Sequence record: DRR378314_462
Length of the DNA: 40,944 nucleotides
Reading direction: 5' to 3' (one strand)
Shown here in pieces: positions 1 to 40,944 of the stretch; positions within the stretch are counted from its first letter, which is position 1, and each line of letters opens with the position of its first letter. Under the pieces are notes generated by a model, which was given only the letters and a program-made list of their open reading frames with translations, had not been told where the DNA came from and did not search any database. Both the position numbers and the translations under genes were made by a program.

Positions 1-31
1 CATCTTCAACCGTGATTGTGACTCTCTCCAA
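1..31 (-). CDS. nikR: Nickel-responsive regulator NikR, 5' end only (runs off the window edge)
   Basis: TTG start at 31-29 with GGAGG SD at 41-37. Reads MERVTITVED, matching the NikR ribbon-helix-helix N-terminus (E. coli MQRVTITLDD). Divergent from a nickel transporter with a NikR operator between them. Only 10 codons are visible. Confidence 0.75.
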   Translation of the reverse strand, partial: MERVTITVED

Positions 32-66
32 GACTGCCTCCGATTTTGCACTTGCGAAAAAGATGC

Positions 67-94
67 GTATGATAAATTATAGAAATCATCATAC
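67..94. promoter_or_regulatory. NikR operator
   Basis: GTATGA-N16-TCATAC (67-72 / 89-94), identical to the E. coli nikA operator consensus. Overlaps a candidate -10 TATGAT (68-73; -35 TTGCAC 46-51). Confidence 0.85.
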
Positions 95-127
95 AACATG
101 CTAATACCGTTAAACGGGGAGTTAAAG

Positions 128-691
128 ATGAAACGCGCTTTTCTAACAGCCAGCCTGGTTTTACTGGCCTCAGCCACACCGGCACTGGCCCATACAGGTC
201 ATACGATGGCCGGTGATTTTTCAACCGGATTTCTGCACCCGTTCTTTGGATTGGACCATATCCTGGCCATGATCGGCGTTGGATTATTGGCAACCCAGTA
301 TGACGGTAAATTAAAGCTCGTTCTGCCTGCGACTTTCGTTCTGGTCATGGCGCTTGGCGGTGTTCTGGGTCTTTCTGCATTGCAGATCCCGTTCATGGAA
401 CAAGGTATTGTCGGCTCTGTTATTCTGTTGGGCGCCATCCTTGCGTTCGGCAAGAAACTGCCCTTGATTGCCGCCGGTTCGCTGGTTGGTGTTTTCGCGC
501 TGTTCCACGGCGCGGCCCATGGTGTCGAAATGCCTGCAGCCTCAGCCTTTGCGGCTTATGGTCTGGGCATGCTGATTGCCAGCACAATCCTGCATGCAGC
601 GGGCGTTGCGTTTGGTTATGCCGCACCGTTCCTCCTGCGCTATGCGGGCGCAGCGTTTGCGCTGGCTGGCATTGGTCTGGCCGCTTCCTGA
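128..691 (+). CDS. hupE: HupE/UreJ family nickel/cobalt transporter
   Basis: Signal peptide ...PALA|HTGH; motifs HPFFGLDH and FHGAAHG; ~6 TM helices. ATG at 128 with GGGGAG SD preferred over the ORF-track start at 98. Confidence 0.92.
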   Translation: MKRAFLTASLVLLASATPALAHTGHTMAGDFSTGFLHPFFGLDHILAMIGVGLLATQYDGKLKLVLPATFVLVMALGGVLGLSALQIPFMEQGIVGSVILLGAILAFGKKLPLIAAGSLVGVFALFHGAAHGVEMPAASAFAAYGLGMLIASTILHAAGVAFGYAAPFLLRYAGAAFALAGIGLAAS

Positions 692-717
692 TCAATCAGA
701 TCAGAAAAACCAATATG

Positions 718-745
718 GCCCTCTGGAGACAGAGGGCTTTTTTTT
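718..745 (+). terminator. Rho-independent terminator
   Basis: GCCCTCTG-gaga-CAGAGGGC followed by T8. Confidence 0.9.
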
Positions 746-825
746 GCGCAACTGAACAAGCGCAGGCTTCAAAAGCGGATCCAAAACTCCTAAGTATATT
801 AAAGATCGAATAACCGGAGGGGATT

Positions 826-2052
826 ATGGCGTTATCACGGTATCTGACTTTTTGCCTTGGCCGGCAGGGTTTAAAAGCCATTGCAATCACCGCCGCAGGC
901 CTGCTGCCACTCACTGCCTATGCCGGTAATTTTAATGATCAGGGGCCGAATGCGCCCCATCAATCTCCGGCTTTTGAAGGGCAAACACGTGCCCCTGTTA
1001 TCACTGACACAATAGACTTGAAAGAAACGACCATTGCCTCCGGCTTTGTAAATCCCTGGGGGATGGATCAGTTGCCCGATGGCGCGTGGTTGATCACTGA
1101 ACGCCCCGGAAGGCTTCGGCATGTCAGCGGCGCAGGCAAAGTATCCAAACCCATAAAGGGACTGCCCGAGATGGATGCCAGAGGGCAAGGCGGTTTACTG
1201 GATATACTGATCAGCCCTGATTTTAACACCGACCGCCGGATCTGGTGGAGTTATGCTGAACCACGGGGCAACGGGGTCAATGGAACGGCTGTTGCAACGG
1301 GAGTGTTGTCAGACGATCTCACTCAGGTTCAGAATGTCAAACTGATCTTTAGTCAGAAGCCTGGTTGGCGATCAACTTATCATTTCGGTTCCCGACTTGT
1401 TCTGGATAATACCGGCGCACTTTTTGTCACGACGGGGGAGCGATCCTATGTCAATGCGCGAAAGCTGTCGCAAGACCCCATGACCCATATTGGAAAAGTC
1501 ATTCGCCTGAACCCATTGGGCGGGCCAGCAGCGGATAATCCGCCAATTGCCGGTGCCCTGCCTGAGGTTTGGTCATGGGGCCATCGCAATATTCAAGCGG
1601 CTGCCCTCTCCCCGGAAGGGGAACTCTGGACGATTGAACATGGGCCACGCGGCGGAGATGAACTGAACCGGCCGGAAGCTGGGAAGAATTATGGCTGGCC
1701 AATCATCACCTATGGTGAAGATTACAGTGGCACCCCTATTGGCGCTGGGATTACGGCAAAGGACGGAATGGAACAGCCGATTTATTATTGGGATCCGGTG
1801 ATTGCGCCAAGTGGGATGACTTTTTACACCGGTGATCTTTTCAAAGAGTGGAAGGGAAGCATTCTGGTTGGCGGTCTTGCCAGTCGATCTCTCGTCCGGC
1901 TCACCCTGGACGGAGACCGGGTAACGGGGGAGGCCCGCTACAGGCAGGGTCAGGCTCGGGTGCGGGACGTGGATGTGGCACAAGACGGAGCCGTCATGCT
2001 GCTGACGGATGCCAATAACGGCTCCCTCATCCGTGTCACGCCGGAAAACTAA
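826..2052 (+). CDS. PQQ-dependent sugar dehydrogenase (YliI/GSDH beta-propeller), exported
   Basis: Signal peptide; motifs GQGGLLDI, HFGSRL, SWGHRNIQ, EHGPRGGDELN, GKNYGWP, IAPSGM, RVRDV; GGAGG SD. Confidence 0.93.
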   Translation: MALSRYLTFCLGRQGLKAIAITAAGLLPLTAYAGNFNDQGPNAPHQSPAFEGQTRAPVITDTIDLKETTIASGFVNPWGMDQLPDGAWLITERPGRLRHVSGAGKVSKPIKGLPEMDARGQGGLLDILISPDFNTDRRIWWSYAEPRGNGVNGTAVATGVLSDDLTQVQNVKLIFSQKPGWRSTYHFGSRLVLDNTGALFVTTGERSYVNARKLSQDPMTHIGKVIRLNPLGGPAADNPPIAGALPEVWSWGHRNIQAAALSPEGELWTIEHGPRGGDELNRPEAGKNYGWPIITYGEDYSGTPIGAGITAKDGMEQPIYYWDPVIAPSGMTFYTGDLFKEWKGSILVGGLASRSLVRLTLDGDRVTGEARYRQGQARVRDVDVAQDGAVMLLTDANNGSLIRVTPEN

Positions 2053-2056
2053 AGAA

Positions 2057-3553
2057 TCATGCTTTCGTTTTACCCGCGTAAGCCGCTGCGGATCGGCCCG
2101 CAATTCGGCCAAACACAGCGCCATTAATCAGTCCTGTACCGCCGGGATAGTTATGATAGAAAATCCCTCCCACAATCTCACCCGCTGCATATAAACCAGG
2201 TAGCGGTTGAAGATCCGTATTCTTGACTTCTGCATCTGTCGTAATGCGAAGTCCGCCAAAGGTAAACGTCACGCCGCAGGTAATAGCGTAGGCTTCATAT
2301 GGCGATTTATCAAGGGCGTTAGCCCAGTTGGATTTGGGCACTTCAAGATCGTTGGTTCCGCGACCATCCTTGATGTTGGGGTTGAACTCCTTGTCGGTCA
2401 TGACGGCTGCGTTAAAGTCCTTAACAGTTTTCAGAAACCCATCTGGATTAACCCCTTCCAGTTTCTCAGCCAGTCCTTCCAGCGTATCGGAAGATACTTT
2501 CGTCACCTGCTTAATCCGGTATTCATCACGAAGCAGGTGAGTGACTTTGGCATCAAATATCTGCCAGGCGAAATTTCCGGTTTGGGCTAAAATTTCCCGT
2601 CCATATTTAGCATAGGTATAATTGCGAAAATCAGCCCCTTCATCGACAAAACGTTGCCCTTCGGCATTGACCATGATCCCGAAGGGATAAGAGTGTTTCT
2701 GAAAATTATCACCAACCGCCAGATCCCCATATTCGGGCGCATTTCGATCCCAACCCACAGCATGGCACCCGGACCAATTGCCTGCTGAACTGGCCCCGAT
2801 ATCAAGGGCCATGGCATGCCCATCACCGGTATTGAAGGGGGTACCGCGCACCTTTGCCAGATCCCAGCCTGGCCCCAAATACCGGGTCCGTTTTTCTGGG
2901 CTCGACTGAAAGCCACCTGAGGCCAGCACAACAGCCTTGGCCCGGACCTCCATGATATCGCCGGATTTACGAATTTTAACACCTTCAACCTTTGTCCCAT
3001 CAAACAACAGCTCCAGCGCCCTGGCCTCATACCAGACATCCACCCCGCGCCGCTTGGCAATTTCTGTCAGACTATCGACGAGGCCTGGACCACCGCCATT
3101 GGCCTCAACTGTCAAACCACCCCAAAATTTAAAGCGTCCATCGACCTTAAAGGCCTGACGGCCATAGATGGGAACAAAGCGAACCCCTTGCTGGCGCATC
3201 CATTTAAGAGTTTCAAAACTTTTGCGAACCAGAATTTCGCAAAGATCCGGATCTGTCCGATACTGGGTCACGCGGAACATATCGTCAAAAAACTGATCTT
3301 CCGTGTAGGTGCCAAAATCGGTGATTGCGATTTCATTTTCCGACAGGTCCGGCATCACCTCTTTCAGATCTTCAACACCGCGATAGGCAAAGCGGATGGC
3401 CCCTGCGGTAAATCGCGAATTACCGCCGTTTAAATCTTCGGGTGCGCATTCCAACACCAGAACGCGGCTTCCCTCTTCCTCTGCACTGAGTGCCGCGCAA
3501 AAAGCAGCGTTGCCCGCCCCCACGACGATGACATCATACTCCTGATTACCCAT
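2057..3553 (-). CDS. tcuA: FAD-dependent tricarballylate dehydrogenase TcuA/CobZ-like flavoprotein
   Basis: DVIVVGAGNAA FAD motif; GGNSRFTAGAIRF, YPFGIMVN..G.RFVDEG.DF..YTYAKYG, TFTFGGL, NYPGGTGL..GAVFGRIAG. The substrate may differ from tricarballylate. Confidence 0.85.
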   Translation of the reverse strand: MGNQEYDVIVVGAGNAAFCAALSAEEEGSRVLVLECAPEDLNGGNSRFTAGAIRFAYRGVEDLKEVMPDLSENEIAITDFGTYTEDQFFDDMFRVTQYRTDPDLCEILVRKSFETLKWMRQQGVRFVPIYGRQAFKVDGRFKFWGGLTVEANGGGPGLVDSLTEIAKRRGVDVWYEARALELLFDGTKVEGVKIRKSGDIMEVRAKAVVLASGGFQSSPEKRTRYLGPGWDLAKVRGTPFNTGDGHAMALDIGASSAGNWSGCHAVGWDRNAPEYGDLAVGDNFQKHSYPFGIMVNAEGQRFVDEGADFRNYTYAKYGREILAQTGNFAWQIFDAKVTHLLRDEYRIKQVTKVSSDTLEGLAEKLEGVNPDGFLKTVKDFNAAVMTDKEFNPNIKDGRGTNDLEVPKSNWANALDKSPYEAYAITCGVTFTFGGLRITTDAEVKNTDLQPLPGLYAAGEIVGGIFYHNYPGGTGLINGAVFGRIAGRSAAAYAGKTKA

Positions 3554-3573
3554 TCTGCCTGTTCCTCCTCGGC

Positions 3574-4467
3574 TTAACGCTGACGCGACTGTTCGACTAT
3601 TTTGATCAGGGCAGGGAAATATTCAGCCCCGAACCCTTCTGCACTCGATTTCTCAAGCAGGGACTTTGCCAGTTTGGCCGATGGCGTCTCCACCCCGCCG
3701 TCCGCGGCAAGCTCCAACGCATAACTGATATCTTTGATCGCATAATCTGTCGCAAATGCATTCAAAGGAAAGGTGCCCGGAACCATGGCTTTCATTCCGT
3801 GATTGCGAAGCGCAAAGCTATCCGCCGACCCTTGAGACAAGGTGCTCAGCAAAAGATCTTTGGAAACACCAGCCGCCTCCGCCGTGACCAGAGCTTCTGC
3901 CAGGGCAACCACTGTTTGAAACAGAACCATATTATTCATGACCTTCATCACCTGGCCAGTGCCGATACCACCGCAATGAGTGATTTCAGAGGCTGCAGGC
4001 GCCAGATACGGACGGATCATCGAAAACGCCTCGTCCGTTGCACCAACCATGATACTCAAGGTGCCGTCAATTGCCGCCTGGCGGGTTCGGGCCACGGGCG
4101 CATCAATTAACTGCACTCCCTTTTGAGCCGCTTTCTGGTGCCATTCGCGGGTCAGACCAACCGGACAAGTGCTCAAATCCACAACAACAAGCCCTTCTGC
4201 TGCTGCAGCAAGAATTCCGTCACGCCCGGTCAGGATGGCTTCAACCTCTGTACCACCCGGCAGTGAGAGGAACAGGATATCAGAGCTTTGCACAAGATCA
4301 GTGACGCTCCGCCCTTCGGTTGCGCCGTCATCGACCAATCTTTGAACCGGATCCTTATTTAAATCCAACACTTTCATGGAACCCAGATCTGCTTTGAGAA
4401 TATTCCGGCAAATCGGCTCTCCCATCACACCTAGTCCAATAAACCCGAGACGTTTTTTTGTTATCAT
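3574..4467 (-). CDS. NAD(P)-dependent beta-hydroxyacid dehydrogenase (3-hydroxyisobutyrate dehydrogenase/tartronate semialdehyde reductase family)
   Basis: GFIGLGVMG, DAPV, GTLSIMVG, catalytic K in MKVMNN, KD motif. Confidence 0.9.
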   Translation of the reverse strand: MITKKRLGFIGLGVMGEPICRNILKADLGSMKVLDLNKDPVQRLVDDGATEGRSVTDLVQSSDILFLSLPGGTEVEAILTGRDGILAAAAEGLVVVDLSTCPVGLTREWHQKAAQKGVQLIDAPVARTRQAAIDGTLSIMVGATDEAFSMIRPYLAPAASEITHCGGIGTGQVMKVMNNMVLFQTVVALAEALVTAEAAGVSKDLLLSTLSQGSADSFALRNHGMKAMVPGTFPLNAFATDYAIKDISYALELAADGGVETPSAKLAKSLLEKSSAEGFGAEYFPALIKIVEQSRQR

Positions 4468-4479
4468 TTTTAGTCCCCT

Positions 4480-5460
4480 TTAAATTTGAAAATCTTCAGG
4501 AAGCGTAGCGATTGCAACGGCAGTATCAGCCAACGCCCCCATATAAATCTGACGCCCTGACGGTCCGCCGATGGCAATGGATGCAATGTTTTTCAGCCTG
4601 TCACCTGCCGTTTTATAAAAATGCTCCCGCCCCATTTCACCGGCAACCAGAGCATCCTCGACCCATTTAATGTGATCAGGATCCGCATCCTCCAATACCA
4701 GCTGAACAGTACCGTCAGGTGCCACTGCATAAAGGCGGTTACTGACAATGCTGGTGACCCACAAATTACCGGTGTGATCGAAGCAGCAGCCATCTGGAAA
4801 ATCGCCATATCCGAAGCGACAAAAGACTTCCCGATCTGTCAGCATATTGTCCTCAGTAATGCGAAAGCGGGTTATCTGACGGGCGAATGTCTCGCTGATG
4901 TATAAATATTTGCCATCAGGTGAAATCCGGCATTCATTGGCAAAACAGATGCTATCACATACGATCCGCGATTCGTTCTGATCCTGAACGATAATCAGCC
5001 CATCCTCTACCTGATCCGAATATGCCTTAAAGCGCGGCTGGCTGACGGTGCTGACCGTAATCCAGGTTCGATCCTGTTGATCTTGCGTCACAAAATTTGC
5101 CGCTGCTAGAAAAGTTCCGTCCACCTCCATCAAATGCGGGGTTAGCTCTCCCGCTGCAGATAACCGCCAAACTCCGCCGCCTTCGCCAATATTTGCGATC
5201 AAGAAGCTTCCATCACTGCAACGGTGAATTCCATTGGGAACGATCTCAGCGCCATTGGCTTGCAGGCCTTCTTTGCCGATCAGGGTCTGTGTTCCGTCTT
5301 GCGCAATATGGGTCACTCCTCCAGCAGTGTGAGAGACATAAAGTCCTCCGTCTTCATCCACCAGAACGCATTCAGGTCGTGAAAGATTTCGTCCGATGAA
5401 AGACACATCCGCGATCGGCAAAAGTGGCGTTAGACCTAATGGTTTATTCGGTAATCCCAT
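4480..5460 (-). CDS. SMP-30/gluconolactonase/LRE family beta-propeller
   Basis: RPECV, PNG, AANF, FANECRISPDG..LYISET, FPDGCCFD..GNLW. ATG at 5460 overlaps the ALDH stop region. Confidence 0.85.
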   Translation of the reverse strand: MGLPNKPLGLTPLLPIADVSFIGRNLSRPECVLVDEDGGLYVSHTAGGVTHIAQDGTQTLIGKEGLQANGAEIVPNGIHRCSDGSFLIANIGEGGGVWRLSAAGELTPHLMEVDGTFLAAANFVTQDQQDRTWITVSTVSQPRFKAYSDQVEDGLIIVQDQNESRIVCDSICFANECRISPDGKYLYISETFARQITRFRITEDNMLTDREVFCRFGYGDFPDGCCFDHTGNLWVTSIVSNRLYAVAPDGTVQLVLEDADPDHIKWVEDALVAGEMGREHFYKTAGDRLKNIASIAIGGPSGRQIYMGALADTAVAIATLPEDFQI

Positions 5461-6928
5461 TTTCAAATCCCCCCAGATAAATACTTTTAAGTTGTTGATA
5501 GGCACGAAACCCCTGCACCCCTTTCTCACGCCCGACGCCGCTTTCGCCATAGCCACCGAACGGCGCCGAAATGCTGAGTTGCTTATAAGTGTTCAGCCAA
5601 ACCGTTCCGGCCTTTATGGCTTTTGCAACAGCCCATGCTTTTTGATAGTCACGGGTCCACACACCCGCCGCCAGTCCATAAACAGTATCGTTGGCACATG
5701 CGACCGCCTGCTCAACTGACCGAAAAGAACAAACCGCCAGAACACCACCAAAAATTTCTTCCTGAATAACCCCAGAGGACGGATCAAGTCCGTCAATGAT
5801 TGTTGGCGGAAAATACGCGCCCTGCTCATACGCCTCCCCTTGCGGCCGCTCACCTCCTGTAAGAATGTTGCCACCTTCCTGGCGGGCAACCTCCACATAA
5901 CTTTCCACCCGATCACGCTGTTGAAAAGAAGCCATGGGGCCAATATCACTAGCCGTGTCAAATGGATCACCAAGCTTCATGGCCTCTGCTTTTGTGACCA
6001 GCATCTGCAGAAATTCATCGTGAACAGATTTTTCCACCAGCAATCTGGACCCGGCAACACAAGATTGCCCCCCCGATGCAAAGATAGCGCCGATAACACC
6101 GTTGCAGGCCGCTTCCAAATCGGCATCGGCAAACACAATATTGGGAGATTTGCCTCCCAGCTCCAAAATAACCGGTTTAAACAAGCCTGCCGCGGTTTGG
6201 GCAATGATTTGTCCGGCAGTCGGGCCGCCTGTAAAGGATATTAAATCGCTAAGGGCGCTGGTAACCAGTTGATGCCCCACGTCCCCTCTGCCAGGAACCA
6301 CATTGAGCATTCCGGTCGGCAATCCCGCATCAAGGAAGCAACGGGCCAGCTCCATAGAGACCAGTGACGTTAATTCGGACGGTTTCAGAATTACCGCATT
6401 ACCTGCCGCCAGAGCGGGGGCGATTTTCTGTGCGGCCATTGTCAGAGGTGAATTCCAAGGCGTGATGGCTGCAACAACACCAAAAGGTTCATGAACTGTT
6501 GCCGTCAGGTAATTTCCACGGGCCGGTGGAATTTCATCCAACTGAGTTTCACAGAGTGCGGCAAAATACCGGACAATACCCGCCGCAGACAACGCCTGAG
6601 CCCGAGACTCTTTGAATGTTTTTCCATTTTCAGTGGATTGCAAAACCGCCAGCAAATCTGCTCGGTCTGCGATCAATTCAGCACTGCGAAAGAGGTAATC
6701 AGCCCGCTGATGTGGCAGTAGGCTTGCCCAGTCCCGAGATTGCCAGGCTGCCGCGGCGGCTTGCAAAGCATTTTCGACCTGTTTTGTTGATGCCGTGGCC
6801 AAATCCCCGATGAGTGCCCCCGAAGCCGGGTTTCGGATCTCTATAATTTCGCCGGTTCCGTCTATCCAATCTCCGCCAATTGGTAACTTCTGATGATCTT
6901 CAAACCTGAAGTCGAAATTCACACTCAT
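5444..6928 (-). CDS. NAD-dependent aldehyde dehydrogenase
   Basis: ITPWNSP, LKPSE, SFTGG, LELGGKSP, GQSCVAGSR (catalytic Cys), EEIFG, YGLAAG. Confidence 0.95.
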   Translation of the reverse strand: MSVNFDFRFEDHQKLPIGGDWIDGTGEIIEIRNPASGALIGDLATASTKQVENALQAAAAAWQSRDWASLLPHQRADYLFRSAELIADRADLLAVLQSTENGKTFKESRAQALSAAGIVRYFAALCETQLDEIPPARGNYLTATVHEPFGVVAAITPWNSPLTMAAQKIAPALAAGNAVILKPSELTSLVSMELARCFLDAGLPTGMLNVVPGRGDVGHQLVTSALSDLISFTGGPTAGQIIAQTAAGLFKPVILELGGKSPNIVFADADLEAACNGVIGAIFASGGQSCVAGSRLLVEKSVHDEFLQMLVTKAEAMKLGDPFDTASDIGPMASFQQRDRVESYVEVARQEGGNILTGGERPQGEAYEQGAYFPPTIIDGLDPSSGVIQEEIFGGVLAVCSFRSVEQAVACANDTVYGLAAGVWTRDYQKAWAVAKAIKAGTVWLNTYKQLSISAPFGGYGESGVGREKGVQGFRAYQQLKSIYLGGFENGITE

Positions 6929-6944
6929 GTCAGCCCCTTTCTTT

Positions 6945-7025
6945 TTATTTGAAAGAAGCTTAATCAGGAATTATTATTATGTTAAATAGATTAATTTTTC
7001 TAATTATTAAAATAAATTTAATAAT
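6945..7025. promoter_or_regulatory. Very AT-rich divergent promoter region, likely LysR-bound
   Basis: Almost all A/T between the divergent ALDH operon and lysR; typical of LysR control regions. No single box could be pinned down. Confidence 0.5.
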
Positions 7026-7925
7026 ATGGACCTTAAACATTGCCGGGCCTTCGTCGCGGTTGCTGAACATCTGCACTTCACCAAAGCTGCCGCCGCGCTC
7101 AATATGACCCAACCAACCCTGACCCATCTTATTCAACAGTTGGAACAGACACTCGGGGTATCGTTGTTAAACAGAAGCACCCGACAAGTTGAACTCACCC
7201 AAATGGGAGAGATTTTCCTGCCACTTGCCCGCAATGTCGTCCATGACATCCGCGCTGCCGTAGATCATATGCAGGATCTGGCAGAGCTTCGGCGGGGCAA
7301 AGTTGCAGTTGCAGCCTTCCCCTCTGTCGCGGCAAATGAACTGCCACGGCTGATTGTCAATTTTGAGAAAAAGTTTCCCGGCGTTGAAGTGAAGATCCAC
7401 GATGGGATCTGGGAAAATATCATACGGTCTATTCAGGAGGGAACCGCCGATTTTGCGATAACATCCGAGCCCGAAGACATGGAGCCGTTTGTGTTCAAGC
7501 ATATGTATGATGATTTTATCCATCTTCTTTGCCAGGATAGCCATCCCTATGCCCATCGAAGTTCAGTCACGTGGCAGGAAATCCAAAAGGAAAAATTGAT
7601 CTTGCTGTCTGATAATACAGGCGTCCGGCAAAGCATTGACCTGGCATTGGGCGATATGACCCAGCAGTTGCAATCGGTTTATGAACCCGCATTGATCCAA
7701 ACCGTTGCCGGACTTGTCTCTGCCGGCGCTGGTCTTGGCGTTATTCTGTCCTCCTATCGGCCGGTGATCAGCCAAAGTAATGTTGTCTCTTTGCCAATCG
7801 AGGATCCCCTTGTGCGCAGGCCAGTGGGCATTCTCACCCGCAAAGACCGGCAACTGACACCTGCAGCACAAACCCTTCTGACCATGACAGTGGATCACTT
7901 CTCACCTGTAAAGACCGCTTCATAA
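7026..7925 (+). CDS. LysR family transcriptional regulator
   Basis: N-terminal HTH FVAVAEHLHFTKAAAALNMTQPTLT..IQQLE..LG..LL.RSTR plus LysR substrate domain. Confidence 0.96.
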   Translation: MDLKHCRAFVAVAEHLHFTKAAAALNMTQPTLTHLIQQLEQTLGVSLLNRSTRQVELTQMGEIFLPLARNVVHDIRAAVDHMQDLAELRRGKVAVAAFPSVAANELPRLIVNFEKKFPGVEVKIHDGIWENIIRSIQEGTADFAITSEPEDMEPFVFKHMYDDFIHLLCQDSHPYAHRSSVTWQEIQKEKLILLSDNTGVRQSIDLALGDMTQQLQSVYEPALIQTVAGLVSAGAGLGVILSSYRPVISQSNVVSLPIEDPLVRRPVGILTRKDRQLTPAAQTLLTMTVDHFSPVKTAS

Positions 7926-8014
7926 ACTGGTTCACCCGCATCCGGTTTTACTTGACCTGATGACAAAACTGGAAAATTATAATTTCCTAAATTAAAGTCG
8001 GGAGGGACCCTGAC

Positions 8015-8752
8015 ATGCCCGTATTGAAACTGGCACTGGTAATTTTCGTCAGTAGCTTTTTCATTTCAATCCCCAACAGCAACGCTCAGGAAGAGACTAA
8101 GGTCGGCCTTGAGTTGGTGCTGCTTGCCGATGCGACAGGATCCATTGACGACGCCGAAATCCTGTTTCAACGGCAAGGCTATGCCAAAGCGATCACGGAT
8201 CCGGCGGTGATTGATGCCATCAGCATCAGCGCGTATGAGAAAATCGCGGTTACTTATGTGGAATGGGGCGATGCGGACTCCCAACATATCGTTGTCGACT
8301 GGCAAATCATTGATGGTGCCAAATCCGCTCATAAATTTGCCGAAGACCTACTGAAACCTGAAAGACTGGCCTTTGGCTATAACGCCATCGGATCAGCCTT
8401 GATGTTTGGAAAAAACCTTATTGAAAAGAACAATATCTGGGGGTTGCGGCGGGTGATTGATATTTCCGCAGATAGTGCCAATAACTGGAGCGGCCCAACC
8501 ATCCCCTTTGCCCGGAGTGAGGTGATTGAGGCCAATATCACCATCAATGGTCTTGCCGTTCTGTGTCGGCATTGTTCGGGACGCCCGAATAACTACAACC
8601 TGGAAGAAGCCTTCAAATCCCAAATTATTGGGGGCAATGGCGCCTTCGTTATCACAGCAGACAGCGCCAATACTTTTGCTGCGGCAGTGCGGCGAAAACT
8701 CATTCTGGAAATAGCCGACACCTCCCCCACCGGGGCGGTACGGACAGAATAG
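8015..8752 (+). CDS. DUF1194 family exported vWA-like protein
   Basis: Signal peptide; LELVLLADATGSID..E..FQRQGYA.A, RRVIDISAD, TINGLAV, IIGG.GAFV, F..AVRRKLILEIA. Confidence 0.88.
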   Translation: MPVLKLALVIFVSSFFISIPNSNAQEETKVGLELVLLADATGSIDDAEILFQRQGYAKAITDPAVIDAISISAYEKIAVTYVEWGDADSQHIVVDWQIIDGAKSAHKFAEDLLKPERLAFGYNAIGSALMFGKNLIEKNNIWGLRRVIDISADSANNWSGPTIPFARSEVIEANITINGLAVLCRHCSGRPNNYNLEEAFKSQIIGGNGAFVITADSANTFAAAVRRKLILEIADTSPTGAVRTE

Positions 8753-8760
8753 GTTGCCCC

Positions 8761-9588
8761 CTAACGTCGGTCATTTGGGGTCTGAAGCATTATGGTTGGT
8801 ACGTCGCAATTATGATCACGAACGGTGAAGACTTCGGTCCCAGCGCGGCGACCCTTTCGGGATTTGGACACGTCAACACCAAGTGCCGCTAGATCGGCTG
8901 CAGCCTCTGCCGCATTGGCAACCCGCCAACTCACTCCCCAGAAATAATCAGCATCCAGGCCCTGCTCATCCTCATTAAGCCCGCGCGCCACTTCCAAAAT
9001 CATATCTCCGCATCGAAAGAAAAGTAGCTGAGCGCCCCAGTCGGGCCTGTTTAAATCAAGCCTGAGACTGAGCCCTAATCTGGCAGCGAACAACGCCATC
9101 ACCGCATCTACATTCTGGGTTCGGATGACCAAATGATCCATCGCCATAACACGGCCCGGATTTTTGGCGGCTTCAGTTGGAACTGACCAATCTGTGGGTC
9201 TTTCGATAAACGAAAGGCGCAACGAACGGGTTTCCTCCGGCGCTAATGTGTAGACATCCTCCATTGCTGAGGTGACAGCCAACTCCCGGTAAGGGTCTGC
9301 ACGGCTATGATCCTGCATTTTCGGCCCGACAGCCTGCAGGCGACGTTGAAAACGCGCCGCATTTGGCACCTGGAAACAAAGCTCAACCAAGCCGAAATCT
9401 GTTTCAGTCTCTCTAAATAACAATCCTGTGTTGGCAAACTGAAAAAGACCTGCATTTAAGCCTTCTGATTGGCCGCTACAAAGCGGCGGCTTACCGAAAA
9501 GAGTTTCAGAATGACTAATTGCAAGCTCAATATCTGGAACGTTGACAACGACATGATCCAACGCCGAAATATAGGAGTGATTACTCAT
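8761..9588 (-). CDS. VOC/glyoxalase family protein (two VOC domains)
   Basis: Repeated LDHVVVNV / MDHLVIRT motifs. Start uncertain (9624, 9600 or 9588). Confidence 0.8.
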   Translation of the reverse strand: MSNHSYISALDHVVVNVPDIELAISHSETLFGKPPLCSGQSEGLNAGLFQFANTGLLFRETETDFGLVELCFQVPNAARFQRRLQAVGPKMQDHSRADPYRELAVTSAMEDVYTLAPEETRSLRLSFIERPTDWSVPTEAAKNPGRVMAMDHLVIRTQNVDAVMALFAARLGLSLRLDLNRPDWGAQLLFFRCGDMILEVARGLNEDEQGLDADYFWGVSWRVANAAEAAADLAALGVDVSKSRKGRRAGTEVFTVRDHNCDVPTIMLQTPNDRR

Positions 9589-9759
9589 CGATCTTCTCAT
9601 TATTTGTTTTTGTTTATACTGCAAATGGGTAATTTGGTTGGCAAATATACCTGAATAGCCATTTCCCTTTTCAGTATTTTATCTCATAATCCAGGGAAAG
9701 ACAGGATAAACAAAACCCTATTGCTATCCAACAGGTCCACCACCCAATTGGGAAATGCC

Positions 9760-10371
9760 ATGAAACAGGATTACTGGAACGACAGATATGCCTCTAAAGA
9801 CCTGATATGGTCGGCAGGGCCCAACCAATTTTTTAAGACGGAGGTCGAAAGCCTGTCGGCTGGAGCTGCAATTGACCTTGCCGCTGGCGAGTGCCGCAAT
9901 GCGTTATATTTGGCAGAATTAGGATGGCGGGTAACGGCTGTTGATTTCTCAGATGTTGCGTTGGGAAAAGCTGAAGAAATCGCAAAGTCACGGAACATTC
10001 AAGACCAGATTGACTTCGTTCACGCAGATCTTAATCGCTACAATCTGGCTAAATCCGCGTTCGATTTGGTGGCCCTTATTTATCTTCAACTCCCACAGGA
10101 TCAGATGATCCCCATCATTCAAAAAGCCGTTCACGCGGTTGCCCCGGGCGGCACTTTTTTGATGATTGGTCATCATTCCCAAAACTTGACGCATGGCTTT
10201 GGCGGCCCTCAGAATCCAGATAATCTCTACACAGAGATGGAAATTGTTGGAACCATAAATGGGGAACTTGCCATTGAAAAATCCGAACAGGTCGAACGAC
10301 ATGTTGAAAGCGAAGATGGCCCCAAAACTGCAATAGACTGCCTCGTGCGGGCAACACGTCCCAATCCCTAA
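9760..10371 (+). CDS. Class I SAM-dependent methyltransferase
   Basis: WNDRY...W...PN; IDLAAGECRNALYLA..GW.VTAVDFS; GGP..P motif. Confidence 0.9.
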   Translation: MKQDYWNDRYASKDLIWSAGPNQFFKTEVESLSAGAAIDLAAGECRNALYLAELGWRVTAVDFSDVALGKAEEIAKSRNIQDQIDFVHADLNRYNLAKSAFDLVALIYLQLPQDQMIPIIQKAVHAVAPGGTFLMIGHHSQNLTHGFGGPQNPDNLYTEMEIVGTINGELAIEKSEQVERHVESEDGPKTAIDCLVRATRPNP

Positions 10372-10388
10372 TTTTCAAGGTCCCCTGA

Positions 10389-10616
10389 ATGATCCCCCAA
10401 CGATTTGAACATATTCTTTTTGGTCTCGTCCTTTCTGGGCTGATGTCTTTTATTGTCTCTGGCATTTCGACACTGCGAACCATTGGCTGGCACGACCAGT
10501 TTCACCTTTCCTGGCTGGGAGCCTGGGCACCGTCATGGGCCGTCGCCTTTCCTGTGGTCTTGTTTGTTGCTCCTCTGACCAGACGAATTGTCCACAAGTT
10601 GATTAAATCAACGTAG
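10389..10616 (+). CDS. DUF2798 family small membrane protein
   Basis: IP.RF...LF...LSGLMSFIVSG...W..AW..SW.VAFP....VAP..RRIV pattern. Confidence 0.85.
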   Translation: MIPQRFEHILFGLVLSGLMSFIVSGISTLRTIGWHDQFHLSWLGAWAPSWAVAFPVVLFVAPLTRRIVHKLIKST

Positions 10617-10655
10617 AGCCACTCTCTATATCCAAAGAAAAGGATGCCTGCCCAT

Positions 10656-12584
10656 ATGCAATATCATCTGAACGGCTTTCAACCTGGCGACCCGTCCCTC
10701 CATCGCCTTGAAGATCGGATCTTACGGGAAACAACACACCGAAACTTGCCAACAGATGTCGATATTTTAATCATCGGGTGCGGGCCAGCGGGACTAACAC
10801 TCGCCGCTCAGCTTGCTGCGTTTGACGACATAAAAACCGTTATTGTTGATCAGAAAGAAGGACCGCTGCAACTGGGGCAAGCCGACGGGATCGCCTGCCG
10901 GACAATGGAAATGTTTGAGGCTTTTGGCTTTTGCGAGAAGGTTATGAAAGAGGCCTATTGGGTGAACGAAACATGTTTCTGGCGCCCAAGCGCAGCGGAT
11001 CCGCAAAATATTGAACGCAGCAATGTGATCCAAGATACCGAAGATGGTTTATCAGAGTTTCCCCATGTCATCCTGAACCAGGCCCGCGTTCATGATTTTT
11101 ACTTGCAGGTCATGGAAAATAGCGCCACGGGCCTGAAACCCGATTATTGCCGCAAACTGCAAAACCTGTCGGTTGATCAGCAAGAATCCTATCCGGTGAC
11201 GGCAACATTGCAAAGAACGCATCCTGATCATATGGGGGAAACCGAAACCCTCCGCGCGCGATATGTGGTGGGGTGTGATGGCGGGCGCAGTATCGTTCGG
11301 CAACAACTCGGGCTGGAGCTGAAAGGCGACTCAGCCAATCAGGCATGGGGCGTTATGGATGTTCTTGCCATCACGGATTTTCCTGATATCAGACTGAAAA
11401 CCGTCATCCATTCTGCAAACGAAGGAAATATGCTAATCATTCCGCGAGAGGGCGGATACATGGTCCGGCTTTATATTGAACTGGACAAGCTTCGTGAAAA
11501 TGAGAGGGTCGCCAGCAAAGCAATCACCGCTGAGCATCTGGTCGCTGCGGCAAAACGAATACTGAAACCCCATAGCCTCGAGATTAAAGAAATAGCCTGG
11601 TGGTCGGTTTACGAAATCGGACAACGGCTTTGCGATCACTTTGATAATGTTTCAGATGAGGCTCGCGAAGGCTGTTTTCCCTCCATCTTTATCGCCGGGG
11701 ATGCGTGTCATACTCATAGCCCAAAAGCCGGTCAGGGGATGAATGTCTCCATGGGAGATACGTTTAATCTGGGTTGGAAATTGGCAGCCGTCCTCAAGAA
11801 CCAAGCCCATCCGAAGCTGTTGCATAGCTATTCTTTTGAGCGCCAAAAGATTGCCAAGGAGCTCATTGAATTTGACCGGGAATTTGCAAAACTGTTCAGC
11901 GCACCGCCCAAAACAGGAAAAACACCGGACATAGACGCAGTCGATCCAGCTGAATTTCAACGATATTTTGTTCAGCATGGTCGGTTCACAGCTGGAACCG
12001 CCTTCCAATATCAACCCTCATTACTGACCGGCAACACCGATTATCAATCCCTTGCCCCTGGATTTGAAATCGGAAAGCGATTTCATTCCGCGCCGGTGAT
12101 CCGCCTCTGCGATGCTAAGCCAATGGAGCTTGGACATGCCATTAAGGCTGATGGCCGTTGGCGCATTTTTCTGTTCGCAGATGCGACCAATCCAACGGAA
12201 ATGAACGCCCCGATCCAGCAATTCGTTCCTGAGCTGTTTAATGACCCCAAATCTCCGATCGTTCGTTACACCCCCGCCCTATCAGATCTGGATAGTGTCT
12301 TTGATGTTCGTGTCATTTTTCAACAAGGGCACCGGCATCTGGATTTGCATCAAATCCCTCCCGACCTGATCCTGTCCAAAGGACAATATGGACTTCAGGA
12401 TTTTGAGAAAATATTCTGTCCCGATCTTCATCGACAGCAAGATATCTTTGATATGCGCCATATTGACCGCACACAGGGTGCCCAACTGATCGTTCGGCCG
12501 GACCAGCATGTCGGCGCCATCATGCCCTTGACAGACCTGGACGGACTTTGCCGTTATTTTGATGCTTTTATGCTGTCACCTTAA
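10656..12584 (+). CDS. mobA: FAD-dependent monooxygenase, 3-hydroxybenzoate 4-hydroxylase (MobA)/phenol hydroxylase type
   Basis: MQYHLNGFQPG, GCGPAGLTLAAQLAAF, GQADGIACRTMEMFEAF, QDTEDGLSEFPHVILNQARVHD, GDACHTHSPKAGQGMN, C-terminal dimerisation domain (VRPDQHV); closely resembles Comamonas MobA. Confidence 0.85.
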   Translation: MQYHLNGFQPGDPSLHRLEDRILRETTHRNLPTDVDILIIGCGPAGLTLAAQLAAFDDIKTVIVDQKEGPLQLGQADGIACRTMEMFEAFGFCEKVMKEAYWVNETCFWRPSAADPQNIERSNVIQDTEDGLSEFPHVILNQARVHDFYLQVMENSATGLKPDYCRKLQNLSVDQQESYPVTATLQRTHPDHMGETETLRARYVVGCDGGRSIVRQQLGLELKGDSANQAWGVMDVLAITDFPDIRLKTVIHSANEGNMLIIPREGGYMVRLYIELDKLRENERVASKAITAEHLVAAAKRILKPHSLEIKEIAWWSVYEIGQRLCDHFDNVSDEAREGCFPSIFIAGDACHTHSPKAGQGMNVSMGDTFNLGWKLAAVLKNQAHPKLLHSYSFERQKIAKELIEFDREFAKLFSAPPKTGKTPDIDAVDPAEFQRYFVQHGRFTAGTAFQYQPSLLTGNTDYQSLAPGFEIGKRFHSAPVIRLCDAKPMELGHAIKADGRWRIFLFADATNPTEMNAPIQQFVPELFNDPKSPIVRYTPALSDLDSVFDVRVIFQQGHRHLDLHQIPPDLILSKGQYGLQDFEKIFCPDLHRQQDIFDMRHIDRTQGAQLIVRPDQHVGAIMPLTDLDGLCRYFDAFMLSP

Positions 12585-12636
12585 CCAACGGCAAGGTGAC
12601 ACACCTCTGGAGATTACAGAAAATAATGCTAATCCA

Positions 12637-12666
12637 TTGAAGGGTTTCACGAAGTAACTGTATAAC
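12637..12666 (+). promoter_or_regulatory. Candidate sigma70 promoter
   Basis: TTGAAG-N18-TATAAC upstream of the ORF at 12700. Confidence 0.45.
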
Positions 12667-12699
12667 GGATATTCATTCGAACTGGTTAGTGAGCCCGCC

Positions 12700-13590
12700 A
12701 TGCAATCCCCACTTGAGTTTGTCCGCCATCAGATTGAACAGGAAATTCTGTCCAACTCAGGGGTCGCACTCGCCGGTATTGATTATGAAAACCCGAAAGG
12801 AGATCCGGGACTGTTTGGCCCGGACAGCGCGGCATGGAAAGTCCATCGGGACTTCACATCAATGATTGTCGGAGGGTTTTCTGCACTTCTATTGCAAATG
12901 CTGCACCCCCTCGCCCTTGCCGGGGTTTGGGAATTTTCCAATTTCCGCGATGACATGCTGGGACGATTGCGGCGAACAGCACAATTCATTGCGGCAACCA
13001 CGTATGGCAATCAGGCCGAAGCACTGAAGATCATTGAGAAGGTGAAAAACATACATTCAAATGTCTCTGGTATCGCCAGCGACGGCCGCGCGTTCAGTGC
13101 AATGGACCCGGATCTTCTGACCTGGGTTCATGTGGCTGAAACCCGCAGCTTTCTCTATGCCCGCTTACACTATTTTGCAGATGATCTCACCCCTGACATC
13201 CAGGATCAGTATTTTGCGGAATATGCTGAAATCGCCAGACGTCTTGGAGCCCGGCAAGTCCCCGATACAAAACAGGCTGTAGATGCGTATCTACAAGCCA
13301 TGCGACCCCAGTTGGTTTATGACGAACGAACGGCCGACGTTTTCAAAATCCTTCGAAACCCATCCGTCCAAAGCCGACGGCAAAAAATCTTTGCCCATCA
13401 TGCCATGTTCGCGGCCTATGATCTTCTCCCATCTTTTGCAAAAGAATTTTATCCGCCGATGGCGGGAACAAGAATTGGCATTTCAAAAACCGTCCTTAAA
13501 ACCATTGCGCCGACATACCGCTGGGCCGTGCGCAATGGCGCCTATGCCAAGTCCCTGCGACGAATGGACCTATTGCCAGATAACCCTTAA
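12700..13590 (+). CDS. MpaB/DUF2236 (Lcp-like) oxygenase family protein
   Basis: GDPGLFGPDS.AWKVH, GG..ALLLQMLHP.ALAGV, GRLRRTAQFI..TTYG, DP.LLTWVH.AE. Confidence 0.88.
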   Translation: MQSPLEFVRHQIEQEILSNSGVALAGIDYENPKGDPGLFGPDSAAWKVHRDFTSMIVGGFSALLLQMLHPLALAGVWEFSNFRDDMLGRLRRTAQFIAATTYGNQAEALKIIEKVKNIHSNVSGIASDGRAFSAMDPDLLTWVHVAETRSFLYARLHYFADDLTPDIQDQYFAEYAEIARRLGARQVPDTKQAVDAYLQAMRPQLVYDERTADVFKILRNPSVQSRRQKIFAHHAMFAAYDLLPSFAKEFYPPMAGTRIGISKTVLKTIAPTYRWAVRNGAYAKSLRRMDLLPDNP

Positions 13591-13645
13591 ACCCATTAGG
13601 CCTCGACCCTAATCTCAAAATTCCTCTGATGGATGCGTTAGCTTA

Positions 13646-15337
13646 TTGACAGACACAACCGACCAAAAATCTGAAACAAAAACCCGGCTTCAGCAGCTGA
13701 TGAAACCATCGCATCGCCTTTTGAAAAAGGCGGCAGCCTGTTCCGTCGCTGCATCGATCCTCTGGTATGGTCAGGCGGCCATCATCGCGAGTTTGTTTAG
13801 TGATCTTATCCTTGAGACAGAACCCGTTATTCCGTTCATTATCTTGGCACTCCTGTTTCTGCTGCTTGGGGTTGGCCGCGCAGCTTTAAAATGGAAAAGC
13901 GGGGCGCTAAGCTTCACGGCAACTGATCAGATCATTGCAAATGAACGGCGCCAATTGATCAGTCGGGAGTCACTTGCCAGCCCTATTCAACAGGATGTTC
14001 AATCCGCCGAAATAGCAGCATTACTAGGCGATAAATTAAAAGCTGTTAGCCCGTATCTGATGCATTATATACCTGCCTTCACGCGCGTTCGCATCCTTCC
14101 CGTGATCACACTCTGTATTGCCTTTTCTATTTCTTGGGCAGCAGGTCTCATTTTCCTGATCACCGGACCGCTTATTCCCCTGTTTATGGCGTTGGTCGGC
14201 ATGGCCGCCAAAGAGGCCAGCGAAAAACAGATGCAGGAGATCAGCAACCTCAATATTTTGCTGGTAGAACGCTTGAGAGCATTGACCGATATACGGCTGT
14301 TAAATGCCACCGCCTACAGCGTCAGAAGCCTGCAAAATAGGGCGAGCCAGTTACGAATCCAAACAATGAATGTCCTGAAAGTCGCGTTTTTATCATCCAC
14401 TATTTTGGAGCTGTTTGCCGCCATTGGGGTTGCTCTGATGGCTGTATATATCGGGTTCTCTCTACTCGGTGAATTGAACTTTGGTACATACGGTTCCTCA
14501 TTGACCCTATTCCAAGGGTTATTCCTACTCTTGCTGACACCGGATTATTATCAGCCGCTTCGGGATCTGGCAGCATCCTGGCATGACAAGGCCGCCGCCG
14601 CCGCAGTCGCGGAAGATCTGATACAAATTGAAAAACGCCCCCTTCCCACAATTTCCGGCCAGGGCCTCACCACGACAGCCTTAACATTCAATAGGCCATT
14701 ATCTAGTGCAGGGGTCCGTTTCAAGCTCCCTTCAAGCAACGTAATTGCCTTTCCAGATTTTAAGATCCAGCCCGGCCAGACAATGGCTATCACCGGTCCC
14801 AGTGGAAGCGGGAAATCCACCTATCTTGCCATTCTGGCGGGGCTTTTAAATCCGGCTGAGGGAGAGATAAAAACGGGCCCGGACATCATAGCGCTTGAAG
14901 CAATGGATGAGTGGCGGGCCAATATCGCGTGGATATCCCAAACACCCTATTTTTTAAATGCGAGCCTGCTGGATAATCTGACCTGCGGCCGGGATAATGT
15001 GGGGCATGATGATCTACAGGCCGCGTTGAGACAAGCGAATGCAGCTGAAATTGTTGATCGTTTGCCAAAAGGTCTGGACACCCAGTTAGGAGAAAATGGA
15101 CATGGTGTTTCTGGCGGGGAAGCCCGCCGTTTAATGATTGCCAGAGCAATATTATCTGGCAAACCGGTCATTTTTGCAGATGAACCGACAGCCGATCTGG
15201 ATGCAGAGACGGCCCGTAACATCACCAACAGCCTGTTATCTTTGGCGCAACAGGGAGCCACGCTAATCGTTGCCACCCATGACCTAAATCTTGCTGGTCA
15301 CATGGATCAGCAAGTTGTTTTGGGAAGCCAGAAATGA
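13646..15337 (+). CDS. cydD: Heme/thiol ABC exporter subunit CydD
   Basis: TGPLIPLFMALVG, TM.VL..AFLSS..LELFA, P.YYQPLRDL...WHD; Walker A GPSGSGKS, VSGGE, DEPTADLD. Confidence 0.93.
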   Translation: MTDTTDQKSETKTRLQQLMKPSHRLLKKAAACSVAASILWYGQAAIIASLFSDLILETEPVIPFIILALLFLLLGVGRAALKWKSGALSFTATDQIIANERRQLISRESLASPIQQDVQSAEIAALLGDKLKAVSPYLMHYIPAFTRVRILPVITLCIAFSISWAAGLIFLITGPLIPLFMALVGMAAKEASEKQMQEISNLNILLVERLRALTDIRLLNATAYSVRSLQNRASQLRIQTMNVLKVAFLSSTILELFAAIGVALMAVYIGFSLLGELNFGTYGSSLTLFQGLFLLLLTPDYYQPLRDLAASWHDKAAAAAVAEDLIQIEKRPLPTISGQGLTTTALTFNRPLSSAGVRFKLPSSNVIAFPDFKIQPGQTMAITGPSGSGKSTYLAILAGLLNPAEGEIKTGPDIIALEAMDEWRANIAWISQTPYFLNASLLDNLTCGRDNVGHDDLQAALRQANAAEIVDRLPKGLDTQLGENGHGVSGGEARRLMIARAILSGKPVIFADEPTADLDAETARNITNSLLSLAQQGATLIVATHDLNLAGHMDQQVVLGSQK

Positions 15338-17001
15338 CTGCTCTTTGGCAAATCATCCGTAAAATCTGGGTCCGCGAATGGTGGTCACTGCTTCGGGGCA
15401 CGCTTCTGTCGCTGGCGGTCTTGCTGGCGGGTGCAGCATTATTGGGTCTTTCCGGCTGGTTTATAACAGCTGCCGGGATTGCAGGAATGGCGGGTCTGGG
15501 GATCGCTTTTGACGTCTTCAAGCCCAGCGCCGGCGTTCGATTTTTAGCACTCAGCCGCGCCATTGGCAGGTATGGCGAACGAATGCTGACCCATGATGCC
15601 ACTCTTCGAAGTCTGGCGACGTTGCGCGTAGACATCTTTAAAAACATTCTTCGACAGCCATTTCAGCAATCAGCTAAAATTCGTGCCTCCAGCCAGCTAA
15701 CGCGCCTGACCCTGGATGTAGACGCGCTGGATGGTGTGGCGCTTCGCCTGATCATTCCCATTTTAGCAAGCGGGGCAACCTTAGCGGCTGTGACGATCTT
15801 TTTATGGTTGGTTGTCTCCGCATATGTTAGTCTGATCATTCTGGCAGGGCTAATTCCACTGACTTGCATTGCGTTTTGGCTGATCCTTAAAAAAGCGGGT
15901 CCACCAACACGAGAGGCCCATCTGGCCGACAATGCCCTTCGGACAAAAAGCCTGGATTTGCTTCAAGGGCGAACTGAACTGATCATGAGCGGGCAGTTAA
16001 CGCATCAAATCACCGAAACCCTAAAGGCGGATGCCACGGCCAGAAAAGCCTTGAAGAAAGCTGATCAGGTAGAGCGAACGGGCGGCCTCATCGTGGAAAG
16101 TGCAGAGGCGATCACTGGATCAGCATTACTGCTTTTATGCGTAACCCTGGTTCAAGGCGGCCTTATTGAAGTTGCTATGGGCGCGCTTGCTTTTTATGCC
16201 TTTTTAGGGCTTGGCGAAACAATCCTGCCGCTTCGGCGTGGTATTGCTGAACTGGCTAAAATCAGAGAGGCGGCAAAACGAATTTGGCCATATCTGCAAA
16301 CAGCCCAGACAGACGCCCTGCTACCGTCAGAACCGCCCACAAAGCCCGATGCCGCTTCTGAAATCGCGTTACAATTCCTGGGAGTTACTTATGCACATCC
16401 GGGCGCCCAGAAAGCAATTGTGACAAATTTCGACCTATCCTTAAACCGCGGAGAAATTATTTCCCTGACGGGAGCAAGTGGTTCTGGTAAATCGACACTT
16501 CTTGGTCTGGCAGCTAATCTGATGGCCCCTCAATCTGGGACAATTTTGCTGGAAGGCGACACCCTAAACGACTTGATGGAACCCACCCTTCGACAAAAAG
16601 TTGGCCTTCTCAGCCAACGCTCAACCCTTCTGAGCGGAACGGTTAGAGAAAACCTGACCCTTGGTCTTACCAATATTCAGGATACTGATCTTTGGGAAGT
16701 CTTAAAAGCAGTTCAACTAGAGGCGGTTATCAAAGAAAGAGGCGGGCTTGAAAGCCGCCTTGGGGAAAGTGGGCAAGGTCTGTCTGGCGGGGAAGGACGC
16801 AGACTGGCGCTAGCCCGCATCCTCCTCCGTCAGCCGAAAGTTTTATTACTTGATGAGCCAACCGAAGGGTTAGATCGCGAAACGGCGGATGCAGTTCTAC
16901 AAGGCATTCGCGCGTACCTGCCCAGCGCCACAATAGTGATTGCATCCCACCGGGAAGCGGAGAAAAAAATTGCCGACCGGATAATCGAAATTCAAGGTTG
17001 A
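15334..17001 (+). CDS. cydC: Heme/thiol ABC exporter subunit CydC
   Basis: LLGLSGWFIT, PSAGVRFLALSR..GRYGER..THDATLR.L; Walker A GASGSGKS, LSGGE, LLDEPTEGLD; ATGA overlap with cydD. Confidence 0.94.
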   Translation: MTALWQIIRKIWVREWWSLLRGTLLSLAVLLAGAALLGLSGWFITAAGIAGMAGLGIAFDVFKPSAGVRFLALSRAIGRYGERMLTHDATLRSLATLRVDIFKNILRQPFQQSAKIRASSQLTRLTLDVDALDGVALRLIIPILASGATLAAVTIFLWLVVSAYVSLIILAGLIPLTCIAFWLILKKAGPPTREAHLADNALRTKSLDLLQGRTELIMSGQLTHQITETLKADATARKALKKADQVERTGGLIVESAEAITGSALLLLCVTLVQGGLIEVAMGALAFYAFLGLGETILPLRRGIAELAKIREAAKRIWPYLQTAQTDALLPSEPPTKPDAASEIALQFLGVTYAHPGAQKAIVTNFDLSLNRGEIISLTGASGSGKSTLLGLAANLMAPQSGTILLEGDTLNDLMEPTLRQKVGLLSQRSTLLSGTVRENLTLGLTNIQDTDLWEVLKAVQLEAVIKERGGLESRLGESGQGLSGGEGRRLALARILLRQPKVLLLDEPTEGLDRETADAVLQGIRAYLPSATIVIASHREAEKKIADRIIEIQG

Positions 17002-17033
17002 GGCCTGAAACAACTGTTTGCCTTCAACCAGTT

Positions 17034-17048
17034 GCGGCTGTTTGTCAC
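17034..17048 (+). promoter_or_regulatory. Candidate RegA/PrrA/RegR box upstream of cydA
   Basis: GCGGC-N5-GTCAC versus the RegR consensus GCGGC-N5-GTCGC (one mismatch). Confidence 0.5.
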
Positions 17049-17199
17049 GGGGACTAGCGAGGTTGTTCCTGAGAGTGTTATAGTCCAATTACAACATGTG
17101 ATTTATGCATTGGTGATCTTCTGAAATTATTCTGAAGGCACTCCTCTTCCTCAGCCCGGCACTCCCAACTTTAACTGCCCGGTTCAGAAAGGATACAAG

Positions 17200-18810
17200 A
17201 TGGAATTCGGAGTTGTCGAGCTGTCACGACTTCAGTTTGCTATGACAGCCATGTACCATTTTTTGTTTGTTCCCCTGACCCTTGGTCTTTCCCTGATCGT
17301 TGCGATTATGGAAACTGTTTATGTCATGACCAACCGCCCGATCTGGCGGCAAATGACAAAATTCTGGGGCACACTGTTTGGCATCAATTTCGCGATTGGC
17401 GTTGCAACCGGTATCACCATGGAGTTTCAGTTTGGCATGAACTGGAGCTATTACAGCCATTATGTCGGAGATATTTTCGGCGCCCCTCTCGCCATAGAAG
17501 GGCTGATGGCGTTCTTTCTGGAAGCAACATTCGTTGGCCTTTTCTTCTTCGGTTGGGATAAACTCAGCAAAGTACAACATTTGGTCGTCGCCTGGCTGGT
17601 CGCGATCGGCTCCAACTTTTCGGCTCTGTGGATCCTGATCGCCAATGGCTGGATGCAGAACCCGGTGGGTGCTGAATTTAATCCGATGACCATGCGTATG
17701 GAAATGACCAGCTTCTTTGACGTGCTGTTCAATGAAGTTGCGCAAGCCAAGTTTGTACATACGGTCTCAGCAGGTTATGTGACCGCTGCAGTATTCGTAA
17801 TCGGGGTTTCAGCCTGGTATCTTTTGAAAAACCGCCATATTGAATTGGCACAACGGTCCATTGCCGTGGCGGCAAGCTTTGGCCTGCTGTCGGCCCTTTC
17901 TGTTGTAGTGCTCGGGGACGAGTCTGGATATTCGGCAACTCATTCGCAGAAAACGAAACTGGCTGCAATTGAGGCCATGTGGGACACTCAACCCGCGCCA
18001 GCGCCCTTTACCGTTGTAGGTGTACCGGATCAGGAAGCCCGGGAGACCAAATACGCAGTCCATGTGCCATTGGTCATGGGATTGATCGGAACCCGCTCCC
18101 TCACTCAGGAAATTCCCGGCATTAATGATCTTGTCGCCAATGCAGAAGACCGGATCCGGTCCGGTATCATTGCCTTTGACAACTTGGAAAAGATCCGTGA
18201 TCAAAGAGGCAATGTCGATCAAGCCACCAAAGCCCTATTCGAAGCCCATAGCGCGGATTTGGGATTTGCATTGTTGTTGCGACGATATGTGGATGATCCC
18301 CGACAAGCCAATGAAGAGCAAATCAAGATGGCTGCAGAAGATACCGTTCCAACTGTCTGGCCATTATTTTGGGCTTTTCGGATAATGGTTGCGCTTGGCG
18401 TCACATTTATCGGATTTATGGCTTATTTCTTTTGGCGCGCCAACTTCAAGCGCATGCAATTTCCAAACTGGGCATTAAAAGGCGCGATCCTTATGATCCC
18501 CACCCCTTGGATTGCAGCCGAGCTTGGCTGGTTCGTTGCAGAGTTTGGACGACAACCCTGGACAGTGGACGGTGTATTGCCAACGGCAATGTCTGTCTCT
18601 CACCTGTCTGTTGCGGATCTGTTGATCACGCTGGCAGGGTTTGTTGCCTTTTACACCATCCTGTTCATCATAGAGATGGGTCTGATGATCAAATATATCA
18701 AAAAAGGCCCGTATATGGATGTGAAAGAAACAGAAACCTGGATCGCCCGGCATGAACACCGGTTGCGGACCCATGACGGCAACCTGCCCGACACACAGCC
18801 AGCGGAGTAA
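17200..18810 (+). CDS. cydA: Cytochrome bd ubiquinol oxidase subunit I (long Q-loop)
   Basis: LSRLQFA.TA.YHFLFVPLT, EFQFG.NWS, FFLE, KFVH, QKTKLAAIE, FRIMV, EFGRQPW. Confidence 0.98.
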   Translation: MEFGVVELSRLQFAMTAMYHFLFVPLTLGLSLIVAIMETVYVMTNRPIWRQMTKFWGTLFGINFAIGVATGITMEFQFGMNWSYYSHYVGDIFGAPLAIEGLMAFFLEATFVGLFFFGWDKLSKVQHLVVAWLVAIGSNFSALWILIANGWMQNPVGAEFNPMTMRMEMTSFFDVLFNEVAQAKFVHTVSAGYVTAAVFVIGVSAWYLLKNRHIELAQRSIAVAASFGLLSALSVVVLGDESGYSATHSQKTKLAAIEAMWDTQPAPAPFTVVGVPDQEARETKYAVHVPLVMGLIGTRSLTQEIPGINDLVANAEDRIRSGIIAFDNLEKIRDQRGNVDQATKALFEAHSADLGFALLLRRYVDDPRQANEEQIKMAAEDTVPTVWPLFWAFRIMVALGVTFIGFMAYFFWRANFKRMQFPNWALKGAILMIPTPWIAAELGWFVAEFGRQPWTVDGVLPTAMSVSHLSVADLLITLAGFVAFYTILFIIEMGLMIKYIKKGPYMDVKETETWIARHEHRLRTHDGNLPDTQPAE

Positions 18811-18815
18811 GCAAG

Positions 18816-19979
18816 ATGGTCTTATATGAACTTGTTTCCTATGAATTTCTGCGCATTGCCTGGTGGGGTCTGTTGGGTGTTCTTCTGATTGGGTTCGCTG
18901 TTACAGATGGATTTGACATGGGCGTCGGTGCCCTACTGCCCTTTGTTGCCAAACGGGATGCAGAACGCCGCATTGCCATCAACACAGTTGGTCCGGTTTG
19001 GGAAGGGAACCAGGTCTGGTTCATCCTTGGTGGCGGCGCCATTTTCGCAGCATGGCCGCCCCTTTATGCGGTTTCATTCTCCGGTTTTTATCTGGCAATG
19101 TTTGTTATCCTTGCCGCCCTGATCCTGCGCCCTGTTGCATTCAAATACAGATCCAAACGGGAATGCCCCAAATGGCGGAACAGATGGGATTGGGCACTTT
19201 TCGTTGGTGGTGCGGTTCCTGCCCTGATCTTTGGCGTTGCTGTTGGCAATGTGCTTCAAGGGGTTCCCTTTTATCTGACAGATGAATTGATGCCAATCTA
19301 TGAAGGTAGCTTTTATATGAAGTTTCTTGGCCTTCTGAACCCGTTCGCCCTGTTATGCGGAATAGTTTCTTTTTCCATGTTGTTGATGCATGGGGCGACC
19401 TGGCTGGTGATTAAGGCCGAAGATCCGATTGCCGGACGGGCGCGAAAGATCGGGACTGTTGCCGGACTTATCGCCATCGCAGGGTTTGCACTCGGCGGGC
19501 TGTGGCTGAATTTTGGAATTGACGGCTATCGGATCGTGGGTCCGATCATTACAGATGGGCCGTCCAACCCGCTATTGTCAGACGTCGCGCGCGATCAAAG
19601 TTGGTTGGCAGCCTACGCAGTGCGCCCCTGGATTACCATTGCGCCCGTACTCGGATTTGTAGGCATGATGATGGCCACACTCTCTCTTCGCAGTCAAAGA
19701 GAGTTCGCGCCGTTCCTTTGGTCCAAGATCGGAATTGTGGGCATTATCTCGACGGTGGGGCTCACCATGTTTCCGTTTATCCTGCCATCATCTGTAAAAC
19801 CGAACTCATCGCTAACCGTTTGGGACGCCTCTTCTTCCCACCTCACCTTGTTTATCATGCTTGTGGTGACATTAATTTTTATGCCCATCATTCTCGCCTA
19901 CACGGCATGGGTCTATAAAATCCTTTGGGGTAAGGTGACAGAGGATGACGTCACCAGCAACAGCGATAGTGTTTATTGA
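18816..19979 (+). CDS. cydB: Cytochrome bd ubiquinol oxidase subunit II
   Basis: TDGFDMGVG, GPVWEGNQVW....GGA.FAAWP..YA..FSGFY, SLTVWDASSSH.TL. Confidence 0.98.
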   Translation: MVLYELVSYEFLRIAWWGLLGVLLIGFAVTDGFDMGVGALLPFVAKRDAERRIAINTVGPVWEGNQVWFILGGGAIFAAWPPLYAVSFSGFYLAMFVILAALILRPVAFKYRSKRECPKWRNRWDWALFVGGAVPALIFGVAVGNVLQGVPFYLTDELMPIYEGSFYMKFLGLLNPFALLCGIVSFSMLLMHGATWLVIKAEDPIAGRARKIGTVAGLIAIAGFALGGLWLNFGIDGYRIVGPIITDGPSNPLLSDVARDQSWLAAYAVRPWITIAPVLGFVGMMMATLSLRSQREFAPFLWSKIGIVGIISTVGLTMFPFILPSSVKPNSSLTVWDASSSHLTLFIMLVVTLIFMPIILAYTAWVYKILWGKVTEDDVTSNSDSVY

Positions 19980-20002
19980 AGATCAACAGAAAGGATTGAA
20001 TA

Positions 20003-20116
20003 ATGTGGTATTTTGCCTGGCTTCTTGGTCTTCCTCTGGCGGCCGCCTTTGCGGTTATCAATGCTATGTGGCTGGAGATACAAGAAGATCGAAAACTGAC
20101 CGGAGATGAACAGTAA
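20003..20116 (+). CDS. cydX: Cytochrome bd oxidase small subunit CydX (37 aa; not in ORF track)
   Basis: MWYFAWLLGLPLAAAFAVINAMWLE..., AAGGA SD, directly after cydB. Confidence 0.95.
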   Translation: MWYFAWLLGLPLAAAFAVINAMWLEIQEDRKLTGDEQ

Positions 20117-20140
20117 TCACCTCCTGTGAAAATTGAAGTC

Positions 20141-20170
20141 AAAAAAAGGGGCCGTATCTGGCCCCTTTTT
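20141..20170. terminator. Bidirectional intrinsic terminator
   Basis: A7-GGGGCC-gtatct-GGCCCC-T5 between convergent operons. Confidence 0.88.
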
Positions 20171-20189
20171 AATTAATGCTGACCCTCCA

Positions 20190-21167
20190 TCAGAAGGAGA
20201 CTTCAACGCCCAAACCATTTTTATTTGCTTTTTCAAGCACGTAATGAGCCGTTGCCAAATCTTGCGCAGCGATGCCAAGGGATCGGTAAAATGTAATTTG
20301 ATCCGCACTGTTACGCCCAGGGATTTTACCGGCAAAAACCTCACCGATTTCGCCTTGCAGATAATCAGTGGTGAGTTTCCCAGCCTTGACCATATCCACA
20401 ATCTCACCGGCCTGCGCCTCCCAAGAAGGGCGATAATCAACCCATATCTGAGATTTCAAAACAGCTTCATCGTCCACTTCCCGCATGCTTGGAATGGAAG
20501 AGCCTACCACATTGATATGCATTCCCTGCTTCAACCAATCTCCCTTGAAGATTGGCGTGGGAGAAGATGTGACAGTGCAGATGATATCAGCATTCGTAAC
20601 CGCAGCTTCTATATCATCACCAGTTTCAATCTGCAGATCCGGATATTTATGCGCCGCCTCCTTCGCAAAATCAGCTGCCTTTGAGGCTGATCGGCCCGCC
20701 ACATAAAGGTTTTCAATTTCCCGAACAGCACAAATGGCATCCAAATGATGCTCCGCCTGCTCCCCATATCCAATGAGGGCAAGGGTCTTGGCATCCGGGC
20801 GCGCCAATGCACGGGTGGCTGCCCCGCTGGCAGCCGCTGTGCGAATGGCGGTCATCAGACCGGCATCCATCATGGCAATTGCCCCACCGGTTTCCGCTTC
20901 GAACAAGACAATCGCCCCCCGGTGAGAGGAGAGACCTTTCGCCGGATTATCTGGAAACAGGCTGACAAGCTTGACCCCGAAGCAGGCTGGATCCGTTATT
21001 GCGCCCGGCATGACCCCCATCAGATTTTTTCCGCCCACCGGATATGCATTTCGAAGAGGAAGTGTTTCCGTTCCAGCCGCGACGGGGATCATGGCTTTCT
21101 CAATGACGTCCACCGCCTCATCCATGCTCAGCAGGCTGGCCACATCTTCATTGCTAATTATTTTCAT
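20190..21167 (-). CDS. Ornithine cyclodeaminase/mu-crystallin family (DauB-like imine reductase)
   Basis: MPG, GVKLVS.FP.N, TAIRTAAAS, IGYGEQA, ADII.TVT, G.HINVVGS, RSLGIAAQD; ATGA overlap at 21164-21167. Confidence 0.92.
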   Translation of the reverse strand: MKIISNEDVASLLSMDEAVDVIEKAMIPVAAGTETLPLRNAYPVGGKNLMGVMPGAITDPACFGVKLVSLFPDNPAKGLSSHRGAIVLFEAETGGAIAMMDAGLMTAIRTAAASGAATRALARPDAKTLALIGYGEQAEHHLDAICAVREIENLYVAGRSASKAADFAKEAAHKYPDLQIETGDDIEAAVTNADIICTVTSSPTPIFKGDWLKQGMHINVVGSSIPSMREVDDEAVLKSQIWVDYRPSWEAQAGEIVDMVKAGKLTTDYLQGEIGEVFAGKIPGRNSADQITFYRSLGIAAQDLATAHYVLEKANKNGLGVEVSF

Positions 21168-22006
21168 GCTTCTGTGAGGCTCCCTTCTTTCCATGTCGGT
21201 CCAGTTACTTCCAGCTCCAACACCTCTTCAAGCAAAGACGTATATAACGCAGGACGTGCCACATACGGGAAATGGCCACCAAAGAGGAACCGATAGGCCC
21301 GGCTGGGTTGCAGTCGCGCCCGAACCGCATCCCGCATTTCAACTGGAATTAACGGATCATCCGAAGCTTCGATCGTCACCACATCAGATGTGTTGGGCAA
21401 TAATTCTGGCCCGAACTTCAATGCTGAAAGGCGGGCCCGAAGTTCTGCTTCCAAAATACGGCCCCCGGCCTCTTGTAATAATAGCTCCACCAACTCGGCC
21501 TGATCCGGATGGGCTTCCTTCCAGGCGCCAAGGCCTGCGCCAAAACCAGCCCGCAGCTGTTCAATCGGTGCCGCTGCCAAATCTGCGGAATAAGGTGGTC
21601 TTTCATTCATCCCGATAACAGAGTGAAGCGTATTCGCAGCAATCAGTTTGGTAATCCGTTCCGGATGACTGGCTGCAAAATACTGTGCAAGATATCCCCC
21701 CAGGGAAGATCCAAGCAGCGTGCATTTTTCAATATTCAACTGATCGAACAAACTTAGGAGATCTGCTGTCCACTCTTCAATTCCCCCGCTGTCCGGATAG
21801 CTGATTGCAATAATACGAACCCGGTCTTTCAACGCATCGATTTGCTGCCAAAAAACGTCGCCGCGCCCTAATGTTCCGGGGATCAAGACAAGAACCTGAC
21901 CGGTTCCGATGTCCCGATACCCCCAATCCCGGCCATTTAGAATGATCCGTTGCTCGGGATTTTGGGTTGCGAATTTGTCGCGGCTTTCGATTAATGAATT
22001 GGTCAT
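21164..22006 (-). CDS. Alpha/beta hydrolase (maspardin-like)
   Basis: Nucleophile elbow GSSLGG, acid DDP, GGHFPY. Confidence 0.85.
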   Translation of the reverse strand: MTNSLIESRDKFATQNPEQRIILNGRDWGYRDIGTGQVLVLIPGTLGRGDVFWQQIDALKDRVRIIAISYPDSGGIEEWTADLLSLFDQLNIEKCTLLGSSLGGYLAQYFAASHPERITKLIAANTLHSVIGMNERPPYSADLAAAPIEQLRAGFGAGLGAWKEAHPDQAELVELLLQEAGGRILEAELRARLSALKFGPELLPNTSDVVTIEASDDPLIPVEMRDAVRARLQPSRAYRFLFGGHFPYVARPALYTSLLEEVLELEVTGPTWKEGSLTEA

Positions 22007-23454
22007 GCGAACGGATCCTCGATTTTTGGCCAGTAGTTGGGCTGGCGGTGTTGATAGGGAATATTGGCAAAATCGGGAGTTATCGCTCCAGGTGTTGCCA
22101 CAGGTATCACCAGAGATGCGATAGGGCCAAATCCCGCTTGATAATGATTGGAAGATTTAACGCAAACGATCTTCTTCTTAGAAAGATCAATGCCCAGCCC
22201 TTCGAAAGCTTCTGGATGGAATGTTTGGGTCCGCGTATCGTTTATCACAATATCGATCCCGTCGGCCTCAACCCAGACGGCTTCACCCAATGATGTTGGA
22301 AGACGGCCAAAGCGTTGTGTGAGACCCTTCATACATTTTCGAACCGTCACGTTCAGATCCAAAGGGTCACCTGACATCGGACCACATTTCCCGCCGAGCC
22401 TTAAAGACAAGGTTGCCCCCTCCCCGGCTTCGCGGCAAATGCGAACGGCAATGGGATCCCAAAAGACACCCGTTGCCACATTGGTGATGCCCCGCGCCAA
22501 TAAGGCACGAAGCAGAAAAGTTGCATCACTGGGGGCCCCGCCGCCAGCATTATCGGACACATCACCCAGAACAACCGGACCTTTCGGTTCCGCAACCGCC
22601 CGGTCCAGCGCTGTTTCCATATCGGTAATTTCAGTATAGAGCTCATGACGAATGGCAAATAACTCTCGGCCCAAATCCGCAGCCGTTTTTTCGGCAAGAT
22701 CAGCATCACCATCGGTTATGGCAAAGGCCCTCGCCCCGGTTTTCGGATGATCCCCCCACGGAAATCCATGAGCAATAGAAAGAGACAGGATCCCCGGCTC
22801 TTTTTCTCGCTCTATCATGGCGTCAACAAAGCCCCGCATTGCAGGAAGTTGTGTCGGCATCGCGACAATCATACGACAATCAAACTCCCGCATGACCGGC
22901 GTTATTTCCCCTTTGGCCGCTTGATCCGCCAAGCGAAACAGTTCCACCGCCCGTTCGGGAATATCCACATGCGGGTATTCTTTAAAGGCAATCAACAGAC
23001 TTGCTTTTGTTAGCATGGTTTCTGTCAAATGGCAGTGAGGATCCAGAAGGCCGCCAATGACGGCGTTGGGTGCCACCTCTCGGCAATGAGCGATCAAATC
23101 CCCTTCACAATCCTCGTAACCATCTGCAATCATCCCGCCATGCAGGGCCAGTAGAATAATATCCACCGGAGGCGCTTTTTTCAGGTCCGCTACAATTTCA
23201 TCCCGGAACCCTTCATAAACCTGCCGGACCGTAAGGCCTGCTGGCTGGGCATGTGCGGACAGGCTCTCAATGACCTCATGACCCGCGGTTTCGGCTTTTT
23301 CCCGCCAAATATGTAAAGGCGAAGTCCAATACTGGACCGGATCCGCCGTGGCGTTGCCATGATGGATCATGACTTCCTCAAAGCTTTGCATTCCGGTTGG
23401 AAGCGGGGAAAACGAGTTTGTCTCGGTACTCAGGCCCGCGATAAAAACTTTCAT
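22003..23454 (-). CDS. M81 family metallopeptidase (MlrC-like)
   Basis: ETNSFSP, LALHGGM..DG..DCEGD, LDPHCH, YPHVD, D..DNAGGG..SD, VKS..H. Confidence 0.92.
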   Translation of the reverse strand: MKVFIAGLSTETNSFSPLPTGMQSFEEVMIHHGNATADPVQYWTSPLHIWREKAETAGHEVIESLSAHAQPAGLTVRQVYEGFRDEIVADLKKAPPVDIILLALHGGMIADGYEDCEGDLIAHCREVAPNAVIGGLLDPHCHLTETMLTKASLLIAFKEYPHVDIPERAVELFRLADQAAKGEITPVMREFDCRMIVAMPTQLPAMRGFVDAMIEREKEPGILSLSIAHGFPWGDHPKTGARAFAITDGDADLAEKTAADLGRELFAIRHELYTEITDMETALDRAVAEPKGPVVLGDVSDNAGGGAPSDATFLLRALLARGITNVATGVFWDPIAVRICREAGEGATLSLRLGGKCGPMSGDPLDLNVTVRKCMKGLTQRFGRLPTSLGEAVWVEADGIDIVINDTRTQTFHPEAFEGLGIDLSKKKIVCVKSSNHYQAGFGPIASLVIPVATPGAITPDFANIPYQHRQPNYWPKIEDPFA

Positions 23455-23467
23455 TTTTGGAAACTTT

Positions 23468-24004
23468 CTACTGCTTGAAATCTTCAGGTTGAGGCTGGTT
23501 ACTTATCCGCATCAAAATGCCGGCAAGCATATGGATCAAAATAAGGGTAAAGGCAATCGGCACAGCAGAGGTGAACCAGATCATCTGCAGCGGTAACATT
23601 TCAGCCTGACGTCCTAAACTCCGCCCCAAAAAGCCCAGGGCCATGTTCATATTAATGCCAAAGATGGAATACCAGATCACAGGCACCGCAAAGAGCGTGA
23701 CACCGCAGGCCCGGATCAAGCCAAGGCTCATCCCGGCAAAACCGGGGACTTTGACCATGGCGGGAAATAAAGTCGGATCTGCGTGCAGACGAAAGGCAGC
23801 TGATGCCCCAAGCATTCCAGCCCAAACCATAGCCCGCCTCGCCAACTCTTCAGTCCAAACGGGTGGTGCGTCCAGTATATACCGGCTCACCACCTGCCAG
23901 GACGCGGCAAATACCATGACTGCGACTGCCAGAACCGCCCCCCAAAGGGCAACCCTATTCAGCCAGAGGGAAAGCTGATCAAGATATCTTGCCGCCCGTT
24001 TCAT
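23468..24004 (-). CDS. dctQ: TRAP transporter small permease
   Basis: QVVSRY......WTEELAR..MVW...LGA; 4 TM. Confidence 0.9.
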   Translation of the reverse strand: MKRAARYLDQLSLWLNRVALWGAVLAVAVMVFAASWQVVSRYILDAPPVWTEELARRAMVWAGMLGASAAFRLHADPTLFPAMVKVPGFAGMSLGLIRACGVTLFAVPVIWYSIFGINMNMALGFLGRSLGRQAEMLPLQMIWFTSAVPIAFTLILIHMLAGILMRISNQPQPEDFKQ

Positions 24005-24007
24005 TGC

Positions 24008-24985
24008 TTATTTCCCTTTAGCTTTTTCCCATTCAGCAATTTGCTCCTGGGAGAGAAGACCACTGTTGTAAGCCGGTGCAGACGCTTTGCGAAATTCTTC
24101 CCGCTGGGCTTCTGTCAGCTTTGAAATGGTGACGCCAGCCGCCTCCAGTTTTCCAAGTACCGCATCCTGGGTCTTCAGCCATTCACGGTTTGCTTTATTG
24201 GCGGCGGCAACGCCCATATCAACAACTTCCCGATCTTTCTTGCTGAGCCCCTGATACCAGGATTCCGATGCAATTGTGATCCGTAAAGAAGGGGCAACTG
24301 CCGCATTTGTGAAATATTTGATGAAATCAGTATGCCCGAACAGAAGCGGCACAAAAGCCGGGTTCATATAGCCATCAGCAACACCTGTCTGCAGTGCGTT
24401 GGGAACTTCCGCCCAACTGACGATAGTTCCGGTTGCCCCCCATGCTTTGTAAAGCTCAATCTGGCTTTCATCCAGCGCCCGCATGCGCAGCCCTTTCATA
24501 TCTGCAAGGGAATTAACCGGTTTCTTGGTATTAAAAATACCGGTCGCCTGACCGACTGCATTGACGGCCAGAACGCGAACACCGCTTGGGATCGTCTTTT
24601 CATTGATCTTTGCCAGCATACCGCCTTCAATCATGGCATGGTCTACTTCTGCCATGCTGGAAAAGAAATACGGAAGACGCAGACCGTAAATCAACTTATC
24701 CAATGAGCCGACAATATTCAAAGGTGACATGGAGACTTCAAGAAGGCCCTGGCTGACCTGATCGAACAATTCATCATCACCACCAAGTGCTCCGCGTTGA
24801 TATTCTTCGGCTTCAACCCCGTTTTCATTCAAATATGTGTTGAACGTATGGGCCCAAACATAACTTCCTGATCCTTCAAGATTTGGGGGGCTATCCAGTG
24901 CAATTTTGACTTCTGCACCGGCAGTCCCGGACAAAGCAAGTCCGGTTGCCACCAAACCTGTCATAACTAATTTACGAATTCCCAT
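24008..24985 (-). CDS. dctP: TRAP transporter substrate-binding protein
   Basis: Signal peptide; GALGGD, LPYFF, DMKGLRMR, WAEVPNALQTGVADG; start 24985 with AAGGAG SD. Confidence 0.92.
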   Translation of the reverse strand: MGIRKLVMTGLVATGLALSGTAGAEVKIALDSPPNLEGSGSYVWAHTFNTYLNENGVEAEEYQRGALGGDDELFDQVSQGLLEVSMSPLNIVGSLDKLIYGLRLPYFFSSMAEVDHAMIEGGMLAKINEKTIPSGVRVLAVNAVGQATGIFNTKKPVNSLADMKGLRMRALDESQIELYKAWGATGTIVSWAEVPNALQTGVADGYMNPAFVPLLFGHTDFIKYFTNAAVAPSLRITIASESWYQGLSKKDREVVDMGVAAANKANREWLKTQDAVLGKLEAAGVTISKLTEAQREEFRKASAPAYNSGLLSQEQIAEWEKAKGK

Positions 24986-25025
24986 CGATCTTCTCCTTGT
25001 TAGATGTTTCTTCATTTTAATTTTT

Positions 25026-26315
25026 TTATCCGCCGCCCATGAACCCCAATGCCCTGGGCAAATACAAACTGATTTCCGGTACGCGAACCAACAGGATCAA
25101 CACCCCGATCTGCACCAGAACAAAGGGAAGTATCCTCCACGCCAATCGCCAGTAATTCACGCCTGTGACTGTTGAGACGACAAGCAGGCATCCCCCCAAA
25201 GGCGGGGAGACCAAACCAATACAGAGGTTAAAGCAAAGAACAATCCCCAAATGAACAGGATCGGCCCCATGAGCCAAAGCAATAGGCGCAAGGAGTGGCA
25301 CCAGCAATGCCAATGCCACCGGAATATCCAGCACCATCCCCGCAATCAGGAAAATCACGTTCAATGCGATCATATAATCGGTCGGCCCAAGTCCAAGAGC
25401 GGCAACTGTATCTGAAATCGCTTCCGGGATCCGCTCAAGTGCGCCCAAATACCCAAGCGCAGATACCGCGCAGATAATGATGAAGATAGACCCCGACAGC
25501 ATGGCAGTTCGGCGAAGCCCCTCCAGAACAGAATCCCACTTCAGACCTTCATAGAACCAGCCCGCGCCAAGGGCGGCGAAAACAGCAACGGCGGCGGCCT
25601 CGGTCGGTGTCATCCAGCCAAACACGATCCCCCCCAGAATGATCACGGGCAACAGCAAAGCTGGCAGGGAATTCAACAATGTCGGAAGGAACGCAGGCGC
25701 ATCGCCTGCCTCAACCCGAGGATGATCGTGCCGCCATGCAAAAAAGGCGTTCACAATGATTAGAGAGCCCGCCAGAATTAACCCGGGAAAAATCCCAGCC
25801 AGAAAAAGAGACGTGACAGATGTCCCCATTAACGCCCCATAGAATATCAGAATGATGGAGGGGGGTACAATCGGACCGATGATTGAGGAGGCTGCAGTTA
25901 TTGCACTGGCATAAGTCAGGGAATATCCCCGCTCCCGCATGGCAGGGACAAGCGTATTGGAAAGGGCGGCGGCATCTGCGACCGCAGAGCCGGAAATTCC
26001 GGCAAAAAACACACTTGTCAAAATATTCACATGCCCAAGGCCACCCCGAAGGCGCCCCACCAGCGCCATGGAAAGGTTTATCAGTGCCGTTGTCACCCCA
26101 CCCCGGTTCATAAATTCCCCTGCGAGAATGAAAAGCGGCATGGCCATCAAGGCGAACACATCTATTTTAGAAAAAATCTGCTGCGGCAGGATCGCAAGAT
26201 ACCGCCCCTTATCAGCCAATATGAACGCCAACACCGTGCTGCCACCAATCACATAGGCGATGGCAAGACCGGAGGCGAGCAGAATAATCGCAATAAGCGG
26301 AACAAGCTGGATCAT
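25026..26315 (-). CDS. dctM: TRAP transporter large permease
   Basis: AMPLFILAGEFM, GISGSAVAD, PIVPPSI, TPTEAA, DPVHLG, SPPLG. Confidence 0.95.
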   Translation of the reverse strand: MIQLVPLIAIILLASGLAIAYVIGGSTVLAFILADKGRYLAILPQQIFSKIDVFALMAMPLFILAGEFMNRGGVTTALINLSMALVGRLRGGLGHVNILTSVFFAGISGSAVADAAALSNTLVPAMRERGYSLTYASAITAASSIIGPIVPPSIILIFYGALMGTSVTSLFLAGIFPGLILAGSLIIVNAFFAWRHDHPRVEAGDAPAFLPTLLNSLPALLLPVIILGGIVFGWMTPTEAAAVAVFAALGAGWFYEGLKWDSVLEGLRRTAMLSGSIFIIICAVSALGYLGALERIPEAISDTVAALGLGPTDYMIALNVIFLIAGMVLDIPVALALLVPLLAPIALAHGADPVHLGIVLCFNLCIGLVSPPLGGCLLVVSTVTGVNYWRLAWRILPFVLVQIGVLILLVRVPEISLYLPRALGFMGGG

Positions 26316-27442
26316 GCGGCAATCCCCATTCGGTTTCTGGACAAATCAATTTCCGTCACGCCTTGATCAACAAGATCTGAAGGAAGTGGTTTTGACAGCA
26401 CCAAAGCCGCTGCCGCCCTGGCCAGCGCGGGAGCCGTTTGAATGCCATATCCCCCCTGCCCGGCAAGCCAGAAAAAGCCGGGCGCTGCGGGATCATATCC
26501 AGCCACCGGGCATTTATCGGCGACGAAACTTCTAAGTCCGGCCCATTTATGATCAATCCGCCGAACGTTCAGATCAAATGCCTTTTCAATGCGATCCACA
26601 CAAATCGCGACATCAAGGTCTTCGGGTTGTGCATCGCAAGGCACAGATGGAGTTTCATCAGCCGGTGATAACAGTAACTTGCCTGCATCCGGCTTCAGAT
26701 AAAACTCCTCATCAACATCTACTGTCATGGGGTAACTTTCAATCACTGCACCGGCTGGCGGTGAGACAAGGAGTGCTGTCCGACGCTTGGGAACAAGATC
26801 GATCGGCGAAATTCCCGCCAACGATGCGAGAGGATCTGCCCATGCCCCGGCCGCATTGACTACAATTGGCGCCTTGAAACGATGCGAACCAGTTTCAACG
26901 CACCAGTTCGACCCAGATCTATCAAGCCCGATCACCTCCTGGTGACAAGAGAGTTCACCCCCCAAAGATTTGAAAGTCTTCAAATAAATCTGATGCAGCC
27001 CATCCACATCAATGTCGGAGCTATTTGGATCATACAGGGCGTTCGTCACATAAGATGTCCGAAGCAAAGGCAGCCGGTCGTTAGCCCCGGCCCCATCTAA
27101 TAACTGAACCGCATCTTTGAAATCTTCGTGCATGACAGCCAGAGTTTCTTTTTGATCCTGACGGGCTAAGAACAAAAGACCCCGCGGCTTTAGAAGGTCA
27201 CCGCTAAAATGGCTAGTGTTTGGGTTCTTAAAAAACGGGACGGAAGCGCGGGACAAGGCGCGAATGACAGGTGGACCATAAAGACACGTGAAAACTGCGG
27301 CAGAACGCCCTGTAGTGTGATAGCCAGGCTGGGCTTCTCTTTCCAGCAATATGACTTTGTTTGATCCGGCGAGCTCCGCCGCTATCGACGCCCCTGCGAT
27401 GCCGGCTCCGATGACAATAATATCACAAGCGTTTTCTTGCAC
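26312..27442 (-). CDS. FAD-dependent D-amino acid dehydrogenase, DauA (D-arginine dehydrogenase)-like
   Basis: IGAGIAGAS, LEREAQPGYHTTGRSAA, VNAAGAWAD, PKRRTA, FYLKPDAG, WAGLRSFVAD, GQGGYGIQT. GTG at 27442 preferred (ORF track starts at 27487). Confidence 0.88.
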   Translation of the reverse strand: MQENACDIIVIGAGIAGASIAAELAGSNKVILLEREAQPGYHTTGRSAAVFTCLYGPPVIRALSRASVPFFKNPNTSHFSGDLLKPRGLLFLARQDQKETLAVMHEDFKDAVQLLDGAGANDRLPLLRTSYVTNALYDPNSSDIDVDGLHQIYLKTFKSLGGELSCHQEVIGLDRSGSNWCVETGSHRFKAPIVVNAAGAWADPLASLAGISPIDLVPKRRTALLVSPPAGAVIESYPMTVDVDEEFYLKPDAGKLLLSPADETPSVPCDAQPEDLDVAICVDRIEKAFDLNVRRIDHKWAGLRSFVADKCPVAGYDPAAPGFFWLAGQGGYGIQTAPALARAAAALVLSKPLPSDLVDQGVTEIDLSRNRMGIAA

Positions 27443-27486
27443 GCCGTCATACCCCCACTTTTTATTTCCTAAAACCGTAACACTCA

Positions 27487-27524
27487 TTTTCCGATAGGAA
27501 AAGAATTTTTTTCCAATAGGAAAA
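27487..27524. promoter_or_regulatory. Tandem palindromic operators
   Basis: TTTTCC-gata-GGAAAA (27487-27502) and TTTTCC-aata-GGAAAA (27509-27524), 22 bp apart. Confidence 0.75.
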
Positions 27525-27529
27525 TTCAG

Positions 27530-27558
27530 TTGGCACCGCAGACAAGTGTTTTTATAAT
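27530..27558 (+). promoter_or_regulatory. Sigma70 promoter for the XRE regulator
   Basis: TTGGCA-N17-TATAAT, ending 7 nt before the ATG at 27565. Confidence 0.7.
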
Positions 27559-27564
27559 CAGCCC

Positions 27565-28161
27565 ATGATCAAAAGTCCGACATCCGAAAAACAGCGAAAT
27601 GAGTTTGGCAAGCGCCTTCGCGATCTGCGACAGGAAAGGGGCTGGACTCTTTCTGAAGTCGCGGAACGCTCAGGCCTTGCCATTTCTACCGTTTCAAAGG
27701 TGGAGCGGGGAATTATGTCACTAACCTATGATCGCTTGGCTTTATTGGCGTCCGGCCTTGGTGTTGATATGGCGACTTTCTTCTCTGCCAAGGGACAAAA
27801 TTTTAAGCCGGGCAGTTTTGCTGTCGCGCGAAAAGGTGAGTTTGAACAGCAGGAGACAAAGAATTATGTCTACGACATGCTGTTCCCGGATATTTGGCAT
27901 AAGTCAATGACCCCAATGATGGGTACCTTAAAAGCCCATGATATTCTGGATTTTGAGGATTTTGTTCGGCACCCCGGGCAGGAGTTTTTATTCGTGATTG
28001 AGGGTGTGGTGACTGTTCATATGGAAAGCGATGAAGCTGTCACTCTGCAAGCTGGGGAAAGCATCTATTTTGATAGTGCCCGAGGGCATCTTTATGCATC
28101 CACTGGGGATCAAGACGCGCGGATTCTTGTCGTCTGTACAGCGATTGAAACTGATACATAA
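27565..28161 (+). CDS. XRE-family HTH + cupin transcriptional regulator
   Basis: GKRLRDLRQERGWTLSEVAERSGLAISTVSKVERG; cupin HPGQEF..VIEG...L..GESIYFDS..GH. Confidence 0.94.
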   Translation: MIKSPTSEKQRNEFGKRLRDLRQERGWTLSEVAERSGLAISTVSKVERGIMSLTYDRLALLASGLGVDMATFFSAKGQNFKPGSFAVARKGEFEQQETKNYVYDMLFPDIWHKSMTPMMGTLKAHDILDFEDFVRHPGQEFLFVIEGVVTVHMESDEAVTLQAGESIYFDSARGHLYASTGDQDARILVVCTAIETDT

Positions 28162-28168
28162 ATCAAGT

Positions 28169-29065
28169 CTATCCCTTTGATTTCTTTGCACGCGCTAAAA
28201 TAAAAAGTCCGGACAAAACAATAACGCCGCAGCCAACCATCATCGGTAAATCGATGGTTTCGTTAAAGAAGATTACGCCAAGCCCTATCCCAAACATCAA
28301 ACGCGTGTAGCGAAAGGGTGTGACCACTGAAACAGCACCTGTTCTCATCGCTTTCATCAAACTGGTATAGGCACCAGCCCCCCAAAGCACTGCCAGCACC
28401 AGATAGGACATTGTCTCCAGCGACGGCATCAAAAAGGGTTTTTGCTCCCATACCCCATATAACCCACCGGCCAGTATAATCGCGATAAACCCGTAAAAGC
28501 CCAAGACAGATGCGCTTAAACTTCTCGGCGCTGCCCGACTTGCAAGATCCCGCCCAGCAAATCCCAACATGCCAATTACGGCCAGGATAGACAAGGCTGA
28601 GAAACTATCTGCTGCCGGCCGCAGAATAATCAATACTCCGATCAACCCGATGCAGATTGCTGTCCAACGGCGCCAGCCAACTTTCTCTTTAAAAAAAATT
28701 GCCGCTCCCAGCACCACAACAATGGGCGTTGCCTGCAAGATCGCCGTTGTTGCCGATAAAGAGGAAAACGCAAGCGCCAACACATAAAACAGACGCCCTA
28801 CGACTTCAAAGCAGATGCGAACCCGCATCGCCAGGGAAACACTATCTCTTATAAATATTGGCTCATTGCGATAAAGCGCGAGGATCAAAAAAACAATCGC
28901 TCCCCCAACCCCGAACAAGACCAGCACCTGGGCCACCGGTAAGCTTTCTGCAACGGCTTTGATAAACGCATCCTCAACCGCGAAAGCAGCCATCGCCACA
29001 ATCATCCAAATACTACCCAGCAGATTTGCCTGCCGATCTTCTTGAATGTGATCCGTTGAAGTCAT
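28169..29065 (-). CDS. DMT/EamA family transporter
   Basis: ~10 TM; A.AILQATP, F.EKVGWRRW.AI..G..GVLIILRP, V.PFRYTRL. Confidence 0.92.
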   Translation of the reverse strand: MTSTDHIQEDRQANLLGSIWMIVAMAAFAVEDAFIKAVAESLPVAQVLVLFGVGGAIVFLILALYRNEPIFIRDSVSLAMRVRICFEVVGRLFYVLALAFSSLSATTAILQATPIVVVLGAAIFFKEKVGWRRWTAICIGLIGVLIILRPAADSFSALSILAVIGMLGFAGRDLASRAAPRSLSASVLGFYGFIAIILAGGLYGVWEQKPFLMPSLETMSYLVLAVLWGAGAYTSLMKAMRTGAVSVVTPFRYTRLMFGIGLGVIFFNETIDLPMMVGCGVIVLSGLFILARAKKSKG

Positions 29066-29169
29066 TGAGATATGCCGTTTGCTGTGCAGCTCTGATCGAA
29101 AAAAGCCACGAAGAAGAGAAACCAGATTCTATATACAAAAAATCATAGGGCATAACCAACGGATAGTTG

Positions 29170-30120
29170 TTAGTTGGGAGAGAGCCCCAAAAAGGTGCCA
29201 TCGCTGCGACGGGTTACTTCTCGCATCAAAACGCCAAATCGCCCCGAAGTCCCGGGTGCAACGAAACCAATCGCATGAATGCGCGCTAACGGTTTGCCGG
29301 TAATTTTATTGGTGTTATATCGCTCCAGCCGGTCAATGACGTCGTTGTAGGAAGCACCGGTATAATCATCACCGATGATATAAATGGAAAGACTGATACC
29401 CGGCTTTGCATATTTCTTCAGAGCAACCTCTAGTCCTTCAACCGGACTACTGTTGGAACTACTGCGCCAACTGGAAAACGCCTTAAAGATATTCTGCCGG
29501 CGATTGGCCGTGTCGGGGATCCATTTCCCGCTATAGGCCGAGATTAAATGCACACCATTATCATTGAGGATCTGGAAGCCCTGTACCTTTGGATGGATGG
29601 CCAGAACGTTCTGCATTTCCCGTGTCACCTGCCGCCAGATAGCCTGCATACTGCCCGATGTATCTACAATAAACAGGACATAATCACTATCCACCGGAAT
29701 ACCGCCCACTTCCTCATCCCGCTTTTTAGGGTTGGTCGCCGGCCTGATGGTTGCACGGTTTAAACTCTCTTCGACCAGCTGCAACCCTTCCAAGTCATCT
29801 TCTGCTTTTGCCTCTGCCTGTTTAGCGGATTGTTTTTCCTGTTCAAGTTTTCGCACCGTTGCTTCCAACTGACCGATTTTTCCCTGACTGGAATTCAACT
29901 CTCCATCCATTTGGGATTTACGGGATTCCAGATCATCAATCATGCGTTCTGCTTTGGTGATTTGGGCCAATAAGTCCCTGGCCTGATCCATGGTTCCGTT
30001 AAATTCTCCATCCCCGGTTTTTGAAATCAGGATTAGCAGAACCACAGCCCCGAAACCGCAAGAGATGAGGTCCAGGAAGGAGAGGCTGAATAACTCCAAC
30101 GTCCTATTGCGGCGCCTCAT
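29170..30120 (-). CDS. ExbD/MotB-like TM anchor + coiled coil + vWA domain protein (B subunit 2)
   Basis: N-terminus FSLSFLDLISCGFGAVVLLILI; heptad-rich stalk; MIDAS FIVDTSGSM ... IYIIGDD ... IHAIGF; ATGA overlap with the upstream gene. Confidence 0.85.
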   Translation of the reverse strand: MRRRNRTLELFSLSFLDLISCGFGAVVLLILISKTGDGEFNGTMDQARDLLAQITKAERMIDDLESRKSQMDGELNSSQGKIGQLEATVRKLEQEKQSAKQAEAKAEDDLEGLQLVEESLNRATIRPATNPKKRDEEVGGIPVDSDYVLFIVDTSGSMQAIWRQVTREMQNVLAIHPKVQGFQILNDNGVHLISAYSGKWIPDTANRRQNIFKAFSSWRSSSNSSPVEGLEVALKKYAKPGISLSIYIIGDDYTGASYNDVIDRLERYNTNKITGKPLARIHAIGFVAPGTSGRFGVLMREVTRRSDGTFLGLSPN

Positions 30121-31187
30121 GGCCAACTCTCCGCTGGGCTGATCAGCAAACCCTTCGTTGCGAAGGTCCATCCCCAAAGCGCTGGCGCTGCTTCGGGGTC
30201 CCCTTCCAAGGGTAATAAAACAATATTTACCGGCCGCCCTTTATGAATGCCTTCTTTTTTGACAGTATGCTGAAACAGCTTTAGACGGCATTCCCCTGAA
30301 ATTGTTGAAGATTTTCCAAAGAGCGATGTACATTTTGAAAAGGGATTAATCGATCGATAGTTGGATGTTCCCTTGGTTGGCAAGCCGTCCGTCACCAGAT
30401 AATAATTTGTCGGTTGATCAGAAAAACCATTCACCGTTTCCAGTACCGCTTCCAGGTTTGTCGCCCCGGCGGGAACGACCCGATCTATGCTGTCAAATAC
30501 CAGTTGAACCGAAGCTGCATCAGAACCGGAAAACCAGTCGGAGGGGCCAATTGCAAATGCTTTTTCATTAAATCCGACAAACCTTGCGCGCGACTGTTTG
30601 GGAATGCGATTGGCCAACCATTTGACAATTCGCTGTACCCTCAGCCATTTCGGTCCTTGCTTCTTTTCCGCGTCAGAACTTGTTTTCCGGCTGATAATGT
30701 CGACCAGCATCTCATCCGTCATGGATGCGCTCGCGTCAATCAGAAACATAATCCGGCGTCCTTCAACTTTCAGCCCCAGCAGATATTCCTCTTCGCCGCC
30801 CTGATCAGATTGGACGACATCCGCTTTTTCCAACGGAGGCTTTTTGACGATCCGCTCTTTGACATTTTCAACATCCGCCACCTTATCCTCAGTCCGACTT
30901 TTAAACTCAGCAATAGAGCCCTGCAAATCCTGCTGCTGTCCGGAAAGACTTTGCAGCTTGGCTGTCAGTAGCTGGAGCTTCGCTTCCTGTTCAGTAACCG
31001 AGACTTCCAAGGCATCCACTTTGTCCTGACGCTGCTGAAGCTCCTGTTTCAGGCTATCCACTTCAACCGGCGTGTCTTCAGGTTGCAGTTTCAGCAGGAT
31101 CAAAATCAAAATGGCCGCACCAAGACCACAGGCCATAATGTCCAGGAACGAAAGATTAAACCCTTCTGTATCGTGGCGTTTGCGCAC
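30117..31187 (-). CDS. ExbD/MotB-like TM anchor + coiled coil + vWA domain protein (B subunit 1)
   Basis: N-terminus FNLSFLDIMACGLGAAILILILL; coiled coil; MIDAS FLIDASASM ... TNLE ... YLVTDGLPT. Confidence 0.85.
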   Translation of the reverse strand: MRKRHDTEGFNLSFLDIMACGLGAAILILILLKLQPEDTPVEVDSLKQELQQRQDKVDALEVSVTEQEAKLQLLTAKLQSLSGQQQDLQGSIAEFKSRTEDKVADVENVKERIVKKPPLEKADVVQSDQGGEEEYLLGLKVEGRRIMFLIDASASMTDEMLVDIISRKTSSDAEKKQGPKWLRVQRIVKWLANRIPKQSRARFVGFNEKAFAIGPSDWFSGSDAASVQLVFDSIDRVVPAGATNLEAVLETVNGFSDQPTNYYLVTDGLPTKGTSNYRSINPFSKCTSLFGKSSTISGECRLKLFQHTVKKEGIHKGRPVNIVLLPLEGDPEAAPALWGWTFATKGLLISPAESWP

Positions 31188-31197
31188 AGATGGCTTC

Positions 31198-31971
31198 CTA
31201 TTTACTGACGCGGTTCAAAAGGAATTTTTCGCAATATTCCTGGGTTCGGATCAACTGACCGTCCTGAAACCGCTGCAAGCCATGCAACAACAGCATTAGC
31301 GGAATTGAAAGACAAAGCGCCACCAGGGTTGAATTAAACGCAACACCAAGGCTATCTGTCATAAGGGTAATATCACCCGCCAGTGCTTCATCCGCCTGGG
31401 TTAATGCGGCACCGATGCCGCGAACTGTTCCAATAAAACCAAATGATGGAATGGCCCATATCACAAAACGGATCATGGTGTTGCCCGCATCCTGACGCAA
31501 GGCCAAGGCATCAACACTTAATGAAATCGCCTCCGACGTGCTATGAACATCATCGGTCATCAAATAGCGGCGAATACTGGCAAGCAATGTCTGCACCACT
31601 GGTGTGGTCGTAATTTTTTCCGGCAGTTGATCAATTTCCTGCATCGTTTTTCGCAATGTCTGTTTTTCATCTTCGCCCTCACCGGCCTCCAACATCGCAC
31701 CCAGAAAATCGATCCCATAAAGATGGTTATCGTTAAAAATTCCCCAATATCGGGCAAGGAGGAGACAAAGACACCAAAGGGCCAGCGTCACACAGATTTG
31801 CTGTTCCCAATCCTTAACAATTACAGTCAGTACCTGCGGTGCAGCCTCCCCTGCCTGGCGTGCAAGCGCGACCAGGCGTTCGGCCTCCGGGATGATGGCA
31901 ATCCAATAGATGAACCAGACACCCAAGGCACAGATCAGAAGCAACCCAGTGGCAAGAACAAAATTTTTCAT
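31198..31971 (-). CDS. MotA/TolQ/ExbB proton/ion channel family protein
   Basis: IWAIPSFGFIGTVRGIG and LGVAFNSTLVAL..S TM pair, plus two N-terminal TM segments. Confidence 0.9.
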   Translation of the reverse strand: MKNFVLATGLLLICALGVWFIYWIAIIPEAERLVALARQAGEAAPQVLTVIVKDWEQQICVTLALWCLCLLLARYWGIFNDNHLYGIDFLGAMLEAGEGEDEKQTLRKTMQEIDQLPEKITTTPVVQTLLASIRRYLMTDDVHSTSEAISLSVDALALRQDAGNTMIRFVIWAIPSFGFIGTVRGIGAALTQADEALAGDITLMTDSLGVAFNSTLVALCLSIPLMLLLHGLQRFQDGQLIRTQEYCEKFLLNRVSK

Positions 31972-32115
31972 TTAAATATCCACCGGAAAAGAGACAGGAG
32001 AGTTAAGCGTAATCGCAGATTTTCCACTTTGCGCATAGGCATATTGAAACAGAAAAACGGCCCCCAGGATTGCCAAACCCACAATCACATATTTTTGTCG
32101 CTTAATTTGTTTCAT
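31972..32115 (-). CDS. 47-aa signal-peptide microprotein ending FPVDI (not in ORF track)
   Basis: MKQIKRQKYVIVGLAILGAVFLFQYAYA|QSGKSAITLNSPVSFPVDI*. GAGGA SD, ATGA overlap with the upstream stop, and its TAA abuts the next ATG, so it fills the gap exactly. Confidence 0.85.
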   Translation of the reverse strand: MKQIKRQKYVIVGLAILGAVFLFQYAYAQSGKSAITLNSPVSFPVDI

Positions 32116-34118
32116 TGGACATCCTCATATAAATAACGGGCGATCCTAAAGCCGATTTTGTCGCTTCCTTCAGAAGCAGATGCCCGATAAGCCGGGCGCA
32201 GCTCTGTTAATGTTCCAGACGCCCAGTTAGATCCCTTTGTCATATGTTTCTGGCCGGTCTGATCACCAAGCGGGTCTTTAAAGGTTTGTGTCTTGAGCGG
32301 TGGCACGAGGGTATAATAATCATGAACCCATTCGGACACATTCCCAAATAGATCATACAAACCGGCTTGGTCCTTTTGAAAACTCTTTACTGGTGCCACC
32401 CCGGCATAACCGTCCACATATCCCGGAACATAAAACTTGGTTTTGCCGTTCGCTGCCTCGTCTGCGATATTGCCAGCGCCCTTTGGAATAACCGCTTCAT
32501 CGCCCCATGGGAAAATTGTCTGCTGTTTCCGTTTCGCCTTGCGCGCAAGCCATTCCCACTCCGCTTCACTTGGCAAGCGGTAACCTGTTGACGCTGGGTC
32601 GAAGCCTGCATATCTGGCTCCGTTAAACCGATAAAAAGGTGGCAGCTCCTCGCGCTCGCTTAACCAGTTGCAATATTGGGCAGCCTCACTCCAGTCGATG
32701 TTTGTCACTGGAAAATCTGGTCCTGCTTTATTAATGCGGCGAAATTGACTGAACTGCTTCTCTGTCACTTCGGTTTGGGCAATATAAAAATGGCGTTTCA
32801 ACGTAATCTGGCGCAGAAATTCGTTAGCCCTTTGTCCCTTTTCATGACGGGGCGCACCCATCAATATATCTGTCGGCTTAAACAAGATCATGTTCATGTT
32901 AGCCAGATTTTTGTAAGTCGGCTTGGCGGACGCCAATGTTGCTTCTTCGTTGGTCTTTAGTGTTACTGAAATCGTCGTCACCCGCGCTGGCGTCGGGCGG
33001 AATACCTTTTTCACCGTTTCATAGCCTTGCTTTTGCAAGGTGATTTCGTGGGAAATTGCAGGGAGCCGCAAGGTGGCGGGTGTCGTGCCATGCGGCTGGC
33101 CATTTATCATCAACGTGGCCGGGGGATCCGCCTGAATTCGAACTTCACCTATTCGAAGTTTCAGATCAAAGGCGACTTTCTTGCGCTCATCTGCCCGCAA
33201 GGTGACTTCCTGTTCCTGATATCCATATCCATCTTTTTCGTATCGAACATAATATTTCTGATTTGGCGCCAACTGGATATCCGACCCGGCCCGAACCGAT
33301 TTGCCGTTCACAGTCAACCTGCCCCCAGACGGATCAACCGATGCTGTAACAAAAGCCGGTTTTTGCTGCAGTCGATAATGACGATCCACCTGACTGTTCG
33401 AAAAGGTGATATCAATCTGATCAACTATAGGTGCAAATCCCTGCTTGGTAATCTTCACATCGTATAAACCTGCAGGCACTTCGAATTCTGCAGGTATAGT
33501 CTGCACAATTTCCCCGTTAAACATCACGGTTGCATCCGGTGGTGTCACATTAAGGGTCAAAGACCCCATTGCGGGTTTAAGCTCAAACGATTGTGTGAGC
33601 GTTTCACCGCGAGCTAGCTCAAGCTCTGTTTCCAACGGTTGAAAATACGGATGCTCGATCCTGAGATCAAAACGCCCTGCATCCAAGGTTGCTTCAAAAT
33701 TCTGTACCGGTGGGTACATCTGATCATTTAAATACCACGTCACAGGTTCGGTCAGGTTTGCGACATTCAGGTCAAGTTTGCCTGGCAATGGAACCATCTG
33801 TAAATTTAGGGTCTTTCCTTCTTCTTCAGGGTCGATAATTCGCGGCAGCTCTTCAAAACCGGGGGACTTGGCAGTAATCTTTGGATAACGCGAGAGCGAA
33901 AAAAGGCTTCCCTGCACATAAAATCCAATTCCGTCATCCACCTGAATTTCGGCAGCCTGAGCTGCGTCCAAAGGCGCAATCCGAACAGATGTCACTTTCA
34001 TCAGAAATAGAAAAACAGCGGACGCGAGCACAGCACCTAAAAGGATTACGCCTAAGCCCAGCAGAACAACCTGCTGCCGCCTGGCGGCTTTTTCAATTTG
34101 ATGTTTAAATTCGCTCAT
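32112..34118 (-). CDS. Membrane-anchored PEGA-repeat + FGE-sulfatase (SUMF1/PvdO-like) domain protein
   Basis: N-terminal TM; PEGA-type repeats (G.L.LNVTPPDATV..NG, G.YDVKITKQGF, ADPPATLMING...GTTP); FGE motifs TEVT, PV.NI.W.EA..YCNWLS, YRLPSEAEWE, GLYDL.GNV.EW, IGFR. Confidence 0.9.
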   Translation of the reverse strand: MSEFKHQIEKAARRQQVVLLGLGVILLGAVLASAVFLFLMKVTSVRIAPLDAAQAAEIQVDDGIGFYVQGSLFSLSRYPKITAKSPGFEELPRIIDPEEEGKTLNLQMVPLPGKLDLNVANLTEPVTWYLNDQMYPPVQNFEATLDAGRFDLRIEHPYFQPLETELELARGETLTQSFELKPAMGSLTLNVTPPDATVMFNGEIVQTIPAEFEVPAGLYDVKITKQGFAPIVDQIDITFSNSQVDRHYRLQQKPAFVTASVDPSGGRLTVNGKSVRAGSDIQLAPNQKYYVRYEKDGYGYQEQEVTLRADERKKVAFDLKLRIGEVRIQADPPATLMINGQPHGTTPATLRLPAISHEITLQKQGYETVKKVFRPTPARVTTISVTLKTNEEATLASAKPTYKNLANMNMILFKPTDILMGAPRHEKGQRANEFLRQITLKRHFYIAQTEVTEKQFSQFRRINKAGPDFPVTNIDWSEAAQYCNWLSEREELPPFYRFNGARYAGFDPASTGYRLPSEAEWEWLARKAKRKQQTIFPWGDEAVIPKGAGNIADEAANGKTKFYVPGYVDGYAGVAPVKSFQKDQAGLYDLFGNVSEWVHDYYTLVPPLKTQTFKDPLGDQTGQKHMTKGSNWASGTLTELRPAYRASASEGSDKIGFRIARYLYEDVQ

Positions 34119-35604
34119 TACTGATTACCGTTACCTCAATCTGTCGATCCTCCGGCTTTATTGTGACCGAAACCGATTTCGTTCTAAAGCCTTCCCGCCG
34201 CCCTTCAAACATATACTCTCCCGGTTTCAGTTTGATCTTGTAGCGTTCAACCACACCGACTTTTCCAATCCCCCGTACACTGACATTTGTCAATTGATCG
34301 GAGATCACCCAGACTTCGACTTCAATATTTCGGCGTTCGATTTCAGTCTCAAGTTTGTTTTCAAGCTTGGCAAGGCCGGGGCTTAACGCTGAATAAAGAG
34401 CGGCAGCCTCCAGCGTCCGGTCCGCCTGTTTGCGAACTGTTTCTGCTGACAGTCGCTGGGGTGCCCCCAGAAATTTCTGAATTTGTGCCGTCGCCTGCAA
34501 TATTTTTTCTGACAGATTTATCGTTTCAACGATTTCTCCATTATTCGGTCGCAGGGCATTTGCATTTTGATATTGTCTCAACGCTTCATCCCAATCATCT
34601 GCTTGGATAGCAGCCTCACCACCTGCTACGAACTGCCGAAAGCTCAACTCTTCTTTCAACTGATTAACCAGCCGCAACAGATTTTCAGTTTCCTCCCGAT
34701 TTGGAAATATCTGCCTGGCCTTTGAATATGCTGATTGCAGCTTTTGAAGATTTTCTTCACGGCTTGCCGCCAGTCCTGCTGCCACATGTCGATCATAAGC
34801 CTGTTCTGTCAGCAGGGACTCTATGTCTTTAATTCGTTGCTCATATGTTATCCGATCCGGATCCAATTCAACAACCTGTTTGGAGAGCGCCAGTTCCTTT
34901 TCCAAATTATTTTCGGTCGCCGCCACACGGGCTTGATCGATCAGGCCCAAAAGCATCGGTAATTTTTCAATACGCGACAGTAAATTCAAAGCCTGTTCAT
35001 CTACTGGCTTCAATTCTAAGGCACGATTAATCTGAAATAAGGCTTCGGCATGATCATCAGCCTGAAAAGCCAGGCGCGCATTGATCAGCGCCTCTTCAAA
35101 AGTTGCTTCATACTGTGCGGTGGCTGTACTTGCTGCCGAGATCAACTTATTGGCTTCTTCAAATGCCGGTTCCAATTGGCCATTGGCAAGCTGTTGAATG
35201 ATTTGATCCTTCAGGGACAGCAAGTCTTTTTGTATCTGACTATCCCATCCTCCAAACCCTTCGGATTTTACTGTTTCCTCATACGTCATTTCATAGCGGT
35301 TCAGAACGTCTATTATCTCTTGGCGGCTGCGATCTTGGGATATTTGCGGAGTAGAAGGTATCGGCGGGGTTGAGGGCTCCAATTGAGGATCAGTTTTCTC
35401 AACAGTGTATGGCTGTCTTTCCGGTTGCAGCTCCGACGGCACCTCCATGACAGGATCCGCCGTCTGTACAGCAGACTGATGATCGAGCTGGGTGACCAGA
35501 TAAATAACGGCCGCTCCCAACAGCAATATCAACACGGCCAAAACCGTTATCATTAACTGATTTCGGGATTTCCGGGTCGCTTCTTCCAGCTTCTGTTCCA
35601 ACAT
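34105..35604 (-). CDS. Membrane-anchored Pro-rich linker + TPR/helical repeats + C-terminal PEGA-like beta domain protein
   Basis: N-terminal TM; PSTPPIPSTP linker; TPR-like ALELKP, VELDP, NALRP turns; C-terminal LKPGEY.FEG.REGFR. Confidence 0.75.
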   Translation of the reverse strand: MLEQKLEEATRKSRNQLMITVLAVLILLLGAAVIYLVTQLDHQSAVQTADPVMEVPSELQPERQPYTVEKTDPQLEPSTPPIPSTPQISQDRSRQEIIDVLNRYEMTYEETVKSEGFGGWDSQIQKDLLSLKDQIIQQLANGQLEPAFEEANKLISAASTATAQYEATFEEALINARLAFQADDHAEALFQINRALELKPVDEQALNLLSRIEKLPMLLGLIDQARVAATENNLEKELALSKQVVELDPDRITYEQRIKDIESLLTEQAYDRHVAAGLAASREENLQKLQSAYSKARQIFPNREETENLLRLVNQLKEELSFRQFVAGGEAAIQADDWDEALRQYQNANALRPNNGEIVETINLSEKILQATAQIQKFLGAPQRLSAETVRKQADRTLEAAALYSALSPGLAKLENKLETEIERRNIEVEVWVISDQLTNVSVRGIGKVGVVERYKIKLKPGEYMFEGRREGFRTKSVSVTIKPEDRQIEVTVISNERI

Positions 35605-35612
35605 GGCGCTTG

Positions 35613-36836
35613 TTACAGTTGTTTTTCAGGTGTCTTTTCCTGCTCATAAATTTCTTTCAGGAAACTCCGCCACTCTGAAAACTGCTTTTCTGCCGTTCCG
35701 GTCAATTCTTTGGTTTCTCCTTCAAACTCAACGACTTGAGGTGCCAATTCTGCATCTACGGATTCGCCTAGCTCATCCAATGTATCAGCATGGAATTTGG
35801 TTTCATTGCTGGTTTTAAAGGCTTCGGAGAAAAGAACAGCTGATCCCACGCCAGCAACCGCTGCGCCAGCCATTGCCCCAGTTGAGCGGCCATAACTGCC
35901 ACTATTCCCACTGGCAACAGCCAGCCCAACACCTAAAATCGCCAGCAAAACACCGCCAACCACCTGGGCCGTCTGTTTCTCTTCCGCTTCTTTTAAAGCA
36001 ATTTCAGCTTCCTGGCTTTGCTTTTGCCAAACGACATAACTGGATGACAGATTAGCGTTAAAGGCTTCATAATGTTGCTGCAGATTATCCACGTAAAGCT
36101 GGTCTCTAATTCGGATCGCCCGAATTCGACGCAGCATTGGATCTTCTTCACTTGGCAGGCTCACCAACTCTATTTTACCATCTTGTTCTCGGATATGCTC
36201 TGCAAAGGCCTGCTCTGAAAAGTTACTGCCAAACCGCATTTCAGTAACTGATTTCAGTAAGGCCAGCTCGGTCGCATCCGCAAGCTCCAACCGCTTCACA
36301 AGGTCATCAGCAGCCTGTTCAAAAAGCGGATCATAAGGATCCTTGCCTTTGTTTCGAATGTTTTGATGAAAACGCTCCGACACTTCATGTTCATACTCTT
36401 CCTCGTACCAGGGAGCGCCGGATATATCTAAAACGTTGAGAGACATACCCACTTCCAAACCAGTGGATTTATCAATGGTTCCAAGGATATAAAGATCGCC
36501 TGTCGCTTCTGAATTGGGCGTAACACGTACAGCCCCAAACTTTCCAGTCGCCTCCAGCTTATCTTTTAAATTCAAAGCGAAACGGACGGCTTCGGCCTTG
36601 CGAAGTTCCGGCCAAATTCGCTCTTCTTGCAGAACATCATCATCTTCTGGGATGTTGGGATCAAATTCAGGGATGATAATATCCAACTTCGGGCGATCCG
36701 CTTCAGGCGTCACTTTTGCAGCTGCCATCACGTCACTGGAAACACGAGGCCCCACCCGGGTGGACATACCCGGTGTCACGCAACTGGTTAAGAGAAAACA
36801 GCTACACACCAACCAGCCCAAAAGATTTTTGACCAT
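35613..36836 (-). CDS. Lipoprotein with coiled coil and glycine-zipper hydrophobic hairpin
   Basis: Lipobox LTS|C; VVGGVLLAILGVGLAVA...GAMAGAAVAGVGSAVLF; GGAGAG SD before ATG 36836. Confidence 0.75.
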   Translation of the reverse strand: MVKNLLGWLVCSCFLLTSCVTPGMSTRVGPRVSSDVMAAAKVTPEADRPKLDIIIPEFDPNIPEDDDVLQEERIWPELRKAEAVRFALNLKDKLEATGKFGAVRVTPNSEATGDLYILGTIDKSTGLEVGMSLNVLDISGAPWYEEEYEHEVSERFHQNIRNKGKDPYDPLFEQAADDLVKRLELADATELALLKSVTEMRFGSNFSEQAFAEHIREQDGKIELVSLPSEEDPMLRRIRAIRIRDQLYVDNLQQHYEAFNANLSSSYVVWQKQSQEAEIALKEAEEKQTAQVVGGVLLAILGVGLAVASGNSGSYGRSTGAMAGAAVAGVGSAVLFSEAFKTSNETKFHADTLDELGESVDAELAPQVVEFEGETKELTGTAEKQFSEWRSFLKEIYEQEKTPEKQL

Positions 36837-36861
36837 ACTCACTCTCCACATGTCCGCCCGT

Positions 36862-37458
36862 TTAAATCTGAGGCAATCCCTTTAACTTGCGATATTCATT
36901 CCACAACTTCGCCCGCTTTTCAGGGTTCGGTTCATTTTCGGCAGCTTCGCGAACCCGTTGCTGCAGTATACTATCATTATCTGTCGCAGGTATATCTTCA
37001 GGTGCTTTCCCATTGTTTAAAGTTTGCTGTTGCCGTGCAGTGGATTGCTGATCGCTCTCTCTTGGGTCAATAGGATTACTGGCAGTTGCATCAGTTTCAG
37101 CTTTTGCCTCGGCCTGTTCTGTTCCCTCTATTCCTGTTGATGCCGTTGAAGCTGCAGAAGCACCCGCCGCGCCGCTGCCTGATCCACTGCCATCAGAACC
37201 TGAAGATCCGTTGCTATTTTGACTGGCAGAGGATTGCTGCAAGCAGTTTTCATATTTATTCAACGACTCAAATAGCGCGCTATCCATTCGCTCTGTGATT
37301 TCCTGCTGCGTCAGCCCCTCTCCTCCTCGATACTCAACGGCATTCTCAGAGCAGTCATTATTTTCATTAGATTGCCCATGGGCAACCGGCGCAAGCCAAA
37401 TGCAGCATGCGAAGACAAGAGACAACGGCACGTTCAGGAACTGTTTCATAACCCGCAT
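36862..37458 (-). CDS. Exported hypothetical protein with Ser/Gly/Ala low-complexity linker and helical C-terminal motif
   Basis: Signal peptide ...PVAHG|Q; two Cys in the mature N-domain; C-terminus DNDSILQQRVREAAENEPNPEKRAKLWNEYRKLKG. Start could be 37470, 37458 or 37449. Confidence 0.7.
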   Translation of the reverse strand: MRVMKQFLNVPLSLVFACCIWLAPVAHGQSNENNDCSENAVEYRGGEGLTQQEITERMDSALFESLNKYENCLQQSSASQNSNGSSGSDGSGSGSGAAGASAASTASTGIEGTEQAEAKAETDATASNPIDPRESDQQSTARQQQTLNNGKAPEDIPATDNDSILQQRVREAAENEPNPEKRAKLWNEYRKLKGLPQI

Positions 37459-37484
37459 AAACACCATCACAAAAGCAGCCTTAT

Positions 37485-37513
37485 ATTTTAGAGGACCTCA
37501 TCAGACAGGTCAA
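37485..37513 (-). promoter_or_regulatory. Sigma70 promoter for the envelope operon
   Basis: Minus strand TTGACC-N17-TAAAAT. Confidence 0.7.
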
Positions 37514-37726
37514 CTTTGAGGGGAATAAGACACGCACCTACTCCACAAAGGCGACCTACCCATCGGGTAACATACATATAAACTAAAGAATATCAGTCGT
37601 TCATGGCATAAATTTGTTCGAGCATACTGGCCCTGTCAGGTCTATTTCAAATCTTTAAACGATGGCACAGCTTTAACAAGGCTGATCGCGGCCTAATTCT
37701 ATCCCATTAGAGAGTCAAACCTGCAC

Positions 37727-37754
37727 AAAAAAGGGCCCAAAAAAGGGCCCTTTT
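37727..37754 (-). terminator. Intrinsic terminator after the ABC permeases
   Basis: Minus strand AAAAGGGCCC-T6-GGGCCC-T6. Confidence 0.85.
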
Positions 37755-37781
37755 ATTCAGTCTTTAATAGAAGAAGCACCC

Positions 37782-38966
37782 TTATCCAGGAGATATTCCC
37801 CTAAGCCGTTCTGCGCGGCGTCTCAAAAATTCCAGCGTCGTCAACATCAGCACTGACAACACAACCAGTATAGTCGCCACAGCCAGAATGGTCGGGCTGA
37901 TTTGCTCCCGCAGACCTGTAAACATCTGCCACGGCAATGTTTTCTGCCCTGCCGAGCCGACAAAGAGAACCACAACCACCTCATCAAATGAAGTGATAAA
38001 GGCAAACAAACCACCGGAGACCACGCCTGGCAAAATCAGGGGCATCTGTACCCGGAAAAAGGTCGTGATCGGGTTCGCGCCCAGGTTGGCTGCCGCGCGT
38101 GTCAAGCTATGATCAAATCCAACAAGTGTGGCTGTCACCGTGATAATGACGAACGGTATGCCAAGAGCCGCATGGGCAAGTACGACGCCAACATATGTCC
38201 CCTGCAAACCAACCCGGCTGTAGAAGAAATACATGCCCGCTGCAGAGATGATTAACGGCATGATCATCGGAGAAATCAAGATCGCCATTATTGCCCGGCG
38301 AAAAGGAACAAACGGCTGGCTAAGACCGATCGCCGCTAGCGTGCCTAACGTAACAGATATGATTGTTGCCGCAGGTGCAATTGCAAAACTATTCTTGATG
38401 GCCCCTTGCCAATCGGAATTGGTAAAGAAATCTTCATAATGCTTTAGAGAATAGCCCGCAGGATCGAAGTTCAACATCTCTGGTGTGAATGTGAAAAAGT
38501 TCTCTGCATTAAAGCTGAGCGGCATCACTACGATAATCGGGGTAATCAGGAAAATGAAAATCGCCCAGCAAATAACAACGAAAGTGTGATGCCAAAGCAC
38601 TTGGCCAGTTGTCGCATAGGATGGAAGACGTCGCCGATATTCGCCTGTGGCGATCCAGAAGACAAACCAGTTGAAAACCCAACCAAAAATAACACCAATT
38701 ACCGCACCTGATATCTGCGCCTGCAAATACCCAAGAACAAGCCCAACTGCGAGCAGAACGAATTGGGATATCCGTTTCGACTTAATCAGCCGAACCATCA
38801 GGAAAGCAGCGATAGCGCCGACAACCAAACCCGCTGCAATGCCGACCAAGGGCATATTCTGGGTCATTCCAAACAGCAACCCAAATGCGGCTAGGAAGAA
38901 GGCGCCTCCGCCAGCGATTAACTGGTTCGTGGCGATGATTGCTTTTTCTTTTTTCAGTACGGTCAT
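37782..38966 (-). CDS. Polyamine-type ABC transporter permease (PotC-like) with extra N-terminal TM region
   Basis: FLITPIIVV.PLSF, SP.I.P.I, AH..LG.PFV, EAA-like LTRAAANLGA, F.TSFDEVV, TLP. Confidence 0.9.
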   Translation of the reverse strand: MTVLKKEKAIIATNQLIAGGGAFFLAAFGLLFGMTQNMPLVGIAAGLVVGAIAAFLMVRLIKSKRISQFVLLAVGLVLGYLQAQISGAVIGVIFGWVFNWFVFWIATGEYRRRLPSYATTGQVLWHHTFVVICWAIFIFLITPIIVVMPLSFNAENFFTFTPEMLNFDPAGYSLKHYEDFFTNSDWQGAIKNSFAIAPAATIISVTLGTLAAIGLSQPFVPFRRAIMAILISPMIMPLIISAAGMYFFYSRVGLQGTYVGVVLAHAALGIPFVIITVTATLVGFDHSLTRAAANLGANPITTFFRVQMPLILPGVVSGGLFAFITSFDEVVVVLFVGSAGQKTLPWQMFTGLREQISPTILAVATILVVLSVLMLTTLEFLRRRAERLRGISPG

Positions 38967-38970
38967 ATCC

Positions 38971-40524
38971 TCAGCCCCCCAGTTTGACGTTATCGATGCC
39001 GACAATTCGGTCATAAGCCCAATAGAGTAGCAGGACCACAAGCAGCAAAATGGTTCCGAGTGCGGCTGCAAGACCCCAGTTTAGTGAACTTGAAATGTGG
39101 TAGGCAATCCGGTTTGAAATAAAAGTGCCCGTTGTTCCACCAACAATTTCCGGTGTGATGTAATAGCCGATGGATAGAATAAACACTAGGATGGACCCAG
39201 CCCCGATACCTGGAACCGACAACGGGAAATAAACCCGCCAAAATGCAGTCCAATTGGTCGCCCCAAGTGACTTTGCCGCCCGGGTATAGGTCTCGGGAAT
39301 GGTTCGCATCACTGAGTAAAGCGGTAGGACCATGAAGGGTAATAGAATATGTGTCATGGCAACGATTGTACCAAACTGATTATTAATCAAAACCAGCCGT
39401 CCCGCTTCATCCACCAGATTAAGCCAGACCAGGGTATCATTAATGACGCCCTGCTGTTGCAGCATCACCTTCCAAGCTGAAGTTCGAACCAGCAACGAGG
39501 TCCAAAACGGCAAGAGGACCATGATCATCAGGAGATTGGCTTCGCGCGCGGGCCGGTTGGACATTAGCCATGCAATCGGATAACCGAGTAGGATCGCACA
39601 TCCGGTAATCACCATTGACATAAACAGGGTTCGCCCGAACAGAATCCCATAAATCCGTTCATTCTCAGGCCGAACCGAATAGCCGTCAAAATCCTTCTTC
39701 AGATCCGCAGCATTCAAGAAATAACCTTCAGTATATGTGGACGAGTAGGTTCGAAGCGTTTTCCACACATCCTCACTTAACCAGTCTTTATCAAATTTCT
39801 GAAATGCGGCTCTAAAATCCACAGTTTCAAAATCAGAGACAGCGTTGGCCGATTTCTGGATGAGGGCATTCCCGGCTGTATCGCCGGAGATTTGTCTCAT
39901 ATCATCGTAAAGAGCGACGAAGAGAAAATCTTCGAGCCCCTCTTCTTTGGGGACATCCCCATCTTCTATGACATACTCCTGCCAGGCTGAATAAGCCCAC
40001 ATCGCCCGGGGCAAGACGTCATTAACCGCATCATCCTCGGACAGCGTCTGCCAAGTTGCGTAGTCATTCCATTTGGGATCAATTGCTGCAAACTGGTCTC
40101 TGTATACTTCCACATCAAGGCGGCGAACCCGGCGCCCGGACTTACGGAATAACGAAGAAATACCTGTTTGCTCATAATTCAAGCGCGAGCCAAGGCGTGT
40201 ATGTTCTTTCTTTTCAGCAGCAACATACATATCCACGTAAAGCGCAGAAAACGTCGCCTGACCGGGAACGATCGGAGCTTTCTCCTCGTCCTCATCTATC
40301 ATCGCGACGGTTTGCGGCAGTGTTTCTTCGACGATCTTATTCTCTACAGATCGGAATAACATATCCGCAATGGGGGCAATAAAAGTAATTAGAATGAATG
40401 CCAGCAAAGGTGCAATCAGCATCAGAGCCCTAAATTTCTGCAGTCGCAATGACCGTTGCAAGCTGCGTTTTAGGGGCGTCCCGTCAGCTGCCAACACGGG
40501 ACCATCTTTGATCGTATCACTCAT
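38971..40524 (-). CDS. Polyamine-type ABC transporter permease (PotB-like) with large periplasmic insertion
   Basis: LLGYPIA, LPFWTSLLVRT.AW, HILLPFMVLPLY, RAAKSLGA, G.YITP..VGG, NWGLAAAL. Confidence 0.92.
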   Translation of the reverse strand: MSDTIKDGPVLAADGTPLKRSLQRSLRLQKFRALMLIAPLLAFILITFIAPIADMLFRSVENKIVEETLPQTVAMIDEDEEKAPIVPGQATFSALYVDMYVAAEKKEHTRLGSRLNYEQTGISSLFRKSGRRVRRLDVEVYRDQFAAIDPKWNDYATWQTLSEDDAVNDVLPRAMWAYSAWQEYVIEDGDVPKEEGLEDFLFVALYDDMRQISGDTAGNALIQKSANAVSDFETVDFRAAFQKFDKDWLSEDVWKTLRTYSSTYTEGYFLNAADLKKDFDGYSVRPENERIYGILFGRTLFMSMVITGCAILLGYPIAWLMSNRPAREANLLMIMVLLPFWTSLLVRTSAWKVMLQQQGVINDTLVWLNLVDEAGRLVLINNQFGTIVAMTHILLPFMVLPLYSVMRTIPETYTRAAKSLGATNWTAFWRVYFPLSVPGIGAGSILVFILSIGYYITPEIVGGTTGTFISNRIAYHISSSLNWGLAAALGTILLLVVLLLYWAYDRIVGIDNVKLGG

Positions 40525-40576
40525 TCTTCAATCGCCACTCTATTATTCTAAACAATAATCGGTGTCTCAATCTGAG

Positions 40577-40608
40577 AAAAAAAGAGAGCGGGCACTAGAC
40601 CCGCTCTC
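40577..40608 (-). terminator. Intra-operon stem-loop/terminator after the substrate-binding protein gene
   Basis: Minus strand GAGAGCGGG-7 nt-CCCGCTCTC followed by T7. Confidence 0.8.
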
Positions 40609-40616
40609 CTTCTATC

Positions 40617-40944
40617 TTATTTTGCCAACCAAGCTTGGAATTTCGCGTCAATATCATCGCGATAATCAGCCCAGAACTCATAGTTATAGAGGAATGTGTT
40701 CTTGGCATTCTCAGGATCTGTTGGCATATGTGGAGCCATGTCGATACCCATTTCAGCGTGCTTTCCAACCAGCGGCGCGGAAGATTTCCGAGCTGGGCCG
40801 TAGGAAATATATTTTGCCTGATCCGCCAGACGTTGAGTGTCTGTTGCGAATTTCAGGTAATCCATCACACGTGCTTTACGCTCTGGGCTCAGACCAGCGG
40901 GAACGATCCAACCATCAAGGTCAAACACCTGTGCGTCCCACAGC
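40617..40944 (-). CDS. Polyamine-type ABC substrate-binding protein (PotD/PotF-like), 3' part
   Basis: LWDAQVFDLDGWIVP...YISYGPARKS...FWAD..D.I..KFQAWLA*; open to the window edge. Confidence 0.88.
   Translation of the reverse strand, partial: LWDAQVFDLDGWIVPAGLSPERKARVMDYLKFATDTQRLADQAKYISYGPARKSSAPLVGKHAEMGIDMAPHMPTDPENAKNTFLYNYEFWADYRDDIDAKFQAWLAK

Follow-up and report, generated by a model that had tools for sequence, protein, structure and literature searches.

The 40,944-nt stretch of sequence record DRR378314_462 analyzed here (the window) contains a gene of the MotA/TolQ/ExbB family packed together with two genes for vWA proteins and five further genes, raising the question of what these eight genes might build in the cell envelope. 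The first-pass annotation had proposed an undescribed ion-powered machine spanning the envelope. Based on the findings set out below, we consider it likely that the operon specifies a self-contained proton- (or ion-) driven motor of the 5:2 type that acts on an outer-membrane-proximal complex.

Organization of the operon

The eight genes are tightly packed (operon span 29170-37470; Table 1), and their reading frames bear out the description of a fully co-directional set. Junctions from g1 to g8 measure, in order, +10, +8, -14, -4, 0, +10 and -4 nt; hence the earlier statement that no overlap or gap exceeds 10 bp holds for six junctions, but one overlap spans 14 nt. Gene g5 starts within the last 4 nt of g4, and its stop abuts the g6 start. 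A TTGACC-N17-TAAAAT promoter had been placed in front of g1, and this sigma-70-like sequence is indeed present as a consensus match (10 of 12 positions). In a scan of positions 28900-37900 it was the best site on the operon strand, and its score was the highest overall, tied with two plus-strand sites. Since the same region yielded 15 sites compared to 9.9 +/- 2.9 in shuffled sequence, the promoter match alone constitutes weak evidence. Reading frames upstream of the operon encode BPD_transp_1 permeases. The terminator said to follow this ABC operon can be read in the sequence as a hairpin with a T-run, but the terminator scan did not report it, probably because flanking A/T pairs lengthen its stem.

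Table 1. Positions in the window of the operon genes and of the flanking signals
Feature	Coordinates	Strand	Description
g1	36862-37470	minus	ORF; 202 aa from GTG
g2	35613-36851	minus	ORF; 412 aa, lipoprotein
g3	34105-35604	minus	ORF; 499 aa, inner-membrane-anchored TPR protein
g4	32112-34118	minus	ORF; 668 aa, predicted PEGA rod and FGE-sulfatase-like head
g5	31972-32115	minus	ORF; 47-aa pre-peptide
g6	31198-31971	minus	ORF; 257 aa, MotA/TolQ/ExbB-family channel subunit
g7	30117-31187	minus	ORF; 356 aa, B-type subunit 1
g8	29170-30120	minus	ORF; 316 aa from ATG at 30120, B-type subunit 2
Promoter, sigma-70-like TTGACC-N17-TAAAAT	37513..37485	minus	In front of g1; consensus match only
Hairpin GGGCCC-T6-GGGCCC and T-run	~37727-37754	minus	Read in sequence; ends upstream ABC-permease operon

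All eight products possess an N-terminal hydrophobic segment (signal peptide, lipobox or membrane helix), in agreement with the envelope targeting ascribed to each of them. Pfam and NCBIfam searches of the eight proteins returned zero matches to ExbD, TonB, TolA, TolB, Pal, OmpA-like domains or TonB-dependent receptors, so the reported absence of these canonical partners from the operon stands.

Conservation and distribution of the module

Conservation was measured across 80 related loci, all of which contain g6 by construction (80/80). The MotA-like gene and both vWA genes were found together in every locus, and the block g2-g3-g4-g6-g7-g8 was collinear, in the order seen in the window, in 68 of the 80. 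Most of the 12 non-collinear loci are cut by contig ends; g1-g3 are inverted in locus L045, g3 is not detectable in L049, and g2 and g3 are absent within the DNA covered in L050. Hosts include Alpha-, Beta- and Gammaproteobacteria, Desulfobacterota and Binatia, and 20 of 401 genomes in a phylum sample carried the MotA-like gene. The synteny check called for by the first-pass annotation thus shows a block kept across phyla, and the eight-gene operon is a real, widely conserved unit. Three related genomes possess 2-4 ExbD genes each, located beside other ExbB/TolQ genes elsewhere, and no ExbD gene adjoins the MotA-like gene in these three. The presence of such ordinary pairs besides this module, which has no canonical B subunit, supports the view that its motor is distinct from them.

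No gene outside the block was conserved across the related loci, and its flanks differ even between congeners. Such changing neighborhoods are a feature in favor of anti-phage defense like that of Zorya, where an effector is set off by a sensor motor resembling MotAB. The motor of Zorya is the 5:2 complex ZorAB, and residues 5-73 of g7 match ZorB (E 0.014). However, gene content is constant rather than variable across phyla, none of the eight proteins gave a significant PADLOC match, and the module had zero matches in 72,556 plasmid and 50,697 phage records. Moreover, the block lacks Zor effectors and any nuclease, helicase or other cytoplasmic effector, all of its products facing the envelope. 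The defense reading is already disfavored and in our estimation exceedingly improbable. Neither the defense nor the surface motility role raised for this operon finds support in the PADLOC, plasmid and phage searches.

The putative motor core

The g6 product matched PF01618 (MotA_ExbB) with E 8.7e-12 and 45.3 bits, the cut-off being 22.9; this bears out its family assignment, and g6 is a putative pentameric A subunit. Three of its segments exceed the hydrophobicity threshold (residues 9-27, 61-79 and 210-228), while a further helix may be expected, from the family, around the conserved GFIGTVRG (residues 178-185); we take this layout to be more MotA-like than that of the three-helix TolQ/ExbB. 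Positions T182 and T215 were invariant in 15/15 aligned sequences. Residue T182 aligned weakly (E about 0.9) with the TM3 Thr of solved MotA chains, and g6 is very distant from solved MotA, ExbB and TolQ chains in general (best profile-search E 0.78).

The AF2 model of g7 (pLDDT 81.8) displayed a TM helix (residues 14-33), a helix of roughly 73 residues (43-115) and an alpha/beta domain (145-343). The sequence matched the Pfam vWA model at only E 0.013; it is the AF2 model that shows the vWA domain, its best PDB matches being vWA domains (CMG2, CLCA1 and BatB; E 2.9e-7). Its MIDAS reads DASAS...T...D, and residues D16, D151, S153, S155, T266 and D267 were invariant in 37/37 sequences; the pore-helix F(L/I)D..C motif and DxSxS were each found in 80/80 homologues. 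Judged by 25% identity over the first ~160 residues (E 1e-11), g8 is a paralogue of g7 and is predicted to share its layout. It has a DTSGS MIDAS, invariant D17, D153, S155 and S157 (51/51), and homologues that retain the pore-helix Asp motif (80/80) and DxSxS (79/80). Translation of g8 most likely begins with ATG 30120, whose overlap with the g7 stop reads ATGA, rather than with the upstream TTG 30177, which would yield 335 aa and whose first 19 codons cross the end of g7 in another frame. The g7 and g8 pore helices are ExbD/TolR-like in sequence, with one Asp each; neither matched the ExbD Pfam family, and the ZorB match of g7 was the only one of this type. These findings substantiate the two vWA-tipped, Asp-bearing B-like subunits of the original proposal.

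Bat operons include a TPR partner, as this operon does, and two BatB vWA structures (3ibs and 4jdu) are among the fold matches of g7. Together with the strong divergence of g6 from solved motors, these features would fit a Bat-like periplasmic vWA/TPR scaffold that is not a motor, its MotA-like protein being a degenerate channel or mere membrane anchor. Contrary to this reading, which we regard as highly improbable, the pore-helix Asp is kept in 160/160 homologues (80 per paralogue) and both g6 threonines are invariant in the 15 sequences aligned; a channel that had lost its function would not be expected to show purifying selection on precisely these ion-pathway residues. Furthermore, the block contains neither a MoxR ATPase nor a DUF58 protein.

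Relation to a predicted class of TolQ-like motors

A core consisting of a TolQ-like protein and a heterologous TPH-vWA pair has been predicted in silico using AF3 models (Mol Biol Evol 2025;42:msaf138, PMC12204202). In those models, two Asp residues lie inside the Thr ring of a TolQ-like pentamer, with the vWA pair as the rotating element. We propose that the operon belongs to this class, for which that paper has an Idiomarina seed. As described there, the class shares with the operon a tolQ/MotA_ExbB-family gene directly beside two different TM-tethered vWA genes, the lack of a tolR, exbD or motB gene, a pore helix with a conserved Asp and no SHLS motif, an A subunit with a conserved Thr, and an occurrence mainly in Proteobacteria. 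Section 8 of the paper states the function of the class as unknown; its text gives neither function nor phenotype for this class and notes, for its first (SHLS-type) vWA family, a lack of reported deletion phenotypes.

We found no follow-up on the class in the literature, which agrees with the assertion that no system of this composition has been characterized. The label 'undescribed' applies to part of the operon: the three-gene core was predicted in 2025, but the five accessory genes and the micropeptide did not appear in any publication we found. The main text of PMC12204202 does not mention PEGA, sulfatase/formylglycine, glycine zipper, microprotein or small ORF; therefore the present analysis adds g1 to g4 and, most notably, the micropeptide g5 to the published core, with the proviso that Fig. 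4c or the supplements of that paper may show neighbors.

The membrane-anchored partners g3 and g4

Pfam matches of g4 to PEGA (4 stretches, E 2.4e-32) and FGE-sulfatase (E 2.5e-38) confirmed the PEGA/FGE protein, which was found in 78/80 loci. Its sequence matches in the PDB were FGE/SUMF1 (~4e-14), PorK (9mzu and 9ots; 7e-12) and PvdO (5hha; 1.1e-7). The catalytic Cys pair of human FGE aligned to a Ser and a gap in g4, and the last 120 residues contained 0 Cys in 78/78 g4 homologues listed. The protein is thus predicted to be an inner-membrane-anchored PEGA rod bearing a cysteine-less FGE-sulfatase-like (C-type-lectin-fold) head, which, lacking the FGE cysteines, is presumably non-catalytic in the FGE sense.

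The g3 product combines a TM anchor (residues 19-37) with TPR, a linker rich in Pro and, at the C-terminus, a conserved beta domain, and was in the window's position in 69/80 loci. Its designation as a TPR protein did not reach the Pfam cut-off for the window protein alone, but was supported by the family profile, which matched consensus TPR proteins (E 2.6e-18) as well as Hop/PP5 TPR domains; TPR_2 was found in 12/35 members.

Since g3 and g4 are each anchored N-terminally by one TM helix after a short basic cytoplasmic segment, and extend far into the periplasm, they could be the true force transducers, like TolA/TonB. In this arrangement, the vWA pair would be a fixed anchor on a static structure, its heads holding as MotB/TolR do on peptidoglycan, while the rotating MotA-like ring drags g3 and/or g4. 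The N-terminus of g3 displayed sub-threshold similarity to FliL and GltJ (E 0.017-0.07; FliL chain 9hmf_O, E 0.2), single-pass proteins that partner MotAB and AglRQS, and PEGA domains have been described as peptidoglycan-associating (PMC7159879). However, the FliL and GltJ matches are far below cut-offs, column counts revealed no conserved polar motif like the TolA/TonB SHLS/His in the g3 and g4 TM helices, and the PMC12204202 models assign rotation to the vWA pair. We consider this Tol/Ton-like arrangement unlikely, albeit the strongest competitor of the vWA-axle motor.

The micropeptide g5, the lipoprotein g2 and the small protein g1

The g5 product begins with a Sec-type signal or TM segment and ends in a nearly invariant C-terminal core of 13 conserved residues terminating in ...FP-x-(D/N)-I. 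A strict version of this motif was found directly before the MotA-like gene in 55/78 loci and a relaxed version in 72/78, with the remaining six showing variants by eye. Although g5 itself had no Pfam or NCBIfam match, its relatives comprise 590 protein clusters at E <= 0.001; no Pfam domain was found in 120/120 clusters listed, of the 590, and the informative names among those listed were 'hypothetical protein', save one 'TRAP-type transporter permease subunit'. This 47-codon frame is a real, near-universal gene without a family name.

The lipobox Cys24 of g2 was invariant in 36/36 aligned homologues, and g2 occupied the window's position in 69/80 loci. Its layout comprises an alpha/beta N-domain, a long helical hairpin with a Gly-rich hydrophobic segment (Kyte-Doolittle peak at residues 297-315) and a small C-terminal domain. 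The AF2 model (pLDDT 79.9, pTM 0.75) had pLDDT <50 at residues 299-341, as for the Gly-rich hairpin. Its fold matches, among them FlgT/LPHT ring (E 2.3e-4), PelC, LptE and the TolB N-domain, were weak, with E between 2e-4 and 1e-2 and a TM-score to query of about 0.2.

From its sequence, g1 appears to be a small periplasmic or secreted protein; an alternative start at ATG 37449 yields a typical signal peptide. Its middle is Ser/Gly/Ala-rich, its C-terminal motif is basic and conserved, and it had no Pfam or NCBIfam match. By tblastn it was found in 53/80 loci, 51 of these in the window's position, and 13 Alteromonadales-type loci carry a diverged secreted protein there.

A signal-peptide-like N-terminus followed by a conserved core would also suit a ribosomal precursor peptide that is bound or modified by the g4 head, the product being exported by the motor and an alpha-helical outer-membrane pore formed by g2. 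The overlap of the g5 start with the g4 stop, the hydrophobic Gly-rich hairpin of g2 and the end-to-end alignment of the g4 head with PvdO, a cysteine-less periplasmic FGE-like protein, are in keeping with such maturation and export. FGE recognizes the motif (C/S)-x-P-x-R, which S-x-P-x-D in the g5 core loosely resembles. Against these points, the core varies little over hosts ranging from Alphaproteobacteria to Binatia, which is easier to reconcile with a structural ligand than with a product that diffuses. In addition, the g4 matches to NCBIfam PvdO (residues 401-662, E 2.3e-14, 53 bits against 500) and GldK (87.8 bits against 350) fall far under the family cut-offs, and the block lacks an outer-membrane barrel, ATPase, immunity or receptor gene. 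We therefore judge peptide export to be improbable.

A proposed mechanism and its relation to known systems

In the vWA-axle motor, five copies of g6 would form an inner-membrane ring, entered by the g7 and g8 pore helices, one Asp each, as a heterodimeric axle that replaces ExbD/TolR/MotB. Ion flow via the Asp/Thr pathway would turn ring and axle against each other. Each axle protein would continue as a helix of ~70 residues, roughly 11 nm, and then a vWA head with MIDAS; this length would place both heads deep in the periplasm. There they may meet the heads of the inner-membrane-anchored g4 (PEGA rod, FGE/lectin-like) and g3 (TPR solenoid, beta domain), as well as lipoprotein g2, with its N-domain like those of ring-forming outer-membrane lipoproteins and its hydrophobic Gly-rich hairpin. 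Through these contacts the motor would do mechanical work on the outer-membrane-proximal complex. The secreted micropeptide g5, possibly cleaved, and the small periplasmic g1 may be constant parts of the machine, in the role of a ligand, plug or adaptor. As to the process served, our guess is maintenance of the outer membrane or envelope rather than motility or defense.

As proposed from its genes, the machine resembles TolQRA-TolB-Pal and ExbBD-TonB in having an inner-membrane MotA/TolQ/ExbB-family ring around a dimeric Asp-bearing axle, in passing energy to the outer-membrane side, and in combining long periplasm-spanning, inner-membrane-anchored partners with a putative outer-membrane lipoprotein. 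It differs in that a coiled coil and vWA heads form part of its axle, and in lacking an ExbD/TolR domain, a TolA/TonB C-terminal domain, the SHLS motif, a TolB propeller, an OmpA-like Pal and a TonB-dependent receptor. A similar design is seen in the T9SS motor GldLM/PorLM and its PorK/GldK-PorN ring: the B subunit of this 5:2 motor extends into the periplasm as a long stalk that reaches a complex with a cysteine-less FGE-sulfatase-fold protein, as proposed here. Unlike PorK/GldK, g4 is not a lipoprotein but is anchored by a TM helix and PEGA rod; relatives of GldL, GldM, GldN and SprA are absent from the operon, and T9SS hosts are Bacteroidota, in contrast to the Proteobacteria, Binatia and Desulfobacterota found here.

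With MotAB/PomAB the operon shares the A-subunit Pfam family and the single Asp in the B-subunit helix, but it lacks an OmpA-like peptidoglycan-binding domain and flagellar context, and the cytoplasmic loop of g6 is short (about 85 residues). Zorya and AglRQS-Glt have non-flagellar 5:2-type motors with accessory proteins; vWA proteins occur in Glt (CglB) and Bat, and TPR proteins in Bat and Glt, although no Glt protein reached cut-off (GltJ, E 0.07). In contrast to Zorya, Agl-Glt and Bat, this operon joins each vWA domain to a pore helix of the proposed motor itself in a single protein.

Organization and conservation of the gene block

The eight minus-strand genes, designated g1 to g8, are closely packed, their successive junctions measuring +10, +8, -14, -4, 0, +10 and -4 nt. 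The first-pass annotation had described overlaps or gaps of 10 bp or less throughout, which holds for six junctions and fails for one, a 14-nt overlap. Its observation was otherwise real and well made, in that the eight packed genes, the promoter and the hairpin were all recovered and the block is kept across related loci. The promoter-type site ahead of g1 tied two plus-strand sites for the top scan score and was the best on the operon strand. Because the scanned region held 15 such sites compared with 9.9 +/- 2.9 in shuffled sequences, this match is only suggestive. Upstream of the block lie two ABC permease genes (BPD_transp_1) ending in a hairpin and T-run, the terminator reported to follow the ABC operon; it was read in the sequence and was not listed by the terminator scan. 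A gene for an EamA-type transporter lies downstream of g8, after 104 nt.

Coordinates of the eight genes and of neighboring features
Feature	Position	Strand	Description
g1	36862-37470	minus	signal-peptide-like N-terminus; no family match
g2	35613-36851	minus	lipobox; strongly hydrophobic Gly-rich segment 297-315
g3	34105-35604	minus	one membrane helix and TPR region
g4	32112-34118	minus	N-terminal membrane helix, four PEGA stretches, FGE-sulfatase domain
g5	31972-32115	minus	47-codon ORF ahead of the MotA-like gene
g6	31198-31971	minus	Pfam MotA_ExbB
g7	30117-31187	minus	membrane helix, long helix, vWA domain (AF2 model)
g8	29170-30120	minus	g7 paralog; start at ATG 30120
Promoter TTGACC-N17-TAAAAT	37513..37485	minus	ahead of g1; 10/12 positions match
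Hairpin GGGCCC-T6-GGGCCC and T-run	~37727-37754		read in the sequence; unlisted by terminator scan
HTH_3 and cupin regulator gene	27565-28161	plus	further downstream; ordinary; not conserved with the block
DAO-family FAD oxidoreductase gene	26312-27487	minus	further downstream; ordinary; not conserved with the block

The most likely g8 start codon overlaps the g7 stop as ATGA and corresponds to the Met preceding the basic stretch, from which the conserved part of the protein starts in relatives. An alternative TTG start at 30177, proposed by the ORF finder, was rejected: its 19 extra codons are the other frame running across the end of g7, and tblastn with this extension yielded wrong-frame alignments in nine loci. 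False extensions of this kind at the N-terminus may also be present in annotations of the g8 family.

Database searches with g6, the MotA/TolQ/ExbB-like protein, returned 3815 relatives at E <= 0.001, the closest of them named Sneathiella. A scan of 185,579 species genomes, one genome per species, gave at least 600 stretches, at least 594 of them encoding a g6 relative, and the best 80 loci (L001-L080) were taken for comparison together with up to 10 kb of flanking DNA. By tblastn, g6, g7 and g8 were each present in 80/80 loci and g4 in 78/80, while g2, g3 and g1 were detected at the window position in 69/80, 69/80 and 51/80, respectively. The six genes g2, g3, g4, g6, g7 and g8 shared one strand and the window order in 68/80 loci, so that the expectation of co-conservation was borne out by the synteny survey. 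Most of the other 12 loci stop at a contig edge; in addition, L045 carries g1-g3 inverted and downstream of the vWA genes, g3 was undetectable in L049, and g2 and g3 were absent from the locus DNA compared for L050. A diverged secreted protein occupies the g1 position in 13 loci without a g1 match.

In none of the 80 related loci was a gene that flanks the block in the window (26312-29065 and 37782-40524) found beside it, no gene outside the block was conserved across these loci, and g7 had no match in plasmid and phage collections. The window flanks are not shared even with congeners (including L001-L004) whose MotA-like proteins are 70-85% identical; therefore, gene order within the module is preserved even as its location in the genome varies. 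Carriers among the best 80 loci, most of them marine, belong to the Alphaproteobacteria, Gammaproteobacteria, Nitrosomonadaceae, Desulfobacterota and Binatia. Taken together, the co-occurrence, gene order, wide taxonomic spread and unshared flanks establish that the eight genes are one conserved chromosomal module.

The class is common, being represented in at least 594 of the 185,579 species genomes, mostly of marine bacteria, and in 20 of 401 genomes in an even sample of the Pseudomonadota, the phylum of one relative (threshold E <= 1e-30; all matches were at 5.5e-70 or below). Cultured carriers include Pseudoalteromonas xiamenensis, Alishewanella sp. d11, Magnetovibrio blakemorei MV-1, Aestuariispira insulae, Sneathiella sp. 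HT1-7 and Glaciecola spp., and the operon is accordingly open to deletion in cultured strains.

The motor core

The g6 protein matched Pfam MotA_ExbB (PF01618) at E 8.7e-12 (45.3 bits, cut-off 22.9) and contains three hydrophobic segments above threshold. Two threonines, T182 in a G-F-I-G-T-V-R-G stretch and T215 in A-F-N-S-T, were invariant in 15/15 diverse sequences, and T182 aligned, albeit weakly (E ~0.9), with the Thr in TM3 of MotA chains of known structure. Against PDB chains, the single g6 sequence gave MotA alignments that were weak only, and the MotA-like family profile reached a best E-value of just 0.53.

Both g7 and g8 begin with a short basic segment followed by a helix bearing (A/S)-F-(L/I)-D-x-x-x-C-G, the Asp of which was present in 80/80 g7 homologs and 80/80 g8 homologs. 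Its position and context are those of the essential Asp in ExbD, TolR and MotB, a correspondence that PMC12204202 also states for the class described below. No His or SHLS pattern was seen when the two pore helices were read. A non-motor scaffold is, in our view, a less likely identity for a block in which these Asp and Thr residues are so constant.

Toward the C-terminus, the MIDAS motif DxSxS was found in 80/80 g7 homologs and 79/80 g8 homologs, and the later MIDAS residues T266 and D267 of g7 were invariant as well. In Pfam, these two proteins yielded nothing beyond coiled-coil noise and a VWA_2 match below threshold. An AF2 model of g7 (37 homologs, pLDDT 81.8) comprised a membrane helix (residues 14-33), a long helix (43-115) and an alpha/beta domain whose best PDB matches were vWA domains, namely those of CMG2 (E 2.9e-7), CLCA1 and BatB. 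Since g7 and g8 are 25% identical over their first ~160 residues (E 1e-11), this paralogy and the MIDAS motif point to a putative vWA fold at the C-terminus of g8.

Much as had been noted from the sequence, no ExbD, MotB, OmpA, TonB, TolA, TolB or Pal family was matched among g1-g8 in Pfam or NCBIfam. Three related genomes each contained 6-8 MotA_ExbB and 2-4 ExbD matches, and their ExbD genes adjoin other ExbB/TolQ genes, never this MotA-like gene, which argues that the present system is an extra motor with vWA proteins as its probable B subunits.

Relationship to a predicted class and to known systems

A three-gene core of this kind has been predicted in silico as the 'TolQ-like + TPH-vWA pair' class (Mol Biol Evol 2025;42:msaf138, PMC12204202), for which the main text reports that the vWA genes usually occur as heterologous pairs, that in AF3 models a Thr ring surrounds the proton-binding Asp of a trans-pore helix, and that the class is found mainly in Proteobacteria and Verrucomicrobia, its function being given as unknown. 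Compared by features alone, the window core displayed every testable feature of this class: a MotA/TolQ/ExbB gene beside vWA genes without tolR, exbD or motB (adjacent in 80/80 loci), a heterologous vWA pair (g7 and g8 both in 80/80 loci), a trans-pore helix with Asp and without SHLS/His in g7 and g8, and a C-terminal vWA fold, by model for g7 and by paralogy and MIDAS motif only for g8. The same cluster is found at a Pseudidiomarina locus (L063), where the MotA-like protein is 45% identical. The seed of the published class is from Idiomarina.

Because the three-gene core is already in print as a prediction, the finding is not wholly new; the first-pass annotation was largely sound in interpreting the block as an ion-powered trans-envelope machine and mistaken in calling it undescribed. 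What is added beyond the published core is a fixed eight-gene parts list, a near-universal micropeptide, an FGE-like head without cysteines, a lead to the fold of the lipoprotein and an estimate of prevalence. The terms PEGA, sulfatase, formylglycine, glycine zipper, microprotein and small ORF are all absent from the main text of PMC12204202; its figures or supplements may show neighbors. A literature search found no other description of the class and no experimental follow-up. The available part of a survey of MotAB homologs (PMC12505986, mBio 2025) does not mention vWA, and the vWA-MoxR conflict systems, as set out in part of PMC7159879 (eLife 2020), are other systems than g1-g8.

The OmpA-like peptidoglycan-binding domain of the flagellar stator MotAB is absent here, the C-terminal domain of g7 being instead modeled as vWA, and no GldL, GldM or GldN match was found among g1-g8. 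Defense is likewise a less likely function: the Zorya and PADLOC models gave ZorB as their best match to g1-g8, at E 0.014 over 69 residues of g7, and the rest was coiled-coil noise.

Accessory proteins and a possible arrangement

In g4, Pfam identified the PEGA stretches at E 2.4e-32 and the FGE-sulfatase domain at E 2.5e-38. Human FGE aligned to this head at E ~4e-14, its two catalytic Cys (C336/C341) facing a Ser and a gap, and the last 120 residues held 0 Cys in 78/78 homologs listed. The absence of the catalytic pair therefore rules out g4 as a formylglycine-generating enzyme (SUMF1/FGE). Likeness of a similar degree was seen to the type IX secretion ring protein PorK (E 7e-12), to PvdO (E 1.1e-7) and to the variable lectin-fold protein TvpA, and g4 fell far short of the family cut-offs for GldK and PvdO (GldK/PorK, 87.8 bits vs 350). 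PorK/GldK is a lipoprotein, whereas g4 has a TM anchor and no lipobox. PMC7159879 treats FGE-sulfatase domains as lectin-fold modules that bind ligands, and PEGA as a domain that associates with peptidoglycan.

The window g3 protein alone scored 22.1 bits against TPR_2, compared with a cut-off of 27, and TPR_2 was matched in 12/35 members of its family. The g3 family profile matched consensus TPR proteins at E 2.6e-18, as well as the TPR domains of Hop and PP5. No family in Pfam or NCBIfam was matched by g1.

The lipobox Cys of g2 was invariant in 36/36 aligned homologs. An AF2 model of this protein (pLDDT 79.9, pTM 0.75; residues 299-341 below 50) contains an alpha/beta N-domain, the best PDB matches of which were weak: FlgT with the LPHT ring (E 2.3e-4), DUF330, PelC, the TolB N-domain (E ~5e-3) and LptE. 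Most of these proteins are lipoproteins associated with the outer membrane, and several form rings; as a lead rather than a finding the model suggests that g2 may be a ring-type lipoprotein. In the ESM Atlas, g2 fell among unnamed clusters only, with TraT as the nearest named cluster at 0.75, a value rated as often due to chance. The weak resemblance to TolB is the sole link to Tol-Pal/Ton, whose TolR/ExbD periplasmic domain, TolA/TonB C-terminal domain, TolB propeller and Pal OmpA-like domain are absent from g1-g8.

To our knowledge, ion-driven 5:2 motors are the only means by which Gram-negative bacteria power the periplasm and outer membrane, and every class examined to date (Mot, Ton, Tol, Gld/Por, Agl and Zor) has proved to serve a distinct major process. 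From the observed parts list and conserved residues, we infer contacts, a stoichiometry and a process served, and commit to a 5:2-type motor in which a g6 pentamer would surround a heterodimeric g7/g8 axle. Ion flow through the Asp/Thr pathway would drive the pentamer and axle. At 0.15 nm per residue the 73-residue helix of g7 would measure ~11 nm and, with the vWA head, would extend ~15 nm into the periplasm, while g4, by its PEGA rod, and g3, by its linker plus TPR, would hold their heads at a comparable height. There, g2 would meet the vWA, g3 and g4 heads from the outer-membrane side, and the motor would pull or turn this outer-membrane-proximal assembly, with g5 and g1 as small fixed components. 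Part of the interest of such a machine is an axle fused to adhesion domains.

The main rival uses the same parts and assigns them differently, the vWA pair serving as an anchor and g3 and g4 as transducers that are dragged along, in the manner of Tol and Ton. A search of the g3 and g4 TM helices for a TolA/TonB-like conserved polar motif found none.

A near-universal, putatively secreted micropeptide

The least expected piece of the module is g5. Its product (MKQIKRQKYVIVGLAILGAVFLFQYAYAQSGKSAITLNSPVSFPVDI) starts with basic residues, contains a hydrophobic core and shows an A-x-A site following residue 28; it looks like a Sec pre-peptide that would be cleaved at this site. Immediately ahead of the MotA-like gene, an ORF that shares the C-terminal core of g5 was found in 55/78 testable loci with a strict pattern and in 72/78 once this was relaxed to P-x-x-(F/L)-P-x-(D/N)-I-stop. 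Variants were seen by eye in the remaining 6/78, one of which lacks a stop after the motif. The motif in L021 (~9730-9930) has no stop after it and its frame runs on, and the L045 ORF has an ambiguous base. Alignment of 51 sequences revealed P44 and I47 to be invariant and L37, P40, F43 and D46 to be nearly so. A profile search returned 590 protein clusters at E <= 0.001; 120/120 of those listed lacked a Pfam domain, and their informative names were all 'hypothetical protein', save one TRAP-type transporter permease subunit. These results demonstrate that g5 is a real, unnamed and near-universal component.

A role in peptide maturation and export, for which the pre-peptide form of g5 might speak, appears less likely to us than a motor of which the peptide is a part. 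Our fullest reading of g1-g8, which we offer tentatively and regard as doubtful in its entirety, is an uncharacterized class of trans-envelope machine, present in about 1 in 20 of the Pseudomonadota species sampled. Its proton-driven motor would have an axle ending in two metal-dependent adhesion (vWA) heads, which would act on an outer-membrane lipoprotein ring via lectin-like and TPR scaffolds, and the universally conserved secreted peptide (~13-19 residues after cleavage, with a nearly invariant C-terminus) would be its obligatory subunit, ligand or substrate. If true, the machine would have a peptide component without counterpart in the Tol, Ton, Mot, Gld and Zor systems.

Candidate partners of the peptide were sought in two ways. 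A predicted complex of the g8 vWA domain (121-316), Mg and g5 (18-47), a pair chosen in view of the clade switches given next, was run without controls or own alignments and gave ipSAE values of 0.02 and 0.01, which count neither toward binding nor against it. In the Alteromonadales-type clade in which g5 ends in ...FP-x-N-I (L061, L063, L066, L072, L074, L075, L076 and L079), g8 has 7 switched columns that are otherwise at least 93% conserved, including a change of the MIDAS motif from DTSGS to DNSGS and of Arg to Gln; the corresponding numbers were 2 for g7, 2 for g2, 1 for g4 and 0 for both g3 and g6. In the Glaciecola/Agaribacter-type clade with g5 ending in ...LPSDI, 5 conserved columns of g6 are switched, and the TM3-TM4 loop accounts for three of these. 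Since a single clade underlies each signal, both are confounded by descent, and these switches are a lead to possible co-variation of g5 with g8 and g6 that may reflect descent instead. The TPR domains of Hop and PP5 clamp EEVD tails, and one idea, by analogy, is that the g3 TPR domain might clamp the free C-terminus of g5 in the same manner.

Follow-up and report, generated by a model that had tools for sequence, protein, structure and literature searches.

Two vWA-domain proteins as probable central subunits of an ion-driven envelope motor encoded in a conserved eight-gene operon

The central axle of a proton-driven envelope motor is most likely made up of two vWA-domain proteins, B1 and B2, which are encoded together with a MotA/TolQ/ExbB-family channel protein. 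We consider it reasonably probable that the two insert into the pore as the central subunits of an ion-driven 5:2 motor of the MotA/TolQ/ExbB type, that is, as the functional counterparts of ExbD, TolR, or MotB. The stretch of DNA analyzed here (the window) is DRR378314_462, 40,944 nt in length. All genes of the operon lie on its minus strand, in the order gene 1 to gene 8, with the channel protein as gene 6, B1 as gene 7, and B2 as gene 8. An initial annotation of positions 29170..31971 had described two vWA proteins that start with a basic patch followed by similar transmembrane (TM) segments; both are indeed read there on the minus strand, and the same range also holds the MotA/ExbB-family gene.

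The eight-gene operon itself is conserved across related loci, and no description of this fixed gene set was found in print. The channel gene precedes B1 in 79/80 related loci, the single miss being a locus that begins at a contig end, and B2 follows B1 in all 80 of these loci and in 3/3 distant ones. A 10-bp gap separates the channel stop from the B1 start, and the B2 ATG overlaps the B1 stop as ATGA, an arrangement of translational coupling. The mechanical B2 ORF begins with TTG 30177; because of the ATGA overlap and a Shine-Dalgarno-like word, GGAGAG, before the ATG, the likely start is ATG 30120. Neither ExbD, TolR, nor MotB was found in the gene cluster when the operon proteins were scanned with the PF02472 and OmpA/MotB models of Pfam and NCBIfam, and no flagellar genes lie near the operon.

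The channel protein (gene 6, 257 aa; 31198..31971, minus strand) matches PF01618 at 8.7e-12 with 45.3 bits, above the Pfam cut-off of 22.9, and four TM helices are predicted in it. Its pore motifs are P175...G181-T182-V183 in TM3 and F212-N213-S214-T215 in TM4; T182 and T215 are each present in 77/77 sequences of the family alignment, and the mean column conservation of TM3 and TM4 is 0.96 and 0.88, respectively (62 sequences from the same loci). The spacing is 7 from P to T and 9 from T to P, equal to that of P138/T145 and T178/P187 in Escherichia coli TolQ (PMC12215075), where T145/T178, like T148/T181 of ExbB, ring the Asp of TolR and ExbD, respectively (PMC12215075). Judging from the motif and the proline spacing, T182 and T215 are probably equivalent to TolQ T145 and T178. 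The alignment produced by hhalign places GFIGTV of the channel protein on GLFGTV of a Sneathiella TolQ, with a probability of 1.7% over 17 columns. Family members do not consistently keep P224, the second of the helix-kinking prolines. The best solved match of the family profile in PDB is the Bacillus MotA 6ysl (E 0.31), and on profile evidence the channel protein is remote from solved homologues.

B1 (356 aa; 30117..31187, minus strand) starts with a GTG codon and has the N-terminal sequence MRKRHDTEGFNLSFLDIMACGLGAAILILILL. Its basic N-terminus is followed by a TM helix at residues 11-32 (31157-31092), which contains Asp16 (31142-31140) and Cys20 (31130-31128), by a single helix at 43-115 (31061-30843), and by a vWA domain at ~140-356. 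The B1 MIDAS, DASAS, corresponds to D151/S153/S155 at 30737-30723; these residues, together with T243 and D267, are invariant in 24/24 sequences of alignment A1. Cys286 and Cys300 of the head are also conserved, as is the C-terminus ...GLLISPAxxWP. The domain assignment rests on the alignment, the AlphaFold2 (AF2) model (pLDDT 75.6), and 292 Foldseek matches in PDB at E<=0.001, the top ones being vWA domains; at the sequence level the vWA match is weak (VWA_2 of Pfam at E 0.013). The first ~40 residues of the AF2 monomer are of low confidence, with block means of 34-58.

B2 (316 aa; 29170..30120, minus strand), with the N-terminal sequence MRRRNRTLELFSLSFLDLISCGFGAVVLLILI, repeats this architecture. 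A basic N-terminus precedes the TM helix at residues 12-33 (30087-30022) carrying Asp17 (30072-30070) and Cys21, a single helix spans 44-123 (29991-29752), and the vWA domain occupies ~140-316. The MIDAS DTSGS comprises D153/S155/S157 at 29664-29650, plus D251, and both DTSGS and D251 are retained in 79/79 orthologues; Ser222 and Ser224, likewise in 79/79, stand where the MIDAS Thr is expected. The distal metal ligands (T243/D267 of B1 and D251 of B2) are assigned by motif position and not from coordinates. No Pfam sequence model matched the B2 vWA domain, which is recognized from the alignment and from the AF2 fold (pLDDT 78.1; 273 Foldseek matches in PDB at E<=0.001, again with vWA domains on top); the first ~40 residues of this monomer are also of low confidence (block means 36-40). 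Among the top fold matches of B1 and B2 are PilB, alpha2delta, ITIH1, CLCA1, CMG2/ANTXR2, TFIIH p44, and integrin I domains. Thus, the earlier description of vWA heads with intact MIDAS motifs in place of ExbD or OmpA domains holds for both proteins, neither of which has a PF02472 or OmpA match. The coiled coil of 80-100 residues that it proposed is present as one long helix in each protein, but with lengths of 73 residues in B1 and 80 in B2.

The intramembrane Asp is kept throughout the homologues, as anticipated: B1 has it in 24/24 sequences of A1 and in 130/130 cluster representatives having an N-terminus (150 are listed, and 20 were set aside, namely 14 gene calls starting after the Asp and six fragments), and B2 has Asp17 in 79/79 orthologues. 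The Cys four residues after the Asp, described as shared by the two proteins, is nearly invariant rather than strict, occurring in 127/130 B1 representatives, 21/24 sequences of A1, and, as Cys21, 77/79 B2 orthologues. The TM motif common to B1 and B2 is SFLD...CG(L/F)GA. The likeness of their first 45 residues is not due to chance, since the profile-profile comparison gives a probability of 99% and E 5.3e-18. In full-length BLASTP only the N-terminal 164 residues are alike (26% identity, E 2e-6), the heads having diverged beyond BLASTP recognition.

The strict gene pairing and a complex model support a B1-B2 heterodimer, as the initial annotation had suggested, with homodimers being compatible with the model too. 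The B1+B2 model scores 0.82 versus 0.00 for the best of three controls, a score that does not tell the heterodimer from homodimers; this mark is reached by 51/78 solved complexes and by 2/108 mismatched pairs. Agreement between the runs covers at least 72% of contacts, with a partner pLDDT of 75 or more. The modeled interface consists of a heptad-spaced coiled coil (B1 42-116 with B2 43-120) and of the C-terminal strands (B1 344-355 with B2 307-316), which fall among the invariant stretches of the two families. The TM helices lie outside the confident part of the interface.

We propose the following mechanism. The N-termini of B1 and B2 would remain cytoplasmic, and the two SFLD...CG(L/F)GA helices would lie side by side inside the channel pentamer, with Asp16 and Asp17 facing the ring formed by Thr182 and Thr215. 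Protonation and deprotonation of both Asp residues would drive relative rotation of the pentamer and the dimer. In the periplasm, B1 and B2 would pair in parallel and in register as a single coiled coil of ~75 residues (roughly 11 nm when all of it is helical), ending in a heterodimeric vWA pair joined via its C-terminal strands. Since each head has an intact MIDAS, to which an acidic group of a partner should bind, the motor would pass the proton-motive force to something gripped by the heads, whereas MotB anchors to peptidoglycan and ExbD/TolR hand force to TonB/TolA. The heads, with their intact and invariant MIDAS sites, may thereby act as an integrin-like clutch gripping a protein ligand, an idea already put forward in the initial annotation. 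Insertion of the helices into the pentamer, ion binding by Asp, and rotation are steps that we infer, and so are the ligand, the output, and the physiological role of the motor.

A 5:2-type assembly of the same anatomy could alternatively serve as a ligand-gated ion channel or sensor, in which occupancy of the heads opens or closes a proton path, comparable to the release of the MotB plug, and the output is signalling or membrane depolarization instead of mechanical work. Two intact MIDAS sites suit ligand sensing, and Pfam/NCBIfam scans of the operon revealed nothing that would be an obvious load at the outer membrane, for instance a secretin or a TonB-dependent transporter. We nevertheless regard a sensor as unlikely: no cytoplasmic signalling domain was detected by the Pfam and NCBIfam scans, five conserved envelope partners reach toward the outer membrane, and the stalk is long and conserved in length, with 132-141 residues between the Asp and the MIDAS in 74/79 B2 orthologues (the remaining five are regex artefacts). 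The stalk length and the envelope partners therefore fit better to a mechanical trans-periplasmic device.

Conservation in B1 and B2 peaks at the TM helices, which lie far above the plain anchors encoded in the operon. Among 62 sequences from the same loci, the mean column conservation of the TM helix is 0.76 in B1 and 0.89 in B2 (0.59 and 0.64 for the whole proteins) versus 0.31 and 0.34 for the TM anchors of genes 3 and 4 (whole proteins 0.43 and 0.54). This difference argues against another explanation, quite improbable in our opinion, by which B1 and B2 are periplasmic scaffold or adhesion proteins with vWA domains, tethered to the inner membrane by helices that are plain anchors or dock outside the pentamer like TonB/TolA, and the channel protein relies on a B subunit encoded at another place or acts on its own. 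A buried invariant Asp would be costly in a plain anchor, and both helices lack His and the SHLS-type motif described in PMC12204202. The host genomes do carry several ExbD/TolR genes, in line with this explanation, but in the nearest sequenced relative (G001) all four PF02472 matches are at least 86 kb from the channel gene of the operon. Further, the AF3 model in PMC12204202 has the helices inside the TolQ-like pentamer, with the paired Asp inside its Thr ring. The TM region is not confidently placed in our AF2 monomers or complex model, which would suit the scaffold explanation.

The scaffold explanation also draws on the profile comparisons. Comparison of the N-termini (~45 residues) with the ExbD/TolR family, a check suggested in the initial annotation, gave no significant result: against an ExbD/TolR profile built from 12 sequences, hhalign gave B1 and B2 probabilities of 1.1% and 0.7% (scores 12.0 and 11.0), and a lipoprotein signal-peptide control scored higher (15.5, 5.4%). 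As the B helices do not rise above the controls, their homology to ExbD/TolR is unsupported by profiles. The alignments place both B Asp residues on the ExbD/TolR Asp, with scores that are not significant, and the word F-[LV]-D-[IV]-M of the B helices also occurs in the collected ExbD/TolR sequences. Hence the proposed identity of B1 and B2 as B-type subunits, with Asp as the equivalent of the ion-binding residue, draws on conservation, the channel protein, gene context, and the published model, and not on helix profile similarity.

A further reading, in which B1 and B2 lose their N-terminal helices as Sec signal peptides and are soluble coiled-coil vWA proteins of the periplasm with no relation to the channel, is highly improbable. 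The basic n-region and the hydrophobic stretch after it do look superficially like a signal peptide, and gene callers often start after the Asp (the 14/150 representatives and 339-aa entries). However, an invariant 12-residue motif including Asp sits inside the hydrophobic core, no small-x-small cleavage motif follows the helix (B1 ...LILILLKLQPED; B2 ...LLILISKTGDG), whereas the gene 5 mini-peptide has a canonical site, and signal peptides are normally among the least conserved parts of proteins, while the B helices are the most conserved.

The remaining members of the operon are envelope proteins by prediction. Gene 1 (202 aa; 36862..37470, minus strand), an ORF preceded just upstream by a promoter-like site TTGACC-17-TAAAAT at 37513-37485 (a consensus match only), encodes a predicted secreted protein that begins with a hydrophobic signal, continues through a low-complexity middle rich in Ser and Gly, and ends in a conserved stretch of ~45 residues. 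It has no Pfam family above the cut-off, and its tblastn matches in 59/80 related loci are always first in the cluster. Gene 2 (412 aa; 35613..36851, minus strand) encodes a predicted lipoprotein with the lipobox LLTSC (Cys24), a hydrophobic segment rich in Gly and Ala around residues 295-342, and an acidic tail at the C-terminus; tblastn matched it in 62/80 related loci, no Pfam or NCBIfam family scored above the cut-off, and its ESM Atlas neighbours are unnamed or 'lipoprotein family' clusters. In the bitopic product of gene 3 (499 aa; 34105..35604, minus strand), a TM anchor at the N-terminus leads through a Pro-rich linker into TPR-like helical repeats (a weak TPR_2 match in Pfam, E 1.4e-4, below the cut-off) and a C-terminal beta domain. 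The C-terminal ~70 residues are its best-conserved part, and the anchor is poorly conserved.

Gene 4 (668 aa; 32112..34118, minus strand) encodes a bitopic protein whose N-terminal TM anchor is followed by four PEGA domains (Pfam, 2.4e-32 in four stretches) and by a C-terminal domain of the FGE-sulfatase fold (2.5e-38). Its best NCBIfam match is GldK/PorK (TIGR03525), at 87.8 bits versus a cut-off of 350, and the sequence matches in PDB include FGE (1.3e-15) and PorK (2.8e-12). In the alignment with human FGE, no Cys stands opposite the Cys-bearing FGE segment, which we take to be the site of the catalytic Cys pair; the domain thus appears non-catalytic. Gene 5 (31972..32115, minus strand), whose ATG overlaps the gene 4 stop as ATGA and whose own stop abuts the ATG of gene 6, encodes a mini-protein of 47 aa with a signal peptide ending AYA|Q and then ~19 residues ending ...LNSPVSFPVDI. 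A small ORF occupies the same gap in 71/75 loci (70 detected by the filter and L012 by eye). All 71 counterparts have L(-11), F(-5), P(-4), D(-2), as well as I(-1), and 69/71 end exactly there. Only one predicted protein was matched among 5.8 billion clusters, and the gene is likely unannotated in most records.

The B1/B2 system shares with ExbB-ExbD as well as with TolQ-TolR the PF01618 channel with GxxGT(V) and (S/T)T pore motifs, and B1 and B2 resemble ExbD/TolR in being N-in bitopic proteins with one Asp near the cytoplasmic helix end. However, the channel protein has four predicted TM helices and not three as in ExbB/TolQ, the ExbD periplasmic domain is replaced by a coiled coil and vWA heads, two different B subunits stand in place of a homodimer, and the TonB/TolA-type partner with an SHLS helix is absent. 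MotA-MotB and PomA-PomB likewise combine a four-TM A subunit with a B subunit bearing a single Asp-containing helix, but the OmpA-like peptidoglycan-binding domain or plug of MotB/PomB was not found in B1 or B2 by Pfam and NCBIfam.

In the 5:2 motors GldL-GldM and PorL-PorM, the two central subunits form a long periplasmic dimer toward an outer-membrane-proximal assembly. By analogy only, the type 9 secretion system (T9SS) assembly PorK/GldK-PorN contains a protein of the FGE-sulfatase fold, as does gene 4 here; yet GldK/PorK is a lipoprotein, whereas the gene 4 product is TM-anchored and has no lipobox. Further, in contrast to the T9SS motor, the acidic residue is carried here by the B subunits, the Pfam/NCBIfam scans gave no matches to GldL, GldM, GldN, or SprA, and T9SS belongs to Bacteroidota, while the hosts here are Proteobacteria and allies. 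Zorya ZorA-ZorB is a MotAB-like 5:2 core in a non-flagellar role, but it is accompanied by ZorC/ZorD-like genes, none of which are present here, and the PADLOC Zorya models gave no match at E<=0.01 to the seven operon proteins scanned. The Bat/MoxR operon also encodes membrane-tethered vWA proteins, BatA and BatB, together with a TPR protein, and the BatB structures 3ibs and 4jdu are among the Foldseek matches of B1/B2. It differs in having MoxR ATPase and DUF58 genes, for which Pfam and NCBIfam found no match in our operon, and it is not known to contain a MotA/ExbB gene.

The gliding machinery of Myxococcus, AglR-AglQ-AglS, combines one TolQ-like A subunit with two different B-type subunits, as here. 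AglQ and AglS are ExbD/TolR-like, unlike the vWA-bearing B1 and B2, and the vWA domain there resides in CglB, which according to the abstract of PMC9946355 is a lipoprotein of its own in the outer membrane. Pairs of heterologous tolR-like genes are also mentioned in PMC12204202.

The closest parallel is an in silico prediction seeded from Idiomarina loihiensis (Mol Biol Evol 2025;42:msaf138, PMC12204202; section 8 and Fig. 4c-d), in which TolQ-like motors carry pairs of 'TPH-vWA' proteins; the motor interpretation is thus already in print as a computer prediction. The terms 'PEGA' and 'sulfatase' do not occur in the main text, and its available part says nothing of the other five conserved genes, of the mini-peptide, of a contact between the B1 and B2 heads, or of the Cys at D+4. 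As far as the available part goes, the TPH-vWA class agrees with the system studied here in having two different TM-tethered vWA genes after a tolQ-like gene, in the lack of tolR/exbD nearby and of the SHLS motif, in the conserved Asp of the trans-pore helix and the conserved channel Thr ring, and in its occurrence in Proteobacteria. The available text gives no accession, so the match to its exact seed protein is presumptive; an I. loihiensis fragment is also among the B1 matches. Over 356 residues, B1 and an Idiomarina sp. protein share 37% identity (E 2e-67), and therefore the B1/B2 system is a further member of the TPH-vWA class.

Genes for the channel protein and for two paralogous, membrane-tethered vWA proteins, B1 and B2, form the terminal part of a tightly packed operon on the minus strand. 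The channel gene (31971-31198, minus strand) encodes a 257-aa protein matching the Pfam family MotA_ExbB (PF01618; 45.3 bits against a cut-off of 22.9). B1 (356 aa; 31187-30117, minus strand) begins 10 bases past the channel stop with a GTG codon preceded by the word AGGAAG. For B2 (316 aa; 30120-29170, minus strand), the mechanical ORF listing began at TTG 30177; translation likely begins at ATG 30120, which lies behind GGAGAG and shares an ATGA with the B1 stop. The 140-bp gap 5' of the channel gene is filled by a 47-aa mini-protein ORF (32115-31972, minus strand). The flanks of the operon are ordinary, with two large multi-pass membrane ORFs upstream (37782-40524, minus strand), probably encoding transporter permeases as judged from their sequence, and EamA-like, Cupin/HTH-like, and TRAP-transporter-like ORFs downstream (23468-26315, minus strand). 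The EamA-type gene, the sole flank gene compared, was found in none of the best 80 related loci (0/80).

The main idea of the initial annotation, that B1 and B2 are two different motor B subunits with an ion-binding Asp, is already in the literature, as a hypothesis derived computationally (Mol Biol Evol 2025;42:msaf138, PMC12204202). As the text of that paper has it, genes of the TPH-vWA proteins, found in Proteobacteria and Verrucomicrobia, tightly co-occur with tolQ homologues, with no tolR or exbD nearby; the proteins are without the SHLS motif, have a conserved Asp in a "transpore helix", and occur "predominantly in heterologous pairs", and AF3 models place both Asp residues inside the threonine ring of the pentamer. 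That study took Idiomarina loihiensis as its seed. An Idiomarina sp. protein shares 37% identity with B1 along the full length of B1 (E 2e-67), and thus the window holds a member of this class; an I. loihiensis fragment is among the same B1 matches. The words "PEGA" and "sulfatase" do not occur in the main text of PMC12204202, and in the literature searched we found neither other papers on this motor class nor a reported phenotype for it. What the present analysis adds is the context of eight genes in fixed order, the mini-peptide, the control on helix conservation, and the model of B1 with B2.

Sequence models hardly detect the heads of the two proteins (VWA_2, E 0.013 for B1; no match of a Pfam vWA-type model for B2). 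The AlphaFold2 model of B1, made from the family alignment (mean pLDDT 75.6), has a helix at residues 11-33, then a continuous one at 43-115, and an alpha/beta domain that starts near residue 140; that of B2, made likewise (mean pLDDT 78.1), has a helix at 44-123 and then an alpha/beta domain. The coiled coil, put at 80-100 aa in the initial annotation, thus corresponds to helices of 73 (B1) and 80 (B2) residues. Foldseek searches against the PDB at E<=0.001 returned 292 matches for B1 and 273 for B2, with the top ranks all occupied by vWA domains (PilB, alpha2delta, ITIH1, CLCA1, ANTXR2/CMG2, TFIIH p44, integrin I domains, and BatB). Judged from the alignments, both MIDAS sites are intact and invariant, as residues D151, S153, S155, T243, and D267 of B1 are present in 24/24 sequences and D153, S155, S157, and D251 of B2 in 79/79 orthologues, so that the vWA heads with an intact MIDAS are borne out.

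B2 follows B1 in 80/80 of the best related loci and in 3/3 distant loci. A model of the full-length B1+B2 complex scored 0.82 (0.81, 0.82, and 0.82 in the individual runs) versus 0.00 for the best of three controls, a mark reached by 51/78 solved complexes and 2/108 mismatched pairs. At least 72% of the contacts agree between the runs, and the partner pLDDT is at least 75. In the model the chains meet in two places, a coiled coil, parallel and heptad-spaced, that pairs B1 42-116 with B2 43-120, and a head-to-head contact via C-terminal strands (B1 344-355 with B2 307-316), which fall in invariant stretches of each family; the TM helices lie outside the confident interface. The model supports binding between B1 and B2, and it does not separate a heterodimer from homodimers of the paralogues.

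The mini-protein gene is coupled to both its neighbours: its start codon runs into the stop before it (ATGA), and the ATG of the channel gene comes directly after its own stop. An equivalent ORF lies in the same gap in 71/75 loci. The product combines a signal peptide, which includes an A-x-A site, with a tail, ...LNSPxSFPVDI, whose residues L(-11), F(-5), P(-4), D(-2), and I(-1) are each present in 71/71 sequences, 69 of which end exactly there. Only one predicted protein among 5.8 billion clusters matches it, which indicates that gene callers usually miss the mini-protein. Its hydrophobic segment was considered as a pore helix and rejected, since this segment lacks an acidic residue, is little conserved, and has a canonical AxA cleavage site at its end. 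The mini-peptide is among the candidates for a ligand of the MIDAS heads; its tail was not found in a relevant context in the literature searched.

A scan with B1 of one genome per species yielded at least 581 relatives among at least 600 matched stretches, of which the best 80 loci were examined. Their record titles include Alphaproteobacteria (Sneathiella, Rhodospirillales, Magnetovibrio), Gammaproteobacteria (Methylophaga, Amphritea, Thiotrichaceae, Methylomonas), Betaproteobacteria (Nitrosomonadaceae), Zetaproteobacteria (Mariprofundus), Desulfobacterota-type MAGs, and Candidatus Binatia. In tblastn comparisons with the window proteins, the genes stand in a fixed order, encoding the 202-aa secreted protein (matched in 59 of the 80 loci), the 412-aa lipoprotein (62), the 499-aa TM/TPR protein (67), the 668-aa TM/PEGA/FGE-sulfatase protein (75), the channel protein (79), B1 (80), and B2 (80). 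The five large genes are all full-length in 61 loci, and the misses are mostly at contig ends. The exceptions are loci L020 and L023, with 1.6-2.4 kb upstream of the channel gene lacking a PEGA/FGE match, and L051, where about 4 kb of sequence precede the PEGA/FGE gene without a match to the first three genes. A 1.2-kb gap separates the PEGA/FGE and channel genes in L031, which, like L020 and L023, is a Zetaproteobacteria MAG. The channel subfamily (E<=1e-15) is present in 20 of 401 sampled genomes of the phylum, that is, in about 1 in 20 sampled species, with one copy each, and three more distant loci from this sample have the same gene order. Between the channel and B1 genes, two of these carry an extra gene for 407-446 aa that matches no Pfam family (L132:5247-6587 and L133:5136-6359, both minus strand), and downstream of B2 they have further lipoprotein-like genes and one that resembles M48 peptidases.

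Among the partner proteins, the 202-aa protein and the C-terminal parts of the lipoprotein and the TM/TPR protein have no Pfam match above the cut-off. The closest solved chains for the FGE-sulfatase domain of the 668-aa protein (32112-32921, minus strand) are FGE (1.3e-15) and PorK (2.8e-12). Where human FGE has its Cys-bearing segment, which we take to be the position of the catalytic pair, this domain lacks cysteine in the aligned part, and so it is probably a binding module, not an enzyme. Its best curated family is the T9SS ring protein GldK/PorK, at a score far below the cut-off.

The channel family is remote from solved homologues, with Bacillus MotA (6ysl) as the best match of its profile in the PDB at E 0.31; a PDB sequence search with the channel protein alone gave no usable match. 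The stretches G181-T182-V183-R184-G185 and F212-N213-S214-T215 are invariant in 77 channel orthologues. According to the text of PMC12215075, Thr145 and Thr178 of E. coli TolQ make a polar ring round Asp23 of TolR, Thr148 and Thr181 of ExbB do likewise, and the pore helices are kinked at Pro138/Pro187 in TolQ and Pro141/Pro190 in ExbB. In the window, the spacings from P175 to T182 (7) and from T215 to P224 (9) are equal to those of TolQ; P224 is unconserved across the family. An hhalign comparison of the channel family with a Sneathiella TolQ sets PSFGFIGTVRGIG on TFLGLFGTVWGIM with a probability of only 1.7%, and serves for the register of the GTV motif only.

We favour, as the probable reading of these data, a proton-driven A5:B1B2 motor in which a heterodimeric coiled-coil axle carries a pair of MIDAS heads for holding an acidic ligand. 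The two pore helices would continue as the axle, about 11 nm long, tipped by the heads gripping a ligand that may be encoded in the operon itself: the ...PVDI tail of the mini-peptide, the acidic tail of the lipoprotein, or the conserved C-terminus of the 202-aa protein. The interpretation in the initial annotation is partly supported, being correct in outline and not new. A ligand-gated channel or sensor that generates no force is an alternative that we regard as unlikely.

The A5:B1B2 reading assigns a central role to the B helices. Both proteins open on a basic patch followed by helices that are nearly identical, NLSFLDIMACGLGAAILILILL in B1 and SLSFLDLISCGFGAVVLLILIS in B2, as had been noticed initially. 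A comparison of the family profiles over the first 45 residues (probability 99%, E 5.3e-18) indicates a likeness far beyond chance, and BLASTP of the whole proteins aligns the N-terminal 164 residues only (26% identity, E 2e-6). Relatives of B1 number 2694 at E<=0.001 among 7109 candidates, the closest being Sneathiella proteins (71% identity), and among 1.84 billion cluster representatives scanned in full with HMMER, 2433 pass at E<=0.001, with 869 still passing at <=1e-10 and 306 at <=1e-30. The best 150 of these 2433 comprise 130 with the N-terminus, 14 late starts, and 6 fragments. The Asp is present in 130/130 representatives with the N-terminus (125 with the strict F-L-D...G-A motif and 5 with its G-S variant) and in 79/79 B2 orthologues. 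The shared Cys at Asp+4 stands as a common feature, though not a strictly invariant one: it is found in 127/130 B1 representatives (the rest have A, S, or V), in 21/24 sequences of the B1 alignment A1, and in 77/79 B2 orthologues; that a few members have another residue in its place speaks against a disulfide being essential. With these corrections of the Cys, the helix lengths, and the B2 start, the initial description is confirmed. Neither helix contains a His or an SHLS-type motif. Helix geometry puts S(-3), D(0), C(+4), G(+7), and A(+8) on one face, within an arc of about 100 degrees, and these residues may form a small, polar stripe giving water or protons access to the Asp and allowing tight helix packing.

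Public B1 gene calls (P0125, P0138, P0142, and others) often begin at the Met right after the Asp (MxCG(L/F)GA...), as in 14/150 representatives and in the 339-aa entries among the nearest matches. Such starts drop the basic patch and the conserved SFLD, so that the key Asp is hidden from annotation-based surveys; in the window the segments concerned are 31140-31187 and 30070-30120.

Comparison of B1 and B2 (first 45-50 residues) with an ExbD/TolR profile of 12 sequences from five operon-carrying genomes, a check proposed in the initial annotation, gave values not above those of unrelated N-termini (probability 1.1% and score 12.0 for B1; 0.7% and 11.0 for B2), and a lipoprotein signal peptide used as a control scored higher (15.5). 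Both alignments place Asp on Asp, which is not evidence of homology. No ExbD, OmpA, or MotB model of Pfam or NCBIfam matched the operon proteins scanned, nothing in NCBIfam exceeded the cut-off for any operon protein, and the B1 profile found in the PDB no usable match, only coiled-coil noise and a weak vWA match (E 0.025). In the closest genome examined (G001), four ExbD-family matches lie each at least 86 kb from the channel gene of the operon. Zorya was also considered and was rejected, as no PADLOC defence-system model gave more than weak, coiled-coil-driven matches.

These profile results would suit helices that are anchors only, or that dock peripherally. We consider such roles quite improbable in the light of a conservation control with 62 sequences from the same loci, in which the mean column conservation of the TM segment was compared with that of the whole protein. 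It is 0.76 versus 0.59 in B1 and 0.89 versus 0.64 in B2, and 0.31 versus 0.43 and 0.34 versus 0.54 for the membrane anchors of the TM/TPR and PEGA/FGE proteins, respectively; TM3 and TM4 of the channel protein have 0.96 and 0.88. The B-subunit reading is supported indirectly, by the invariance of the Asp, this control, and the pore motifs of the channel, together with the negative results for ExbD-type models in the operon, the distance of the ExbD-family matches in G001, and the helices having neither a His or SHLS-type motif nor a cleavage site after them. Within B1 and B2, conservation is lowest in the coiled-coil segments (0.37 and 0.40), which keep their length nonetheless: the distance from Asp to MIDAS in B2 is 132-141 residues in 74/79 orthologues, the other five being search-pattern artefacts. 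Finally, that the N-termini of B1 and B2 with their basic patches are cleaved signal peptides is scarcely credible, as no small-x-small cleavage site follows either helix, unlike in the mini-peptide of the operon.

To our knowledge, ion-driven 5:2 motors (MotAB, ExbBD, TolQR, GldLM, ZorAB) are the only known route by which energy passes out of the inner membrane into the periplasm and outer membrane in bacteria. The class described here would replace the usual head of the B subunit by a heterodimeric pair of integrin-like vWA domains. The partner genes in fixed order make the question of its function more testable, and the mini-peptide, tiny, mostly unannotated, and with an invariant acidic tail, offers a concrete ligand candidate; relatives named in the match lists, including Pseudoalteromonas, Alteromonas, Idiomarina, Methylophaga, and Sneathiella, suggest organisms for genetics. 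A wider reading, not found in the literature searched and unlikely in its entirety, draws an analogy between the eight genes and the type IX GldLM-PorKN system, and sees in them a trans-periplasmic rotary machine of Proteobacteria and their allies. The proton-driven A5:B1B2 core would turn the heterodimeric coiled-coil axle of about 11 nm, with the S(-3)/D/C(+4)/G(+7)/A(+8) stripe on each B helix as the proton path. The MIDAS heads would clamp the ...SFPVDI tail of the secreted mini-peptide of 17-19 residues, through the Asp at -2 and the free carboxylate, or else the acidic tail of the lipoprotein, and the PEGA/FGE-sulfatase and TM/TPR proteins would form the surrounding periplasmic cage.

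Follow-up and report, generated by a model that had tools for sequence, protein, structure and literature searches.

The question raised by this locus is whether a reading frame of 47 codons, lying between a gene for a PEGA-repeat, FGE-sulfatase-fold protein and a gene for a MotA/TolQ/ExbB-family channel subunit, is a gene and, if it is, what so small a product would do beside a motor. Motors of the MotA/ExbB/TolQ type power flagella, nutrient import, envelope integrity, gliding and phage defence. The frame belongs to a stretch of 40,944 nucleotides from sequence record DRR378314_462, referred to below as the window.

The small gene and its junctions

The product of the frame, encoded on the minus strand, is MKQIKRQKYVIVGLAILGAVFLFQYAYAQSGKSAITLNSPVSFPVDI. 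An earlier note on this DNA had described a real gene with a GAGGA Shine-Dalgarno sequence, a start coupled through ATGA to the stop of the FGE-like gene, and a TAA directly before the ATG of the tolQ-like gene, and each of these features was confirmed (Table 1). The ATG of the peptide gene (32115-32113) overlaps the TGA (32114-32112) of the 668-aa PEGA+FGE-sulfatase gene, and its TAA (31974-31972) directly abuts the ATG (31971) of the 257-aa MotA_ExbB gene. Relatives carry GGAGA or GGGGA at the position equivalent to the GAGGA of the window.

The 4-nt overlap between peptide start and FGE-like stop recurs in 14 of the 19 loci with both ends placed, the window counted, and the distance from the peptide stop to the MotA-like start is 0-24 nt in 21/21 loci. 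Across loci the overlaps span -16 to +17 nt and the gaps the same 0-24 nt, the start codons of distant loci having been picked heuristically. The frame appears in the ORF listing when the minimum is set to 30 aa and is absent at the default of 60 aa. The stretch 31972..32115 is a genuine, translationally coupled, functional gene, and it illustrates clearly how such a gene can fall under the 60-aa default of the ORF lister. A 197-aa plus-strand ORF that overlies the same DNA (31543..32136) was taken as an antisense shadow, since substitutions follow the minus-strand frame.

Table 1. Features of the peptide gene and of the operon around it, in window coordinates.
Feature	Position	Strand	Basis
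Small exported peptide gene, 47 codons	31972..32115 (stop included)	minus	ORF; conserved in 20/20 genome loci and in 80 metagenome loci
Codons 1-28: basic n-region KQIKRQK, hydrophobic core, AYA; predicted Sec signal peptide	32032..32115	minus	Sequence and family-wide heuristics; cleavage inferred
Codons 29-47: predicted mature 19-mer QSGKSAITLNSPVSFPVDI	31975..32031	minus	Inferred from AxA|Q site
Codons 35-47: C-terminal strand ITLNSPVSFPVDI, alternating hydrophobics	31975..32013	minus	Alignment; pN/pS 0.129
GAGGA Shine-Dalgarno-like motif	32122..32126	minus	6 nt 5' of peptide ATG, within the end of the FGE-like gene
316-aa paralogue: Asp-bearing helix, long helix, vWA domain	29170..30120	minus	ATG at 30120 overlaps preceding stop
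356-aa protein: TolR/ExbD-like helix with Asp (SFLD), ~73-residue single helix, vWA domain	30117..31187	minus	Alignment, predicted fold
257-aa MotA/TolQ/ExbB-family channel subunit, four predicted membrane helices	31198..31971	minus	PF01618, 45.3 bits against a cut-off of 22.9
668-aa protein: N-terminal membrane helix, PEGA repeats, C-terminal FGE-sulfatase-fold domain	32112..34118	minus	Family search
499-aa membrane-anchored protein, weak TPR matches	34105..35604	minus	Conserved operon member
412-aa protein, lipobox-like LTSC (read by eye), no family match	35613..36851	minus	Conserved operon member
202-aa low-complexity protein, signal-peptide-like start	36862..37470	minus	First gene of conserved 8-gene order

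Conservation and architecture of the peptide

With the MotA-like protein as seed, 20 syntenic genome loci were collected, and in 20/20 the slot between the FGE-like and MotA-like genes is occupied by a small ORF that starts like a signal peptide and ends FP[VIS]DI-stop. As labelled, ten of the loci belong to Sneathiella, among them one from the cultivable Sneathiella litorea DP05; the others are from further Alpha- and Gammaproteobacteria, from one MAG each of Methylophilaceae and Puniceicoccaceae, and from two MAGs given as Klebsiella. The conservation of the C-terminal motif expected in the earlier note was borne out, and so was its mention of small proteins ending FPxDI beside exbB-like genes in marine Proteobacteria, with Sneathiella, Haliea, Halioglobus and Methylophaga among those found. 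When the peptide itself was used as the seed, 80 metagenome loci were collected; the MotA-like gene lies downstream in 77/77 of those with room for it, and the FGE-like gene upstream in 63/63. Such consistency goes well beyond chance.

A single-sequence search with the window peptide returned one relative only, and a profile was needed. Profile A1 was built from 20 peptides, with L006 and L010 left out as near-duplicates, and it matched 3298 proteins at E<=1 among 6435 candidates of 25-137 aa (5.8 billion searched) and 638 representative clusters at E<=0.001 (1.84 billion searched). All source names shown for the relatives are 'hypothetical' or 'uncharacterised', and none carries a Pfam domain. 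Searches of Pfam and NCBIfam with the peptide gave 0 families, and in the ESM Atlas the best feature score was 0.84, under the lead level of 0.9, with all matches named 'hypothetical protein'.

The motif FP[VISA]DI forms the final five residues in 268/269 family proteins; its presence in the 269 follows from the search design, its placement at the very end does not. In the one exception, P0247, the frame continues past the stop and takes in the opening residues of the MotA-like protein. A search for longer forms gave 10 matches of 138-200 aa, every one of which ends in the motif and none of which has an internal copy. These represent long linkers or over-called starts; in P0131 (183 aa) the end of an FGE domain is joined to the tail, probably via a frameshift at the 4-nt overlap. 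Among the 10 there is no fusion of the peptide to a channel or vWA domain, which is weak evidence. Since the motif stands at the very end in the longer forms too, a free C-terminus appears to be required.

The link between the peptide and its operon was also seen when the phylum was sampled evenly, with 401 genomes. The gene for the 316-aa vWA paralogue is present in 20 of these and the peptide profile matches 20, with 18 coinciding. The two remaining peptide matches were counted as false, because their tails are not covered and their genomes lack the vWA gene. The two vWA-positive genomes missed by the profile hold divergent peptides in the expected slot, ending ...TAFPVDI and ...DFPVNI (35 aa), and the co-occurrence of vWA gene and peptide is therefore 20/20. 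In 3/3 genomes searched whole there is one true peptide copy per genome. In the loci and genomes examined, the peptide occurs only with this operon.

Substitution patterns single out the C-terminal end of the gene. In nine Sneathiella-type genes pN/pS is 0.374 overall, 0.129 in the last 13 codons and 0.458 in the rest, and in 13 short-form genes the corresponding values are 0.159 for the last 13 codons and 0.600 for the rest. These are ratios of uncorrected proportions with pS at 0.6-0.7, and they are rough because synonymous differences are near saturation. Several synonymous codons are in use at the tail F, P, V and I. The pattern indicates strong purifying selection on the last 13 codons. 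The tail consensus reads I-S-(L/E)-(D/N)-(S/L)-(P/S)-V-S-F-P-V-D-I, with hydrophobics alternating along it. In the peptide alignment F43, P44, D46 and I47 do not vary, and a separate divergent lineage ends FPVNI.

The N-terminus is signal-peptide-like. In the window peptide KQIKRQK is followed by the core YVIVGLAILGAVFLF; family-wide, K or R precedes the core in 257/258 members, and mean hydropathy of the core is at least 2.0 in 256/258. Small residues occupy positions -3 and -1 after the core in 258/258, as judged by a heuristic rather than by SignalP or a weight matrix. The commonest site type is AxA|Q (98 of the 258), followed by LxA|Q (43) and VxA|Q (23). The textbook Sec signal described earlier is in keeping with these features, and a cut after AYA leaves the same 19-mer as had been given then. 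A lipobox with Cys at +1, as recognised by SPase II, was found in 0/258 members, and the window peptide contains no Cys; double-glycine leaders are likewise lacking in the family. No residue of the hydrophobic segment is kept across subfamilies, which would be expected of a signal peptide rather than of a helix with a specific membrane partner. From the last charged residue of the n-region to the predicted cut the median distance is 20 residues, and 22 in the short forms; this is at the long end for signal peptides and is also compatible with an uncleaved anchor.

Across the family the predicted mature part measures 13 to 81 residues (median 31), and the linker ahead of the tail, acidic or Pro-rich and of low complexity, runs from about 5 to about 60 residues. 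In the short forms about 5 residues precede the tail. In the long forms acidic, Pro-rich low-complexity sequence and a second motif are inserted ahead of it, and Pro- and acid-rich spacers are confined to these forms. D46 is the sole acidic residue of the window peptide, and no Asp lies inside its membrane-type helix as in the B subunits MotB, TolR and ExbD. Features of a TonB/TolA-type transducer, in which a membrane helix with the SHLS/His motif leads through a spacer to a globular C-terminal domain, were likewise sought in the window peptide: its helix has neither a His nor an SHLS motif, as defined for such helices in PMC12204202 (Mol Biol Evol 2025), and just 19 residues follow it.

The surrounding operon

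The peptide gene belongs to a conserved order of eight genes, 202-412-499-668-peptide-257-356-316 (by protein length), which is kept wherever contig flanks allow; all lie on the minus strand and are tightly packed. A promoter-like site, by consensus match only, lies upstream of the 202-aa gene at 37513-37485. In three loci (L018-L020) an extra gene looked Hsp70/actin-like by eye, and this assignment was dropped when searches gave 0 Pfam families and nothing in PDB sequences.

The 668-aa protein matches PEGA repeats (2.4e-32) and FGE-sulfatase (PF03781, 2.5e-38). In true FGE the two catalytic Cys residues lie close to the C-terminus. The last ~180 residues of the FGE-like domain are free of Cys, and 16 homologues share no invariant one, so that FGE-type catalysis is unlikely. 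Its best NCBIfam match is GldK (TIGR03525), at 87.8 bits against a cut-off of 350. In the 257-aa channel subunit the motifs GTVRGIG and AFNST, in the last two helices, are invariant in 15/15 sequences, and a predicted periplasmic loop before helix 2 carries invariant K53, D54, E56, Q57 and C60.

The 356-aa and 316-aa proteins are paralogous, with 22-28% identity over their N-terminal 156-177 residues. In both, the Asp of the N-terminal helix (SFLD...CG.GA) is invariant wherever the N-terminus is present, and the helix is followed by a single helix of ~73-80 residues. Their C-terminal domains were predicted by AlphaFold2 with high confidence, and Foldseek matched them to vWA domains (CLCA1, ANTXR2/CMG2, integrin I domains, BatB) with probability 1.00 and E about 1e-7. 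Sequence searches alone had not sufficed: the Pfam VWA matches of both proteins are below threshold (E 0.008 to 0.15), and a profile search against PDB sequences gave coiled-coil noise and weak vWA matches (E about 0.06). The MIDAS set of the 356-aa protein is complete, with D151, S153, S155, T243 and D267 invariant in 19/19. In the 316-aa protein DTSGS and GDD are invariant, and the second loop is an invariant SNSSPVEG rather than a clear Thr.

None of the eight operon proteins matched an ExbD, TolR or MotB family in Pfam or NCBIfam, and the same two collections revealed no modifying enzyme, protease or ABC exporter in the operon. PADLOC, which covers anti-phage defence systems such as Zorya, matched none of the peptide, the channel subunit and the FGE-like protein; for the two vWA proteins it gave only weak coiled-coil-type matches. 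The operon encodes a TolQ-like channel and two TolR-like proteins, the core of a predicted proton-motive-force motor of the MotA/TolQ/ExbB type.

Role of the peptide and comparison with known systems

The peptide is probably a working part of the machine, because it is always placed between the genes of that motor. It seems reasonably likely that it is exported by Sec and cleaved, and that it docks, by its C-terminal strand, on one of the periplasmic domains belonging to that machine. The 47-aa product would most likely be cut after AYA to leave a periplasmic peptide of 19 residues, with 13 to about 80 predicted in other lineages. Its last 13 residues would be the working part, adopting an extended strand with hydrophobic residues on one face and ending in F-P-V-D-I with a free carboxylate. 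This tail may dock permanently, as a small subunit or adaptor; a free periplasmic 19-mer would be exposed to proteases unless tightly bound. Among candidate partners we would rank the MIDAS of one vWA head highest, the non-catalytic FGE-like domain second and the conserved periplasmic loops of the channel third. With its free carboxylate and its hydrophobic-acidic-hydrophobic end, the tail looks like known MIDAS ligands. The true FGE fold binds short, extended, Pro-containing peptides, and the gene for the FGE-like domain overlaps the start of the peptide gene.

Two of these partners had been named in the earlier note, which proposed that the peptide completes a vWA MIDAS through its Asp or its C-terminal carboxylate, or binds the FGE-like domain. 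The vWA folds with MIDAS-type motifs and the FGE-sulfatase domain on which that proposal depended are present. The version in which the Asp completes the MIDAS is weakened, and a strict Asp-to-metal model is not universal, because one lineage ends FPVNI; in that lineage, a single and very divergent data point, the 356-aa homologue keeps the full MIDAS and the 316-aa homologue has a changed second loop. The variant does not touch the version that relies on the C-terminal carboxylate. Co-folding was performed with four chains, namely the FGE-like domain (395-668), the two vWA domains (118-356 and 128-316) and peptide residues 18-47. The runs gave 0.76, 0.72 and 0.70, and controls with the peptide replaced gave 0.00 and 0.00; a control with the FGE-like domain replaced gave 0.62, which the four-chain design makes ambiguous, and these scores count neither for nor against binding.

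The features that suggest export can also be read as those of a helix that stays in the membrane, which would make the peptide a single-pass inner-membrane accessory subunit held against the MotA-like pentamer, with its tail acting as a tethered plug or a mini TonB/TolA-like arm. The strongly basic n-region and the long uncharged stretch of the short forms (median 22 to the putative cut) are consistent with such an anchor. Moreover, the peptide gene always abuts the MotA-like gene, the acidic, Pro-rich spacers of the long forms resemble TonB, and the invariant loop residues of the MotA-like protein could accommodate a tail lying close to the membrane. However, the hydrophobic segment lacks any residue conserved across subfamilies, small residues are found at -3 and -1 throughout the family, and the long forms have short cores with Pro or Gly ahead of the site, as is typical of cleaved signals. 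The missing His and SHLS-type motif of the window helix also count against it, and so does the spacer: a tether that has to reach one fixed site would hardly be expected to range in length between about 5 and about 60 residues. This arrangement is regarded as rather unlikely.

A smaller chance is given to the peptide being what the machine acts on, whether a cargo, a substrate, or a signal that is exported or released; it might, for instance, be a precursor that the FGE-like domain modifies or the motor moves. The peptide binding known for the true FGE fold would suit such a precursor, as would a peptide gene that directly follows and overlaps the FGE-like gene, and small secreted peptides are often signals. 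Yet FGE-type catalysis is unlikely in a domain with no Cys towards its C-terminus and none that is invariant, the operon offers no modifying enzyme, protease or ABC exporter, and there is no double-glycine leader. Signalling peptides normally diversify between species; this tail, by contrast, hardly changes all the way from Alphaproteobacteria to Puniceicoccaceae. The ATGA and TAAATG junctions could even suggest that the ORF merely couples translation of the FGE-like and MotA-like genes and that its peptide is functionless. This is scarcely credible: the tail has a pN/pS of 0.129 while synonymous codons vary at its F, P, V and I, it is kept across phyla while the junction geometry varies, and the features of the signal peptide are conserved.

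The preferred reading, a cleaved peptide docked on the machine that it is encoded with, can be taken one step further, to a form that is offered as a doubtful but specific possibility. The peptide would be a secreted adaptor for the rotating vWA heads of a new 5:2 motor, its carboxylate and the adjacent acidic or amide residue completing the MIDAS and its hydrophobic face being held by the FGE-like domain on a PEGA stalk. The stalk would lift the FGE-like domain to about the height of the vWA heads. If true, this would amount to a 'TonB box supplied in trans', and to the first ion-driven envelope motor with a force-transmitting contact made via a separate small peptide.

The core of such a motor has been predicted before. 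In PMC12204202, tolQ-like genes without tolR, exbD or motB are described beside heterologous pairs of membrane-tethered vWA proteins in Proteobacteria and Verrucomicrobia; the 'transpore-helix' of the paired proteins bears a conserved Asp, and the function of the motor is stated there as unknown. The same paper has another family of vWA transducers, which goes with tolQR-like genes. Matched by the architecture described, the present operon shares with that motor a tolQ-like gene with no tolR, exbD or motB nearby, followed by the pair of Asp-helix vWA proteins, and the loci found here come from Alpha- and Gammaproteobacteria and a Puniceicoccaceae MAG. The main text of PMC12204202 contains 0 occurrences of sulfatase, FGE, formylglycine, PEGA or 'small protein', and it describes neither the secreted peptide nor, as a constant group, the four other genes upstream. 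The motor core is thus already predicted by PMC12204202, and relative to its main text the peptide component is new. The accessible text of PMC12505986 has no mention of vWA, sulfatase or PEGA, and the literature searched yielded no paper on the FPVDI motif or on this operon other than PMC12204202, which concerns the motor core.

The class of motor in which vWA heads replace TolR/ExbD, predicted in 2025, comes as a fixed set of eight genes, one of which encodes an obligate small secreted peptide whose free C-terminus is almost invariant. The peptide family is a fixed component of this recently predicted, uncharacterised envelope motor, in which it is proposed to act as a docked subunit. The family is nameless, having no Pfam or NCBIfam model and no entry in the literature searched. 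A synthetic 19-mer could be used to fish for the receptor, point changes in the tail would provide precise loss-of-function alleles, and the motif can serve as a search key for the whole system in genomes, even where gene callers skip the small ORF.

We know of no characterised motor of the superfamily (MotAB, ExbBD-TonB, TolQRA, GldLM, AglRQS, ZorAB) with a separately encoded secreted peptide. The order of components, from an FGE-fold protein to a proton-channel subunit and a single-pass, periplasm-spanning partner, resembles that of GldK-GldL-GldM-GldN in gliding and type IX secretion of Bacteroidota, which to our knowledge lack a secreted-peptide gene. The two differ in that the FGE-like domain, far below the GldK cut-off (87.8 bits against 350), is not an equivalog, the channel belongs to PF01618 rather than to GldL, and the partners are vWA proteins. 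The plug of MotB is a short periplasmic segment by the channel, forming part of MotB directly after its membrane helix. The peptide would likewise be a short periplasmic segment and could putatively control ion flow; here, however, the membrane helix of the B-like proteins continues as a long helix, and the candidate segment is a secreted peptide encoded separately.

Carboxylates or acidic residues complete the MIDAS of vWA domains in integrin I domains and in complement factor B with C3b, and the C-terminal tails of outer-membrane proteins are sensed by DegS. Like these ligands, the peptide has a near-invariant, free, hydrophobic-acidic-hydrophobic C-terminus, and its operon encodes two vWA domains to which it may putatively bind; it differs from them in that one lineage has Asn for Asp. 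In Ton and Tol-Pal, which are driven by motors of the MotA/ExbB/TolQ type, a short extended peptide, the TonB box or the N-terminal peptide of TolB, is gripped by a periplasmic force-transducing head. Each of those peptides belongs to a large outer-membrane or periplasmic protein and binds the C-terminal domain of TonB or TolA by strand addition, whereas the peptide of this operon has a gene of its own, with a predicted length of 13 to about 80 residues, and the heads, to which its binding is putative, are vWA domains.

Variation of the operon among genomes and databases

The most divergent operon among those found, L114 of genome G122, encodes a 35-aa peptide (5262-5369) that ends FPVNI and not FPVDI. 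In the same genome the second MIDAS-region loop is altered in the 316-aa-type vWA protein, and the DxSxS, T and D residues are retained in the 356-aa-type protein. A different kind of variation was seen in some Gammaproteobacteria-type operons, where an additional ORF of about 460 aa separates the MotA-like gene from the first vWA gene. For this ORF, Pfam returned no families and no match was present among PDB sequences; an Hsp70/actin-like motif, which had been an impression by eye, is thus unsupported.

Stops were also noted in two further operon loci. The stretch chosen for the last vWA gene of L012 (7097-8095) has an internal stop, and in L017 the tblastn match of the FGE-like gene extends across its stop (about 5762-5840). 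These stops may be artefacts of the coordinates or may be real breaks in the genes.

Among the database proteins of the peptide family, P0247 (76 aa) is the sole member without the motif at its end, and it continues past the stop into what appear to be the first residues of the MotA-like protein. A sequencing error or rare read-through may account for this. Protein P0131 (183 aa) comprises the end of an FGE-sulfatase domain, a linker and an FPVDI tail in a single polypeptide, and probably reflects a frameshift where the two genes overlap by 4 nt rather than a true fusion.

The MotA-like loop and the surroundings of the operon

The segment linking helices 1 and 2 of the MotA-like protein is predicted to be a periplasmic loop; its residues P28, D54, E56, Q57 and C60 are invariant across 15 diverse homologues, and K53 is nearly so. 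This loop is a possible docking surface.

A sigma-70-like site lies directly 5' of the 202-aa gene, which heads the conserved gene order. The flanking regions within the window (21164-28161 and 37782-40524) carry unrelated genes. As judged by eye, these include membrane proteins that resemble transporters, an oxidoreductase-like gene, a plus-strand regulator and ABC-permease-like genes; unlike these, an EamA-family gene in the flanks was identified by family match.

Features of the operon and of its relatives
Feature	Position	Strand	Remark
Last vWA gene, start region	window 30117-30177		longest-ORF start versus homologue alignment
197-aa ORF	window 31543-32136	+	covers the peptide gene together with the 5' end of the MotA-like gene
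Extra ORF, ~460 aa	L018 6756-8135; gaps in L019 and L020; L113 about 2440-3766
Predicted periplasmic loop, MotA-like protein	residues 28-60; gene 31198-31971	-	helices 1-2
Sigma-70-like site	window 37485-37513	-	10/12 positions; consensus match only

Overlapping reading frames and gene starts

The 197-aa ORF on the plus strand was treated as an antisense shadow, because the pattern of substitutions fits the minus frame. For the last vWA gene, the longest ORF starts with a TTG at 30177, whereas the homologue alignments begin at the ATG at 30120, which has a 4-nt overlap with the stop of the preceding gene. The ATGA junction formed here is the same as that found at the peptide gene.
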